DNA from: Planctomycetota bacterium
GTDB taxonomy: Bacteria > Planctomycetota > UBA11346
Length of the DNA: 26,611 bases
NCBI GenBank assembly: GCA_038213315.1
Contig: JBBQTJ010000008.1
Coordinates: forward strand, 1 to 26,611
Reading direction: 5' to 3'
In this document: positions 1 through 26,611 of the stretch, in pieces
Position numbering within the stretch: position 1 is the stretch's first letter
Layout of the letters: each line of letters starts with the position of its first letter
Position numbers and translations under genes: made by a program
The notes under the pieces: generated by a model
Seen by the model: the letters and a program-made list of their open reading frames with translations, nothing else
What the model was told of the DNA's origin: nothing
Database searches by the model: none

Positions 1-1049
1 CCGTAGAGGCGGGAACAAGGTTGGTCCAAACGTTCGTAGGCCATGGCGCAGATGGGTTGGCCGTGGCGCAGGATGAGGTCGTCTTGATGGGGGCGGACTT
101 CCAGGACGGCGATCGAGCCGACCGTGCGACCGGCCGTATCCAGGCCCCAGCCGGGGTCGAAGAAACCGGCGTAATGGGCGCGGAATTCCCCGGCAGTGGG
201 ATCGAAGGGCACCATTTCGCAGGCCAGGTCAGCAGGGACGGCGACGCGCTCGCGGGTGCACAGGATGTAGAAATGGTCCTGTTCCAGAAACAGCAGACCT
301 GAATCGGGGCGGTGGATCGGCGCGAAGAAATCGGCTGGACGGTGCTTGCCGATGGCGGTCAGCACCAGGGGCTGGTGAGTGCGTTTGGCGATGTAGCCCA
401 CCACTGGTCGATCCAGGTCGGCGGTCATGACCAGGCGGCCATCGAAGATCCGCTCGGCGGGACTGGGCCGGCCATCAGGCTCGTACATCAGCGGCGTGGC
501 GGCGTGGCGCCGGGCCAGGGCCAGCTGATCCAGCAGCGAGCGGTCGCGGAAGAAGATCGCCTGGTTCAGGCTGACCCCAGCCTGGGCAACCACGTTGAAG
601 CTGCGCGGGATCAGCTCTAACCACAGTTCGCCGTGATAGCCCGCCGGGATGCGGTCATAGCGCGGGCTGCCGTCGGCCAGCACGCGGGTGGCCAGATCGA
701 CGCGCCCGGTTGAGCTCTTCCCATTGGCGTAGGCCTCGATGCCCGCGGGCAGGGCGCAGGATTCCATCAAGCGCACCAGATAGACCTGGCCTCGGCCCAG
801 GCTGGCCGGCCGTGACAGGTCGACCCGCTCAAGCGCCAAGTTTTCGACCAGGGTGCGGACGCGTTCACCGGCCACCGGCAGGATCGAGCCGGGCATGCGC
901 CAGGCCTCGACCGACAGGCGCAGGTCCAGGCTGCTGGGTTGGACCAGCTCGGCCGGGATGCCGCCCTCGGCACTGACGTGTCCGCCGGCCAGCAGGGCCG
1001 CCAGGCCAGCGATTTCAAAGGTGCCGGTGCCGGCGAGGGGGTCGACCAT
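1..1049 (-). CDS. dcd: 2'-deoxycytidine 5'-triphosphate deaminase, long (~360 aa) form; C-terminus cut off by the window edge
   Basis: Reverse-strand ORF running off the window start (not in the ORF track because it has no stop). Translation begins MVDPLAGTGTFEIAGL from ATG at 1049..1047. Contains IPAGYHGELWLE and YAGFFDPGWG, which resemble dUTPase/dCTP-deaminase-fold motifs, and is collinear with long-form DCD family proteins. No clear SD upstream. Confidence 0.6.
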   Translation of the reverse strand, partial: MVDPLAGTGTFEIAGLAALLAGGHVSAEGGIPAELVQPSSLDLRLSVEAWRMPGSILPVAGERVRTLVENLALERVDLSRPASLGRGQVYLVRLMESCALPAGIEAYANGKSSTGRVDLATRVLADGSPRYDRIPAGYHGELWLELIPRSFNVVAQAGVSLNQAIFFRDRSLLDQLALARRHAATPLMYEPDGRPSPAERIFDGRLVMTADLDRPVVGYIAKRTHQPLVLTAIGKHRPADFFAPIHRPDSGLLFLEQDHFYILCTRERVAVPADLACEMVPFDPTAGEFRAHYAGFFDPGWGLDTAGRTVGSIAVLEVRPHQDDLILRHGQPICAMAYERLDQPCSRLY

Positions 1050-1199
1050 GGGCGGGGGATGATGGGTGGCGGCGACGGCGGCCAAGGGGCGCTGTGCGCA
1101 AGGGTTGTTGGGGCGGTGCCTATCGTACCTGTCGAAGGTGGACTGCTGCGACCATTGCAGCCGGTATAAAAACCTGCTACAGCGTAACACGGAGTTCCC

Positions 1200-2342
1200 A
1201 TGCGTTCCGGAGCCATCGTTGTCTTGTTGGCCGTCACCGTACCTGCGTATGCGCTGTCGTTGAGTGACAAGACAGTCACGGTCGACGTGGTGGCCGATCT
1301 GCAGATCCGCGCCGGGGTGGCCAATGGCACCGCGCCGGATGGCGATGATTTCGATGTTGAGCGGGCGCGGGCGGGGCGGGGCGACGACCTGGACCTGACC
1401 CTGCCCCTGGTCCGCTTGGGACTGGTGGGCTCGGTACGTCGGGATTGGCGTTTCGCGATTGGCTTCCAATCTGTGGATGTTGATGCCGGTGGCACCGGGC
1501 AGAACCGCGCGGTCGCACTTTGGCAGGCCTGGGTCGGGCGGTCTTGGAAAGATGGCGATCAGGCGCATGCCTTAGCATTTGGCCTTGATGACTGCGTGGT
1601 CAATCGCGCCGGTACTGGCGTGCGTGTACGGATCTTCCCGACGCCCCGGCCCTGTGCCCAGTTCCTGCCCGAGCAAGGCGTCGGCGTGCGCTATGCCTGG
1701 ACTGGACCCGGCTGGACCTGGTCGGTCGACCTGGAGAACAACACCGGCGCCAATCGGCCGGTGGTGAATGCTTATGAAGGCGACTCGGTCTTCCTGGGCA
1801 CCCGCCTGGAGTGGACCTCGAGTACGAAGCCGATGCCGTGGAAGGAGTCCTATCTCGGCGAGTTGGGCAGCGGCGTGATCCTAGCGGGCTTAGCCGCCAT
1901 CGACCAGTCGGTGCAGGCAGATCCTGCCGGGGCCGTCGACACCGTGGTCTTGGGCGGCGAGGCCCTGGTCCATGTGGATGGCCTGACGGTGCTGGGCGAT
2001 GCCACCTGGCGGCAGCAAGACGGTCCCGCCGAGAAAAACGGCATGATTCTGGGCATCCAGGCCGGTTGGTGCCGTCCATTTCTTGATGGAATGTGGATCG
2101 AGCCGGCCATCCGCGTCAACCTGATCGACCTCGATTCCGGCACCGACGAGGCTTCCGCCTACACCGATGCGGGCGGCCCCGGGGCCCCGTACGGCGCCTC
2201 CGGCTGGCAAGGTGACGCCGGCGTCACCTGGTACGTTTCCGGGCACAGCCAAAAGGTGCAACTCTCCTACACGCGCTGGCAAGCCGAAGCGGAATCGGGT
2301 CGGGCGGATATCTTGCGGTTGCAGTACGGGTTGAATTTCTGA
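1200..2342 (+). CDS. outer-membrane beta-barrel porin (possibly OprO/OprP-like), signal peptide present
   Basis: 380-aa ORF. The N-terminus MRSGAIVVLLAVTVPAYALS is a typical Sec signal peptide. The C-terminus ends ...LQYGLNF (terminal Phe, an OM beta-barrel signature). Alternating amphipathic segments, rich in G/D/W/Y. GGAG SD 7 nt upstream of the ATG. Divergent from dcd. Confidence 0.6.
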   Translation: MRSGAIVVLLAVTVPAYALSLSDKTVTVDVVADLQIRAGVANGTAPDGDDFDVERARAGRGDDLDLTLPLVRLGLVGSVRRDWRFAIGFQSVDVDAGGTGQNRAVALWQAWVGRSWKDGDQAHALAFGLDDCVVNRAGTGVRVRIFPTPRPCAQFLPEQGVGVRYAWTGPGWTWSVDLENNTGANRPVVNAYEGDSVFLGTRLEWTSSTKPMPWKESYLGELGSGVILAGLAAIDQSVQADPAGAVDTVVLGGEALVHVDGLTVLGDATWRQQDGPAEKNGMILGIQAGWCRPFLDGMWIEPAIRVNLIDLDSGTDEASAYTDAGGPGAPYGASGWQGDAGVTWYVSGHSQKVQLSYTRWQAEAESGRADILRLQYGLNF

Positions 2343-2492
2343 AGGGCTGATGCGGACAGGCAGGGATAGTTGCGGGCCAGGGACCGTGCCCACGCGATTG
2401 TACGGTAGGCGCCGATATTTCAGACCATGCGTAACGGCTTGAAGGGTAACATTTCGTAGACTTTTACCCGTTCCCGCCACGTTGCCTTCCCC

Positions 2493-5396
2493 ATGCCCCT
2501 TGCTCATCTTGCCGCTGGTCACGCCTTGGTCCGTCTTGCCGCTGCCGTGCCCGAACGGGTCGCTGGTTGGGACGCCATCCTGGTCACGGCGGCCAGCCCC
2601 CAGCAGGCGGCGCTCTATCGGCTGCAACTGACCCGCGCCCGGGCCCGCGGCTTGCTGGCGGCCACCTGCCTGGACCTGGTGGTGCCGGATCCGGCGGGCA
2701 AACGCATCGGTAGTGGCGGCGCAACCCTGGGCGCCTTGCGCGCCTTGCAGGCCGCGGTGCCCGGTGACTGGACGGCCAAACGGGTGCTGCTGATCCACGC
2801 TGGTGGCGACAGCCGTCGGCTCCCCTGGGCCAATGTCATCGGCAAGCTCTTCGTGCCCTTTCCGTTGCTGGCCCCGGCAGAAGTGCCCCTGACCCTCTTC
2901 GATCACCTGCTCGCCATCGCTGCCCACGCGGCCCAGGCCATGCCAGCGGGGGGGCTGCTGACCCTGACCGGCGATGTACTGCCGCTGTTCGCCGCGGAGC
3001 GGATGCGTCCGCCGGTCGATGGGGGATTGGTTGTCACCGCGCCCACGCCGTTGGATCTGGCCAGCCGTCATGGGGTGATCCATGCCGGCGCGGATGGCTT
3101 GGTGCAGGATCTGCTGCAGAAGGCGACCCCGGCTCAATTGCAGACCTCGGGCGCGCTGGTGGGCGGTGCGGCGTTGTTGGACACCGGGGTTTATGCGTTC
3201 TTCGGTGGCGCTTTCAGCGGTCTGCTCCGCCTTGCGGCGCGCGCTGCCGATCCGGTGGCCGAGCTGGTCGCCAGCGGCAAAGAGATGAGCCTCTATGAAG
3301 AGATGGCCGCTGGCCTGGTGCCGCGCCGTCATGCCTGGCTTGAGGGACGCCCCCTCGGCGCAGAACTGCGCGGCGCCTTGCAGGGCTTTCCCCTGGTCGA
3401 GCACCGCGATGCCGAGTTTCGTTTCGTGCACCTGGGCACCACTGCCGAAGCGCTGGAGCATTTGCAGGATGACTGGGAGGGCCGCATGTCCCGCCGGGTG
3501 CTCTGCGAATGCGGACCCGCAGTTGACGATGGTGCGGTGATCGCCGCCAGTCTGCTCGACAGCGGCGCGGCGGTGGGCGCGGGTAGCCTGGTCTATGGTT
3601 CACATCTGGGTGGCCGCGTGGCGGTGGGCGCCCGCGCCGTGGTGCTGGGCGTGGACGTGCCGGATGCGCCCCTGCGCGTGCCGGACCACGCCTGCCTGTG
3701 GCAGGTGCCCCTGGCTGGTGGCGATCAGGTGGTGTCGGTGTGCTGCGGCGTCGACGATAATCCCAAGGACCTCTTCCCGGAATCCAGCTTCCTGGGCGAA
3801 CCGATGCCGGCGTGGCTTGATCGGCATGGCATCACCGCGGACGAGATCTGGCCGGCCGGCACCGCCAAGACCCTGTGGGATGCCCAGCTTTTCCCGGTCA
3901 TGCCGCGTCCGGCGGATGCGGGGTTGATGTCCTGGCTGTTGGCCGCCGCCCCCGCTGCCGGCCCGCTTGCCTGGCGGGCCTGCGAACGCCTCAGTCTGGC
4001 CCAGATCCACCGTCGCCTCGATCCCGATGCCGTGGTCGCCCGTCACGAAGAGCTGACCGGGCGCCTGGCCGTGCGTGGTGCGCTGAACGTGCTGGAGCAC
4101 GCCCTGGATCGGGACGTGTCGGCCATGGCGGCGCAGCTGACCCTGCCGCACCTGCGTCACGCCCTGGGGGCCTTGGCCGACGCGGGCGGCAGCGGTGAGG
4201 GCGTACCCGCCAGCCGCCGCCTGCAGGTGCGCGCCGATCTGCTGGCGGCCGGTGGGCAGCAGGCCCGTGCCGAGGCCACCAGTGACGAAGCCATGCGGGC
4301 CGTGCAGGCCGCGGTCACCGCCGCCATTGCTGATCGGCCGGTCGCACCGGTCAGCGGGGTGGACCCTGGCAGCCGGGCGACGCGCGAGCTGCCGGTGCGT
4401 TTCGACCTGGCCGGTGGCTGGACCGACACGCCACCGTATTGCCTGGAGCGGCCAGCGCGGGTGGTGAACCTAGCCATGTCCCTGGGCGGCCAATTGCCGG
4501 TGGGTGCCGAGGTGCAGGCCCTGGCCGAACCGCGCTTCGAACTGCTCATCGAAGGCGGCCCCAGTCGTACCATCAGCGATGCGCAGGAACTCGCCAACAT
4601 CACCCTGGCCGATACCCATGTGCTGCTGGTCACCGCCCTGGCGGTGTGCGGCTACGGCGACGGCCAGGGCATCACCCAGGGCTGTCGCGTACGCACCTGG
4701 TCGCACGTGCCGCGGGGCAGCGGTCTGGGTGGCAGTTCGATCCTGGCCGCGGCCTTGGTGGCCGCCTTGCAGCGTCTGGCCGGCCGCCCCGACGATCCAC
4801 GCACGGTCAGCGATCTGGTGTTGGTGCTCGAACAGCGCATGACCACCGGTGGCGGCTGGCAGGATCAGGTCGGCGCGTTGTGGCCCGGCATCAAGGCGAT
4901 CAGCAGTGTCCCGTCCCGCCCGCTGACGGTGCGCGTCGAGCCCATCACTGTGCCGGCTGCGGCGCGCCTTGCCCTAGAGCAGCGCCTGGTGCTGGTGTTC
5001 ACCGGCCAAGAGCGCCTGGCCAAGAACGTGCTTCAGATGGTGGTGCGCGGCTATCTGCGCCGCGACGGCCGGGTGCTGGCCGCCCTGCGCAACCTCGCTG
5101 GCCTGGCTGGGGATGCCCAGCAAGCCCTCAGCCTGGGCAATCTGGACTCCCTCGGCGGCATCCTCAAAGAGGTCTGGCACGCTCATCAGCAGCTTGATCC
5201 CCACTGCTCGAATCCGGCGGTGGATGCCATGTTTCGGGCCGTCGAGGACCTTGCCGTCGGTGGCAAGCTGGCCGGCGCGGGCGGCGGCGGCTTCCTGGGC
5301 GTGCTGGCCAAAGACGCCGAGTCGGCCCAGCGCATCGCCGGCCTGTTGCCGCAACGCTTCCCTGGCGTGCGGGTTTATCCGTGGGCGGTGGCTTAG
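2493..5396 (+). CDS. bifunctional L-fucokinase / fucose-1-phosphate guanylyltransferase (Fkp)-like protein, 967 aa
   Basis: The N-terminal half carries KRIGSGGATLGAL, matching the fucokinase-family nucleotidyltransferase motif (compare human FUK VGSGGATLNAL), and WDAILVTA. The C-terminal half carries the GHMP-kinase signature PRGSGLGGSSILAAALVAAL and a C-terminal GHMP fold. Architecture is collinear with Bacteroides Fkp. Confidence 0.8.
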   Translation: MPLAHLAAGHALVRLAAAVPERVAGWDAILVTAASPQQAALYRLQLTRARARGLLAATCLDLVVPDPAGKRIGSGGATLGALRALQAAVPGDWTAKRVLLIHAGGDSRRLPWANVIGKLFVPFPLLAPAEVPLTLFDHLLAIAAHAAQAMPAGGLLTLTGDVLPLFAAERMRPPVDGGLVVTAPTPLDLASRHGVIHAGADGLVQDLLQKATPAQLQTSGALVGGAALLDTGVYAFFGGAFSGLLRLAARAADPVAELVASGKEMSLYEEMAAGLVPRRHAWLEGRPLGAELRGALQGFPLVEHRDAEFRFVHLGTTAEALEHLQDDWEGRMSRRVLCECGPAVDDGAVIAASLLDSGAAVGAGSLVYGSHLGGRVAVGARAVVLGVDVPDAPLRVPDHACLWQVPLAGGDQVVSVCCGVDDNPKDLFPESSFLGEPMPAWLDRHGITADEIWPAGTAKTLWDAQLFPVMPRPADAGLMSWLLAAAPAAGPLAWRACERLSLAQIHRRLDPDAVVARHEELTGRLAVRGALNVLEHALDRDVSAMAAQLTLPHLRHALGALADAGGSGEGVPASRRLQVRADLLAAGGQQARAEATSDEAMRAVQAAVTAAIADRPVAPVSGVDPGSRATRELPVRFDLAGGWTDTPPYCLERPARVVNLAMSLGGQLPVGAEVQALAEPRFELLIEGGPSRTISDAQELANITLADTHVLLVTALAVCGYGDGQGITQGCRVRTWSHVPRGSGLGGSSILAAALVAALQRLAGRPDDPRTVSDLVLVLEQRMTTGGGWQDQVGALWPGIKAISSVPSRPLTVRVEPITVPAAARLALEQRLVLVFTGQERLAKNVLQMVVRGYLRRDGRVLAALRNLAGLAGDAQQALSLGNLDSLGGILKEVWHAHQQLDPHCSNPAVDAMFRAVEDLAVGGKLAGAGGGGFLGVLAKDAESAQRIAGLLPQRFPGVRVYPWAVA

Positions 5397-5511
5397 GAGT
5401 GCCCGCTCGCCAGCATGGGAACCTTGCGTCGCGCCTGAACTGGCGACCAACGGGTTAATGATAATGCTCTACGATTGCAGAGTCTGCGACCCCATCTAAC
5501 CTTCCGTTCTT

Positions 5512-8052
5512 GTGCTTGCCAGGATCACTGAAAAACGCCTGTTGATCGTTCGGTGGCTGCTGCTACTGGCCTGGTGCGGACTCATCGCCGGGCTGCTGAC
5601 CATGCCGACGTTGCCGTTCCTCACGCTCTGGTGGTCAGCGGCCATTCCCGCCTTCCTGCTGTGCGTGCTTGTGCTTGGGCACGACACTTGGCGGCGGATC
5701 TGCCCACTGTCGGCCCTGAACCAGGTGCCGCGCCTGCTCGGCATCGGCCGGACGACGAAGGTGGCCGCCGGCTCGTGGCTGTCGCGGCATGCGCTGATGG
5801 TGCAGTTCACCGTGCTGACTGCCTGCGTGGTCCTGCGCCTGACCGTCCTCAACCAGTCGAGCGAGGCCCTGGGCATCTTCCTCATCGCCCTCCTGGGCAC
5901 GGCCCTGCTGGTCGGCTTCCTGGCGGGCGGCAAGTCCTGGTGCCACTTTGCCTGCCCGCTGGCGCCGGTGCAGATGGTTTACAGCGGTCCGCGCGGACTG
6001 CTGGCCACGCCGGCGGCCCTGGGCGGCAGCGGGCCCGGCCTGAGCCAAAGCATGTGCCGCAACGTCCGCGACGAACCGACCTGCGTGGCCTGCCACGCGC
6101 CCTGCCCGGACATCGACCTCGAAAAAAGTTATTGGGAGCAGCTCGAAGGGTTTGAGCGCCGCGCGGTGGTCTATGGCTATTTGGGATTGGCGGCCGGTTA
6201 CGTGATCCATGTGCGCGGCGCGCTGCCGATTTTCTGGGCGGGGCCGGTGGTGGTGGCGGCGATCCTGCTTGCCATCGGTGCGGGTGCGCTGCTGGAGCGA
6301 GCTTTGCGCGCCGGCGAGGCTACCCGCCACCGCCTGATGACCCTGGCGACGGTGCTGGCCTTCGGTCTGCTTATCGCTGGCGCGCTGCTGCCCTCCCTGC
6401 CCCAGGGCCTGCGCCTGCCGGTCGCGGCACTGACGTCGGCCGCCGCCGCGACCTGGAGCTGGAACGTGTGGCGCCGCACGCGCCGGCTGTGGCAGCGCGA
6501 GGCCATGGCCTCGGTGTTCCGCCGCCGCCTGGCCGAGCTGCCGCTGGACCTGTCGCCGCACCTCGATGGCCGGACCTTGGACCAGCTCTCCACCGACGAG
6601 GTCGGGGTGTTGGCCGCGGTGCTGCCCGGACTCAACCAAAGCCTGCGCCAGCGCCTCTACCAGGGCGTGCTCACCGACGCCGCCGCGGCTGGCCAGCTCG
6701 GCTCGGCGGACGGCGACGCCATGCTCGGGCGGTTGCGTAGCCAGCTGCACATCCCCGACGACCAGCACGAACTGCTGGTGGCAGCCCTACCCACCGCCGG
6801 CTCGATCAAGCGCCTGGATAGCTACCGGCAGGCGGTGGAGCGGCTGGTCCTGGACGGCCTGTCCGAAGGTGAAGCCCTGGATGAGGCGATCGAGCGCCGT
6901 CGCGAATCGCTGAGCCAGCTGCGGGCCGCCTATAGCGTCACCGACGAGGAGCAGGAGCAGGTGGTCTTTGCCTTGGTCAACGGCGATGGCCTGATCGGCC
7001 GTGCCGGCTCCTCGCTGCTGGCCGAGCTTGAACGGCTGTGCGCCGCGCGGGCGGCCCTGGGCACGGCGGGCGCCGAGGGCTTCCTGCGCGCCCACCTGGA
7101 CGAGCGCGGCCGGGCCCTGGCCACGCAGTTCAACGGGGTGCAGGCCGCGCTCGGAACCAGCGCCGCTGGCCAGGCCCTGGCCGTGGCCCGCACCGCCGCG
7201 GCCATCGACCCCGACCTGGTACCCGGCGCGTCGGGCCGCATCGCGCCCCTGGCCGTGGCCGAGGTCCGCACGCTCCTGGGCGGGGACGCGGATCCGATCG
7301 TCGCGGCTGTCGCCCGCCAACCGACCAGCCCGGCGGTGGTCCTGCGCCTGGCCCTGGCGGGCGAGGACGTGCCGTGCCGGGAAGCCACCGCACGCATCGG
7401 CCGCGATCCCGCCTCGACCGTGGTGGTCACCCATCCCCAGGCCAGCCGCAACCACTGCCTGGTCGGGCTGGATGCGGATGGCGCCTGGCTCCACGATCTG
7501 GGCAGCGGCAACGGCACCCTGGTCGACGGCCGTCTGGTGCGCGGGGCGCGGGTGCGGTTGCGCGCCAATGCGGTGATCCGCATCGGCAGCGACGGCCCCA
7601 GCTTGGCCGTAGGTGCGCGCGACTACGTGCCCAGCGACCGGGTAGACCTTTTTCTCGCCCTGCGCGCTTCGGCCTTGGGCACGCTGCCACAGGCCGTGCT
7701 GTGGGACCTGGCCGAGGTCTCCGCCCTGCGCTTGGAGTCGGCCGGCACCCGGCTGATAGAGGAGGGCGCGCCGGTCTGGTCGCTGCTGGTGCTGGTCGGC
7801 GGCACGGCAGTGGCGACCAGTGGCGGCCGGACGGTGGGCGAGATCGCCGTTGGCGAGACCATCGGGGAACTGGCCCTGATCAGCGAGCAATCGGCCGCGG
7901 TCACGGTGACCGCGGTCACCGCCTGCACGACGCTGGCCATCCCCGGGATCAGGGTCGCCAGCCTGCTGGCCCGCCATCCCGGCGTGGCCACCGCTCTGCT
8001 CATGCTTACTGGTCGACGTCTTGCCAGCGCTGCAATTGCGGCTAACGACTAA
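5512..8052 (+). CDS. multidomain membrane protein: NapH/MauN-like polyferredoxin (COG0348-type) N-terminal domain + helical linker + FHA domain + C-terminal cyclic-nucleotide-binding (CAP-family) domain
   Basis: 846-aa ORF with a GTG start at 5512 (start uncertain; an internal Met lies at 5602). Multiple TM helices carry the Cys motifs RICPLSAL, GKSWCHFACPLAP and MCRNVRDEPTCVACHAPCPD (a CxxCxxxCP 4Fe-4S-type motif). The FHA core is RIGRDPASTVVV...NHCLVGLDADGAWLHDLGSGNGTLVDGRLV (about 7370-7660). The cNMP-binding core is GETIGELALISEQ near the C-terminus (about 7660-8040). Confidence 0.75.
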   Translation: MLARITEKRLLIVRWLLLLAWCGLIAGLLTMPTLPFLTLWWSAAIPAFLLCVLVLGHDTWRRICPLSALNQVPRLLGIGRTTKVAAGSWLSRHALMVQFTVLTACVVLRLTVLNQSSEALGIFLIALLGTALLVGFLAGGKSWCHFACPLAPVQMVYSGPRGLLATPAALGGSGPGLSQSMCRNVRDEPTCVACHAPCPDIDLEKSYWEQLEGFERRAVVYGYLGLAAGYVIHVRGALPIFWAGPVVVAAILLAIGAGALLERALRAGEATRHRLMTLATVLAFGLLIAGALLPSLPQGLRLPVAALTSAAAATWSWNVWRRTRRLWQREAMASVFRRRLAELPLDLSPHLDGRTLDQLSTDEVGVLAAVLPGLNQSLRQRLYQGVLTDAAAAGQLGSADGDAMLGRLRSQLHIPDDQHELLVAALPTAGSIKRLDSYRQAVERLVLDGLSEGEALDEAIERRRESLSQLRAAYSVTDEEQEQVVFALVNGDGLIGRAGSSLLAELERLCAARAALGTAGAEGFLRAHLDERGRALATQFNGVQAALGTSAAGQALAVARTAAAIDPDLVPGASGRIAPLAVAEVRTLLGGDADPIVAAVARQPTSPAVVLRLALAGEDVPCREATARIGRDPASTVVVTHPQASRNHCLVGLDADGAWLHDLGSGNGTLVDGRLVRGARVRLRANAVIRIGSDGPSLAVGARDYVPSDRVDLFLALRASALGTLPQAVLWDLAEVSALRLESAGTRLIEEGAPVWSLLVLVGGTAVATSGGRTVGEIAVGETIGELALISEQSAAVTVTAVTACTTLAIPGIRVASLLARHPGVATALLMLTGRRLASAAIAAND

Positions 8053-8069
8053 CAGGAAACCATGGTCCC

Positions 8070-9692
8070 ATGCTGACTCTGCGCATCTCACATCCCCTGC
8101 ATGGCGATCGGGTCGCGACGCTGACCCAGGGGGACTTCACTGGCGACGGGGTGGCCGTTGGCCGCGCCCCCCGTAACCGCATCGTCCTCGACGAGCAGGT
8201 GGTCAGCCGGCTGCACGCCCGCCTGACCCTGACTGCGGGCGGGGTCTTCATCGCCGACTGCGCCTCGACTGCGGGCATCCTGTTGAACGGCGTGCGGCTG
8301 CCGCCCAGCACCCCGGCGCGGGTGGCGGATGGGGATCTCATCGCCATCGGCCCGTACACTATCGCGCTCGCGCCGGCGGTCTCGCTGGCCGCAGAACCCG
8401 AGGGCCTGGGCTTAACCGTCATGGCCGCTCCGCCGGTGGATTCCTACATGCCGTTGGCCGTCCTCGCCGATCAGGAGCCGGCCCAGTGGACGGGCGGTGA
8501 GCTGGCCGTGCGCGTGGTGCGCATCATCGACGAGACGCCGGACGTGAAGACCTTCGTCTTTGCGGCTGCCCATCCGACCCAGTTCACCTACCTGCCTGGC
8601 CAGTTCGCTACCATCGAGGTCCTGATCGACGGGGTGAAGACCAGCCGCAGCTACACCCTGTCGTCGACGCCCACCCGCCCATATACGCTCTCGATCACCG
8701 TTAAACGCGTGGCTGCCGCCAACGATCTGCCGGCGGGCAAGGTCAGCTCCTGGCTGCACGCACACTTGGCCGTGGGCGATGAACTGCGCATCAATGGTCC
8801 CTTCGGCGACTTTTCGTGTGCCCGCCATCCCAGCCCGCGGCTGCTGCTGATCAGCGCCGGCAGCGGCATTACGCCCATGTTGTCGATGGCGCGTTGGCTG
8901 GCCGACAGCGCCGCCGAGGCCGACGTCGCCTTCGTGCACAGCGCACGCAGCAGCGCCGACTTGATCTGCCGCCAGGACCTCGAGCTGCTCGTCGTCCATA
9001 ACCCGCGCCTGCGCGTGGTGCTGGCGACCACCCGGCCCGAGCCCGGCTCGCGCTGGACCGGCCTGAGCGGGCGCATTTCTCTCGACATGTTGCGCCTGAC
9101 CGTGCCGGACTTCGAGCGCCGCACGGTGTTCTGCTGCGGCCCAGAGGGCTTCATGGCCGGCACCAAGGAGATGCTCGCCCAGGCCGGCTTCCCCATGGCG
9201 AACTACCACGAGGAGAGCTTCGGCGCGCCCAGGCGCCCCACGCCCGCGGCGACACACAACCAGTCGGCCGTGTCCCCGCCGACGGAGTTTGGGCTGAAGG
9301 CTTTGCTGCGCGTCGACGCCTCGCCCCGCGCTGCCGCGCCCATGACCGCTGCCGCGCCCATGACCGCCGCCGCGCCCGGCCCCCACGGCAGCAGCGCGAC
9401 CCGCACCGCCATAAAAACCGAGACACTGGGCAGCCTGCACTTCACCGGCAGCCGCGTCTCGCTGGTGTGCCCGCCGGCCCAGACCGTGCTCGAAGCGGGT
9501 GAGAGCAAGGGCATCAAGCTGCCCTTCGGCTGCCGCATTGGGAAATGCGGCGCCTGCAAACTGGTTAAGCGCAGCGGCGAGGTGCTGGCCGACGGCTACG
9601 ACGATAGCATCCTGAAGGCAGGCGAGCGCAGCAAGGGCTACGTCTTGGCCTGCATCGCCCGACCCGCGGGCCGGGTCGAGATCGAAGCGTAG
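8070..9692 (+). CDS. FHA domain fused to a ferredoxin-NAD(P) reductase-type oxidoreductase (FAD/NAD binding) with a C-terminal plant-type 2Fe-2S ferredoxin domain
   Basis: 540 aa, 18 bp downstream of the previous gene, so a likely operon. FHA: GRAPRNRIVLDEQVVSRLHARL...DCASTAGILLNGVRL...GDLIAIG. FAD motif RSYTLSS (RxYS), GKVSSWL, NAD motif LLLISAGSGITPML, and CGPEGFM. 2Fe-2S: CRIGKCGACK...YVLAC. The linker carries a tandem AAPMTAAAPMTAAAP repeat. Confidence 0.8.
   Translation: MLTLRISHPLHGDRVATLTQGDFTGDGVAVGRAPRNRIVLDEQVVSRLHARLTLTAGGVFIADCASTAGILLNGVRLPPSTPARVADGDLIAIGPYTIALAPAVSLAAEPEGLGLTVMAAPPVDSYMPLAVLADQEPAQWTGGELAVRVVRIIDETPDVKTFVFAAAHPTQFTYLPGQFATIEVLIDGVKTSRSYTLSSTPTRPYTLSITVKRVAAANDLPAGKVSSWLHAHLAVGDELRINGPFGDFSCARHPSPRLLLISAGSGITPMLSMARWLADSAAEADVAFVHSARSSADLICRQDLELLVVHNPRLRVVLATTRPEPGSRWTGLSGRISLDMLRLTVPDFERRTVFCCGPEGFMAGTKEMLAQAGFPMANYHEESFGAPRRPTPAATHNQSAVSPPTEFGLKALLRVDASPRAAAPMTAAAPMTAAAPGPHGSSATRTAIKTETLGSLHFTGSRVSLVCPPAQTVLEAGESKGIKLPFGCRIGKCGACKLVKRSGEVLADGYDDSILKAGERSKGYVLACIARPAGRVEIEA
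9333..9377 (+). repeat. in-frame tandem repeat (18-bp unit gccgcgcccatgaccgcy x2.5) in the linker of the FHA-FNR protein
   Basis: Direct sequence inspection: gccgcgcccatgaccgct gccgcgcccatgaccgcc gccgcgccc. It encodes AAPMTAAAPMTAAAP. Confidence 0.7.
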
Positions 9693-9693
9693 C

Positions 9694-9720
9694 GTCACGG
9701 GCCGCGGGACGGCCCGTGAC
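9694..9720. terminator. perfect GC-rich hairpin between convergent operons (candidate bidirectional terminator)
   Basis: gtcacgggccg-cggga-cggcccgtgac: an 11-bp perfect stem with a 5-nt loop. It lies between the stop of the + strand gene (9692) and the stop of the - strand gene (9724). No U-tract, so not a canonical intrinsic terminator. Confidence 0.45.
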
Positions 9721-9723
9721 CCG

Positions 9724-10599
9724 TTAGCCGCCGCCGAGCATCTTCATCGCCTTCTGCAGACTGATGCGCATGCGCGAGAACGAGCCGGCCAGGCTGGCGA
9801 TCTCATCCTTGCCGGCGATCTTGGGATCGCCCGCCGAGAAGTCGCCCTTGCTCACCTGGTCGCACAGGCGGCTCAGGCGGGTGATCGGCCGCACCACCAT
9901 CACGCGCATGGCGAGGTTGAGGCTGATCAGGGCCAGGACGCCAGCGGCGGTAAGCGAGCCCATGAACACCAAGAAGGTGGTGCGCGCGCGCTCCAGGGAC
10001 ACCGAGGCCGGCACGGCGACGATCTGGGCGCCGACGATCTCGTTCATCTTCCAGCCGAAGCCGTTGTTGGGGCCATAGATCTTGATCACGCTCGCCGGCG
10101 CCTTGTCCGGCGTGCTGTGGCAGTCCAGGCAGCTCGCGTTGGTGATCTGGATCGGCCGGGCGATGTACATGACTTCGCCGGTCGGGGTGGTGCGCGTGCC
10201 GGAGACCTCCTTCGCGGTTTCGTTATTGCGGAAGTAGCCGATGATGTCGCTCTCCCAGTCTACCGCCCGGTCGGCGGGGTTGGTCGGATTGAGGGCCGCC
10301 TCGCGGTAGGTGTAGTCGGAGTGCTTCACGCGCAGCAGGTCGAAGGCGCGCATGGCGGCGAAGGCCGGCACCGTCTCGGGATGGAACACGTCGGCACCGA
10401 GCTGGGCGACCAGCGGCTTGACGTTGTTGATGGTATAGGTGCGCATCGACATCGCCGCTTCGAGCATCAGCGTGGCGCGCTCCCGGATCTCCGCCCGGGC
10501 GTTGCTGTAGATGATCTGGTACGAGATGGTGCCCATGACCAGCAGGGCCGCCACGAAAGTCGCGGTGAGGATGAGCGTGAACTTGGTGCGGAGATTCAT
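9724..10599 (-). CDS. membrane signalling protein: periplasmic c-type-heme sensor domain (CXXCH; DUF3365/Tll0287-like) + TM + HAMP domain, with no output domain
   Basis: 291 aa. N-terminal TM FTLILTATFVAALLVMGTI. The periplasmic part contains CLDCH, a c-type heme-binding motif. A second TM FLVFMGSLTAAGVLALISLNLA is followed by a HAMP-like segment (RPITRLSRLCDQVSKGDFSAGD...EIASLAGSFSRM). Its start ATG overlaps the kinase stop (ATGA). Confidence 0.7.
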   Translation of the reverse strand: MNLRTKFTLILTATFVAALLVMGTISYQIIYSNARAEIRERATLMLEAAMSMRTYTINNVKPLVAQLGADVFHPETVPAFAAMRAFDLLRVKHSDYTYREAALNPTNPADRAVDWESDIIGYFRNNETAKEVSGTRTTPTGEVMYIARPIQITNASCLDCHSTPDKAPASVIKIYGPNNGFGWKMNEIVGAQIVAVPASVSLERARTTFLVFMGSLTAAGVLALISLNLAMRVMVVRPITRLSRLCDQVSKGDFSAGDPKIAGKDEIASLAGSFSRMRISLQKAMKMLGGG

Positions 10600-12053
10600 A
10601 TGAGGCTCAGTTTCTGCATTTCCTTGCGGAACGCGGCGCGGTCATGGTCGTCGGGGATCTCGCTTTCGAGCTGGGCGATGAGATCCTTGATGCTGCTCGC
10701 CTTGTTCACCATCCGCTTGACCAGCATCTGGGCGATCGGGCCGATGTGCTTGGCCAGTTCGCGGGAGATGTTCTCGGTAATCTCGTCGTCGGCGATCTTC
10801 GTGGCGGCACGCGGCGCGGTGGCGCGCGGCGCAATGGCATCTGCCCCCGCAGAGGAGCCGCTCGCCTCGATGGCCTTGCGCGCGGCGGCGGTGTTGAGCA
10901 GCGAGGTGATGTTCTCCAGCGCCGGCGAGGCGCGCAGCTGGTCGCCAGCCTGGGAAGTAAGGTTGTCGAGCAACTGCTGGGCGTTGGTCGCCGACTTGAT
11001 CGACTTGAACAAGACCGGCGTGGCCCGCTCGCCGATCGACTCCTCAAGCTGCTTGCGGATCTCCTCGACCAGGTGAGAAGGGATGGAGCGCATGCGCGTC
11101 AGGTCGACTGACGGCGCCTGGATACCGGTGACCATTGTGCGGTCTCCGTCTATCCCGCCGGCGAAACCGGGGACACCTTCAAGCCGTTGCAGCACCGCAT
11201 CGGCGTGCTGGGGCCGCTGCACCGCCTGCGGCCGCATCAGCCAGGCCAGCACCTGCGCCAGCTGCGCGCCGGCACTGTCCCGGGCGGCGATGACCTTCAG
11301 CGACCCGTCGATGCCGTCGGTCTGGTTGGACTGGTCCGAGATGGTGCGCTGGATCGCCTCGGTCGGAACAGTGCCGGTCAGGCAGTACAGCATGCAGGCG
11401 CCGACTGCGTACAGGTCGGTGGCCGGGCCCTGGGCATCGGTGCCGGTATATTGTTCCATGGGCGCATAGCCTGCGGTCACCAGCACCGTGAAGTTGCGCT
11501 CCTGGTCGCCCAGGTTTTGCCGGGCCGAGCCGAAGTCGAGCAACAGGATGCTGCCGTCGGGCCGGCGCATGATGTTGGCCGGTTTAATGTCACGGTGGAG
11601 GTAGCTGTGGGCGTGAATGACCCGCAGGGCCTTCAGGATCTCGATCAGGATGGCCCGCGCCTCGCCCACGCTAAGGGTGCCGTACTGGCGCACGTGATCG
11701 CGTAGCGTCATGCCCTCGACGTAGTCCATCACCATATAGGCGGTGTTGTTGGCCTCGTGGAAGCCGTGGACGTGCACGATGCGCGGGTCGCGGAACTGGG
11801 CGAGCGTGCGGGCCTCGTCCAGGAAGCGGTTGAGGCGCTTCCGGTAGCCCTCGTCGTCCACTTTGCCGGCGATGGTGAGCCCGTCCAAGGCCCGCGTCAC
11901 CTGGCCGTGCAGGAAGTACTCTTTGATGGCCACCATGCGCTGGAGCTGCACGTCCCAGGCCTGGTAGGTAAGGCCGAAGCCGCCGCGGCCCAGCAGTTTG
12001 GCGATGCGGTAGTGACCCAGCTGGGTGCCGGGCTGCAGGGCGTCGTCAGGCAT
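10596..12053 (-). CDS. Hanks-type serine/threonine protein kinase with a ~210-aa C-terminal helical extension containing an internal repeat
   Basis: Glycine loop LGRGGFGLTY, VAIK (catalytic Lys), HRDIKPANIM, DFGSAR and APE-like motifs. C-terminal repeats LVEEIRKQLEESIGERATPVL... and ITENISRELAKHIGPIAQMLV.... No TM segment. Translationally coupled to the downstream HAMP gene. Confidence 0.9.
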   Translation of the reverse strand: MPDDALQPGTQLGHYRIAKLLGRGGFGLTYQAWDVQLQRMVAIKEYFLHGQVTRALDGLTIAGKVDDEGYRKRLNRFLDEARTLAQFRDPRIVHVHGFHEANNTAYMVMDYVEGMTLRDHVRQYGTLSVGEARAILIEILKALRVIHAHSYLHRDIKPANIMRRPDGSILLLDFGSARQNLGDQERNFTVLVTAGYAPMEQYTGTDAQGPATDLYAVGACMLYCLTGTVPTEAIQRTISDQSNQTDGIDGSLKVIAARDSAGAQLAQVLAWLMRPQAVQRPQHADAVLQRLEGVPGFAGGIDGDRTMVTGIQAPSVDLTRMRSIPSHLVEEIRKQLEESIGERATPVLFKSIKSATNAQQLLDNLTSQAGDQLRASPALENITSLLNTAAARKAIEASGSSAGADAIAPRATAPRAATKIADDEITENISRELAKHIGPIAQMLVKRMVNKASSIKDLIAQLESEIPDDHDRAAFRKEMQKLSLI

Positions 12054-12707
12054 GGTGCCTCCAGGTAGGACCGGCTTGGGTCCGGAGGCAGGGCGCGGTG
12101 AAGGGCATGGCGGTGCGCATGGTTGTTTTGAGTATCATCGGCACAAGTGGGCATTAGCCTGACTTGAATATCATTGCTTTGCAACTGTCGCGCCCCGCTC
12201 GTGATCAGTTCCGCCCATGGTTCTAGCAGCGTAGCGGTAGACCTCGAGGCGCAGCTCTGGCGAAAATCCCGCCCCCACGGAGCCCTGCGCCGGAAGTCGC
12301 AAGTCTCATCAATCATGACGACGGCTTGATTCGGCGGCCGAGTGCAAGCGCTCATCTCGTAAGCACCGCCATCCTATCCGCGTGCTGGGACCGGGGCACC
12401 ACTGCGCCCGGGCCGATGCTGGCAGCCTGAGAATGTGGCCAAACGGTTTTATAACTGCGCCCGACGCCAGGTCCCTACCGGTAAGCTCAGCCAAGTAGAC
12501 TTCGAACTCCAACTGATCAATGCCGCTTACTGAGCTTTCCCATGCGGGTTGAGTGCGTCCTCTTGGGATTGCGGGCCACTGGCCCGCTCGAACGCCTGAT
12601 GGAAGGCATGCGAGCCGATGGCCGGCGGTCTCAGGGTTGCGCCGCGCCTAGTCAATCTATGAGTGAAAGCACAGTAACCAGCCGTTCGCAGCATCGGAGG
12701 AGGTCAT

Positions 12708-12959
12708 GTGTCGCGCAATTGGCTGACCGTGGGCTTTTGTGCGCGCTATGGCTTGACCGTGGCCAGCGTCGATCTGTCCGACCGCATCGCCGAGGCTCGG
12801 GCCTTGATCCTGGCCACGCATCTGCCCCTGGTCGAGATCGGCCGAGGCGTTGGGCTGCCGGATCCGCAGCACTTCAACAAGCGCTTCAAGACCTGTGGAA
12901 GACATCCCCCATCACACCTGCGCCGCGCTCGCGGCGCAGCATTTGGCGTGCGGGCATGA
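12708..12959 (+). pseudogene. AraC/XylS-family transcriptional regulator remnant (C-terminal HTH domain only)
   Basis: Frame opens after a TAA at 12675-12677. Translation SRNWLTVGFCARYGLTVASVDLSDRIAEARALILATHLPLVEIGRGVGLPDPQHFNKRFKTCGRHPPSHLRRAR matches the end of HTH1 plus the whole of HTH2 of AraC-family proteins. No N-terminal domain is present upstream in any frame. A strong GGAGGAGG SD precedes the GTG at 12708, so a truncated 83-aa product may still be made. Its stop overlaps the next start (ATGA). Confidence 0.5.
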
Positions 12960-13492
12960 GCACGCCCAGGCCCTATCAGCCATTCTGGTGCGAAGAGAAT
13001 ATCTGGCACCTGGCTGCGTCAGATGAGGTGGGTCCAGGCGAGCGCGTCGTCCTACTGGTGACCGGGGCGAGCGGTCAGGTGGCCTGCTGGGGGCAGCGTG
13101 CCGCCGCAGCCGGCGTGGCGATGCTGTGGGACTACCATGTGGTCTTGGCGGTACGTGGTCCTGGCGACACGGTGCTCTGGGATCTGGATTCCCGTCACGG
13201 CTGCCCGCTGCCACTGCCTCTGTGGCTGCACGAAACCTTCCCCAACAACGACCGGGTCCGGACTCTGTTCCAACCACGCTTCCAGATTATTCCGGCGCAG
13301 AATTACCGGCGGGATTTTTCCAGTGATCGCCAGCACATGCGCACGGCCAATGGCGCGTGGCAGCAGGCCCCACCAGCATGGCCGCTGATCACCGGCGGAG
13401 CCGTCACCTTGGCCGACTATCGGCAGCAGGCCCAGCACCAGGGCGTCGGGCTGACCGAGGTGGCCCAGCGACTGGCCCCGCAGCCGCTCTGA
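12956..13492 (+). CDS. protein N-terminal glutamine amidohydrolase (NTAQ1 / WDYHV-motif, Nt_Gln_amidase family) homolog
   Basis: 178 aa from ATG 12956. Motifs: FWCEENIWHL (eukaryotic NTAQ1 CYCEENIWKL, catalytic Cys), WDYHVVLAV (the family WDYHV signature), FSSDRQHMRT (FASDRSHMKD), NGAWQQAPP (GNWREPPP). The track ORF 12542..13492 is the same frame with an arginine-rich N-terminal extension that is probably not translated. Confidence 0.7.
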   Translation: MSTPRPYQPFWCEENIWHLAASDEVGPGERVVLLVTGASGQVACWGQRAAAAGVAMLWDYHVVLAVRGPGDTVLWDLDSRHGCPLPLPLWLHETFPNNDRVRTLFQPRFQIIPAQNYRRDFSSDRQHMRTANGAWQQAPPAWPLITGGAVTLADYRQQAQHQGVGLTEVAQRLAPQPL

Positions 13493-13523
13493 TGCGGTCG
13501 AAAACAGCGCGGTCTGCAAATGC

Positions 13524-13651
13524 ATGCGCAACAAGGAGCGGCTGCGCGCCATCGCCTCCGTCGTGGGCCTCAAGAACATCAGCTACTTCACCCGCGTCTT
13601 CCGCGCGCGGAGTTCACCACGCCGCTGCGCGGGCGCGCGCAGCAGGGCTGA
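13524..13651 (+). pseudogene. second AraC-family C-terminal fragment, frameshifted
   Basis: Reads ...ERLRAIASVVGLKNISYFTRVFRA and, after a frameshift in the GCGCGCGG run, EFTTPLRGRAQQG*. This equals the AraC-family HTH2 plus C-terminal tail (compare YFSRVFKKEFGVTPSEYR). Only about 40 aa of homology, and an indel is needed. Confidence 0.4.
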
Positions 13652-14338
13652 TCAGGAGCGGCTGTCCTGGGGGTGGTAGCGGACTTCGATCTGCTCCACA
13701 GGTTCGGTGCGGTCATCGGCGCCCAGGTGCGCGATGTCGGCCAGCGCTCCGGTCATGCGCCAGGTGCGATCCACCGGCAGGCGACGCACCAGGGTGGTGA
13801 GCGCAGCGGGATGCCAGTCACAGGCCACCGCCCGTCCGGTCATCAGCTTGGCCAGTTCGTTGAGGATGATCGCGTGACTGACCACCACCACGCGCTGGGC
13901 GAACGGCTTGCGCGCCTTCAGGTCGGCCACCACGGCGGTGCAGCGCTGTTGAATGGTGCGATCAGACTCCGGATGGCTCGGCTTGCCGGCCCCGACGCGA
14001 CGCTCGGCCCAGGCCGGATCCATGGCGCTGGTCGCGCTGAAGGGGCTGCCCAGCACCTGCGACAGCAAGACCTCGCCGAGGCGCCAATCCGCCGTGACGG
14101 TGGTGGCACAGGCCGCCGCGATGAGGTCGGCGGTTTCCAGACAGCTGCGGAAGGGTGAGGACAGCACCACCGTGGCCCCACCGTCAGCGGCCACGCGCGT
14201 GGCGGCATGCCGGGCCTGGGTCTGCCCGCTGGCGGCCAGCGCGGCATCAAGCCGCAAGTGCGGTTCGGTGCCCCGCACTTTCAAGCGCTGATCCCAAGAG
14301 AGGAGGTAGCCGTGGCGGATCAGGACGATGGTCTGCAT
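13652..14338 (-). CDS. histidine phosphatase (phosphoglycerate mutase family) protein
   Basis: Starts at MQTIVLIRHGY (RHG catalytic motif), with SSPFRSCLETADLIA and VVSHAIIL (the second His). The track ORF extends 22 codons further upstream, but the conserved family start is at the Met of MQTIVLIRHG. Confidence 0.7.
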   Translation of the reverse strand: MQTIVLIRHGYLLSWDQRLKVRGTEPHLRLDAALAASGQTQARHAATRVAADGGATVVLSSPFRSCLETADLIAAACATTVTADWRLGEVLLSQVLGSPFSATSAMDPAWAERRVGAGKPSHPESDRTIQQRCTAVVADLKARKPFAQRVVVVSHAIILNELAKLMTGRAVACDWHPAALTTLVRRLPVDRTWRMTGALADIAHLGADDRTEPVEQIEVRYHPQDSRS

Positions 14339-14580
14339 GTACCGCGAGGGTGGCGGGCCAGGGGCGGAACGGAATCCTGAAAATGCCCCTGGCTCTGCTG
14401 GCAATCGGGTCGATCCAGACGGCAGGATCAGGACATCAATGCACCTGCCTCGCTCTGGATCCTACCCTCATCACCCGCTTCTGTACCGACGGCAACACCG
14501 TGGTGCGAGGCGTGTTCAGCGCTGCCGAGGTCGCCCACTTCCGCACCCTGAGCCTAGCCCGCAGCGGCGGCAGAGCCGCC

Positions 14581-15363
14581 TCAGGCCCAATGATTGACCG
14601 GCCCGACCCCGCTGCCCAGCGCCGGGGCGCTGGCGATGGCGTGGTGGATGAAGGCTTTTGCGCGCAGGGCTGACGGGCGCAGGGCATGGCCCAAAGCCAA
14701 GTGCGCGGTCAGGGCGGCGGCGAAGGTGCAGCCGGTGCCGTGAGTCGCCGTGGTCGCCAGGCGCAGCGCGGGCAGTTCCAGTTCGCCCTCGCTGTCCACC
14801 AGCAGGTCGACGCTGAGGCCGTCTGTGCCGGCTCCGCCTTTGATCAGCACAGCGCTGGCACCGTGCGCGCGCAGGGTCAGGGCGGCGGCGCGGGCGCTGG
14901 CCGGGTCGTGTACCGGCAGTCCGCTCAGGGCCGCTGCCTCATGCCAGTTCGGCGTCACCACGGCCGCGAGGGGCAGCAACTGCGCGACCATGGCCGCGAC
15001 GGCGTCGTCCGGCAGCAGCCGATGGCCGTGCTTCGAGATCATTACCGGATCAAGGACCAGGCGTGGGGCGCGGCGCTCGCGCAAAAAAGCGGCTACGGCT
15101 GTGATCAGCGCGGCGCTGCCGATGGCTCCGGTCTTTAGTGCCACCGGCGGCAGGTCGTCGAAGACCGCGTGCAGCTGGGCCAGCACCAGGGCGGTCGACA
15201 GGGCCTCGACCATGGTCACGCCGCGGGTGTTCTGCGCCGTCACCAAGGTGACCACGCTGGTGCCATAGCAGCCGAAACGGTGGAAGGTCTTGAGGTCGGC
15301 TTGCAGGCCGGCACCGCCAGACGGGTCGGAACCGGCGATGGTCAAGGCGATGGGTGGCTGCAT
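14581..15363 (-). CDS. thiD: hydroxymethylpyrimidine / phosphomethylpyrimidine kinase
   Basis: N-terminal ALTIAGSDPSGGAGLQADLKTF is a ThiD/PdxK ribokinase-fold hallmark. 260 aa. Glycine-rich anion hole GTGCTFAAALTAHLALG. Confidence 0.9.
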   Translation of the reverse strand: MQPPIALTIAGSDPSGGAGLQADLKTFHRFGCYGTSVVTLVTAQNTRGVTMVEALSTALVLAQLHAVFDDLPPVALKTGAIGSAALITAVAAFLRERRAPRLVLDPVMISKHGHRLLPDDAVAAMVAQLLPLAAVVTPNWHEAAALSGLPVHDPASARAAALTLRAHGASAVLIKGGAGTDGLSVDLLVDSEGELELPALRLATTATHGTGCTFAAALTAHLALGHALRPSALRAKAFIHHAIASAPALGSGVGPVNHWA

Positions 15364-15499
15364 GCCCGCAGGGTGGCCTCATTGCGTCGGCCGCCAAGGC
15401 CCATACGACCTGCGCCGCACCAGGGGGAGACTCTCTTCAGTTTTTCACAAAAAAGTTGCTCGGGCCGCTGCGCTGAACTGGCCAACATATTCGTGCTTT

Positions 15500-15620
15500 C
15501 GGACGATGTTGGCTCAGTCCCCTGAGCAACCTATTTGTGACAAAGGAGAGCCTGAGAGGCGTGGCCATGCCGCGCGACCCCAACACCTGATCCGGATCAT
15601 GCCGGCGGAGGGATGGTGCA
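15500..15620 (+). ncRNA. TPP (THI-box) riboswitch upstream of the transporter gene
   Basis: Contains CCUGAGAGG (CUGAGA box), then GACCCC, then ACCUGAUCCGGAUCAUGCCGGCGGAGGGA. This matches the conserved P4/P5 pyrophosphate-sensing core (consensus ACCUGAUCUGGAUAAUGCCAGCGUAGGGA). An extra 7-bp hairpin GCGUGGC-CAU-GCCGCGC sits between the CUGAGA and ACCC boxes. The 5' P2 strand is atypical. Context: it is divergent from thiD. Confidence 0.65.
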
Positions 15621-15624
15621 GCGC

Positions 15625-15660
15625 GTCCTCCGGCCGCGTCCTTCGCCATTTTTGGAGGAC
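15625..15660 (+). promoter_or_regulatory. SD-sequestering helix of the riboswitch expression platform
   Basis: GUCCUCC (15625-15631) is perfectly complementary to the GGAGGAC SD (15654-15660), which lies 4 nt upstream of ATG 15664. Confidence 0.5.
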
Positions 15661-15663
15661 TCC

Positions 15664-17106
15664 ATGGACGCACCCCTTGCCCTGCCCGCTATGATCATCG
15701 CCATCGTCGTGTGCGGTGGCTTCGCTCTGATGGGTGCGCTCAATGCGCGCCGTCAGAGCACTGATGCGGCCGCCTTCAACCAGGCCCGTGGCAGCACCGG
15801 AGCGCTGTGGTCGGCGCTCAGCCTGGTCGCGCTGATGGCCGGCACCTGGGTGCTGTTCAGCCCGGGCGAGATGACCAGTTACACCGGGGTGGCGACTTTG
15901 GTTGGGTATGCCCTCGGCATGGCAGCACCCTTGGTGATCCTGGCCTGGCTGGGTCCGGCCCTGGTTCGCCGCTATCCCGAGGCGGCTGGACCTGGGATGA
16001 TGGCGCGCGCCCGTTGGGGTGCGCCCGCGCAGCTGCTCGTCTCGGTCCTGACTGTGGCCTATATGGGCAGCTATGTGGTCGCTGAACTGACCGCGATCAG
16101 CGGTGCTTTCGGCATCGTCGCTGGTGTGCCGGCCTGGGCCACCGCGCTGCTGGTCGCCACCGCGACCCTGTCGTACGCCGCCTGGGGCGGGTTGCGCGTA
16201 ACCATCTTCACCGACGGTGTGCAGGCCTGGTTCATCCTGCCGCTACTGATCGCCGCCTTCATCGGGACCATCGGAGCTTTCGGCGGCTGGGAGGCAGCCC
16301 AACAGCCCCTGGCCGCGCGCGCCGACCTGATGACCCTGGCCAGCCGGCCCGGTATTGAGGCCGGCATGATGCTGATGCTGGGCATCATCGCCGCCAATCT
16401 GCTGGACCAAAGCGTCTGGCAGCGCGTCATCGCCTGCCGCGACGACGCCACCCGCCGCCGCGCCTTCTTGTTGGCCGCGCTCGGCATCATCCCGGTCATT
16501 CTGATGGCTGGGTGGTTCGGCTTATGGTACGCGGCGCGCAATGCCGACCTGGCCAATGCTTCGTCGGCCCTGTTCCAGGTCATCGCCCAGGCCACGCCAG
16601 CCTGGGTGGCCCTCGCCGTCCTCGCCCTCGCCCTGATCCTGGTGATGAGCACCCTCGGCTCGCTCGCTAACGGCCTCGCTGCCCTGGTCGCCGCCGATGT
16701 GGCCAGCTTCCGACCAGGCCTCTCGCCACGCCAGCGCTTGGCCATCGGCCGCGGGGTGACCATCGCTGCCGCCCTGATCGCCGTGCCCATCGCGGCGGCG
16801 CAGCCCAGTGTAACCTATGTCTTCCTGGCCGCGGATCTGCTCTGCGCCACGGCGGTGGTGCCGCTGTTTGCTGGGCTTCTTGGTGTGCGCCTGTCACAGT
16901 TTGGCTTATTTTCTGCCGTCGCCCTGGGCATGGCGTGCGCCATTCCGGCCTTCCCACGTCCCGATTTCGTCACCCCCTGGGTTGAGCTGCGTCCGCTGCT
17001 CCATCTGCCTGCCGACGTCAACGCCATGCTGGTCAGTTTCGCCCTGGCGGTGGTGGTGCCGCTGCTGGTGACCGTGGTGTGGCCCAAGGCGGCACCAGTT
17101 CGATAG
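15664..17106 (+). CDS. sodium:solute symporter family (SSF) transporter, ThiV-like (thiamine or HMP precursor uptake predicted from the riboswitch)
   Basis: About 12 predicted TM helices. SSF signature GGLRVTIFTDGVQ (compare GGxxAVxxTDxxQ). Start chosen at ATG 15664 with a GGAGGA SD. The track ATG at 15613 lies inside the aptamer. Confidence 0.75.
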   Translation: MDAPLALPAMIIAIVVCGGFALMGALNARRQSTDAAAFNQARGSTGALWSALSLVALMAGTWVLFSPGEMTSYTGVATLVGYALGMAAPLVILAWLGPALVRRYPEAAGPGMMARARWGAPAQLLVSVLTVAYMGSYVVAELTAISGAFGIVAGVPAWATALLVATATLSYAAWGGLRVTIFTDGVQAWFILPLLIAAFIGTIGAFGGWEAAQQPLAARADLMTLASRPGIEAGMMLMLGIIAANLLDQSVWQRVIACRDDATRRRAFLLAALGIIPVILMAGWFGLWYAARNADLANASSALFQVIAQATPAWVALAVLALALILVMSTLGSLANGLAALVAADVASFRPGLSPRQRLAIGRGVTIAAALIAVPIAAAQPSVTYVFLAADLLCATAVVPLFAGLLGVRLSQFGLFSAVALGMACAIPAFPRPDFVTPWVELRPLLHLPADVNAMLVSFALAVVVPLLVTVVWPKAAPVR

Positions 17107-17163
17107 CGTCGGTACGGAGGGGGGCGCGATCAATTGAGTGCACACCTGGATCAACCCGGGGGG

Positions 17164-19710
17164 ATGTCTCAACGATTGCGTTGGTTAGCCTGGGGCATGA
17201 GCACCGCCGCCATTCCCATCACCACGTTTTCCTCCCAGGCCAATATGGTTGACCTTGCGGGTACTTGGCGGTTGAGCGATGCCAGCGGTGGCAACGCCTG
17301 TCCGGTCAGCGTGCCGGGCGATGTGCACCATGCGCTTTTCTTGGCCAAGCTCATCCCGGACCCCTATTACGGTCTGAATGAAGAGCTGGTCCAATGGGTC
17401 GGCGAGCGCGATTGGCTCATGACTCGCACCGTGCAGATCGATGCGGCGATGCTGGCGGCGCCTTCGGTCTACCTCAATGCCGACACCCTCGACACCTTCT
17501 GTTCGGTCAGCATCAATGGCGTCGTCGCGATCGAGACCGGCAACCGCTTCCGCCGCTATCGCGTCGAGGTCAAGCCGCTGCTGAAGGCCGGCCTCAACAC
17601 CATCGAACTGCGGTTCCGCTCCAGCGTGCAGGAGATCAAGGCGCGGGCCGCCAAGCTGGCCTATCCCATCCCCTTCAGCACGGCTGGCCAGAAGATCCCA
17701 CATTGGAATCTCATCCGCAAGCCGATGTGCCATGGCGGCTGGGATTGGGGCATTTCCATCTTCTGCGCCGGGGTCAGCGGCGACCTGAGCTTGCGCGCCG
17801 TGCGCAGCGCCCGCATCGAGCACGTCACCACCGTGCAGGAACACGCCGTGGGCCGCGTGACGCTGAAGGTCACCGCCGAATTGCATGCGCTAGCCGCCGG
17901 CAGCACCACCTTCAGCGTCACCATCGACGGCAAGATCATACGGGTCCCGGTGACGCTCGCCGCGGGCACCACCACCGCGACTGCCAGTATGGTCATTCAC
18001 CAGCCCCGACTGTGGTGGCCCAACGGCCACGGCGAGCAGCCGCTTTACGAACTGATCGTCACCGCCGGCGACGAGACGGTGCACAAGCAGATCGGCCTGC
18101 GCACCCTGGAAGTCATCAACGCCAAGGATGCCATCGGCCGGCCCCTGACCATCCGGGTGAATGGCCGGGACATCTTCTGCAAAGGTGCGAACTGGATTCC
18201 CACCGATGCCTTCCCCGGCCGCCAGGAAGGACATTACGAGAATCTGATCACCAGCGCCAAGACGGCGCACATGAACATGCTGCGCGTCTGGGGCGGTGGC
18301 CAGTTCGAGGCGGATGCGTTCTACCGCCTGTGCGACCAGCACGGCATCATGATCTGGCATGACTTCATGTTCTCGTGCGCCCTGTATCCGGCGGACGAGG
18401 CCTTCCTTGGCGAGGTTCGCGCCGAGACCGAATACCAGGTCAAGCGCCTGCGCGACCACGTCAGCATTGCCCTGTGGTGCGGCGACAATGAGAATGTCGG
18501 TGCCCTCACCTGGTACGAGGAATCGCGCAAGAACCGCGATCGCTACCTCATCGACTGGGTCCGCCTGGATGATGCTCGCGGGCAGACGGCGCTAACCTGC
18601 GATCCGACTCGCACCTACTGGCCCAGCTCGCCCTGCGCCGGCCCCGGCGACTTCAGCGATACTTTCCACAACGACGGTGCCGGTGACATGCACTATTGGC
18701 GGGTCTGGCACGAGGGCTGTTCGTTCGACGCATATTACGAGGTGAAGCCGCGCTTCTGCTCGGAATTCGGCTACCAATCCTTCAACAGTCTGGAATCGGT
18801 GAGCGGCTACTGCCCACCGGAGGAGCGCAATATCACCGCACCGATCATGGAATGGCACCAGCGCAACGACGGCGGCAATCGTCGCATCAACGAGATGTTC
18901 TCGCGCTATTTCCGCATGCCGGTGGGCTTCGCGGCCACCCTGTACCTCTCGCAGGTTCAGCAGGCAGTGGCGATCAAGACGGCGGTGGAATTCTGGCGGA
19001 CCCTGCGGCCCCAGTGCATGGGCACGCTCTACTGGCAAATCAATGACATTTGGCCAGTGGCCAGCTGGGCCAGCGTCGAGTACGGCGGCAAGTGGAAGCA
19101 GCTTCACCACCACGCCCGCCGCTTCTTTCAACCGGTCATCGCCTGCGTGCAGCAGCGCAAGGACAAGGCTCGTCCGGAACTCGGGGAATTCATCGAGGCC
19201 TGGGCGGTCAGCGATTTGGCCACCGCCGGTGCGGTCGAGGTCGAGCTCGCCATCTGGGCCTTCGACGGGGTCAAGCGCAGCAGCGAGTCTTTCCCGCTCG
19301 ATCTCGCGGCTGGCAGTGCCCAGCGGATCGGCCAATGGCCGGTGACCCGCTTCTGCGCCGACGATCAGGCGCGGCGTGAGAGCTTCCTGCAGGTCACCCT
19401 GCGCGGCACCGTGGGCGGGGTGGCGATCAGCCATGCCAACACCCACTTCTTCACCGAGTACAAGCGCTGCCCCTTGGCCGATGCCACCATCACCAGCACC
19501 GTGGCCGGCAACGCCGTGACCCTGACCAGCGACCAGCCGGCCTTCTTCGTGGTCGCTAGCACCGACGGCATCCCTGGCGAGTTCGACGACAACAGCGTCA
19601 CCTTGCTGCCGGGTCAGCCCCAGACCCTGACCTTCGTGCCCCGCATCGGCGGCACCCCGTCCGGCTTGGCCAAGGCCCTGGCGGTAATGCATCTGCGGGC
19701 GACCTACTGA
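17164..19710 (+). CDS. glycoside hydrolase family 2 beta-mannosidase
   Basis: PHWNLIRKPMCHGGWDWG, WWPNGHGEQPLYEL, KGANWIP, NMLRVWGGG, WCGDNE (acid/base Glu) and CSEFGYQS (nucleophile Glu) all match the beta-mannosidase subfamily of GH2. Start ambiguous: TTG 17134, ATG 17164 (chosen) or ATG 17245. Confidence 0.85.
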   Translation: MSQRLRWLAWGMSTAAIPITTFSSQANMVDLAGTWRLSDASGGNACPVSVPGDVHHALFLAKLIPDPYYGLNEELVQWVGERDWLMTRTVQIDAAMLAAPSVYLNADTLDTFCSVSINGVVAIETGNRFRRYRVEVKPLLKAGLNTIELRFRSSVQEIKARAAKLAYPIPFSTAGQKIPHWNLIRKPMCHGGWDWGISIFCAGVSGDLSLRAVRSARIEHVTTVQEHAVGRVTLKVTAELHALAAGSTTFSVTIDGKIIRVPVTLAAGTTTATASMVIHQPRLWWPNGHGEQPLYELIVTAGDETVHKQIGLRTLEVINAKDAIGRPLTIRVNGRDIFCKGANWIPTDAFPGRQEGHYENLITSAKTAHMNMLRVWGGGQFEADAFYRLCDQHGIMIWHDFMFSCALYPADEAFLGEVRAETEYQVKRLRDHVSIALWCGDNENVGALTWYEESRKNRDRYLIDWVRLDDARGQTALTCDPTRTYWPSSPCAGPGDFSDTFHNDGAGDMHYWRVWHEGCSFDAYYEVKPRFCSEFGYQSFNSLESVSGYCPPEERNITAPIMEWHQRNDGGNRRINEMFSRYFRMPVGFAATLYLSQVQQAVAIKTAVEFWRTLRPQCMGTLYWQINDIWPVASWASVEYGGKWKQLHHHARRFFQPVIACVQQRKDKARPELGEFIEAWAVSDLATAGAVEVELAIWAFDGVKRSSESFPLDLAAGSAQRIGQWPVTRFCADDQARRESFLQVTLRGTVGGVAISHANTHFFTEYKRCPLADATITSTVAGNAVTLTSDQPAFFVVASTDGIPGEFDDNSVTLLPGQPQTLTFVPRIGGTPSGLAKALAVMHLRATY

Positions 19711-19744
19711 GCCAACGCGCTGATGGTCGCGCAGCAGGAACCAA

Positions 19745-19779
19745 CCCCCGGCGTCGACCTACGCCGGGGGTCTGCGTTT
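19745..19779 (+). terminator. rho-independent terminator downstream of the beta-mannosidase gene
   Basis: cccccggcg-tcgaccta-cgccggggg (9-bp GC stem) followed by tctgcgttt. Confidence 0.65.
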
Positions 19780-19805
19780 AACGACAGGCCTGGACGCGGC
19801 GTAAT

Positions 19806-20027
19806 GAGTGGCCATAGCAAACCCCCATTCCCTGATAAATGCCGCATTCTTCAGCGCAACGGCATGTCCAATATGCTGTAGTATTTCGGCGCATCAGCGG
19901 CAAGTCTGTTCATCCCCTGGGAATCTTCGCAGGCGCATCGACGGCCCTCTGGCCCAGCAGCGCATCGACCAGTCCCCGCTGCTGTCGATGTATCTGAACC
20001 CGCGCGGTCGCGATGAGACGGTGAACC
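19806..20027 (-). repeat. direct-repeat copy A of an IS3-orfB-derived element (about 98% identical to copy B)
   Basis: Over about 215 bp there are 5 differences versus 22586..22812. The sequence corresponds to codons about 20-75 of an IS3-family orfB (the MCRVL...RVQIHRQQRG... region of copy B), but here it has no flanking IS sequence. Confidence 0.7.
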
Positions 20028-20261
20028 TAAAATCAGCGATGGGATTCACACTGAGCACCCCCCTTGGAAAAATGAGCGCCTGGATCGTTTTAACACGCGG
20101 CCCAGACGTCGCGAGGAGAGAGAAAACGACTCGGCAACCATGCCGGAATCGGGCGAGACTTAGTCGCTGATGGGTTTTGCAACGCCCACTGCTTACACGC
20201 GCATGCAACCAGCGCCGCTGGCCCTTACAGGCTAGCCACGCGGCATGAGCGCGGCTGCAAC

Positions 20262-20360
20262 CGCGCGGGAGGGAAATCGCCAAAATATTACGGCGTCTTG
20301 GACAAACCGTTGCGCCGAAGAATGCGGCATTTATCGGGGAATAGTGGTTTTGCTACGGCC
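20262..20360 (+). repeat. diverged inverted partial copy (C) of the same repeat
   Basis: The reverse complement of 20262-20360 aligns (about 80-85%) to the first ~100 bp of copies A and B (agtggccgtagcaaaacc...ataaatgccgcattcttcggcgcaacgg...). It ends at the same boundary (gtggcc(a/g)tagcaaa). Confidence 0.55.
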
Positions 20361-20401
20361 ACTAACTCAACGTTGGGGCAGAGCGGTTCCTTAACAGGCT
20401 C

Positions 20402-20770
20402 TCAGGAGATGAGGCTGTTGCGCATGGTCATGATGCGCTTCGACAGTTCACGATTGGATGCCGCTTTGGACGCGACATCAAGCACATTGATCAACTGTAC
20501 CTTGTAGTCCGGCGGACAATCGGGCAGCGCGTTAAGCAGCGGCAGTTCGATCGCTTCCCACACCGTTGTCAGGCCACGCTGATCGCCACGCTTGGCTAGT
20601 CCGTCCAGCACGCGGCTGGCTTCGATGCAGCGCACGGCGCCGTTGGCTGACAGCACGCGGTCGATCGATGGCTGCGGATTGCCACCGACCCGCCGGGCCC
20701 ACATGACCAGGAAGAACGCCGCGACCAGCGCGCTGAGGAAGAGCAGGAACGGCATCAGCCAACCACTCAT
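20402..20770 (-). CDS. hypothetical membrane-anchored protein encoded downstream of the flotillin-like gene
   Basis: 122 aa from ATG 20770: MSGWLMPFLLFLSALVAAFFLVMW (one TM) plus a soluble domain. The track ORF extends upstream into the flotillin gene's 3' end. No SD. Not NfeD-like (no OB-fold motif). Confidence 0.4.
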   Translation of the reverse strand: MSGWLMPFLLFLSALVAAFFLVMWARRVGGNPQPSIDRVLSANGAVRCIEASRVLDGLAKRGDQRGLTTVWEAIELPLLNALPDCPPDYKVQLINVLDVASKAASNRELSKRIMTMRNSLIS

Positions 20771-20777
20771 CGCCAAG

Positions 20778-22475
20778 TCACTTGCGTGGTGCGGGCGCTG
20801 CGCTGCCCGGAGTCGCCGGTTGGATCTGCACCTGCGGTTTGAGCTGTCCGCCCAGGATGGTTCCCGCCAGCGCGTCCATCGTGCCACCGCCGGAACCGAC
20901 CATGACGTGCGGGGTGATCTGGACCTTACCCTCGCTGATCAGCTTCATCAGCTCCAGCGTGGTCACGCCTTCGGGCCCGATGGCACCAGCCATCGCGGTG
21001 TAGGCCTTCTGCTTGGCCTCGGCGGTGATGGTGATGTAGCTCGCCTCGCCCTTGGCCTCGGCCTCGCGCGCCTTGGCCTCCTGCTCGGCGACCTGCACCT
21101 TGTAGGTCGCCTGGGCGAGCTGGCGCTGCTGCGCGGCTTCTTCCTCGGCCTTGATGAAGGTGGCGCGCGCTTCTTCGGCACGCTTTTTCTCGGCGAAGGT
21201 CGCCTGCTGATTGACCGCGACCTCGCGGTCGGTCTGGGTCAGCAGCAATTGCTTGCCGGCTTCGGTCTCATCCAGGTCGATGTTGCCGATGAACACGCCC
21301 TCGCTGTCCAGACGGTACTTCTTCAGTTCATCGCGCATGCTCTGGCTGGCAGTGGCTTCGACCTGGGTGCGGCTGCTGACGAACTGGAGTGCGTTCATGG
21401 TCTCGGCGACGTTGCGGATGATGGTGCGCACCAGCGGCAGGATGACCTTCGCTTCGAGCACGCTCAGGGTGTCGTCCTCCTGCTCGTCCTTGGTCATCAG
21501 GTCGGGATTGGCGAGTAGCGCGACCAGATAGGGGGCCTCTTCCGCCGATACCGACACTGACACGCGCACGTCGACCGGGAAGGTGAAGCCATCCTTCGAA
21601 CGCACCCTGATCGCCCACTTCTTATCTTGGTACGTGTAGATGCGGTTGGTGGTCTGCACCTTCACCACTTGGTAGGCATCCGGATGCAGGTTGTAGGCAC
21701 CGGGCGGCAGCGGCTGTTTCCAGATGCCCTGGTATTCATTGGGAACCAGCGCCGTGCCATTGATCACCGTCAGTTCCTCGCCGGGTTTGGGCACGTAGCG
21801 TGGGCCCGCGTTGGCCTTGATCACAGCGACCTCGCCCACGCCAATGGTCAGCGCCAGCTTGGAGGTGACGGTGAAGAGCCGCGGATTGAAACGGTAACGG
21901 CCTGGCGTCACCACCGTCAACTGTGGCCCGCGATGCCCCTTGTCGCTCTTGAGGAAGCCCTCTCCATCCAGCATCGCCTCACTCGATTCCCATTTTGGTG
22001 CGAAGACATCGGTTCCTGATGGCGGTTTGCCGTCCAGTGCGACGACCACACCGACGTGGCCCTGTTCGATCGCCACCGTCTCCACCTGGTTGAGATTGTA
22101 AAGCCAGGGCCAGTAGCCGAAGTGCCACCCGGGCCCAAGCATCCGCGCTTGCGGTCCTTTTTGGCCTTCCTCAGCCACCACGCGGTTGGGCGGCAGATCC
22201 GCACCAAACTTGCGGATGACGATGCCGCCCTGGTCATCGTTGACGTAGATTGCGGTCGAGAAGGCGATCGCTACCAGCGCCGCCAGCGTGGCTGCCACCG
22301 CCCCCATCAATCCCAGTGCGCGGTTGCCAGCGACCAGTACCGGGGCGGTGAACAGCACCACTGCGGTGACCAGCAGCAACAAGGCGATGGCGAAGAGCAT
22401 CATGGCAAAACCCCCCGGACGGGCAGGAATGTCTGGCGGCGTGGGGGGAATCAATGCCCAGATGGGAAGAGACAT
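20778..22475 (-). CDS. flotillin-like SPFH/band-7 domain protein (YqiK family)
   Basis: N-terminal hydrophobic segments, then an SPFH core, then a long EA-rich coiled coil (EKKRAEEARATFIKAEEEAAQQRQLAQATYKVQVAEQEAKAREAEAKGE) and a flotillin-type C-terminus. Start uncertain: TTG 22499, ATG 22475 (chosen) or ATG 22403. Confidence 0.8.
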   Translation of the reverse strand: MSLPIWALIPPTPPDIPARPGGFAMMLFAIALLLLVTAVVLFTAPVLVAGNRALGLMGAVAATLAALVAIAFSTAIYVNDDQGGIVIRKFGADLPPNRVVAEEGQKGPQARMLGPGWHFGYWPWLYNLNQVETVAIEQGHVGVVVALDGKPPSGTDVFAPKWESSEAMLDGEGFLKSDKGHRGPQLTVVTPGRYRFNPRLFTVTSKLALTIGVGEVAVIKANAGPRYVPKPGEELTVINGTALVPNEYQGIWKQPLPPGAYNLHPDAYQVVKVQTTNRIYTYQDKKWAIRVRSKDGFTFPVDVRVSVSVSAEEAPYLVALLANPDLMTKDEQEDDTLSVLEAKVILPLVRTIIRNVAETMNALQFVSSRTQVEATASQSMRDELKKYRLDSEGVFIGNIDLDETEAGKQLLLTQTDREVAVNQQATFAEKKRAEEARATFIKAEEEAAQQRQLAQATYKVQVAEQEAKAREAEAKGEASYITITAEAKQKAYTAMAGAIGPEGVTTLELMKLISEGKVQITPHVMVGSGGGTMDALAGTILGGQLKPQVQIQPATPGSAAPAPRK

Positions 22476-22585
22476 GGACAGGTAATAAGGATATAGCAAT
22501 CACAAACTATTCTCATGGTGTTAACATCGGGCGGAGGCGACGGCGACTGTCGCCCTCACCAGAATGCATCGTCTTTGGTTCCAAG

Positions 22586-23600
22586 GGTGTGGTCGTAGCA
22601 AAACCCCCATTCCCTGATAAATGCCGCATTCTTCAGCGCAACGGCATGTCCAATATGCTGTAGTATTTCGGCGAATCAGCGGCAAGTCTGTTCATCCCCT
22701 GGGAATCTTCGCAGGCGCATCGACGGCCCTCTGGCCCAGCAGCGCATCGACCATTCCCCGTTGCTGTCGATGTATCTGAACCCGCGCAGTCGCGATGAGA
22801 CGGTGCTGGGCATGGATGGCCCGCACCCGCACGCCCAGCCTATCATCCTCACGCCGCCGCTGGCTAGCCGGGGCTGAAATCCAACGCAGGTAGCCGCTCT
22901 TTGACACGAAGAGCACTCGACACATCACCCAACGCCGTTTCCTTTAGGCGCTCGTGTGGGCCAACGGCCCGATTCAAGTCAGCCCAGGGCAACACCCAGG
23001 GAAATCATTCGGCTCTCCTGGAGAGCCCTGAAGGGGCGACTCAATCCGGCGATTCAGCCGCCCCTTCAGAGCCCTACAGTCCTGGTCCTATTGTCCCAGG
23101 GCGTTGCCCTAGGCTATCATGGGTCGGGCCGTTGGCCCTCGCGAAAAAGCATAAAGAAACGGCGTTAACACATCACCCACAGTCTGAATATGTCGGGGTG
23201 ACCCGCAATGAAGCCAGACCTCACCGTGACTCCCTAAGGAAGAATTCCGTCTTTTTTTTAGATTTCACGCTCCTCCAAGAAATGAGCGTGCTCTCGCCGA
23301 GGACGAGCCACCGCAGCCTCCAGGCCGGACTGGACGCCGTGGCCAGGAAAGGCCTGGGGACGGGCAGCACGAAGTTCGCGCCTCCACGTATGGATTGCCG
23401 CCGCAGAGTCCCGGATATTGACCCCTGCCTAGCGGGCACCTTTTCCATCGGCTAGGCGCATGGCGCTCTCCTTGAACTCATTGGTGTAGACCTTCCGGTG
23501 GCGGGACTGGATGGGTTCGGGGTGGTCTTTGATGCTCATGGGCATGGATCTTATCAGCTCGTGCGAGCTTATTTGGTGGTCCATGAAAGCAGGGCAGGCT
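22586..23600 (-). mobile_element. degenerate IS3-family insertion-sequence remnant: orfA pseudogene, frameshift window, and only the first ~75 codons of orfB. The part 22586-22812 is direct-repeat copy B.
   Basis: orfA (23556..23258): MPMSIKDHPEPIQSRHRKVYTNEFKESAMRLADGKGAR*AGVNIRDSAAAIHTWRRELRAARPQAFPGHGVQSGLEAAVARPRREHAHFLEEREI*. Compare IS3 OrfA: F(S)xEFKxxAVxL...GVNANLLYRWRRE...AFPGKG...RLRREN..LxEERDILKK. Slippery-like AAAAAAAAG at 23251-23259. orfB start ...FRLWVMC/RVLFVSKSGYLRW... (compare MCRVLGVSRSGYYAW). The DDE core is absent. Confidence 0.7.
22932..23167. mobile_element. 236-bp MITE-like palindromic element inserted at the orfA/orfB junction of the IS3 remnant, flanked by a 12-bp direct duplication
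   Basis: Flanking direct repeat ACACATCACCCA at 22920-22931 and 23168-23179. Removing the insert restores ...FRLWVMCRVLFVSKSGY... in frame. Terminal inverted repeats ACGCCGTTTCCTTTAGGCGC...GGGCCAACGGCCCGA (left) and its imperfect reverse complement (right, about 45 bp). Internal hairpin CTGAAGGGGCG-N19-CGCCCCTTCAG. Confidence 0.6.
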
Positions 23601-23676
23601 CACAGCTAGGCGCACTGCAAAATGCAGTGATAATAAACGATACCGCAGGGCTCAACGCCACTAAGGTACTCCGCCC

Positions 23677-24042
23677 ATGACGCCTTCCTCCTTTCATTCT
23701 TCTGGCATCAACGGCCTGGACGAGGTGCTGGGCGGCACCACGCACCTGCTGCTTGACGAGGTCGAAGGGGTGAATGCGTCGCGCGTGGTGCTCGATTCGC
23801 TGGCTGAACTGTGCATCCTCTCACAGGATTCGCTGCGCTGCCGCCGCCAGATCCTGGCGCTCAAGCAGTTCTTCCACAAACACCGCTGCAGCGCGCTGCT
23901 GCACGACGACCGTTCTGGAACCGATATGTGGCAGGTCAGCGAAGACGATTCGCTACGCGCCGCGAATCCCGCCTTCCGCCACCGCTCGTGCGGCACCGTC
24001 GCGCTCTCGCCTGCGCGCAGATCACCCATCCTTGTTTCCTGA
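23677..24042 (+). pseudogene. KaiC/RecA-superfamily ATPase remnant (internally deleted, lacks Walker A)
   Basis: N-terminus SGINGLDEVLGG (compare KaiC/RadA TGIxGLDxxLGGG), but the P-loop is missing. It jumps to VVLDSLAEL...RRQILALKQFFHKHRCSALL (compare KaiC VVIDSLS...RxxIxRLxxxLKxxGxTxLL). 121-aa ORF only. Confidence 0.4.
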
Positions 24043-24147
24043 CCGCTCTCCAAGACGTCACGATGAACGAGCTGGTTCAGCCGGCTCAAACCCAATGATT
24101 CGCCGGCTAGTGGCGACCGACTGTTGAAGCGCCACTGAGAAGAAATC

Positions 24148-26611
<2,464 letters not shown>

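Follow-up and report, generated by a model that had tools for sequence, protein, structure and literature searches.

A predicted FHA-bearing membrane oxidoreductase and a putative split heme sensor-kinase encoded by two tail-to-tail gene pairs

The four adjacent genes considered in this study (A to D; Table 1) are two independent conserved pairs and not one conserved module. A sequence-only reading of the window, by which we mean the whole 26.6-kb stretch of DNA that was analysed, had joined them into a single system, but the neighbourhoods of homologous genes show A-B and C-D conserved separately. The side-by-side placement of the pairs suggests, without proving it, a phosphorylation switch for electron flow into the membrane. 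Neither pair was found in the literature within reach of our search, which agrees with the claim that the architecture had not been described; however, there are published precedents for the class of sensor to which C belongs (sCache_heme-HAMP, an NO sensor), as there are for the pairing of HAMP-only with STAC proteins.

Organization and conservation of the two pairs

All four open reading frames were found where the sequence-only reading had placed them, and the start of A agrees with the starts of its homologues in the alignment. The intergenic gap between A and B is 17 nt, and the D stop shares bases with the C start in an ATGA overlap. The pairs are two convergent transcription units with a hairpin in between (fold energy -27.5 kcal/mol, z = -2.6), which is likely a bidirectional terminator and was missed by a consensus terminator scan because a T-run is absent.

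Table 1. Positions of the four genes, their domains and the intervening hairpin in the window.
Feature	Position	Strand	Description	Basis
Gene A	5512..8052	+	846 aa, membrane Cys/Fe-S protein, FHA and cNMP-like domains	ORF call, Pfam
A N-terminal membrane domain	5512..6486	+	residues 1-325, 8 helices, distantly Fer4_5/NapH-like	alignments, AF2, hydropathy
A middle helical domain	6487..7311	+	~residues 326-600, ~270 aa, kept across family	alignment
A FHA domain	7393..7587	+	residues 628-692	Pfam 4e-15, residue conservation
A cNMP-binding-like domain	7741..7977	+	residues 744-822	Pfam 3.7e-9, alignment with cyanobacterial PRSAT-type homologues
Gene B	8070..9692	+	540 aa, FHA, FNR-type FAD/NAD(P)H reductase, C-terminal plant-type 2Fe-2S	Pfam, motifs
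B FHA domain	8154..8351	+	residues 29-94	Pfam 2e-16, alignment of 52 B-type FHA domains
B FAD_binding_6 and NAD_binding_1	8511..9167	+	residues 148-366	Pfam 4.6e-13 and 5e-16
B disordered linker, NAD to 2Fe-2S domain	9237..9434	+	~21% Ser+Thr	linker statistics
B 2Fe-2S ferredoxin domain (Fer2)	9444..9665	+	residues 459-532	Pfam 1e-13
Hairpin	9695..9721	no strand	perfect 11-bp stem, GTCACGGGCCG-CGGGA-CGGCCCGTGAC	between convergent B and C stops
Gene C	9724..10599	-	291 aa, TM / periplasmic c-heme Cache (sCache_heme/Tll0287-like) / TM / HAMP	Pfam, hydropathy
C HAMP domain	9754..9897	-	residues 235-282	Pfam 8.6e-8
C periplasmic Tll0287-like domain	10009..10503	-	CLDCH at 10117-10131	Pfam 4e-39
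Gene D	10596..12053	-	485 aa, soluble Hanks-type Ser/Thr kinase, tandem STAC-like C-terminus	Pfam, hydropathy
D C-terminal two four-helix units	10611..11078	-	residues ~326-399 and ~423-481	AF2 model, pLDDT 87.6
D kinase domain	11199..12011	-	residues 15-285, VAIK41, HRD153, DFG173 intact	Pfam Pkinase 3e-37

After dereplication at 95%, A-type genes were represented by 147 lineages, and in 55 of these, mostly cyanobacteria, a B-like FNR-Fer2 gene (~50% identity) lies within 1.5 kb. A precedes B in 60 loci and follows it in 7. A and B are fused as one polypeptide in two lineages, Floridaenema (L059, 999 aa) and Scytonema NUACC26 (L064, 977 aa), in which the membrane and middle domains of A are joined directly to FNR and Fer2; these two fusions contain no FHA or cNMP domain. 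When A bears an FHA domain, B is adjacent in 33 of the 39 determinable lineages and is itself FHA-bearing in 31 of those 33; among 60 lineages in which A lacks FHA, 24 have B next to A or fused to it. We consider the view of A-B as a single functional redox unit supported, and the loss of FHA in the fusions fits an FHA-mediated, phosphorylation-dependent coupling of the two proteins.

The C-D pair recurs on Burkholderiales-type contigs (L094, L095 and L096/L097, at 80, 69 and 51% identity) in both gene orders and in otherwise unrelated neighbourhoods. C and D are paired in all three of these additional proteobacterial contexts and also in Pseudanabaena, and their function as one signalling unit is likewise supported. 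The pair mirrors the archaeal Af1503/Af1502 pair, and genes for STAC proteins are coupled in genomes to those for Af1503-like receptors that end in HAMP (PMC4834066). Elsewhere, C-type sensors adjoin caspase-STAC (L052) and cyclase-STAC (L178) genes.

Domains and motifs of the four proteins

The FHA, cNMP_binding, FAD_binding_6, NAD_binding_1, Fer2, HAMP and Pkinase domains expected from the sequence-only reading were all matched in Pfam. The description of A as a NapH-like polyferredoxin holds only loosely. Fer4_5 was matched by 29 of 31 members of the A family at E<=0.05 (best 2.4e-7), but A of the window scored 16.4 bits, under the cut-off of 22, and it contains only one ferredoxin-like motif. 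Because of this sub-threshold score, we infer Fe-S binding by A from its Cys patterns only. The residues H57, C64, C144, C148, C182, C191, C194 and C198 of the membrane domain are invariant in alignments of 26 and 31 homologues; they include one CX3CP motif (C144-C148-P149), an isolated Cys-Pro (C64-P65) and one C-x8-C-x2-C-x3-CP motif (C182, C191, C194, C198). NapH/CcoG-type membrane redox proteins have these CX3CP and CxxCxxxCP motifs, whereas the two 4Fe-4S motifs of NapH are lacking in A. The loops carrying these Cys and His residues are positively charged and are therefore read as cytoplasmic. The AF2 model of the membrane domain has a pLDDT of 82 and a pTM of 0.83, and no fold match to it was found among solved structures.

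The FHA domain had been regarded as the only non-redox module of the two electron-transfer proteins; A, however, also carries the helical middle domain, which gave only a weak ENT-like match in Pfam and profile searches and is unrelated to the C-terminus of D (hhalign probability 0.1). The FHA residues of A are canonical (GR / SRNH / GSGNGT). The phosphate-binding cassette of the cNMP-like domain (7852-7914) lacks the canonical Arg in the alignment of the window clade, in which the proposed cNMP modulation of A is doubtful.

The assignment of B as an FHA domain joined to an FNR-type FAD/NAD reductase and a 2Fe-2S domain was borne out by the Pfam matches and by the motifs RSYT, GSGITP and Cys488/493/496/528. 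Its FHA domain keeps GR and SRLH, and the canonical Asn is replaced by Ala (STAG). Within the linker, EFGLKALLRV (9285-9314) is a conserved motif and positions 9330-9377 form an AAAPMT repeat; over 56 B homologues, the linkers have a median length of 60 aa, ~20% Ser+Thr and a recurring G-[LF]-[KR]-x-[LM]-L. This segment is a candidate for phospho-acceptance or docking. The nearest NCBIfam model is GbcB (323 bits against a cut-off of 500), and P450 reductase, BenC and NqrF are among the relatives in the PDB. The families nearest to B (GbcB, BenC, Hcr and NqrF) are examples of electron delivery to a redox partner.

As proposed earlier, C is a CXXCH heme sensor with HAMP and without an output domain, only 9 residues following the HAMP domain. 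The heme domain is flanked by two TM helices, CLDCH occupies residues 157-161, and a third periplasmic Cys is absent. The family comprises at least 2984 members, all of ~290 aa, and a sensor of the same sCache_heme-HAMP architecture binds NO (PMC12889525). The view of D as a cytoplasmic Hanks kinase also stands, with the catalytic motifs intact and no TM helix detected by hydropathy. PF26309 is recorded on D orthologues, and the C-terminal units, the second of which contains LAKHIGPIAQMLV, are equivalent to DUF8082 and STAC-like. Af1502 was the top PDB match to this region in Foldseek (probability 0.92, TM 0.62) and also led the sequence-profile search, where the alignment is on the IGPIA motif; the E-values of the STAC assignment, 2.0 and 0.13, are both non-significant.

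Possible coupling of the pairs and competing interpretations

The interpretation that we favour, and to which we give an even chance, is that two separately conserved two-gene systems stand tail to tail, an A-B oxidoreductase and a C-D split sensor-kinase, with D marking A and B. According to this proposal, A-B would be a membrane-bound oxidoreductase of two subunits that depends on NAD(P)H. In B, electrons from NAD(P)H would move via FAD to the 2Fe-2S domain, and from there to an Fe-S centre with Cys ligands (C182/C191/C194/C198) at the cytoplasmic side of the membrane domain of A, possibly also ligated by C64/C144/C148/H57. Candidate final acceptors are a membrane quinone and a membrane or periplasmic substrate. 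Since both A and B carry FHA domains, productive docking or activity would depend on Thr phosphorylation, probably in the Ser/Thr-rich B linker or a cytoplasmic region of A. C would act as a periplasmic c-type-heme Cache sensor of the NO-binding class, its HAMP domain signalling non-covalently to the tandem STAC-like domains of soluble D. The kinase gating of the electron path that had been proposed is plausible, backed by the fusions and the co-distribution of FHA domains, although the pairs are not co-conserved. In the source organism, D is the likeliest candidate for writing the pThr marks read by A and B, but this link is unproven.

It is possible, although in our judgment rather unlikely, that the pairs are chance neighbours without a functional relation, other kinases serving the FHA domains of A and B and D having other targets. 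The closest sequenced relatives of either pair occur without the other nearby: no C-D was found within 10 kb of the A-B relatives L005/L006, L007 and L008 (67%, 60% and 36% identity), and no A-B near the C-D relatives L094-L097. Furthermore, the convergent operons and the terminator-like hairpin between them mean that co-regulation of A-B and C-D stays a conjecture, and the C-D family greatly outnumbers A-B, which means that D must act on other substrates in most cases. In L179, a 72% relative, the kinase next to A-B is a different one, with 28% identity. Kinase enrichment near A-type genes at the cluster level (5 of 18 with B vs 2 of 23 without B) is statistically weak and only suggestive. 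However, D is the only kinase in the window, and a rough estimate places the chance of finding a roughly single-copy gene within 10 kb at well under 1% per genome. In addition, a C orthologue lies 3-5 kb from A-B in two cyanobacterial loci, L052 and L060, and in the latter a STAC-type kinase adjoins it; identity of these loci to the window is only 30-43%, and their gene orders differ. Unrelated Ser/Thr kinases also lie near A-B in several lineages (L179, Nostocales with a CHASE2-kinase, and others), which counts partly in favour of a link. Against it, the sensor and kinase are absent from the ~7 kb covered downstream of A-B in the Pseudanabaena relatives of L060 (L055, L062 and L063).

Two further interpretations concern the proteins themselves. 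We regard it as improbable that A is no electron-transfer enzyme but a signalling or transport protein that senses redox state or metals, with B reporting the NAD(P)H/NAD(P)+ state to the Cys cluster. Regulatory or scaffold-like parts make up more than 60% of A (the middle, FHA and cNMP domains, with HEAT in some homologues), the membrane fold has no solved relative, no conserved terminal-acceptor or catalytic partner gene was found beside A-B among the neighbourhoods compared, and in 42 lineages the A-type gene, with room on either side, has no reductase next to it. However, a dedicated and sometimes fused FNR and 2Fe-2S module characteristically marks the supply of electrons to a terminal redox partner, and the Cys motifs are typical of redox proteins. 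In a sensing A, the FHA, cNMP and helical domains would serve as output or scaffold. We give still less credence to the FHA domains being phosphorylation-independent, constitutive protein-protein or oligomerisation modules like YscD-type folds, with no kinase gating. In favour of it, the FHA domains of both A and B also match Yop-YscD_cpl in Pfam, the canonical Asn is lost across B-type FHA domains, and for many A-B loci the nearest 10 kb are free of kinase genes. Against it, a kinase next to A-B is a recurrent finding in several lineages, and the phosphate-contacting Arg and Ser (GR and SxxH) are canonical in A-type and >89% conserved in B-type domains (n=52).

A conserved membrane protein and its reductase

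All four open reading frames that the sequence-only reading had called in the window were confirmed, with the same coordinates (see the table). We consider genes A and B, a membrane Cys/Fe-S protein with FHA and cNMP-like domains and an FHA-bearing reductase, to be almost certainly an old and conserved unit, and we think it probable that the two form an electron-transfer enzyme. A word-indexed protein search recovered 32 relatives of A only; pattern scans with its membrane domain located more than 550 stretches, at the least, in species genomes and some 500 in metagenomic data, and nearly all of the best 80 of these species-genome matches carry cyanobacterial labels. Small per-domain HMMs were run over every ORF of 177 fetched loci, and dereplication at 95% identity left 147 A-type lineages. 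An FNR-Fer2 gene lies within 1.5 kb of the A-type gene in 55 of the 147 lineages, with an FNR module approximately 50% identical to that of B, and is fused to it in two; 42 lineages have no adjacent reductase despite room on both sides, and in 48 the contigs are too short for deciding whether a reductase adjoins A. Both fused proteins are ordered membrane domain, middle domain, FNR and Fer2, and contain neither an FHA nor a cNMP domain. B adjoins an FHA-bearing A in 33 of the 39 determinable lineages, and is adjacent or fused in 24 of the 60 in which A has no FHA domain; B is likewise FHA-bearing in 31 of those 33 cases, and over all 55 lineages with an adjacent B gene, 46 of these genes encode an FHA domain. 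In addition, the linker between FNR and Fer2 in B-type proteins is unusually long (median 60 aa, approximately 20% Ser plus Thr) and has a recurring motif, G-[LF]-[KR]-x-[LM]-L. Because of the adjacency, the fusions, the FHA distribution and the linker, we consider A and B to be paired both physically and in function. Coupling of the halves through their FHA domains is an attractive reading, because these domains are dispensable once the halves are covalently joined. Whether or not the gating model discussed below holds, A-B would represent a family of membrane redox enzymes that is widespread and, it appears, uncharacterised; a description of it was not found in the literature searched.

Coordinates of the genes, fusions and neighboring features discussed (locus numbers denote relatives; all other positions are in the window)
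Feature	Position	Strand	Size or remark	Source
Gene A	5512-8052	+	846 aa	Pfam
Gene B	8070-9692	+	540 aa; starts 17 nt past A	Pfam
Gene C	9724-10599	-	291 aa	Pfam
Gene D	10596-12053	-	485 aa, soluble	Pfam
A-B fusion	L059:10001-13000		999-aa single ORF	Floridaenema flaviceps
A-B fusion	L064:10001-12934		977-aa single ORF	Scytonema sp. NUACC26
EFGLKALLRV in B linker	9285-9314		B residues 406-415	
AAAPMT tandem repeat in B linker	9330-9377		B residues 421-436	
Hairpin between B and C	9695-9721		perfect 11-bp stem	
Fkp-like gene	2493-5396	+		
His_Phos_1 gene	13652-14404	-		
His_Phos_1 gene	L005:7902-8366			
His_Phos_1 gene	L095:13692-14327			
SSF/SLC5 gene	15613-17106	+		
PhnD-like gene	L052:11945-12841	-		
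PhnD-like gene	L060:16761-17648	-		
Caspase-STAC gene	L052:14361-16547	-		
Cyclase-DUF8082 gene	L178:160-1317	+		
A-type protein P0029	L011:8001-9926			

The sequence-only reading described A as a NapH-like polyferredoxin, and this description is partly borne out: of 31 family members, 29 reach E<=0.05 against Fer4_5 (PF12801; best 2.4e-7) and the Cys motifs are similar, but A of the window scores 16.4-18.0 bits, under the cut-off of 22, and has one ferredoxin-like motif. The AF2 model of the N-terminal domain (pLDDT 82, pTM 0.83) has eight membrane helices, and alignment of 31 homologues identifies H57, C64, C144, C148, C182, C191, C194 and C198 as invariant. One CX3CP motif is complete, W143-C144-x3-C148-P149, and only the Cys-Pro pair C64-P65 is left of the second, both being invariant; the ferredoxin-type motif is a single variant, C182-x8-C191-x2-C194-x3-C198-P. 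Our criteria for a NapH-like polyferredoxin include two CX3CP motifs at cytoplasmic TM-helix ends and two cytoplasmic CxxCxxCxxxCP 4Fe-4S motifs, and A is not a polyferredoxin; one homologue of A carries this name as a JGI label. Hydropathy and charge place the invariant Cys and His in putative cytoplasmic loops, because these loops are positively charged. The motifs resemble those of the NapH/CcoG type, and, as in NapH, MauN, NosR and CcoG, the TM helices are followed by a predicted cytoplasmic W-C-x3-C-P and a CxxCxxxCP ferredoxin-type motif. However, A has 8 TM helices and the known family 4-5, the first CX3CP is cut to a single Cys-Pro, one ferredoxin-like motif stands where NapH has two, a large cytoplasmic regulatory extension is added, and the partner is a dedicated NAD(P)H reductase, whereas the NapH family has quinol or periplasmic partners. 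A solved structural relative of the membrane domain was sought and none was found. A relation of the middle domain of A to the C-terminus of D was rejected (hhalign probability 0.1).

The extension contains an FHA domain at residues 628-692 (PF00498; Pfam 4e-15, 56 bits), in which the canonical GR, SRNH and GSGNGT are all present, and a cNMP_binding match (PF00027) at residues 744-822 (Pfam 3.7e-9). The cNMP domain claimed for A stands by score (36.9 bits versus a cut-off of 27.5) and by the Gly and Glu of GELAL, but the position of the canonical phosphate-binding Arg is Ala in A, and across the window clade this Arg is either displaced or missing; cyanobacterial homologues keep PRSAT. Most of the latter also have, in the first loop (A1 alignment columns 40-95), a 30-45-residue and probably periplasmic insert with two conserved Cys, which is absent from the window clade (between A residues ~41 and 42).

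In B, the Pfam domains follow the order FHA, FAD_binding_6, NAD_binding_1 and Fer2, and the motifs RSYT193 (FAD), GSGITP264 (NAD(P)H) and C488/C493/C496/C528 (2Fe-2S) are intact. The composition proposed from the sequence was therefore correct, and B has the features of an FNR-type reductase with a C-terminal plant-type ferredoxin (GbcB/Hcr/PDR-like). Its FHA domain (61 bits) keeps GR and SRLH, and STAG replaces S-x-N-G; the FHA Asn is variable across 52 B-type domains. The proposal that the FHA domains read pThr is consistent with GR and SxxH in both proteins, but B is without the canonical Asn. Of the named families, GbcB, Hcr, BenC and NqrF come closest, and B scores under the equivalog cut-off of each. 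Identity with GbcB (NF058606) was rejected at 323 bits versus an equivalog cut-off of 500, with no Rieske gene in the window, and identity with Hcr or PaaE was rejected on scores under the cut-offs and on the absence of a cognate oxygenase nearby; neither a Rieske oxygenase nor a hybrid-cluster partner was found near B. B shares the FAD/NAD(P)H FNR fold and the plant-type 2Fe-2S domain with NqrF, GbcB, BenC, Hcr and phthalate dioxygenase reductase. Unlike these FNR plus 2Fe-2S reductase components, it carries FHA at its N-terminus and a Ser/Thr-rich linker of ~60 aa ahead of the 2Fe-2S domain. In the B linker of the window we observed EFGLKALLRV, with counterparts in distant homologues such as AFGIKAWLGKL and GGLRQWLGKL, followed by a tandem AAAPMT repeat; this motif and repeat may be a docking or phospho-regulated element.

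Several further observations concern the surroundings and variants of A. A soil and rhizosphere variant (L115, L124, L128, L132, L134 and L146) places FNR-Fer2 first and the A-type gene after it; both proteins are without FHA, cNMP is kept, and a gene for a Ser/Thr kinase is often located 1-4 kb upstream. In one cyanobacterial A-type protein (P0029 of L011), the C-terminus gives a weak STAC-like/DUF8082 match (E 2e-6 with our own model; graded 'faint' in precomputed Pfam), which hints at possible direct wiring between HAMP-only sensors and A-type proteins. Immediately upstream of A in the window lies an Fkp-like gene (bifunctional fucose pyrophosphorylase / GHMP-kinase), which is not conserved beside A-B in any relative examined.

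The predicted heme sensor and the STAC-like kinase

The sequence-only reading regarded C as a periplasmic CXXCH-heme sensor that ends in HAMP without an output domain and is translationally coupled to D, a cytoplasmic Hanks kinase. The Pfam matches and the TM layout agree with this view: a TM helix (~5-31), a Tll0287-like domain (DUF3365, PF11845; 134.7 bits, 4e-39) with CLDCH at residues 157-161, a second TM helix (~207-239), and a HAMP domain (Pfam, 32.8 bits) at which the protein ends. Given the HMM match, the CXXCH, the predicted periplasmic site and the HAMP domain, C is, as judged from its sequence, a member of the sCache_heme signalling class. D matches Pkinase (PF00069) at 128.7 bits, and its GRGGFG, VAIK41, HRD153 and DFG173 motifs mark the predicted soluble product as a Hanks-type Ser/Thr kinase. 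The stop of D and the start of C overlap in ATGA, and this overlap upholds the translational coupling. The C family comprises at least 2984 matches of uniform length (289-291 aa), and relatives are labelled Burkholderiales, Usitatibacter or Gammaproteobacteria. In three further contexts (80, 69 and 51% identity; L094-L097), C directly adjoins a Pkinase-DUF8082 gene; both gene orders were seen, the neighborhoods are otherwise unrelated, and A-B is absent. We are highly confident that C-D is a second, independent unit. HAMP ORFs near A-B in L027, L029, L047, L112 and L156 were rejected as orthologues of C, as they match the HAMP part of the model only.

A word-indexed search with the C-terminus of D gave zero matches. 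An exhaustive phmmer search with its last 176 residues found 921 representatives, in which the match is a unit of ~70 aa, usually doubled; Pfam records it as DUF8082 (PF26309) on D orthologues. Pkinase is the host domain in 52 of 69 long matches, and adenylate/guanylate cyclase, caspase, TIR and SEFIR domains are the other partners among these 69. The C-terminus of D is modelled as two four-helix units (AF2, pLDDT 87.6). The consensus of the unit is L-A-x3-G-P-I-A-x-V-L-V; unit 2 of D reads LAKHIGPIAQMLV, and unit 1 is degenerate (IGERATPVL). Af1502 of Archaeoglobus fulgidus is the top PDB match both by structure (Foldseek probability 0.92, TM 0.62, E 2.0, non-significant alone) and by the sequence profile of the unit (E 0.13, likewise non-significant alone), and the profile alignment to Af1502 sets LLDELKKEIGPIAKIFLNKAME against LAxxxGPIAxVLVK, the consensus of the family. 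As the founding member of the STAC domains, Af1502 has an LGPx(x)A motif, and it is translationally coupled to Af1503, a classic HAMP-only receptor (PMC4834066). Our criterion for STAC was a four-helix bundle of ~65 aa with LGPx(x)A between helices 1 and 2. The agreement of two independent searches, the common motif and the matching genomic logic make a tandem STAC probable for the C-terminus of D. Coupling to a HAMP-only receptor is seen in the ATGA overlap of the window, and the pairing is kept in L094-L097 and L060. Furthermore, a caspase-STAC gene directly adjoins the C orthologue in L052, and a cyclase-DUF8082 gene in L178 begins 7 bp past a gene that ends in a C-like HAMP terminus, GKDEISTLGASFNRMRRSLDRAMSML.

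The likeness to Af1503/Af1502 lies in a cytoplasmic part of C that is HAMP only and in an overlapping gene D that bears four-helix units with an LGPx(x)A-type motif (IGPIA). Unlike Af1502, the putative STAC of D is tandem-duplicated and fused to a Hanks kinase, with cyclase, caspase or TIR fusions elsewhere; unlike in the Af1503 system, the sensor is a c-heme Cache and the hosts are bacterial. A 2026 preprint reclassifies DUF3365/Tll0287 as a c-heme Cache domain and describes a Pseudomonas azotoformans sCache_heme-HAMP that binds NO, not O2 (PMC12889525). That sensor and C are identical in predicted architecture (TM, c-heme Cache with CXXCH, TM, HAMP, no output domain), and both are without the extra Cys for Tll0287-type Cys/His ligation. 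The searched portion of PMC12889525 names no signalling partner and contains the word 'operon' 0 times, and its passages do not mention a Ser/Thr kinase, whereas a conserved STAC-like kinase partner is identified here for C.

Relation of the two pairs and the proposed gating

According to the sequence-only reading, all four genes make up one redox-coupled Ser/Thr phospho-signalling module. A-B and C-D are each conserved, and A-B lies near a C orthologue in L052 and L060; however, the pairs are separate in relatives and convergent in the window, and the evidence speaks against the four genes as a fixed module. A perfect hairpin stands between the convergent ends of B and C, which makes A-B one transcription unit and D-C another. 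Sigma-70 promoter and T-run terminator scans gave little information from DNA of 67% GC (60-75% across the window). Conservation of the neighborhood gives a divided answer. C and D are absent within 10 kb of the A-B relatives L005/L006 (67%), L007 (60%) and L008 (36%), and A-B is absent near the C-D relatives L094-L097, so that these loci hold one pair only; A-B does occur near a C orthologue in L060 (Pseudanabaena; A, B, a ComFB gene, a PhnD-like gene, the C orthologue and a STAC-type kinase) and in L052 (A, B, then the C orthologue with caspase-STAC). Because their identity to the window is 30-43% and their gene orders differ, the L052 and L060 arrangements are independent events, and the L060 arrangement is absent from sister Pseudanabaena loci over the roughly 7 kb downstream of A-B that the comparison covered.

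The presence of FHA domains on both A and B implies kinase input. The closest A-B relative (L179, 72%) has a 336-aa kinase, 28% identical to D, 0.8 kb upstream, and a CHASE2-kinase gene directly follows B in Scytonema, Stigonema and Tolypothrix; in Nostoc, the distance is 1-4 kb. Counted by clusters of 70% identity, each with 12 kb or more of flanking DNA, a kinase is near A in 5 of 18 with B versus 2 of 23 without B, an association that is suggestive, not decisive. The kinase that feeds A-B appears to differ by lineage, and D is the obvious candidate in the Planctomycetota host; that D phosphorylates A or B is possible but somewhat doubtful.

In the mechanism we propose, electrons would pass from NAD(P)H to FAD in B, to its 2Fe-2S cluster, to an Fe-S centre that Cys residues would ligate at the cytoplasmic side of A, and from there to a membrane or periplasmic acceptor. 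In Na+-NQR, NqrF feeds the intramembrane Fe-S centre of NqrD/E. We propose, by analogy, that electron entry into A-B works in the same manner, with a Cys-ligated acceptor centre in A that membrane helices would hold; in sequence, A and NqrD/E are unrelated. C would sense a periplasmic heme ligand, probably NO by analogy, or redox state, and would govern D through a HAMP-STAC contact. D would phosphorylate B in its Ser/Thr-rich linker and/or A in its cytoplasmic region, and the resulting pThr, read by the two FHA domains, would gate coupling or activity: reciprocal docking would bring reductase B onto membrane protein A and open the electron path. In the fused lineages, the gate may have been hard-wired open and the FHA domains discarded. 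Taken as a whole, this route from C through D to a pThr-gated electron path is unlikely.

Precedents for control by Hanks kinases and FHA domains are the ABC transporter Rv1747 with PknF, and OdhI/GarA with PknG. The FHA domain of Rv1747 is among the PDB matches of A, and the likeness, an analogy, would be that an FHA domain on or beside the effector reads pThr from a nearby Ser/Thr kinase; unlike in those systems, FHA domains occur on both subunits of the putative electron-transfer enzyme A-B. The earlier statement that no such system has been described holds in part. In the literature searched we found neither gene pair described, no FHA-FNR or FHA-Fer4_5 protein, no redox pair in which both partners bear FHA domains, and no STAC fused to a Hanks kinase or other effector as the output of heme-Cache/HAMP sensors; however, every single domain, the class of C and the HAMP-only/STAC pairing are already known. 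If the gating model is true, it would be a clear bacterial case in which Ser/Thr phosphorylation, acting through FHA domains of the two redox partners, assembles or switches a respiratory-type electron path. The analysis of C-D also suggests a signal route for HAMP-only receptors, both Af1503-like and NO-binding sCache_heme-HAMP, by way of STAC-like domains on separate effectors. If the whole route from C to the electron path is true, a corollary is that STAC would be the general receiver for output-less HAMP receptors, Af1503 included, and would pass their signal to effectors encoded by separate genes (kinase, cyclase, caspase, TIR).

Three neighboring genes deserve mention. A PhnD-like periplasmic binding-protein gene (Phosphonate-bd) stands divergent beside the C orthologue in L052 and L060, and the window is without an equivalent. 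A His_Phos_1 (histidine-phosphatase-superfamily) gene lies a few kb from A-B or C-D in the window, L005 and L095, near whose pairs no PP2C phosphatase was seen; its placement may come from shared synteny, or the gene may encode a cognate phosphatase. The STAC name comes from an association with SLC5 transporters, and a sodium:solute symporter (SSF/SLC5) gene lies 3.5 kb from D in the window; with three unrelated genes between, this may be a coincidence.

Follow-up and report, generated by a model that had tools for sequence, protein, structure and literature searches.

A membrane protein with cysteine-rich, FHA and cyclic-nucleotide-binding-fold domains and its adjacent reductase in a Planctomycetota bacterium: a candidate two-subunit NAD(P)H-dependent iron-sulfur oxidoreductase

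The membrane proteins NapH, NosH, NosR and RdhC have a module in common that consists of four transmembrane (TM) helices, Cys-Pro motifs and a ferredoxin-like Cys motif (PMC5928378). The four helices form an N-terminal block, in which TM2 and TM4 are each followed closely by a Cys-Pro motif facing the cytoplasm, and the ferredoxin-like motif comes after the block; the role of the CX3CP motif is still open even in NapH, NosR and RdhC (PMC5928378). CcoG, a member of the same Fer4_5 superfamily like FixG, RdxA and E. coli YccM, is membrane-anchored, faces the cytoplasm with two [4Fe-4S] clusters and reduces Cu(II), with no physiological electron donor known (PMC7558416, PMC8267372). The [4Fe-4S] motifs of CcoG, two in number, are canonical; its Ig-like domain is located in the periplasm, its gene belongs to ccoGHIS clusters, and it is not known to have a dedicated donor (PMC7558416).

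Reductases of the FNR family (GbcB, Hcr, PaaE, BenC, MmoC) are built from FAD_binding_6, NAD_binding_1 and Fer2 domains, in this order. In NqrF of the Na+-NQR, electrons are passed from NADH via FAD and a [2Fe-2S] cluster to a Cys-held Fe centre in the membrane subunits. The FHA-regulated Rv1747 ABC transporter, GarA/OdhI and Bdellovibrio DgcB have in common that none of them is known to control a membrane Fe-S electron-transfer protein or an FNR-type reductase. Bacterial electron-transfer proteins under direct signalling control have rarely been documented.

Here we describe a gene from a Planctomycetota bacterium, located within a window of 26,611 nucleotides (the whole stretch of DNA analysed), which encodes a protein of 846 amino acids with the following features:

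5512..8052, + strand: gene for the membrane Fe-S / helical / FHA / cyclic-nucleotide-binding (CNB)-like protein; GTG start, 846 aa, unbroken reading frame
5512..6477, + strand: membrane domain, aa 1-322; eight predicted TM helices, N-terminus inside
5680..5706, + strand: degenerate first Fer4_5 motif, H57-D-T-W-R-R-I-C64-P65, with WX3CP replacing CX3CP
5926..6150, + strand: cytoplasmic Cys-rich loop, aa 139-213, with invariant Cys; Fer4_5 match at aa 121-157
6478..7311, + strand: family-specific cytoplasmic helical region, aa 323-600, of two similar helical units
7393..7587, + strand: FHA domain, aa 628-692; PF00498, 56.4 bits against a cutoff of 20.7, E 4e-15
7741..7977, + strand: CNB-fold domain, aa 744-822; PF00027, 37 bits, above cutoff
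7864-7914, + strand: phosphate-binding cassette of the CNB fold; G785-E786 present, Ala795 replacing Arg
8050..8076, + strand: lost C-terminal tail; TAA, followed by QETMVPC-TGA as untranslated remnant

A sequence-only reading of the window had proposed that a Cys-rich membrane part, an extended helical stretch and domains of the FHA and CNB folds are united in a single protein. This was borne out, the reading frame being continuous and all domains being found. The opposite view, in which errors of sequencing or assembly fused two or more genes or the domains were matched by chance, might appeal to the many long spurious reading frames that high-GC DNA yields and to the GTG start, for which a ribosome-binding site is not obvious. 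However, colinear relatives of 53–72% identity span 97–100% of the protein with the identical domain set, a 99% identical copy (L009) exists on an independent metagenome contig, the domain E-values range from 1e-9 to 1e-15 and the N-terminus is conserved. An artefact is thus already refuted, and we assign it next to no probability. The same conservation supports the GTG start, which had been called uncertain: relatives as distant as 31% identity keep the motif (M/V)LARxxE(K/R), and several of them begin with M. The sole defect of the gene is at its 3' end, where a TAA at 8050, in frame, removes the final 8 codons of a tail conserved in close relatives (D-x-x-E-K/R-T-x-x-C-stop), whose stop codon overlaps there with the ATG of the adjacent reductase gene. 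Both 99% copies, P0001 with its likewise 846 aa and L009, have this early stop.

The predicted topology of the eight-helix membrane domain places all K/R-rich loops and all conserved Cys on the cytoplasmic side. Over 32 sequences, down to ~30% identity, seven Cys (C64, C144, C148, C182, C191, C194, C198) and H57 are invariant. C64 and H57 are part of the degenerate first motif, in which W60, R61, R62 and P65 are likewise invariant in the alignments. The remaining six Cys reside in the Cys-rich loop, within W-C144-HFA-C148-P, which is a canonical CX3CP, S-Q-S-M-C182-R and C191-VA-C194-HAP-C198-P-D-I-D-L-E. Next to these motifs are H57 and an acidic patch that is also invariant (C198-P-D200-I-D202-x-E204). 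The Cys of the loop are presumed, from their motifs, to be ligands for one or two [4Fe-4S] clusters; with only seven Cys, two full clusters would need a non-Cys ligand. AF2 confidence was low over aa 163-197, as is to be expected for a cofactor-dependent loop. Searches for solved structures resembling the membrane domain returned none, and the corresponding sequence search was also empty. The residues W60-R61-R62 were considered as a Tat signal exporting the Fe-S loop. This was rejected, as they align with the Fer4_5 CX3CP position and the loop, given the even number of TM helices, shares one side of the membrane with the FHA and CNB domains.

The Cys-bearing membrane domain is real, but the Fer4_5 (PF12801) match of the protein itself, at 16.4-18 bits, remains below the cutoff of 22; 34 of 47 relatives match Fer4_5 at E<=1e-3, several of them above the cutoff (22.7-28.2 bits). 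Weak but consistent similarity of the membrane N-domains to CcoG, NapH and NosR models was seen. The designation as NapH/MauN-like, however, holds for the shared CX3CP motif only. Against the NapH/MauN model TIGR02163 the protein scored 11.2 bits (cutoff 213), the full-length protein gave nothing at E<=0.1 with the NapH/MauN NCBIfam models, the best E among 16 N-domains was 3e-4, and hhalign to E. coli NapH aligned 15 columns at 14% probability. NapH orthology is ruled out by these scores, and neither nap (napAGB) nor mau genes were found in the window or the sampled loci. Compared with the NapH-type module, the protein has WX3CP as first motif and, where the module would have two CX2CX2CX3CP, a single atypical CX8CX2CX3CP (C182-x8-C191-x2-C194-x3-C198-P). 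It is longer by four TM helices, by the helical region of 280 aa and by the FHA and CNB domains, and it is paired with an NAD(P)H reductase of the cytoplasm, not with a periplasmic NapG/NosZ-type protein. The NCBIfam model matched by most N-domains was that of CcoG (TIGR02745; 8 of 16, best E 7e-4), although every match was far below cutoff. Unlike CcoG, the 846-aa protein has a dedicated reductase partner and regulatory domains; a FixG_C/Ig-like domain was not found in it, nor were ccoHIS, copA or copZ in the window or the sampled loci.

The helical region accompanies the membrane domain in almost all of 84 loci. Its first unit reads …DEVxVLAxVLP…LRxxLxIxDxEH… and its second …SYRxxxExL…LRxxYxI(S/T/D)xxExE…. 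No relative was found among PDB sequences, and Pfam gave only a sub-threshold ENT match; a TerB-like appearance was an impression by eye, supported by no tool, and was discarded.

Both the FHA and the cNMP_binding profile matched above their Pfam cutoffs, and the FHA beta-sandwich and the CNB fold were confirmed in the protein. The residues contacting phosphothreonine in FHA domains are canonical (G630-R631, S645-R646-N-H648, N667-G-T) and kept in the relatives P0002-P0012. A conserved Thr that could serve as its target was not found in alignments of the family core. One candidate, the Thr in AYSVT478DEEQ, was dismissed, being S, T or D in relatives and resembling a helix N-cap.

Of the dual input by phosphothreonine and cAMP/cGMP envisaged earlier, the FHA half agrees with these canonical residues, and the cyclic-nucleotide half is doubtful. 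Inspection of the phosphate-binding cassette (GELALISEQSAAVTVTA in the 846-aa protein, aligned to GELALLKNKPRAATIKA in the PKA regulatory subunit) revealed that the phosphate-binding Arg is not conserved. Counted without regard to shared ancestry, this Arg is kept in 40 of 52 FHA-less relatives, as opposed to 7 of 29 bearing FHA (lost in 22). More distant relatives have canonical cassettes (PRSAT), so that cyclic-nucleotide control would be ancestral in the family, and the loss of Arg in FHA-bearing members suggests that phosphothreonine control replaced it instead of joining it. CNB-fold domains devoid of the Arg are known from the trypanosome PKA regulatory subunit, CooA, NtcA and FNR, and in the present protein the domain is probably a relic or binds another ligand.

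The strongest clue to the function of the protein lies in the adjacent gene. The sequence-only reading had viewed the protein alone and overlooked this conserved partner, which comprises:

8070..9692, + strand: partner reductase gene, 540 aa; all Pfam domains above cutoff
8154-8351, + strand: FHA domain
8511-8813, + strand: FAD_binding_6, 49.8 bits
8847-9167, + strand: NAD_binding_1, 59.7 bits
9444-9665, + strand: plant-type [2Fe-2S] ferredoxin domain (Fer2), 51.4 bits

A Thr/Pro/Ala-rich linker, at aa 390-455 of the partner, connects NAD_binding_1 to the [2Fe-2S] domain. The motifs SRSYT, AGSGITP and CRIGKCGAC…LAC are present, and RxY(S/T), GSGITP and Cx4Cx2C…C are conserved across 31 partners. 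Domain order and motifs are those of the FNR family, from which the partner differs by its N-terminal FHA domain; it also differs in its proposed acceptor, a Fer4_5-type membrane protein and neither a soluble oxygenase nor NqrDE. The closest NCBIfam relatives were GbcB (322.8 bits, cutoff 500) and Hcr-type proteins (193.5, cutoff 383), the partner being below all cutoffs of the GbcB, Hcr and PaaE equivalogs. In the partner FHA, GR and SRxH are present, while STAG replaces SxNG and the canonical Asn is missing.

The family to which the 846-aa protein belongs comprises 585 representative clusters, with relatives on at least 508 metagenomic stretches and CNB, FHA, PilZ and HEAT as accessory domains. 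The arrangement of membrane, helical, FHA and CNB domains had been taken for an unusual fusion; within the family it is the second commonest architecture (29 of 114 full-length representatives). A partner-type reductase adjoins family members in 33 of 84 loci and is the sole recurrent neighbour. Directly 3' of the membrane gene, an FHA-FNR-Fer2 gene was found in a 67% identical relative from a Planctomycetota MAG (L001) and also in a 36% identical one, with unrelated flanks. When sampled from the partner side, all three genes from cultured organisms (Denitromonas iodatirespirans, Anabaenopsis circularis NIES-21 and Nodularia sphaerocarpa) directly follow a family member, of 1001-1111 aa. The FAD_binding_6, NAD_binding_1 and Fer2 domains are even fused to the membrane domain in 8 of the 114 representatives; four of these fusions have PilZ where the partner reductase has FHA, and none has an FHA domain. 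Separate adjacent reductases occurred in 19 of 22 FHA-bearing versus 4 of 22 FHA-less loci (odds ratio 28.5, p 1.2e-5, from counts ignoring shared ancestry). Among ten scanned partners, eight possess the N-terminal FHA, even beside short membrane proteins without FHA and CNB. In ~60% of the family loci there is no adjacent reductase; hence the pairing is facultative, or the donor gene is located at another site. Minority neighbours, mostly in cyanobacterial-looking loci, were ABC exporters, WD40, DUF928/TPR and pyridine-nucleotide disulfide oxidoreductase genes, which provided no functional lead. Literature searches found no paper on the family or the architecture.

Converging on the partner gene from the opposite strand is a further operon:

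9724..12053, - strand: convergent operon of a Ser/Thr protein kinase and a Tll0287-like + HAMP protein (Pfam)
10596-12053, - strand: Ser/Thr protein kinase (Pfam)
9724-10599, - strand: Tll0287-like + HAMP protein (Pfam)

The kinase may be the one that supplies the phosphothreonine signal. A role as third, conserved component of the system was not supported: the operon is present in the 99% copy L009 and absent in the 67% relative L001, and nearby kinases are not enriched in FHA-bearing loci (6 of 22, against 4 of 22 FHA-less ones; p 0.72). The window yielded no relevant RNA element, tRNA, promoter or terminator.

Given the conserved pairing and natural reductase fusions, the intact motifs of the 31 partners and the invariant Cys of the membrane subunit, we propose, with moderate confidence, that the products of 5512-8052 and 8070-9692 are the two subunits of a membrane-bound iron-sulfur oxidoreductase that depends on NAD(P)H and is under FHA control. 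In the soluble subunit (FHA-FAD/NAD(P)H-[2Fe-2S]), electrons would flow from NAD(P)H via FAD to the [2Fe-2S] cluster. They would then enter one or two Fe-S clusters held by the seven invariant Cys, possibly with His57, at the cytoplasmic face of the eight-helix subunit, where Cys loops and C-terminal domains are predicted to be within reach of the reductase. The acceptor beyond these clusters would be located within or at the membrane and, if the NapH/NosR/RdhC module is a guide, is most likely a quinone. In this lineage, recognition of phosphothreonine by the FHA domains of both subunits could govern activity or assembly, presumably downstream of a Ser/Thr kinase. That FHA tracks the separate reductase and is missing from the fusions argues for a coupling or control element; the case is weakened by the lack of a conserved Thr target, of kinase enrichment and of the canonical Asn in the partner FHA. 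A role as membrane electron-transfer protein, as claimed earlier, is plausible.

Three other readings draw on the same evidence. A stand-alone NapH/MauN-type quinol dehydrogenase or redox-maturation subunit with dual phosphothreonine and cAMP/cGMP input would account for the two confirmed regulatory folds, for the CX3CP and ferredoxin-like Cys motifs and for the PRSAT cassettes that point to ancestral cyclic-nucleotide control. We regard it as quite improbable, since Ala795 occupies the place of the cassette Arg, model and hhalign scores are minimal, nap and mau genes are missing from the window and the conserved, sometimes fused reductase is at odds with a protein standing alone. The same electron chain, with the FNR-Fer2 protein as donor, might instead serve a metal as acceptor, making the protein a CcoG-like, cytoplasm-facing Cu(II)/Fe(III) reductase. 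The matches of half of the N-domains to the CcoG model, the Cu(II) reduction by CcoG, which has no known physiological donor (PMC7558416, PMC8267372), and the acidic patch with H57 beside the Cys motifs are compatible with this. Yet the matches are far below cutoff, the FixG_C/Ig-like domain was not found and the window and the sampled loci had no copper-related genes, which renders this reading rather unlikely.

The protein might also be a redox or gas sensor and not an enzyme, in which the Fe-S centre responds to the state of NAD(P)H, quinone or O2 while the helical/FHA/CNB-like scaffold recruits or releases phospho-proteins. All accessory domains are indeed signalling or interaction modules, the large conserved helical region is devoid of a catalytic signature and many members have no adjacent reductase. 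Against this, none of the architectures seen contains an output domain (kinase, cyclase, DNA-binding), CNB, PilZ and FHA are typically input domains on an effector, and a full NAD(P)H-FAD-[2Fe-2S] chain, which some members have as part of the same polypeptide, exceeds the needs of a sensor; we consider this unlikely. The two-subunit oxidoreductase remains our preferred reading. Extended to the family, it may possibly represent a new class of signal-gated membrane electron entry point. The enzyme would be an NAD(P)H:quinone or ferredoxin:plastoquinone-type oxidoreductase, of two subunits or fused, around a Fer4_5 membrane Fe-S protein with a fold that the PDB does not yet contain. Its throughput would be switched by cAMP/cGMP (CNB), c-di-GMP (PilZ) or Ser/Thr phosphorylation (FHA), depending on the lineage, and in the present lineage the FHA domains would render docking of the reductase on the membrane subunit phospho-dependent. 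This wider view is tentative and open to considerable doubt.

The genes 5512-8052 and 8070-9692 are one example of a widespread, uncharacterised two-gene module. If the proposal is true, an uncharacterised route from NAD(P)H to a membrane Fe-S protein is common to such different bacteria as Planctomycetota, filamentous cyanobacteria and a betaproteobacterium, and this redox step would be directly under second-messenger or Ser/Thr-kinase control. The family would also supply a specific donor/acceptor pair as a candidate for the CX3CP (Fer4_5) membrane modules, which are poorly understood, and would hint at the kind of donor that is missing for CcoG-type proteins. With one core provided with CNB, FHA or PilZ inputs, and with the reductase separate where FHA is present and fused where it is absent, it constitutes a natural experiment in which the regulatory logic can be tested. 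Since family genes occur in cultured, genetically tractable cyanobacteria, such experiments are feasible.

The ORF at 5512-8052 on the forward strand is unbroken and encodes 846 residues when counted from GTG. Pfam placed an FHA domain at residues 628-692 (E 4e-15, 56 bits against a cutoff of 20.7) and a cNMP_binding (CNB) domain at residues 744-822 (E 3.7e-9, 37 bits against a cutoff of 27.5). Nine relatives (53-99% identity) match it in length and domain content at 97-100% query coverage, which confirmed that both domains and the membrane domain reside in one protein and not in two genes. A chimera was ruled out by these colinear relatives and by a 99% identical copy on an independent metagenome contig (locus L009). 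The GTG start, called uncertain in the sequence-only reading, is supported by the N-terminus, (M/V)LARxxE(K/R), which can be aligned from residue 1 in relatives as low as 31% identity.

At the other end of the gene (8050-8076), the TAA stop is followed in frame by QETMVPC-TGA. The C-terminus of close relatives reads D-x-x-E-(K/R)-T-x-x-C-stop, the stop codon overlapping the ATG of the following gene (ATGxTGA); the window has kept this overlap. The last eight residues were therefore lost by a nonsense change in the window lineage, common to the 99% copies (protein P0001, locus L009). The conserved Thr and terminal Cys of the lost tail could represent a phospho-site or ligand.

Hydropathy and both AF2 models predicted eight TM helices, with every K/R-rich loop facing the side that carries the C-terminal FHA and CNB domains; on these models this side is the cytoplasm, and all conserved Cys lie there. 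The Cys occur in three motifs:

Motif 1: W-x3-C64-P
Motif 2: C144-x3-C148-P, the Fer4_5 (PF12801) signature
Motif 3: C182-x8-C191-x2-C194-x3-C198-P

These seven Cys are invariant in 32 sequences, the most divergent at about 30% identity, as are H57, the WRR preceding C64 and a D200-x-D202-x-E204 patch; the seven Cys, perhaps with His57, are candidate cluster ligands. Fer4_5 scored 16-18 bits with the window protein (cutoff 22) and matched 34 of 47 relatives, several exceeding the cutoff. The domain had been called NapH/MauN-like, an assignment that failed at family level: the NapH/MauN model scored 11.2 bits (cutoff 213), and hhalign aligned 15 columns with E. coli NapH at 14% probability. The motif layout also differs, since NapH-type proteins are four-helix modules with two CX3CP and two canonical ferredoxin motifs (PMC5928378), whereas the membrane protein has eight helices, W-x3-CP and one CX3CP. 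Sub-threshold similarity among 16 N-domains was weak but consistent (CcoG 8/16, NapH/MauN 6/16, NosR 2/16), suggesting a remote branch of the CcoG/NapH-MauN/NosR superfamily. Distant relatives (loci L006, L012-L014, L017, L024, L051, L052, L066), many from loci of cyanobacterial appearance, carry two predicted periplasmic insertions missing from the window clade (columns 40-80 and 300-345 of alignment A4): a TM1-TM2 loop bearing two conserved Cys (C…QG.C) and an aromatic-rich segment between TM5 and TM6 (GNWxYYxSGxW…PGFY).

A full HMMER scan with residues 1-330 returned 585 representative clusters at E<=1e-3, of which 118 remained at E<=1e-30, and relatives are encoded on at least 508 metagenomic stretches. 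They carry the name 'hypothetical protein' or generic domain names, and a literature search found no paper on the family. The helical region (residues 323-600), for which no relative was found in Pfam or PDB, almost always accompanies the membrane domain.

Architectures of 114 full-length family members (MEM, membrane domain; HEL, helical region; FNR, FNR-type reductase; Fer2, [2Fe-2S] domain)
MEM-HEL-CNB: 51
MEM-HEL-FHA-CNB (window): 29
MEM-HEL: 20
MEM-HEL-FHA: 5
MEM-HEL-FNR-Fer2: 4
MEM-(HEL)-PilZ-FNR-Fer2: 4
MEM-CNB: 1

The fusion, previously considered unusual, is therefore the norm in its family. Downstream lie:

8070-9692, forward strand: partner reductase, FHA + FAD_binding_6 + NAD_binding_1 + plant-type [2Fe-2S]
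9724-12053, reverse strand: Ser/Thr kinase (485 aa) and Tll0287-like/HAMP protein, convergent with the reductase pair

The partner starts 17 nt past the membrane-gene stop and retains all cofactor motifs. In two relatives, one of 67% identity from a Planctomycetota MAG and one of 36%, it likewise follows the membrane gene amid unrelated flanking genes, and all-against-all ORF clustering returned it as the sole widely recurrent neighbour (33/84 loci). The best 120 partner relatives all have the FHA-FNR-Fer2 architecture, and a family member of 1001-1111 aa lies directly upstream in 3/3 sampled genes from cultured organisms. Eight of the 114 representatives carry the reductase and the membrane domain in a single polypeptide, as Pfam scans confirmed for P0080, P0098, P0115, P0124 and P0168. 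Neighbourhood and fusion argue that the two proteins work together and suggest an electron chain from NAD(P)H via FAD and [2Fe-2S] to the membrane Fe-S centre. By analogy with NapH, NosR and RdhC (PMC5928378), quinone would be the default acceptor; CcoG, for which no physiological electron donor is known (PMC7558416), offers an analogy for a metal ion as possible acceptor, and the pair may instead serve purely as a sensor.

A dual input of phospho-Thr and cAMP/cGMP had been proposed. The first is supported by canonical phosphothreonine-binding residues in the membrane-protein FHA. The second is not: alignment of GELALISEQSAAVTVTA with PKA regulatory subunits placed Ala795 at the phosphate-binding Arg position, an Arg kept in 40/52 FHA-less versus 7/29 FHA-bearing members. 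At loci of at least 12 kb, a separate adjacent reductase accompanies 19/22 FHA-bearing versus 4/22 FHA-less members (odds ratio 28.5, p 1.2e-5, shared ancestry not factored in). Of ten partners scanned, eight carry FHA at the N-terminus, including some next to short membrane proteins without FHA and CNB; fused forms have none (0/8) and carry PilZ instead in 4/8. From these correlations, which ignore phylogeny, we infer that FHA domains would couple the two subunits phospho-dependently and that FHA/phospho control may have replaced ancestral cyclic-nucleotide control in the window lineage.

Modular swaps are exemplified by P0080, P0098 and P0115, fused proteins with PilZ at the FHA position, and by loci L032, L055, L066, L067, L083 and L084. 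Short membrane proteins (554-681 aa) that comprise just the membrane domain and the first helical unit have FHA-reductases as partners, and in a third partner type an unidentified ~200-aa N-terminal domain replaces FHA (L027, L034, L037, L041, L045-L048, L058).

The partner's NAD-binding and [2Fe-2S] domains are joined by a Pro/Ala/Thr-rich linker (9228-9449, residues 387-460) holding the short tandem repeat AAPMTAAAPMTAAAP, plausibly a disordered Ser/Thr-kinase substrate and FHA docking site. No conserved Thr target for FHA was found. The kinase overlaps the downstream Tll0287-like (PAS-like, haem-c-type fold family)/HAMP gene by 4 nt, and the two may form a redox-sensing pair. A link between this pair and the FHA system is suggestive, but the arrangement is not conserved: the 67% relative lacks both genes, and kinases are not enriched near FHA loci (6/22 versus 4/22 FHA-less, p 0.72).

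Directly upstream of the membrane gene, 2493-5396 (forward) encodes a 967-aa bifunctional fucokinase/fucose-1-phosphate guanylyltransferase-like protein (Pfam Fucose_pyrophosphorylase and GHMP kinase; NCBIfam 394 bits, under the 721 cutoff), not conserved beside family members. A 316-aa ORF at 12542-13492 (forward) matches Nt_Gln_amidase (PF09764, E 2.6e-33), a family described chiefly from the N-degron pathway of eukaryotes (NTAQ1), which would make it unexpected on a bacterial contig.

The same gene pair, with Ser/Thr kinases nearby, occurs in the cultured cyanobacteria Anabaenopsis circularis NIES-21 (L091, AP018174.1), with a CHASE2-Pkinase ~1.8 kb downstream, and Nodularia sphaerocarpa (L092), with a Pkinase-FGE-sulfatase directly upstream; complete or draft genomes are available and both are usable as models. 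The original observation stands, its interpretation only in part. The feature draws on known kinds, namely Fer4_5 membrane Fe-S proteins, FNR-type reductases and FHA regulation. Judged by sequence, the membrane protein belongs to a widespread, uncharacterised family of two-component, sometimes fused, membrane Fe-S reductases with apparently interchangeable signalling inputs.

Follow-up and report, generated by a model that had tools for sequence, protein, structure and literature searches.

An FHA-fused iron-sulfur reductase and its conserved membrane partner, a candidate signal-gated redox module

Results

The stretch of DNA analysed here (26,611 nucleotides, G+C 66%; hereafter the window) encodes an FHA-fused reductase whose conserved partner is the membrane Fe-S/FHA/cNMP gene lying upstream of it, and not the neighbouring kinase. 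Domain content and cofactor motifs identify the reductase as an NAD(P)H-dependent iron-sulfur enzyme with an FHA domain, and we consider it probable, with moderate confidence, that it forms the electron-input half of a membrane redox module of two genes, rare and so far unstudied. Coordinates of all features are collected in Table 1.

Table 1 Features of the reductase gene and its neighbourhood in the window.
Feature	Position	Strand	Evidence
FHA-FNR-[2Fe-2S] reductase gene, 540 aa	8070..9692	+	ORF; Pfam domains; AF2 mean pLDDT 85
FHA core, aa 29-94 (folded unit aa 1-104)	8154..8351	+	PF00498, E 2e-16
FNR-like FAD-binding (aa 148-248) and NAD(P)H-binding (aa 260-366)	8511..9167	+	PF00970, PF00175
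Disordered linker, aa 394-449	9249..9416	+	pLDDT <50 except helix 409-415
18-bp tandem repeat, AAAPMT AAAPMT AAAP, aa 421-436	9329..9377	+	TRF: period 18, 2.7 copies, 96%
Plant-type [2Fe-2S] ferredoxin domain, aa 459-532	9444..9665	+	PF00111, E 1e-13
Conserved partner gene, 846 aa: 8-TM membrane putative Fe-S domain, helical mid-domain, FHA, cNMP-binding	5512..8052	+	Pfam; locus pairing; fusions
Partner membrane domain, aa 1-330	5512..6501	+	Alignment; AF2 pLDDT 82, 8 long helices
Partner FHA (aa 628-692) and cNMP-binding (aa 744-822)	7393..7977	+	Pfam, E 4e-15 and 4e-9
G+C-rich hairpin between convergent reductase and receptor genes	9694..9720	.	MFE -27.5 kcal/mol, z -2.2
Cache_heme (Tll0287-like, CLDCH aa 157-161) and HAMP receptor without output domain, 291 aa	9724..10599	-	PF11845, E 4e-39; HAMP, E 9e-8
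Cytoplasmic Ser/Thr kinase, 485 aa, two related C-terminal helical modules (aa 328-371, 424-467)	10596..12053	-	Pkinase, E 3e-37

Domain architecture of the reductase

The reductase begins at an ATG 17 nt past the upstream gene's stop, and AGGAA precedes this ATG by 11 nt. Pfam domains followed in the order FHA, FAD_binding_6, NAD_binding_1 and Fer2, all above their gathering scores, and the AF2 model consisted of three confident modules with disordered linkers between them. The N-terminal FHA domain claimed in the preliminary description of this DNA was recovered by profile search (60.6 bits against a gathering threshold of 20.7), and the residues of its phosphothreonine pocket were strongly conserved among 54 homologues: G31, R32, S46 and H49 in 54/54, R47 in 51/54 and N73 in 42/54, with S66 and G69 likewise invariant (54/54). 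By sequence this is a genuine FHA domain and a predicted phosphothreonine reader. A search of the reductase linkers for a Thr that could act as FHA ligand returned none conserved family-wide, the best being T116 (21/54), T405 (17/54) and T446 (14/54).

The same description's complete FAD/NAD(P)H reductase with a C-terminal plant-type 2Fe-2S domain was likewise upheld, by Pfam and by invariant cofactor motifs. The flavin and nucleotide module contains R193-S-Y-T, G223-K-V-S226, S262-A-G-S-G-I-T-P269, C356-G-P and F384, and in the alignment of 54 homologues RxY(S/T), GxxS, AGSGITP, CGP and F384 were all found to be invariant or near-invariant. Sequence and fold matches of this part in the PDB were to FNR-family reductases. 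The Fer2 domain scored 51.4 bits (cut-off 21), and the four cysteines of its ligand set, C488-x4-C493-x2-C496...C528, were present in 54/54 homologues.

A conserved membrane partner

The partner membrane domain was found beside the FHA-reductase at 44 of the 45 loci with upstream DNA and at none of 26 loci of the FHA-less GbcB type. The two genes, 17 nt apart in the window, overlap in three other loci (L002, L004 and L088). In five relatives (P0239, P0250, P0269, P0277 and P0315) the membrane domain and FAD_binding_6, NAD_binding_1 and Fer2 occur in one chain, with the alignment covering FNR and Fer2, and in three of these five a PilZ domain sits just before the reductase, at the place that FHA occupies in the window protein. 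The upstream gene did not figure in the preliminary description. A Fer2-less FHA-FNR variant (P0039) is present without the membrane partner.

The family alignment of the partner holds seven invariant cysteines (C64-P, C144-x3-C148-P and C182-x8-C191-x2-C194-x3-C198), C144 and C148 lying within an invariant WC144HFAC148P. The window protein matched Fer4_5 (PF12801) at 16.4–18 bits, below the cut-off of 22, and 28 of 30 partner homologues matched it at E<0.05 (best 2.4e-7). The partner appears from its sequence to be a distant relative of NapH/MauN, of the cupric reductase CcoG (reviewed in PMC7558416) and of NosR, since like them it is polytopic in the membrane and has CX3CP-type motifs and Cys clusters on the cytoplasmic side, and partner homologues give weak NCBIfam matches to all three families. 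Membership in any of these families was rejected, as the best scores for NapH/MauN (TIGR02163), CcoG (TIGR02745) and NosR (NF046105) were 22.8, 17.4 and 10.2 bits against cut-offs of 213, 317 and 1000; NapH scores spanned 11–23 bits (cut-off 213). In contrast to all three, the partner has one four-Cys site instead of two ferredoxin motifs, 8 helices and a large helical mid-domain, carries FHA/cNMP/HEAT extensions, and is paired with its own NAD(P)H reductase where the others have a quinol or unknown donor. No solved structural relative of the partner was found, and its Fe-S cofactor is hence putative. The family is rare: of 1.8 billion representatives, about 121 clusters belong to it at E<=1e-30.

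Receptor-kinase neighbours

Downstream, on the opposite strand, the kinase and receptor genes share a 4-nt overlap. All of the catalytic motifs VAIK, HRD and DFG are present in the kinase, its activation loop contains T189 and T193, and its helical modules gave an internal repeat score of 49 against 28±4.9 for shuffled sequences (shuffle maximum 45); no PASTA or other extracellular sensor domain was matched in it by Pfam. The hairpin between the convergent genes has no T tract and was not called by a terminator scan, and a sigma-70 promoter scan returned no sites.

A CHH receptor-STPK pair that senses NO was described by Deshpande et al. 2026 (bioRxiv 10.64898/2026.05.25.727664), where its downstream output is stated as unknown, no effector is reported and FHA is unmentioned. 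The window neighbours match that architecture: the receptor combines a Cache_heme bearing CXXCH with two TM helices and a HAMP that has no output domain, and the kinase, in the same operon, is PknB-like, PASTA-less and has two C-terminal helical modules, a likeness judged by layout. The HAMP connector differs, SKGDFSAGDPK having Ser but no Thr at the described phosphosite. NO sensing in the window is suggested by this likeness. Pseudanabaena (L061) also has this receptor and kinase pair, with 3 kb between pair and module. A tblastn search for the Tll0287-like domain across loci found it only in L001 and L061, and a divergent copy in L092 was missed though present in precomputed Pfam results, so that counts of sensor neighbours are lower bounds.

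That the FHA domain pairs the reductase with the neighbouring kinase, as previously proposed, is plausible as a link, but the conserved partner is the membrane gene, and the relatives nearest to the window module (L002, L088 and L090) lack a kinase gene beside theirs. Alternatively, the redox module is real but the receptor-kinase pair is next to it by chance, in which case the FHA domains would be constitutive docking modules or would read a kinase encoded elsewhere; we regard this as unlikely on balance, though a serious contender. Those kinase-less relatives are what it would predict, as are the convergent, not co-transcribed, kinase operon and the absence of Thr from the HAMP connector, yet the phosphate-binding FHA residues are strictly conserved. 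A kinase gene was found within about 10 kb of the module at only 22/54 loci, a count uncontrolled for background in the kinase-rich cyanobacteria; against a chance association, many distant loci have such a gene abutting or overlapping the module: it is immediately upstream of the module or overlaps it in L091, in L093 and in about 11 Leptolyngbya-like loci. The arrangement of writer beside reader also recurs with other signals, which again argues against chance: a HAMP-GGDEF gene lies directly upstream of a PilZ fusion in L094, and in L092 a module with a cNMP domain has a Cache_heme-guanylate cyclase close by. The CHH and kinase pair itself was present in only 2 of about 57 independent loci, but CHH receptors are rare, so two distant lineages with one near the module exceed expectation on a rough estimate made outside any formal test.

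Relation to known reductase classes

The preliminary description had given the protein the class-I dioxygenase-reductase/benzoate-reductase layout, that of BenC. This assignment failed, as Fer2 is C-terminal here and N-terminal in BenC: the BenC/class IB dioxygenase reductase model (NF040810) scored 126.9 bits against a cut-off of 430, and in the BenC-like structure 5ogx the Fer2 domain pairs chain residues 13–87 with query residues 462–538, with the domain order swapped. The order flavin-NAD-[2Fe-2S] is that of PDR, GbcB, Hcr and PaaE, and both the Pfam order and full-length fold matches to 2pia and CYP116B place the protein in the PDR-type class IA arrangement. By sequence the reductase is nearer to the FAD-type GbcB/Hcr than to PDR, whose flavin is FMN.

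GbcB, Hcr and PaaE (NF058606, NF007964, TIGR02160) gave the best sequence matches and share FAD_binding_6, NAD_binding_1, a C-terminal Fer2 and the same cofactor motifs, although the window reductase does not reach their family cut-offs. Membership was accordingly rejected for GbcB (NF058606 equivalog; 322.8 bits against a 500-bit cut-off, with no adjoining GbcA Rieske gene among the window ORFs scanned) and for Hcr, where the NCBIfam score was also below cut-off. These reductases themselves have no FHA domain, long disordered tether or membrane Fe-S partner, and the oxygenase or Hcp that partners them is missing here. The top full-length fold matches, phthalate dioxygenase reductase (2PIA), the CYP116B reductase domain (6LAA, 6KBH) and 7YLR, agree in the flavin-NAD-Fer2 order; 2PIA differs in matching by sequence mainly over the Fer2 domain, and PDR and CYP116B reductases differ in having no FHA and in serving soluble oxygenases or P450s. 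NqrF of Na+-NQR resembles the window system in feeding membrane subunits from an FNR-like NADH:FAD module and a [2Fe-2S] centre, with a strong fold match to the FNR part, whereas its Fer2 is N-terminal and it has a membrane anchor, belongs to a six-subunit pump and is without signalling domains.

These affinities raise the alternative of a reductase component for a Rieske-type oxygenase, either a GbcB-like glycine betaine monooxygenase or one of PDR/VanB/PaaE type, with FHA added for regulation, which we judge improbable. Its appeal lies in the PDR-like domain order and in GbcB being the best NCBIfam match, many homologues being labelled 'glycine betaine catabolism B' by JGI, but that match falls well under 500 bits and the true GbcB-type loci have neither FHA nor the membrane partner. 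Nor were Rieske or other oxygenases, desaturases or P450s found among the scanned window ORFs, and no Rieske, desaturase or P450 gene was found in L002, L004, L006, L088, L090 or L091. One locus (L092) does have a Rieske gene directly downstream in convergent orientation, but it was found in no other locus, and the fusion proteins link the reductase to the membrane domain and not to an oxygenase.

The linker repeat

The linker before Fer2 is A/P/S/T-rich and 36–118 aa long across the family. It holds a short conserved helix, F/YGLKALL (aa 407–415, nt 9288–9314), and no conserved sequence at the repeat. A perfect 18-bp duplication (AAPMTA x2.5) had been noted at 9333–9377; the repeat is real, but it starts at 9329 and only the first two units (9329–9346 and 9347–9364) are identical, the third, partial unit having one T>C change. 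The longest exact self-match was 21 nt at offset 18, compared with a maximum of 14 in 100 Markov-1 simulations. Its suspected slippage and length variability were confirmed by close relatives with one unit fewer: exactly one 18-bp unit is missing from L001, which stems from run SRR15443080 and encodes a 99% identical protein, and the sister proteins P0001 and P0335 (534 aa) have a single AAAP[V/I]T.

The repeat is probably a recent slippage duplication in a disordered tether and neutral, because the linker already spans such a range of lengths across the family. Copy number that differs among 99%-identical sequences could also mark a functional contingency locus tuning or switching the enzyme; this is very improbable, since the unit is in frame and therefore cannot switch expression off, the surrounding region has pLDDT <50 with variable length and unconserved sequence, and only two versus one full units were seen, other homologues having just trivial 3–5-aa repeats in the linker. 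Phase variation was rejected on the same grounds of an in-frame unit in a disordered, length-variable linker. We attach no special importance to the repeat.

Distribution of the fusion

An FHA domain on such a reductase had been called atypical, which holds only in relation to characterised reductases, as the best 120 homologue clusters listed, mostly cyanobacterial, all carry the same fusion. Carriers of the genes include Anabaenopsis/Nostoc, Nodularia and Denitromonas iodatirespirans. Full-text literature searches for FHA in combination with such reductases or their Pfam domains returned nothing on the fusion. No identical protein was found in the sequence collection searched; the nearest relatives are metagenome or MAG sequences, and the best species-representative genomes are cyanobacterial and only about 40% identical. 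The preliminary description's own caveat, a fusion created by assembly or gene calling, carries practically no weight, given an unbroken reading frame, a conserved MLTLR start and fusion-bearing clusters from NCBI, JGI, ENA and Logan that include complete cyanobacterial genomes, one of them a 6.5-Mb complete chromosome.

Discussion

The reading that we favour, and hold to be probable though well short of assured, is a signal-gated route from NAD(P)H through FAD and [2Fe-2S] into a membrane Fe-S module. The FNR-like module would take hydride from NAD(P)H onto its flavin and relay electrons singly to the protein's own [2Fe-2S] domain at the C-terminus, which, on its long disordered tether, would most likely hand them to the cytoplasmic Cys/Fe-S site of the partner. 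The 8-helix membrane partner may then reduce some membrane or periplasmic acceptor. The N-terminal FHA domain would act as a regulatory reader in a swappable slot, occupied by PilZ in fused relatives, and may make electron flow, or subunit assembly, depend on phosphothreonine marks. The writer of these marks in the window might be the convergent Ser/Thr kinase paired with the haem-c Cache_heme-HAMP (NO-type) receptor, and the partner's own FHA and cNMP-binding domains could provide further inputs.

Other FHA-regulated machines, the Rv1747 ABC transporter with PknF (PMC8339232, PMC5549992) and T6SS Fha/PpkA (PMC3953482), likewise place FHA on or beside a membrane machine together with a Ser/Thr kinase, and Rv1747, too, carries two FHA domains, along with a phospho-acceptor linker that is disordered (PMC8339232, PMC5549992). 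They differ in not being redox enzymes, and the two FHA domains of the window are on two different subunits.

A bolder extension is that the FHA-reductase and its FHA/cNMP membrane partner are the missing downstream effector of the periplasmic NO-sensing Cache_heme-HAMP/Ser-Thr-kinase pathway: bound NO would increase phosphorylation on Thr, docking of the FHA domains at the phospho-sites would follow, and this would assemble or switch on an NAD(P)H-driven path of electrons into an as yet uncharacterised membrane Fe-S reductase; we advance this tentatively and think it rather unlikely to be correct as a whole. Still, by lying beside a receptor-kinase pair whose output was explicitly reported as unknown in 2026, the module offers a testable effector candidate.

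FNR-[2Fe-2S] reductases are usually seen as constitutive electron suppliers for oxygenases, and in the present case a conserved lineage is devoted to a membrane protein, putatively Fe-S, that is rare. If the bolder extension is true, this would more generally be an enzyme family gated by interchangeable second-messenger or phospho readers (FHA, PilZ and cNMP), each matched by an adjoining writer gene. The module's wiring to phosphothreonine, cyclic-nucleotide or c-di-GMP signalling would constitute a clear case of post-translationally gated electron input.

The FHA-reductase and its homologues

The FHA-reductase begins at an ATG 17 nt past the stop of the partner gene, preceded by an AGGAA box, and all four of its Pfam domains scored well over their gathering thresholds. 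In a 54-sequence alignment, the FHA residues G31, R32, S46, H49, S66 and G69, the flavin and nucleotide motifs R193-x-Y195-(S/T), G223-x-x-S226, A-G-S-G-I-T-P269, C356-G-P and F384, and the Fer2 ligands C488, C493, C496 and C528 were invariant or near-invariant. AlphaFold2 predicted confident modules (aa 1-104, 117-390 and 450-540, mostly pLDDT >90) with low-confidence linkers between them (aa 105-116 and 394-449). The domain scores and conserved motifs bear out the preliminary description of an FHA domain on a FAD/NAD(P)H reductase with a C-terminal 2Fe-2S domain; the fusion is real and the domain reading correct.

Features of the window and of the module proteins
Feature	Position	Strand	Size	Details
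Fkp-like protein	2493-5396	+	967 aa	bifunctional fucose pyrophosphorylase + GHMP kinase; directly upstream of module
Partner gene	5512-8052		846 aa	directly upstream of FHA-reductase
Partner FHA domain	aa 628-692			
Partner cNMP-binding domain	aa 744-822			
FHA-reductase ORF	8070-9692	+	540 aa	
FHA domain	aa 29-94			Pfam, E 2e-16
FAD_binding_6	aa 148-248			Pfam
NAD_binding_1	aa 260-366			Pfam
Fer2	aa 459-532			Pfam, plant-type
Tandem repeat in FHA-reductase gene	9329-9377			TRF; period 18, 2.7 copies
Hairpin	9694-9720		11 bp	G+C-rich, no T tract; between convergent reductase and receptor genes
Tll0287-like/Cache_heme receptor	9724-10599	-	291 aa	CLDCH haem motif, two TM helices, HAMP, no output domain
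Ser/Thr kinase	10596-12053	-		VAIK, HRD, DFG; two related C-terminal helical modules; PASTA-less
Kinase-linker repeat	10804-10839			weak 7/15-bp tandem repeat (APRATAPRAAT)
N-terminal glutamine amidase ORF	12542-13492	+		PF09764, E 3e-33, aa 145-302
His_Phos_1 gene	13652-14404	-		histidine-phosphatase superfamily

A search of 5.8 billion proteins (E≤1e-10) returned 811 matches, the best 120 clusters of which all combined FHA and reductase domains, most with Fer2 too, such that a fusion first described as atypical is not unique. Homologues were drawn from NCBI, JGI, ENA and Logan, and named carriers include Nostoc, Scytonema, Nodularia, Anabaenopsis circularis NIES-21 (complete chromosome) and the betaproteobacterium Denitromonas iodatirespirans. 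We rejected a fusion artefact of assembly, since the architecture recurs in these 120 clusters from several sources, a complete chromosome among them. An MLTLR-type start was shared by the homologues, none carried a functional name, and a full-text literature search found no paper on the fusion. Many homologue clusters also held FHA-FNR variants of ~400 aa without Fer2, which may be a separate system; the only such locus examined (L089 10001-11206, protein P0039) had no membrane partner and only an ABC-permease-like gene upstream.

The best NCBIfam matches were GbcB (322.8 bits, cut-off 500), Hcr (193.5, cut-off 383), PaaE (127.6, cut-off 420.8) and BenC (126.9, cut-off 430), every one under its family cut-off. 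The layout had been likened to both benzoate reductase and PDR-type enzymes. The former is wrong, because BenC-type proteins carry Fer2 at the N-terminus, whereas it is C-terminal here, and a BenC-like structure aligned only with the domain order swapped; the PDR-type order is right, as 7YLR, CYP116B reductase domains and phthalate dioxygenase reductase 2PIA matched the full-length fold in the same order. The window ORFs scanned included no Rieske, desaturase or P450 gene, and the oxygenase-reductase framing does not hold. In Kastovskya adunca (L092 9668-13078), a Rieske protein gene lies convergent to the FHA-reductase; it recurred in no other locus examined.

The linker repeat was described as a perfect, length-variable 18-bp duplication. 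Its first two units are identical, while the partial third differs by one change, and its 21-nt exact self-match is longer than the maximum of 14 in 100 simulations. It encodes AAAPMT-AAAPMT-AAAP (aa 421-436) within a linker that is predicted to be disordered, A/P/S/T-rich and 36-118 aa long among 54 homologues, with a short F/YGLKALL helix as its sole conserved part. Length variability was confirmed by a contig from another sample (L001, 99%-identical protein), which has exactly one 18-bp unit fewer; a third sequence, P0335, has one unit too. The variable residue of the unit is M, V or I, and the window repeat is a recent duplication because both copies read ATG. The repeat is ordinary, and a 6-aa change that keeps the frame in this tether is most likely neutral. 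A second low-complexity repeat occurs in the kinase gene, in the A/P-rich linker that joins its C-terminal modules.

A probable membrane Fe-S partner

The N-terminal part of the partner is a membrane domain, predicted to hold eight long helices, and a helical mid-domain follows. Seven cysteines were invariant among 30 homologues (C64-P, C144-x3-C148-P, C182-x8-C191-x2-C194-x3-C198), all of which would be cytoplasmic by the positive-inside rule. By sequence, the partner is best described as a distant, unnamed relative of the NapH/NosR/CcoG superfamily, because 28 of the 30 homologues matched Pfam Fer4_5 (the NapH/NosR/CcoG-type motif), NapH/MauN, CcoG and NosR NCBIfam matches were weak and far under cut-offs, and no solved structure resembling the partner model was found. 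The family is rare (121 matches at E≤1e-30 and 330 at E≤1e-10 among 1.84 billion representatives), and every named member is annotated 'hypothetical protein'.

To assess linkage, fragments of the window proteins served as tblastn queries against the collected loci. The partner membrane domain accompanied 44 of 45 FHA-reductases with ≥2.5 kb of upstream DNA, immediately upstream in most loci and downstream in L023, and none of 26 FHA-less GbcB-type loci (Rhizobiales and relatives). The two genes frequently overlap (loci L002, L004 and L088), and the DNA flanking the module is unrelated from lineage to lineage. In five partner-family proteins (1153-1522 aa), one chain joins the membrane domain to FAD_binding_6, NAD_binding_1 and Fer2, and the reductase part aligns with the FHA-reductase over FNR and Fer2. 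These fusions are the strongest argument that partner and FHA-reductase would make one enzyme. PilZ directly precedes the reductase part in three of the five, so the FHA position is a swappable regulatory slot.

One such chain (1355 aa; membrane Fe-S, PilZ, FNR and Fer2) lies in L094 (5680-12068) in same-strand tandem with a cupredoxin-like protein and a HAMP-GGDEF cyclase; the copper-protein neighbour, a single case, is reminiscent of CcoG (cupric reductase). The Fkp-like neighbour of the window module also occurs in L001 and is absent from more distant relatives.

Signalling readers and neighbouring genes

Reader domains vary across the family (FHA or PilZ on the reductase; FHA, cNMP-binding, HEAT or nothing on the partner), and genes writing the matching signal recur as neighbours. 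The L094 cyclase gene precedes the PilZ fusion by 28 nt, and a Cache_heme-HNOBA-guanylate cyclase is 2 kb from the cNMP-bearing module of L092. In L091 (Nodularia) the module is directly preceded by a Ser/Thr kinase gene, in L093 a kinase-WD40 gene extends over the start of the FHA-reductase, and ~11 Leptolyngbya-like loci have a same-strand kinase 1.1-1.4 kb upstream. The proposed pairing of the FHA domain with a neighbouring kinase is plausible, with a kinase domain within ~10 kb in 22 of 54 loci but no kinase gene adjoining the module in its closest relatives. We infer electron-transfer direction, terminal acceptor and kinase control, the last being suggestive, not proven, because of those closest relatives and because cyanobacteria are kinase-rich. 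Both the window and the MAG locus L002 (5326-5790) also have a His_Phos_1 gene at most a few kb away from the module, perhaps by coincidence.

The window receptor and kinase genes overlap by 4 nt and match the CHH receptor-STPK system in architecture, a system whose receptor binds NO and whose kinase docks on HAMP via two C-terminal helical modules, with NO enhancing HAMP Thr phosphorylation (Deshpande et al. 2026, preprint May 2026, bioRxiv 10.64898/2026.05.25.727664). Its authors declare the downstream consequences unknown, and FHA goes unmentioned (bioRxiv 10.64898/2026.05.25.727664). Pseudanabaena (L061) has the same pair, kinase C-terminus included, at a distance of 3 kb from the module. 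With receptor-kinase pairs near the module in both loci and the output of the published system open, the two FHA proteins are a candidate readout of this pathway. Direct contact between a HAMP phosphothreonine and FHA is doubtful in the window, because its HAMP connector has Ser in place of Thr; phospho-sites on the kinase itself are an alternative target.

Between module and kinase pair, L061 (12386-14558) encodes a phosphonate-binding-type periplasmic protein and a ComFB-domain protein, ComFB being a cyclic-nucleotide-binding family. The window hairpin is possibly a bidirectional terminator. The glutamine amidase ORF, of a mainly eukaryotic family, probably starts further downstream, because its first ~140 aa look non-coding.

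The main point of interest is the module as a rare, conserved, uncharacterised NAD(P)H-to-membrane Fe-S unit with interchangeable signalling readers, which in the window adjoins an NO-type receptor-kinase pair without known output.

Follow-up and report, generated by a model that had tools for sequence, protein, structure and literature searches.

We analysed a 26,611-nucleotide stretch of a planctomycete contig (hereafter the window), in which the gene for a 178-residue homologue of the N-terminal glutamine (Nt-Gln) amidohydrolase NTAQ1 lies between two remnants of AraC-family regulator genes, termed AraC-A (upstream) and AraC-B (downstream). The tail of a decayed transposase gene is found just upstream of this group (Table 1). 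On the left, the divergently transcribed kinase gene belongs to a kinase/HAMP/FHA signalling cluster at 5512-12053. On the right, the histidine phosphatase gene is convergent with the AraC-B remnant and directly abuts it. Scans of the window for Rfam families and tRNA genes gave no hits, and a scan of 12000-13800 revealed no promoter- or terminator-like sites with a consensus that may not suit this phylum.

Table 1. Features at the amidase locus, in window coordinates
Feature	Coordinates	Strand	Basis
Ser/Thr protein kinase, divergent left-hand neighbour	10596..12053	-	Pkinase, E 3.3e-37; synteny with L007 and L009
Decayed integrase-core (rve, IS3-like) transposase, last ~28 codons	12447..12533	+	Similarity to L009
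AraC-A, upstream AraC-family remnant, C-terminal HTH only	12678..12959	+	HTH_18 match
Shine-Dalgarno-like octamer GGAGGAGG	12696..12703	+	4 nt before the GTG at 12708
NTAQ1-family Nt-Gln amidohydrolase homologue, 178 aa	12956..13492	+	PF09764 and human NTAQ1 matches
AraC-B, downstream AraC-family remnant, last ~45 HTH codons, frameshifted	13524..13651	+	L007 orthology
His_Phos_1 histidine phosphatase, conserved right-hand neighbour	13652..14341	-	PF00300, E 1e-19

Active site and predicted fold of the NTAQ1-family protein

A profile search against Pfam matched the 178-aa protein to Nt_Gln_amidase (PF09764) at E 4.8e-34 and 118 bits (cutoff 27), covering profile positions 1-172 of 184, and the human NTAQ1 chains of PDB entries 4w79 and 3c9q matched it at E 7e-23. 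The NCBIfam profiles contained no model for the protein. An earlier sequence-only reading of this DNA had assigned the gene to this family from its motifs and had proposed the PF09764 search and an alignment of the catalytic triad as checks; the motifs are all present (CEENIW, WDYHVV, SDRQHM and W..PP), and both checks bore the assignment out. C12, H61 and D76 align with the catalytic triad of human NTAQ1, Cys28/His81/Asp97 (PMC4214742). The human residues that recognize the alpha-amino group and backbone of the substrate, Glu29, Asp79, Tyr80, His148 and Met149 (PMC11168063), correspond to E13, D59, Y60, H127 and M128. Sequence analysis of two family alignments, A2 (32 sequences) and A5 (40 sequences), revealed that all of these residues, together with E14, N15, W58 and V62, are invariant in both, and that D78 and R125 do not vary in A2 and are retained in at least 90% of A5. 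One residue of the human sequence in A2 departs from the PDB chain (I for V in CEENVW). The auxiliary Glu158 of human NTAQ1 is replaced by Gln137.

The AlphaFold model of the protein has a pLDDT of 96.3 and superposes on the alpha-beta-alpha sandwich of the solved NTAQ1 structures. Searching it against the PDB with Foldseek superposed 17 human NTAQ1 chains at a TM score of 0.85-0.87 (query-normalised, full length), the only strong matches found. Judged by sequence and predicted fold, the protein is thus a bona fide member of the NTAQ1 family with its active-site residues intact. The identical protein is encoded on seven metagenome contigs.

Compared with human and mouse NTAQ1 (C8orf32/WDYHV1; PDB 4W79, 3C9Q and the 8JJx series), the window protein shares the fold, the Cys-His-Asp triad, the CEEN, WDYHV and SDRxHM motifs and the five recognition residues, at about 27-28% identity to the human protein over the whole domain. 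It is shorter than human NTAQ1 (205 aa), without the N-terminal extension of about 16 residues, and its two C-terminal helices carry a clade-specific TLADY..QA..G.GL pattern unlike the human C-terminus. The runner-up structural match, the protein-glutaminase of Chryseobacterium (PDB 2KSV/2ZK9, 8Z3I), is distant (TM 0.40, E 8e-3 to 2e-2). With the transglutaminase-like and papain-like deamidases, it has in common with the NTAQ1 family a papain-like Cys-His-Asp deamidase chemistry on Gln side chains. However, enzymes of the protein-glutaminase type are made as secreted pro-enzymes, act on internal Gln, show no sequence-level similarity to the window protein, and belong to a family whose definition lacks the NTAQ1-specific alpha-amino recognition residues.

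A conserved gene between two decayed regulators

The AraC-A reading frame (12708..12959) encodes 83 residues from a GTG start. It matches HTH_18 (PF12833) at E 1.2e-8 and 35.6 bits (cutoff 33.6) over positions 7-79 of 80, and aligns with positions 216-285 of the 292 in the AraC equivalog model; upstream of this HTH portion, no N-terminal regulator domain was detectable. This agrees with the sequence-only reading, which had seen in it no more than the C-terminal, HTH-bearing half of such a gene. Its TGA (12957-12959) overlaps the amidase ATG (12956-12958) in an ATGA of 4 bp, again as had been claimed, and this junction is kept in the window and in its relatives L009 and L007. The Shine-Dalgarno-like site reported ahead of the frame was likewise found. 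The window contains this octamer a single time, with 1.16 copies expected by chance, and it is its position, not its presence, that is suggestive. AraC-A evolves nearly neutrally: its dN/dS against L009 is 0.73, it differs from the sister strain L002 of the same population by five nonsynonymous changes and one synonymous change, the sister strains carry a 78-bp (26-codon) in-frame deletion within it, and in L007 it is cut to about 35 recognisable codons. It is a pseudogene remnant.

AraC-B matches the Pfam model HTH_AraC only weakly, at E 9.5e-4 and below the cutoff. Its identity is given by orthology to the C-terminus of a 102-aa ORF in L007 that encodes a complete HTH domain (64% aa identity by tblastn, 83% DNA identity). 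Relative to this ORF, AraC-B lacks about 55 codons, the alignment showing some 290 bp missing, and carries a further 21-bp deletion as well as a 1-nt deletion at 13609/13610; the latter accounts for the frameshift that the sequence-only reading had noticed. No intact reading frame runs through the second HTH, the original stop lying at 13649-13651, and an additional 1-nt indel occurs near 13503 in the sister strains L002 and L005. AraC-B, too, is a pseudogene remnant.

Short AraC-type ORFs need not be debris, since MarA, SoxS and RamA are nothing more than an HTH domain. The downstream ORF of L007 includes a complete two-HTH domain and aligns with the SoxS and RamA models end to end, and AraC-A, preceded by a suitably placed GGAGG, is an open frame in three lineages. 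We nevertheless regard it as very unlikely that the ORFs in the window are functional single-domain activators of the amidase gene. AraC-A falls short of a complete, selected two-HTH domain of about 100 aa: beginning at HTH_18 position 7, it is without the first helices, and its substitutions, its 26-codon deletion and its reduction in L007 all speak against function, as do the few remaining codons of AraC-B and their frameshift. Truncation, relaxed selection and frameshift led us to reject this candidate for the window. What the two fragments share with the AraC/XylS regulators, MarA, SoxS and RamA included, is the C-terminal two-HTH DNA-binding domain; they differ in being incomplete, in having no N-terminal sensing domain, in carrying indels and in their relaxed selection.

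The amidase gene between them is under purifying selection. Its dN/dS is 0.24-0.36, close to the 0.23 of the neighbouring kinase gene; it differs from L002 by two synonymous and no nonsynonymous changes, and the third strain, L005, adds one further silent change. The order kinase, NTAQ1, AraC-B, His_Phos, ThiD is common to the window and L007 (70% identity), whose histidine phosphatase is 91% identical in amino acids with a dN/dS of 0.07. Since the AraC-A/NTAQ1 junction, including the 4-bp overlap, is present in relatives at 83% and 70% identity, it is old. Both remnants are C-terminal HTH domains, and thus two regulators have decayed here and neither was split by the amidase gene. AraC-like sequence on both sides and the nearby transposase remnant bring to mind an amidase gene acquired recently by horizontal transfer, perhaps from a eukaryote, that inserted into one AraC gene and split it. 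This scenario is contradicted by the two C-terminal domains, and we consider it extremely improbable. The remnants are not two halves of one gene; no direct or inverted repeats, IS ends or target duplications were found around the amidase gene; its GC content (0.65-0.67) equals that of the flanks, which argues against a recent arrival; the arrangement is common to relatives at dS 0.27-0.8; and the family reaches across several bacterial phyla, where identities fall to about 32%. The amidase gene would then be a long-standing resident of the probably planctomycete lineage.

The sequence-only reading had also suggested that the regulator gene or genes were destroyed around the amidase gene by insertion or decay. 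The decay stands, and strain-level indels in both remnants and a decayed rve-type transposase just upstream show past insertions and deletions at the locus; a single regulator split by the amidase gene does not fit. The transposase piece, whose translation ends in GKLSQVDFELQLINAAY before a stop at 12531-12533, is 76% identical in DNA to positions 908-990 of L009, where a longer remnant matches rve_2 (45 bits, cutoff 22) and rve_3 after manual frameshift correction. The window piece alone gave no Pfam match. It is a relic and not an rve/IS3-like element, which would have a DDE integrase core and terminal inverted repeats: about 28 codons are left in the window, and no inverted repeats were found.

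These observations enable us to propose a putative history of the locus. Initially, the amidase gene would have been the distal member of a pair, joined by the ATGA overlap to an araC-like regulator gene, with another gene of the AraC type downstream. In this lineage the upstream regulator has been stripped of all sequence before its HTH domain, and the adjacency of the relic suggests that an rve-type insertion was linked to this truncation; the downstream regulator was shortened by deletions and a frameshift. The AraC remnants are ordinary genome decay. The AraC-A stub, still open and ending on the amidase start, may have no role left but that of a leader ORF bringing ribosomes to the amidase gene by translational coupling. 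This idea is supported by the ATGA kept in three lineages, by the deletion being in frame and by the recurrence, in other lineages, of 4-bp overlaps between homologues and unrelated upstream genes; it is weakened because a random deletion has a one-in-three chance of preserving the frame and because ORFs can remain open by chance where GC is high. The locus thus offers a clean small example in which neighbours erode and a selected gene is kept, with a stub possibly retained for coupling. The search for an intact AraC gene at this site covered L007 and L009. Histidine phosphatase orthologues at about 70% identity (L092, L094 and L095) have unrelated neighbours.

Predicted reaction and fate of its product

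In animals and plants, NTAQ1 converts Nt-Gln to Glu and thereby marks proteins for destruction. The window protein would be a cytosolic cysteine amidase with catalysis by Cys12, His61 and Asp76, and the conserved pocket makes Nt-Gln deamidation its most likely chemistry, in which the side-chain amide of an Nt-Gln protein or peptide would be hydrolysed to yield Nt-Glu and ammonia. MetAP is not known to expose N-terminal Gln, and therefore substrates would need earlier endoproteolysis. Altogether, we think it probable that the gene encodes a functional NTAQ1-family amidase, an old resident beside two decayed regulators. The protein is a bacterial representative, so far uncharacterised, of an enzyme family that is known, and its locus is an ordinary one in decay.

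As the bacterial host has no ubiquitin system, ATE1 or UBR ligases, the downstream pathway cannot equal the eukaryotic one. According to the N-degron papers that we consulted, bacteria have primary and secondary destabilising N-terminal residues, and Nt-amidases that create tertiary ones are described in eukaryotes only. [quoted passage not shown] Alternatively, deamidation could be an end in itself.

To weigh these fates, we considered the genes around the homologues. None of clpS, aat and bpt is among the annotated genes of the window. In a survey of the first and second genes on each side of the homologue at 80 loci, the 25 commonest neighbour families of each set included none of ClpS, Leu_Phe_trans, ATE_N/ATE_C and AraC. 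Lineage-specific partners did emerge: five Myxococcota loci, deeply diverged from one another, have a small FHA-domain gene directly upstream, PEP carboxylase lies upstream in seven Chromatiaceae loci, gamma-glutamyltranspeptidase lies downstream in four loci, and three loci from Lentisphaeria show translational coupling of the homologue to a protein that consists of the Lon substrate-binding domain on its own.

That the amidase performs the first step of a three-tier Leu/N-degron pathway (Gln to Glu, addition of Leu by Bpt, delivery by ClpS to ClpAP) strikes us as rather unlikely. The conserved pocket, including its alpha-amino recognition residues, would suit this role, and the Lon-domain coupling hints at a link to proteolysis. 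However, the pathway genes are unlinked to the amidase family both in the window and among the commonest neighbour families, and no bacterial Nt-amidase step was found in those of the N-degron papers that we consulted. If such a pathway did exist, Gln would act in these bacteria as a destabilising residue of the tertiary kind.

The same lack of a conserved N-degron neighbour is consistent with a non-degradative purpose, for which we see some, if limited, likelihood. Acting on Nt-Gln or another Gln substrate, the enzyme might block pyroglutamate formation on processed proteins, mature or regulate signalling proteins, or scavenge nitrogen from peptides. The signalling or metabolic nature of the lineage-specific partners (FHA, PEP carboxylase, gamma-glutamyltranspeptidase) and the position of the window gene next to the kinase, HAMP and FHA cluster point the same way, although adjacency to kinase or FHA genes is common by chance in kinase-rich phyla. 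Speaking against this reading, the invariant residues that read the alpha-amino group favour Nt-Gln polypeptides over internal Gln or small molecules.

More speculative, and in our view unlikely, is an undescribed tertiary N-degron tier across several phyla (Myxococcota, Planctomycetota, Lentisphaerota, Chromatiaceae and others), in which an NTAQ1-type enzyme would convert Gln to Glu ahead of Bpt and ClpS-ClpAP, and a coupled FHA or Lon-N partner would, in some clades, regulate the step or deliver substrates. A selected bacterial NTAQ1 with the full recognition pocket makes both Nt-Gln deamidation and its feed into Bpt/ClpS testable in bacteria.

Bacterial diversity of the family

Homologues were found at 312 loci in 185,579 species genomes, spread over several phyla, and at 50% identity the family makes up 1,620 clusters among 1.84 billion representatives. 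Carriers include Minicystis rosea (CP016211), Plesiocystis pacifica SIR-1 and Halochromatium salexigens. Bacterial members had been called rare and uncharacterised by the sequence-only reading. They are indeed uncommon, and literature searches found no study or enzymatic assay of any bacterial NTAQ1 homologue; with 312 loci, they are not exceptional. The label "eukaryote-type" was overstated, as the family is deeply diversified in bacteria: scored against the corrected human sequence, 43 of 266 homologues presumed prokaryotic from their length of about 183 aa are nearer to human NTAQ1 than to the window protein. The spread through Myxococcota and Planctomycetota may bear on the origin of the eukaryotic enzyme, and human NTAQ1 falls inside the bacterial range of divergence.

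An intact NTAQ1-family protein with a conserved active site

The 178-residue protein matches the Pfam family PF09764 (Nt_Gln_amidase) with an E value of 4.8e-34 and 118 bits (gathering score 27); the match spans positions 1-172 of the 184 in the profile. At the sequence level, its only PDB matches are chains of human NTAQ1 (E 7e-23). The NTAQ1 homologue recognized in the sequence-only reading is thus real and correctly identified. Sequence alignments with human NTAQ1 (32 sequences) and among bacterial homologues (40 sequences) revealed that residues C12, E13, E14, N15, L19, W58, D59, Y60, H61, V62, D76, H127, M128, and P140 are invariant in both; D78 and R125 never vary in the former and reach at least 90% conservation in the latter. 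The catalytic triad of human NTAQ1, Cys28/His81/Asp97 (PMC4214742), corresponds to C12/H61/D76, so the comparison of catalytic residues proposed earlier shows them conserved. In twelve co-crystal structures, human Glu29, Asp79, Tyr80, His148, and Met149 grip the α-amino group and first backbone atoms of the substrate (PMC11168063); their equivalents are E13, D59, Y60, H127, and M128. An AlphaFold2 model built from the bacterial alignment has a mean pLDDT of 96.3 and a pTM of 0.91. Against the PDB, Foldseek aligned this model to 17 human NTAQ1 chains with TM scores of 0.85-0.87 over about 181 columns, the second-best match being protein-glutaminase (TM 0.40). All computable hallmarks of the NTAQ1 family were found in the protein; its enzymatic specificity is putative.

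Seven contigs encode an identical protein, and the six listed ones come from six different samples. Compared with the sister strain L002, the gene has two synonymous and no nonsynonymous differences in 537 nt; a second sister strain, L005, has one additional silent change. The dN/dS values are 0.36 against relative L009 (83% identity) and 0.25 against relative L007 (70% identity), compared with 0.23 for the neighbouring kinase and 0.07 for the phosphatase. The GC content (0.65-0.67) equals that of the flanks, and a repeat search around the gene found no flanking repeats. The amidase is a maintained resident gene, and the protein is an intact, selected family member with its triad and α-amino pocket conserved.

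Decayed AraC and transposase genes beside the amidase gene

Beside the amidase gene lie the decayed remains of two AraC genes and of a transposase (see table). Upstream, the 83-aa ORF covers positions 7-79 of 80 of HTH_18 and 216-285 of 292 of the AraC equivalog model, and its TGA (12957-12959) is overlapped by the amidase ATG (12956-12958). The C-terminal HTH half of an AraC regulator, its ATGA overlap and the preceding GGAGGAGG are hence present as first described. The window contains this octamer a single time (1.16 expected by chance), and its position alone is informative. About ten further AraC-like codons extend back to a TAA at 12675-12677, beyond which nothing resembling an AraC N-terminal domain was found. 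The remnant evolves almost neutrally, with a dN/dS of 0.73 against L009 and, in its last 50 codons, five nonsynonymous and one synonymous change against L002. Both sister strains carry a 78-bp deletion within it. In L007 it is reduced to about 35 recognisable codons (E 1.7e-5), still reaching the ATGA at the amidase start. The ATGA junction is old. Conceivably, the stub might be kept as a leader ORF that couples its translation to that of the amidase: three lineages have it open, the deletion in the strains preserves the frame, and a GGAGG stands in a favourable position. Against this, a third of all deletions preserve the frame by chance, and frames in GC-rich DNA tend to stay open.

The counterpart of the transposase relic in L009 ends a longer frameshifted remnant, which after mending of the frameshift by hand matched rve_2 (45 bits, cutoff 22) and rve_3. 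Given this relic and the missing N-terminus, the front of the upstream AraC gene was lost where the decayed IS3-like element sits, and their adjacency suggests that insertion of the element was linked to the loss. In L009, about 130 codons of frameshifted rve-type transposase (629-1009) abut the upstream HTH stub. About 164 bp (window 12531-12694) separate the stop of the relic from GGAGGAGG, against about 18 bp in L009; this segment matched no repeat or RNA family, and may be either the former end of the IS or an insertion that has nothing to do with it.

Downstream, the proposed comparison of syntenic loci was informative: a 102-aa ORF with a complete two-HTH domain occupies this site in L007 and bears out the frameshifted AraC fragment. 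Relative to this ORF, the window lacks about 290 bp (spacer and about 55 codons), an additional 21 bp, and 1 nt at 13609/13610, the last of which accounts for the two-frame appearance. The original stop (13649-13651) abuts the convergent His_Phos gene. L002 and L005 have an extra 1-nt indel in an A-run near 13503. Both remnants are C-terminal domains, which rules out that the amidase split one AraC gene. Of the insertion or decay supposed earlier, the decay of two regulators next to the amidase therefore stands, but not its insertion into one. What happened at the locus is commonplace gene decay, together with an IS scar. In place of the AraC remnant and His_Phos, L009 has a secreted PAF-acetylhydrolase-like alpha/beta hydrolase after the amidase; thus the right flank was rearranged in that strain.

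Features of the window and of loci encoding NTAQ1 homologues
Feature	Locus	Position	Strand	Remarks
Fucose pyrophosphorylase + GHMP-kinase protein	window	2493-5396		967 aa; bifunctional fucokinase/GDP-fucose pyrophosphorylase type
FHA + cNMP-binding protein	window	5512-8052		846 aa
FHA + ferredoxin-reductase + 2Fe-2S fusion	window	8070-9692		540 aa
Tll0287-like/HAMP protein	window	9724-10599	minus	
Ser/Thr kinase	window	10596-12053	minus	4-bp overlap with Tll0287-like/HAMP gene
Transposase relic	window	12447-12533		76% DNA identity to L009 908-990; ends in GKLSQVDFELQLINAAY and a stop
Octamer GGAGGAGG	window	12696-12703	+	4 nt before GTG of 83-aa ORF
Upstream AraC ORF	window	12708-12959	+	83 aa; GTG start
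NTAQ1 homologue	window	12956-13492	+	178 aa; N-terminus MSTPRPYQPFWCEENIWHL
Downstream AraC ORFs	window	13520-13651, 13524-13679		short, overlapping; AraC-like in two frames
Sodium:solute symporter	window	15613-17106		
GH2 beta-mannosidase-like gene	window	17134-19710		
Band_7/SPFH protein	window	20778-22499	minus	573 aa
FHA/amidase pair	L035	7326-8519		
FHA/amidase pair	L054	7405-8519		
FHA/amidase pair	L056	870-2017		
FHA/amidase pair	L070	7360-8519		
FHA/amidase pair	L077	7324-8528		
Lon-domain/amidase pair	L021	7330-8534		4-bp overlap, translationally coupled
Lon-domain/amidase pair	L025	7318-8534		4-bp overlap, translationally coupled
Lon-domain/amidase pair	L038	2711-3915		4-bp overlap, translationally coupled
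PEP carboxylase	L028, L050, L055, L058, L064, L071, L088	around 8000		

Bacterial members of the NTAQ1 family

A word-indexed search retrieved 130 clusters, all with PF09764, mostly of 170-185 aa and mostly unnamed or annotated as "hypothetical protein". Exhaustive HMMER analysis of 1.84 billion cluster representatives yielded 1,620 at E<=1e-3 and 910 at E<=1e-10. With one genome for each of 185,579 species, at least 312 loci have a relative, a lower bound because two motifs served as seeds for the scan. Among the carriers are Myxococcota (Polyangia, Nannocystales, Minicystis rosea, Plesiocystis pacifica, Enhygromyxa salina, Sandaracinus), Planctomycetota, Lentisphaeria, Chromatiaceae (Halochromatium, Lamprobacter), Acidobacteriota, Melainabacteria, Bradymonadales, Bdellovibrionales, and a few Bacteroidota. 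Among 266 collected, presumably prokaryotic homologues (median 183 aa), 265 contain CEEN and 264 contain WDYHV. They are 27-44% identical to human NTAQ1, to which 43 of them score nearer than to the window protein. This is consistent with two bacterial types in the C-terminal 40 columns of the 32-sequence alignment: TLADY..QAR..GLDL (window, Planctomycetota, Polyangia) and NL..F.D....G.v..l, similar to the human C-terminus. The family has no NCBIfam model, and a literature search found no paper on a bacterial member. The enzyme itself is uncharacterised; it is a bacterial representative of a known family that is already included in Pfam and now and then annotated automatically by JGI. The earlier description as rare and uncharacterised holds in that the family is uncommon (about 0.2% of species); "eukaryote-type" does not, as the family is old and diverse in bacteria, not a eukaryotic oddity.

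Gene neighbourhoods and a putative role

The window amidase adjoins a Ser/Thr kinase, a HAMP protein, and two FHA-domain proteins, a signalling cluster at 5512-12053. Toward the contig ends (window 1-2400 and 20500-26600), Pfam gave no match at E<=1e-3 for most of the long ORFs, the Band_7/SPFH protein being the exception. For the 80 best genome loci, genes were predicted, and the two nearest on either side of the homologue were compared with Pfam. AraC is not enriched among these neighbours. Within these neighbourhoods and the window, none of the suggested aat, bpt, and clpS genes turned up: ClpS, Leu_Phe_trans, and ATE_N/ATE_C are absent both from the families listed for these neighbours and from the annotated genes of the window.

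Three kinds of upstream partner, each specific to one lineage and encoded on the same strand, are conspicuous, and many of them overlap the homologue by 4 bp. In five Myxococcota loci, an FHA-domain protein of 190-215 aa is encoded directly upstream on the same strand, with a 4-bp overlap in three. The amidases share only 38-60% mutual identity and the FHA partners 57-72%; therefore the pair is old, and looks like a conserved two-gene unit. Three Lentisphaeria loci have upstream a stand-alone Lon substrate-binding-domain protein (PF02190, E about 1e-30) of about 211 aa. In seven Chromatiaceae loci (Halochromatium, Lamprobacter), PEP carboxylase (931 aa) directly precedes the homologue, overlapping by 4 bp in three.

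These associations are suggestive of proteolysis (Lon-N) and phospho-signalling (FHA), and are not decisive. The enzyme would convert Nt-Gln to Nt-Glu on cytosolic polypeptides made by endoproteolysis. A putative route from Gln via Glu and Leu-Glu to ClpS is chemically coherent, and the enzyme offers an entry to a testable question, that of a tertiary N-degron tier in bacteria. The Lentisphaeria loci also share a gamma-glutamyltranspeptidase-sized gene downstream on the opposite strand. Across the family, overlap with the stop codon of whichever gene lies upstream is recurrent.

Follow-up and report, generated by a model that had tools for sequence, protein, structure and literature searches.

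The window analysed here is a complete contig of 26,611 nucleotides from a Planctomycetota bacterium (GTDB lineage UBA11346; contig JBBQTJ010000008.1). Its minus strand carries the remnant of an IS3-family element, which is split into two parts by a palindromic insert (Table 1). The 12-mer ACACATCACCCA borders this insert at 22920-22931 and at 23168-23179, leaving 236 bp (22932-23167) between the two copies. These are the sole matches to the 12-mer across the window even at one mismatch, and two or more copies occur in 0 of 100 shuffled sequences. The identity of the remnant as IS3 comes from an NCBIfam profile and from tblastn. Its putative left end TGAGCCTGCCCTG... is the reverse complement of 23590-23602; we take TGAGCC... 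to be an IS3 end from the general IS3-family ends TG...CA. The best matches of the remnant are in Deinococcus. A symporter encoded in the window matches haloarchaeal plasmids.

Table 1. Features of the insert and of the surrounding IS3 remnant (positions in the window)
Feature	Position	Strand	Description
IS3 remnant, distal part	22690..22929 (low boundary approximate)	-	OrfB' from ...WVMCRVLFVSKSGY... on; degenerate, truncated after about 75-100 residues
Left target-site duplication copy ACACATCACC	22920..22929	.	Exact repeat reaches 22931 with CA included
Left terminal inverted repeat CAACGCCGTTTCCTTTAGGCGC	22930..22951	+	From five-copy alignment; family consensus YAACGCCGTTTCCTTTGCGCGC
REPIN-like palindromic core, about 195 bp	22952..23143	.	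H2-H1-H3, centre, H3'-H1'-H2'; homologous to palindromes and Y1 arms of other phyla
Left arm	22957..23001	-	Degenerate match to RF01687 (Acido-Lenti-1), 17.3 bits
H2 GGGCCAACGGCCC	22958..22970		Left arm
H1 CCCAGGGCAACACCCAGGG	22983..23001		Left arm
Central hairpin	23026..23071	.	H3 CCCTGAAGGGGCG 23026-23038; centre ACTCAATCCGGCGATTCAG 23039-23057; H3' CGCCCCTTCAGAG 23059-23071
Right arm	23095..23139	+	RF01687 31.8 bits (gathering score 37), E 1.4e-5; H1' 23095-23113, H2' 23126-23138
Right terminal inverted repeat AAAAAGCATAAAGAAACGGCGTTA	23144..23167	+	Outside-in reading TAACGCCGTTTCTTTATGCTTTTT
Right target-site duplication copy ACACATCACC	23168..23177	.	CA directly after
IS3 remnant, proximal part	23178..23602	-	Left end, orfA' with in-frame stops, A-rich frameshift region, orfB' start (...FIAGHPDIFRL)

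Restoration of the IS3 frame and length of the target duplication

A preliminary description of this DNA had proposed that removal of the insert together with one repeat copy restores the orfA-orfB junction of the IS3 element. This removal yields ...FRLWVMCRVLFVSKSGY... on the minus strand, and the restored frame aligns without a gap to the OrfB of a Deinococcus proteolyticus IS3 element with a score of 136. Keeping both repeat copies forces an insertion of four residues against the same OrfB and lowers the score to 122, while keeping neither forces a deletion of four residues with a score of 108. Only the one-copy version is gapless, and the NCBIfam profile transpos_IS3 crosses the restored junction with an E value of 1.6e-12. 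For the restored frames, nothing was returned from Pfam or from the homologue search.

An exact-pattern scan of metagenomes gave 18 loci, which collapse to the window site, a further four sites that are complete and two that are truncated. Comparison with the four other insertion sites places the family-wide ends at YAACG...CGTTR and gives a duplication of 10 bp. The repeat of 12 bp in the window consists of these 10 bp and an ambiguous CA, since the left end of the element itself begins with a conserved CA. The 12-bp duplication of the preliminary description is therefore a real repeat that flanks the insert, but its length in the family is 10 bp at every complete site. With the CA counted, the element comprises 238 bp and has a G+C content of 60%. 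At the five complete sites the abutting 10-mers match at 10, 9, 8, 10 and 8 of 10 positions. Matches of at least 8 of 10 have a background frequency of 8e-4 per comparison, so that the five sites would arise jointly by chance with a probability of about 4e-16. A target duplication of fixed length is seen at independent sites (n = 5). No empty allele was recovered for any site, and a search through the neighbouring Band 7 gene returned a sole other contig that stops short of the IS3 remnant.

These repeats also bear on the mobility of the segment. It could be a resident structured RNA gene, namely a pair of Acido-Lenti-1 sRNAs, or a local palindrome with a coincidental repeat at its flanks; the arms do contain an Rfam motif described as a candidate sRNA with covariation (PMC2864571). 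We regard such an immobile segment as very improbable and in practice refuted, as the IS3 orfB frame is restored exactly by removing the element with one repeat, the 10-bp repeats abut five independent copies, and the same element lies within different flanking sequences. The proposed insertion of one element into another is borne out by the repair of orfB and by the duplications at all five complete copies. Its target was the N-terminal coding region of orfB in an IS3-family element, which today is a truncated pseudogene. Insertion into an already dead IS3 element has no obvious consequence for the host.

Anatomy of the element and its family

The 236 bp between the repeats align over their full length with their own reverse complement (72% over 243 columns, E 2e-27). 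Folded as single-stranded DNA with DNA parameters, the sequence reaches -77.9 kcal/mol compared to -39.1 +/- 3.6 kcal/mol for shuffled sequences, corresponding to a z score of -10.8. The terminal inverted repeats match over 14 nt at 93% and extend imperfectly beyond, and the internal hairpin has a perfect 11-bp stem, CTGAAGGGGCG/CGCCCCTTCAG. One reading frame is open across the element, and a protein search with its translation gave no candidate homologue. Self-complementarity, imperfect terminal inverted repeats, a hairpin with an 11-bp stem and the lack of coding capacity had all been proposed from the sequence of the window, and each of them agrees with these results.

The element has two layers. 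The outer layer is the pair of 22-24-bp terminal inverted repeats (YAACGCCGTTTCC...) that belongs to the family of this organism only. In the fetched loci the 12-mer AACGCCGTTTCC is restricted to element ends, barring chance matches with one mismatch. A second AATGCCGTTTCC at locus L120 was considered as an element end; it falls within coding sequence, has the same orientation and was rejected as a chance match. The inner layer is built from G+C-rich hairpins, which are in each arm H2 (GGGCC-AAC-GGCCC), H1 (CCCAGGGC-AAC-GCCCTGGG) and H3 (GCCCTGAAGGGGC).

Besides the window copy, the family comprises at least four complete copies (239, 199, 177 and 122 bp) and two truncated copies, located in differing flanking sequences. 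These copies (B-G) are metagenome contigs whose assignment to the same genome is based on shared samples and similar G+C only; the metagenomes also carry the window organism. This organism is present in JGI samples 3300027878 and 3300009032, in ENA ERZ27247434, and in Logan SRR19962013 and SRR15443080. All five complete copies (238, 239, 199, 177 and 122 bp) keep the ends YAACGCCGTTTCC...GGAAACGGCGTTR despite internal losses. The size variants are explained by internal deletion, to which the long palindrome is prone and which yields copies of 122-239 bp that retain both ends. In the plasmid collection no match was found for the 236-bp element, and in viral contigs none for the end pattern. The left 76 bp matched plasmids only by the H1 hairpin, on a Thiodictyon plasmid.

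The copies are small (122-239 bp, compared to less than about 600 bp for MITEs), non-coding and bounded by conserved terminal inverted repeats. The element is genuinely MITE-like, and it is a REPIN-type palindrome capped by repeats. Of the undescribed MITE family that had been suggested, what stands is a family of several copies that share conserved ends and vary in size, but its core is known and its arms carry RF01687. Likewise, the element is a non-autonomous palindrome as proposed, but it is not merely an IS with its middle deleted, as the core is REPIN-like.

Y1 transposase cassettes and the Acido-Lenti-1 motif

Positions 20-213 of the element share 73% identity with 195-bp palindromes of a Planctomycetota MAG. 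On the same Planctomycetota contig, two palindrome halves bracket a gene for a Y1_Tnp protein of 150 aa (PF01797, E 4e-25). The order H2-H1-H3, gene, H3'-H1'-H2' recurs in all four further distinct homologue contexts (six loci, L122-L127), and a simpler form of this plan is present at L050. Arms flank a Y1 gene in every other lineage examined (L054, L050, L122-L127). IS200-like Y1 transposases ('RayT') with such arms are found in Planctomycetota, Verrucomicrobia, Nitrospiraceae and Methylomirabilota. The protein, named RayT by JGI, is 70-87% identical across phyla with one listing per cluster, and it scores 66.8 bits as IS200 in NCBIfam versus 24.4 bits as canonical RAYT. In the cassettes that bear the gene, the counterpart of the element centre is formed by the Y1-gene junctions ...AATCC/ATG and TGGGATTAG/.... 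Judged by this homology, the core of about 195 bp is not IS-derived; it is a gene-less version of the arm pair of a Y1 cassette. Its two inverted three-hairpin arms are joined at the position where the transposase gene would be expected. A resemblance of positions 5-40 to L050 was dismissed as chance, as beyond the hairpin it rests on TAGGCGC, which is derived in the window copy only.

The outer 22-24-bp inverted repeats and the short duplications are found only in the family of the window organism. No Y1 cassette examined has the outer repeats, and five palindromes from Planctomycetota and Methylomirabilota have neither these repeats nor an abutting short duplication. In other phyla, palindromes and Y1 cassettes lie between long direct repeats of host sequence of about 25-107 bp. 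A Y1 gene of the window organism itself was not found among the sequences searched.

With the arm pair of a Y1 cassette unmistakable in its core, the element could be a true REPIN spread by a RayT-type Y1 enzyme of the organism. In that case the enzyme would recognize or cleave within the outer 22-24 bp, and the 10-bp repeats would result from non-canonical integration. Related recognition sites could be marked by AACG, which is present at the extreme end (YAACGCC) and again in the H2 (CCAACGGCC) and H1 (GCAACGCCC) loops of either arm, and the host-sequence repeats around palindromes and cassettes elsewhere also point in this direction. Y1 transposition of the IS200/IS605 type produces no duplication and inserts beside a fixed target of 4-5 nt. 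No such target abuts the left end across the five sites, where the left flanks are ATCACC, CAGCCC, CTGGGG, ATGACC and CGGAGA, and all five carry 10-bp duplications and outer repeats of the IS type. The outer repeats are lacking from the Y1 cassettes examined, and both features from the five palindromes elsewhere. The phrase 'target site duplication' is moreover absent from the text of the REPIN paper searched. We therefore consider mobilization by a Y1 enzyme of this kind quite unlikely.

The arms also connect the element to a known RNA motif. Rfam lists RF01687 (Acido-Lenti-1) as a candidate sRNA that stands alone, has no known function and is supported by covariation (Weinberg et al. 2010, PMC2864571). 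It has 46 nt and two hairpins with the conserved linker GCUA...CG, and it corresponds to H1' and H2', the outer two hairpins of each arm. Both arms of the window copy score below the gathering score, while sister copies reach 36.9, 36.6 and 34.9 bits and homologous arms in other phyla 37.5-39.6 bits. The gathering score is reached at loci of Planctomycetota, Terriglobia, Thermoanaerobaculia, Verrucomicrobia and Methylomirabilota. Complete genomes with RF01687 hits include those of Koribacter versatilis, Lentisphaera araneosa and Rhodopirellula baltica. Of the hairpin cells in 38 arms, 98.6% are paired, and 8 of 13 pairs have changed on both sides, which is equalled by 0 of 500 shuffles; compensatory changes thus preserve the hairpins.

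In contrast to its stand-alone entry in Rfam, the motif here invariably belongs to a larger DNA palindrome or to the arms of a transposase cassette, and it occurs on both strands of one element. In all cases examined it lies within the inverted arms of a Y1 cassette or in a gene-less palindromic derivative, so that its covariation may stem from DNA hairpins recognized by an HUH enzyme and not from an RNA function. Acido-Lenti-1 would then serve a very widespread and slowly evolving IS200-like Y1 transposase, located inside restriction-modification loci, as its DNA hairpin module (REP) and would not be an sRNA. The motif, in Rfam without a function since 2010, thereby gains a concrete identity that is open to testing.

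Mode of movement and comparison with known systems

The insertion with its duplications, the conserved ends of the family, and the homology of the core to Y1 arms with its conserved hairpins are established. The outer repeats together with the 10-bp duplications argue for integration by a staggered cut of the DDE type, with the enzyme supplied in trans. We propose that the element, 238 bp in two layers and non-autonomous, is probably moved by a DDE enzyme of the IS4 family. This kind of enzyme and this family are the most likely from the duplication length and the resemblance to IS4 ends. The transposase would cut the target with a stagger of 10 bp, and repair would produce the 10-bp duplication.

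Among many IS families, IS4 is the one we take as comparison, and the end similarity is modest. The family ends YAACG.......TTT or TTA fit the consensus of the IS4 subgroup at positions 14-16, while position 4 is C versus T. The end TAACGCCGTTTCTTTATGC of the element is identical to the left end of E. coli IS4, TAATGCCGATCAGTTAAGG, at 12 of 19 positions (counted by eye), and E. coli IS4 makes a 12-bp duplication. Shared with the IS4 family are a duplication of about one helical turn, the ends -AA.G....... and T-rich positions 14-16. Unlike IS4-family elements, the element has no transposase gene, and its interior is unrelated to any of them. For the IS4 subgroup, ends of the form -AATR--------WTW with direct repeats of 10-13 bp are described, and 8-10 bp for IS4Sa (De Palmenaer et al. 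2008, PMC2266710).

Searches of the window, of 131 loci and of the plasmid and viral collections gave no transposase gene bounded by matching terminal repeats, so that a cognate IS of this MITE-like element is putative, and tblastn with E. coli InsG detected no IS4-like (DDE/YREK) gene in the fetched loci. Two candidates were rejected. An ISNCY fragment beside a truncated copy (L112) is a transposase C-terminus present in one copy, with no matching right end within the contig. An IS4-family element beside the Deinococcus IS3 homologue has the unrelated ends CTCAGTACCTGACAGGTTG.

In the reading with a DDE enzyme, the element would be a chimera in which a REPIN has become enclosed by DDE-transposon ends, and two unrelated transposase classes could act on it. 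Alternatively, the Y1 clade itself might integrate DNA through a staggered target cut. To our knowledge such integration is not known for HUH Y1 enzymes, and we consider it decidedly improbable.

Among described families, Chunjie of Geobacter uraniireducens Rf4 comes close in size, repeat lengths and fold stability, a comparison made by description only. According to PMC3184786 and PMC10969869, which summarize Chen et al. 2008, Chunjie elements measure 178-235 bp, with terminal repeats of 21 bp, direct repeats of 9 bp and very stable folds between -98 and -130 kcal/mol. The element described here measures 122-239 bp in its family, with terminal repeats of 22-24 bp, duplications of 10 bp and a fold of -78 kcal/mol (DNA parameters). 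Strong self-folding and many truncated copies are common to both as far as these descriptions go, and the G. uraniireducens genome has one Acido-Lenti-1 seed sequence. Membership in Chunjie or a close relationship to it would mean that the class is not new. However, Chunjie is A+T-rich with 9-bp repeats whereas the element has 60% G+C and 10-bp repeats, and the lone Geobacter seed with its flanks shows no YAACGCCGTTTCC end, which makes this assignment unlikely in our view. From PATE-like IS200/IS605 miniatures the element differs by its duplications and its variable left flanks.

REPIN-type palindromes are thought to depend on a single-copy RayT and to be free of duplications. The combination of such a palindrome with IS-type repeats and regular 10-bp duplications suggests that a cut-and-paste system can take up palindromes of this type or be combined with them. 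Modelling of their spread and copy number should change accordingly. The elements also matter for annotation: in genomes of high G+C content they give rise to long open frames and fragment assemblies, and recognising them prevents spurious gene and sRNA calls.

Among the closest known systems are REPIN/RAYT systems (REPtrons), in which a REP-associated tyrosine transposase encoded in single copy spreads REP doublets (Bertels & Rainey 2011, PMC3116915; Bertels et al. 2017, PMC5581495; 'TIRtrons', Di Nocera et al. 2013, PMC3733652). As in these systems, short G+C-rich hairpin units are arranged in the core as an inverted doublet that forms one long hairpin, and the same units flank, in inverted orientation, a small Y1 (HUH) gene in other lineages. 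The Y1 protein of these cassettes scores as IS200 in NCBIfam, unlike a canonical RAYT, and the hairpins have neither GTAG nor CGTC, the tags by which the described REP superfamilies are recognized. In contrast to REPIN/RAYT systems, the element described here has additional terminal inverted repeats of 22-24 bp and target duplications of 10 bp.

The insert and its target in the IS3 remnant

The 236-bp insert lies between two exact copies of the 12-mer ACACATCACCCA. With one mismatch allowed, the 26.6-kb window contains no third match, and two matches occurred in 0 of 100 shuffles. The G+C content of the insert is 60% compared to 66% for the window. It aligns end to end with its own reverse complement (72% over 243 columns, E 2e-27), and its fold as single-stranded DNA reaches -77.9 kcal/mol versus -39.1 ± 3.6 for shuffles (z = -10.8). 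The repeat-flanked, largely self-complementary insert of the preliminary description is borne out by these data. Comparing the insert with the whole window, we could not find a second copy.

On the minus strand, the flanks of the insert represent a decayed IS3-family element, undetected by Pfam and by homologue search. NCBIfam transpos_IS3 spans the restored orfB' junction (E 1.6e-12), and tblastn with the remnant retrieves IS3 transposases, the best from Deinococcus plasmids with 37-42% identity. With one repeat kept, the junction aligns without gaps to D. proteolyticus OrfB (FIAAHLRDFRLDVMCRVLQV / FIAGHPDIFRLWVMCRVLFV, score 136), while keeping both copies causes a 4-residue insertion (score 122) and keeping none a 4-residue deletion (score 108). 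Because the one-copy version alone is gapless, the flanking repeat is a true target duplication, and the insertion of one element into another, with the IS3 orf junction restored upon removal of the insert and one repeat, is confirmed.

The insertion neighbourhood is a junk interval with a Band 7 gene on one side and a CHASE3-GAF histidine kinase on the other, and no effect on the host is evident. The same interval contains a KaiC-like 121-aa ORF, probably a gene fragment (PF06745 E 2e-5, below the cut-off, partial profile). Elsewhere in the window, the TPP riboswitch model RF00059 matches over its full length but below threshold (34.8 bits, gathering score 54.3), and this match ends just within the start predicted for a sodium:solute symporter ORF.

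Features of the window and insertion sites of the element family
Feature	Position or loci	Strand	Description
12-mer copies	22920-22931; 23168-23179
Element arms	22930-23001; 23095-23167
IS3 remnant end TGAGCCTGCCC...	23602	minus
IS3 remnant orfA'		minus	with stop codons
IS3 remnant frameshift region		minus	A-rich
IS3 remnant orfB'		minus	first 75-100 codons
KaiC-like ORF	23677-24042	plus
RF00059 match	15534-15630	plus
Symporter ORF	15613-17106
Site A (window's own)	L109, L113		99.6% identical
Site B	L103/L104		239 bp, 90.7% identical
Site C	L105/L107		199 bp
Site D	L108		177 bp
Site E	L115/L118		122 bp
Sites F and G			one truncated left end each

Element family and length of the duplication

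The window is an entire NCBI contig, and several assemblies from JGI, ENA and Logan contain its source organism as well. Scanning metagenome contigs for the exact pattern ACGCCGTTTC, a 15-20-nt gap and GGCCAACGGCCC gave 18 loci, which reduce to seven sites (A-G) after removal of duplicates and one chance coding-region match. Sites B-G thus add four complete and two truncated sites to that of the window. In the alignment, both the left end YAACGCCGTTTCCTTTGCGCGCTCGTGAGGGCCAACGGCCCG and the right end GGGCCGTTGGCCCTCGCGAAAAAGCATAAGGAAACGGCGTTR are retained in every complete copy, and internal losses differ from copy to copy.

At the five complete sites, the abutting 10-mers agree in 10, 9, 8, 10 and 8 of 10 positions. 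The background rate of at least 8/10 matches is 8e-4, giving a joint chance of ~4e-16 over the sites. Position 11 mismatches in all three older copies, which favours reading the 12 bp of the window as a 10-bp duplication plus CA, the first dinucleotide of the left end in six of seven sites. The target duplication proposed before therefore stands, but at 10 rather than 12 bp. The two youngest insertions (perfect duplications; window and L108) have CATCACC in the duplicated decamer, in opposite orientations to the element. Base +12, two positions beyond the right-hand duplication, is A in each of the five sites. These features could reflect a target preference, on a sample too small to decide.

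The two alleles of site F (L106/L114 and L110/L111/L116/L120) have truncated left ends with 55 or 107 nt retained. The truncated ends of sites F and G adjoin unrelated, lower-G+C DNA, and at site G (L112) the end lies between another IS3-remnant copy and an ISNCY transposase C-terminal fragment (NF033593, E 1e-16). From these nested insertions and deletions it follows that the organism has mobile-element junkyards.

Acido-Lenti-1 arms and Y1 transposase cassettes

Scanned against a genome collection, a 19-base pattern that is conserved in each arm matched a Planctomycetota MAG contig (L024, L054) with many 195-bp palindromes, 73% identical to element positions 20-213. They cover all of the element except the outer ~20 bp per side. 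Each element arm carries Rfam family RF01687, Acido-Lenti-1 (46 nt, two hairpins), which corresponds to hairpins H1' and H2' of the arm. The window arms score 31.8 and 17.3 bits and those of sister copies 36.9, 36.6 and 34.9 bits, below the gathering score of 37, while copies in other phyla exceed it (38.3-39.6 bits). Pairing in the two hairpins is 98.6% over 38 arms, with 8 of 13 pairs changed on both sides, a pairing score reached by 0 of 500 shuffles. Weinberg et al. (2010, PMC2864571) introduced Acido-Lenti-1 as a candidate sRNA without known function from Acidobacteria and Lentisphaerae, which in some cases lies close to group II introns. Of the proposed undescribed MITE family, the multi-copy part is supported, but the core with RF01687 on each arm is not undescribed.

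In L054, a gene for a 150-aa Y1_Tnp / IS200-like transposase (PF01797 E 3.8e-25; NCBIfam IS200 66.8 bits) lies between the left and right half of one palindrome. The element centre CAATCC-GGCG-ATTCAG corresponds to both gene junctions, ...AATCC/ATG and TGGGATTAG/..., so that the palindromes are the cassette minus its gene. For the Y1 protein, homologues at E <= 1e-10 number at least 7,991. Identities among the best 120 listed range from 69 to 100%; these proteins are assigned to Planctomycetota, Methylomirabilota, Nitrospiraceae and Verrucomicrobia and carry the JGI name 'REP element-mobilizing transposase RayT'. The order H2-H1-H3, gene, H3'-H1'-H2' recurs in 4/4 further distinct contexts fetched (six loci, L122-L127) and, in simpler form, in a Pirellulaceae homologue (L050). 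A palindrome on a gammaproteobacterial plasmid (Candidatus Thiodictyon syntrophicum pTs485, NZ_CP020372.1:392840-395918) fits the H2-H1-H3/H3'-H1'-H2' plan as well, and the repeat family therefore extends to Chromatiaceae. The H1 hairpin occurs at 17 places in that record.

AACG is found three times per arm in all family copies, once at the terminus (YAACGCC) and once in each of the loops of H2 (CCAACGGCC) and H1 (GCAACGCCC). Each terminus also has the 9-bp palindrome AACGCCGTT. All fetched Y1 contexts (L122-L127, L054/L024, L050) lie inside a restriction-modification or defence cluster: hsdM (N6_Mtase/Eco57I) - Y1 - hsdS (Methylase_S), Y1 - ResIII helicase, or Y1 beside DUF1016. Identity of the gene between phyla is 70-87%, and its position seems conserved and may be domesticated. 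In these other phyla, long direct repeats of host coding sequence flank palindromes and cassettes (L024 2159-3433 and 245-1040, L124-L127): a unit of 302 bp, composed of the 195-bp palindrome and 107 bp of an hsdS 5' end, is repeated 4.2 times, a ~55-bp segment of a gene's 3' end is present in three copies, and the motif ...IEEIL.PKP.ARPRIYAY... stands on either side of a cassette. Unequal recombination, long duplications or gene-end restoration are possible origins.

Outer layer, candidate enzyme and known elements

Neither the outer 22-24-bp inverted repeats nor short duplications are found in any Y1 cassette examined or in five palindromes checked from other phyla. Judged from these comparisons, they form a second layer specific to the family of the window organism. 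As is well established, Y1 (IS200/IS605) transposition inserts beside a fixed target of 4-5 nt without a duplication. The REPIN paper searched nowhere uses the phrase 'target site duplication'. Left flanks vary among the sites of the element and the 10-bp duplication is regular, from which we infer a DDE enzyme with a 10-bp target stagger. Among IS families, a duplication of about one helical turn is characteristic of IS4. Repeats are 10-13 bp long in the IS4 subgroup, whose ends are -AATR--------WTW, and 8-10 bp long in IS4Sa, where the ends are CA------T (PMC2266710). E. coli IS4 makes a 12-bp duplication, and its end TAATGCCGATCAGTTAAGG is identical to the element's right end TAACGCCGTTTCTTTATGC in 12 of 19 positions, which is suggestive of an IS4-family enzyme but not proof. 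The proposed search for a cognate transposase retrieved none with the element's ends in the window, the fetched loci, or the plasmid and viral collections.

A DDE transposase, most likely of the IS4 family and encoded elsewhere in the genome, would bind the 22-24-bp ends, excise the element and integrate it at target cuts staggered by 10 bp. The REPIN-like interior would be a passenger captured between two ends, or a REPIN that landed in an older miniature element. The long palindrome would be prone to internal deletions, accounting for the size series and for the different truncation points of the two site F alleles. Apart from the inferred enzyme, this scheme is read directly from the sequences.

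The element behaves like a MITE and has the generic features of one except a known parent IS. Its core resembles REPIN/RAYT, yet that class has no terminal repeats and no duplication, while the element has both, and its hairpins are without the GTAG or CGTC tags of the REP classes (PMC3733652). The finding of the preliminary description is real and most of its interpretation is right; the element is a REPIN-type palindrome that is capped by repeats and produces target duplications. The genome of Geobacter uraniireducens contains an Acido-Lenti-1 seed. If Chunjie, a MITE of strain Rf4 of this species set beside the element by description only, is homologous, the first description of the class is from 2008 and the novelty is confined to the link to Y1 cassettes and RF01687. 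Of most value are the two-layer architecture and the connection of Acido-Lenti-1 with the arms of Y1 transposase cassettes.
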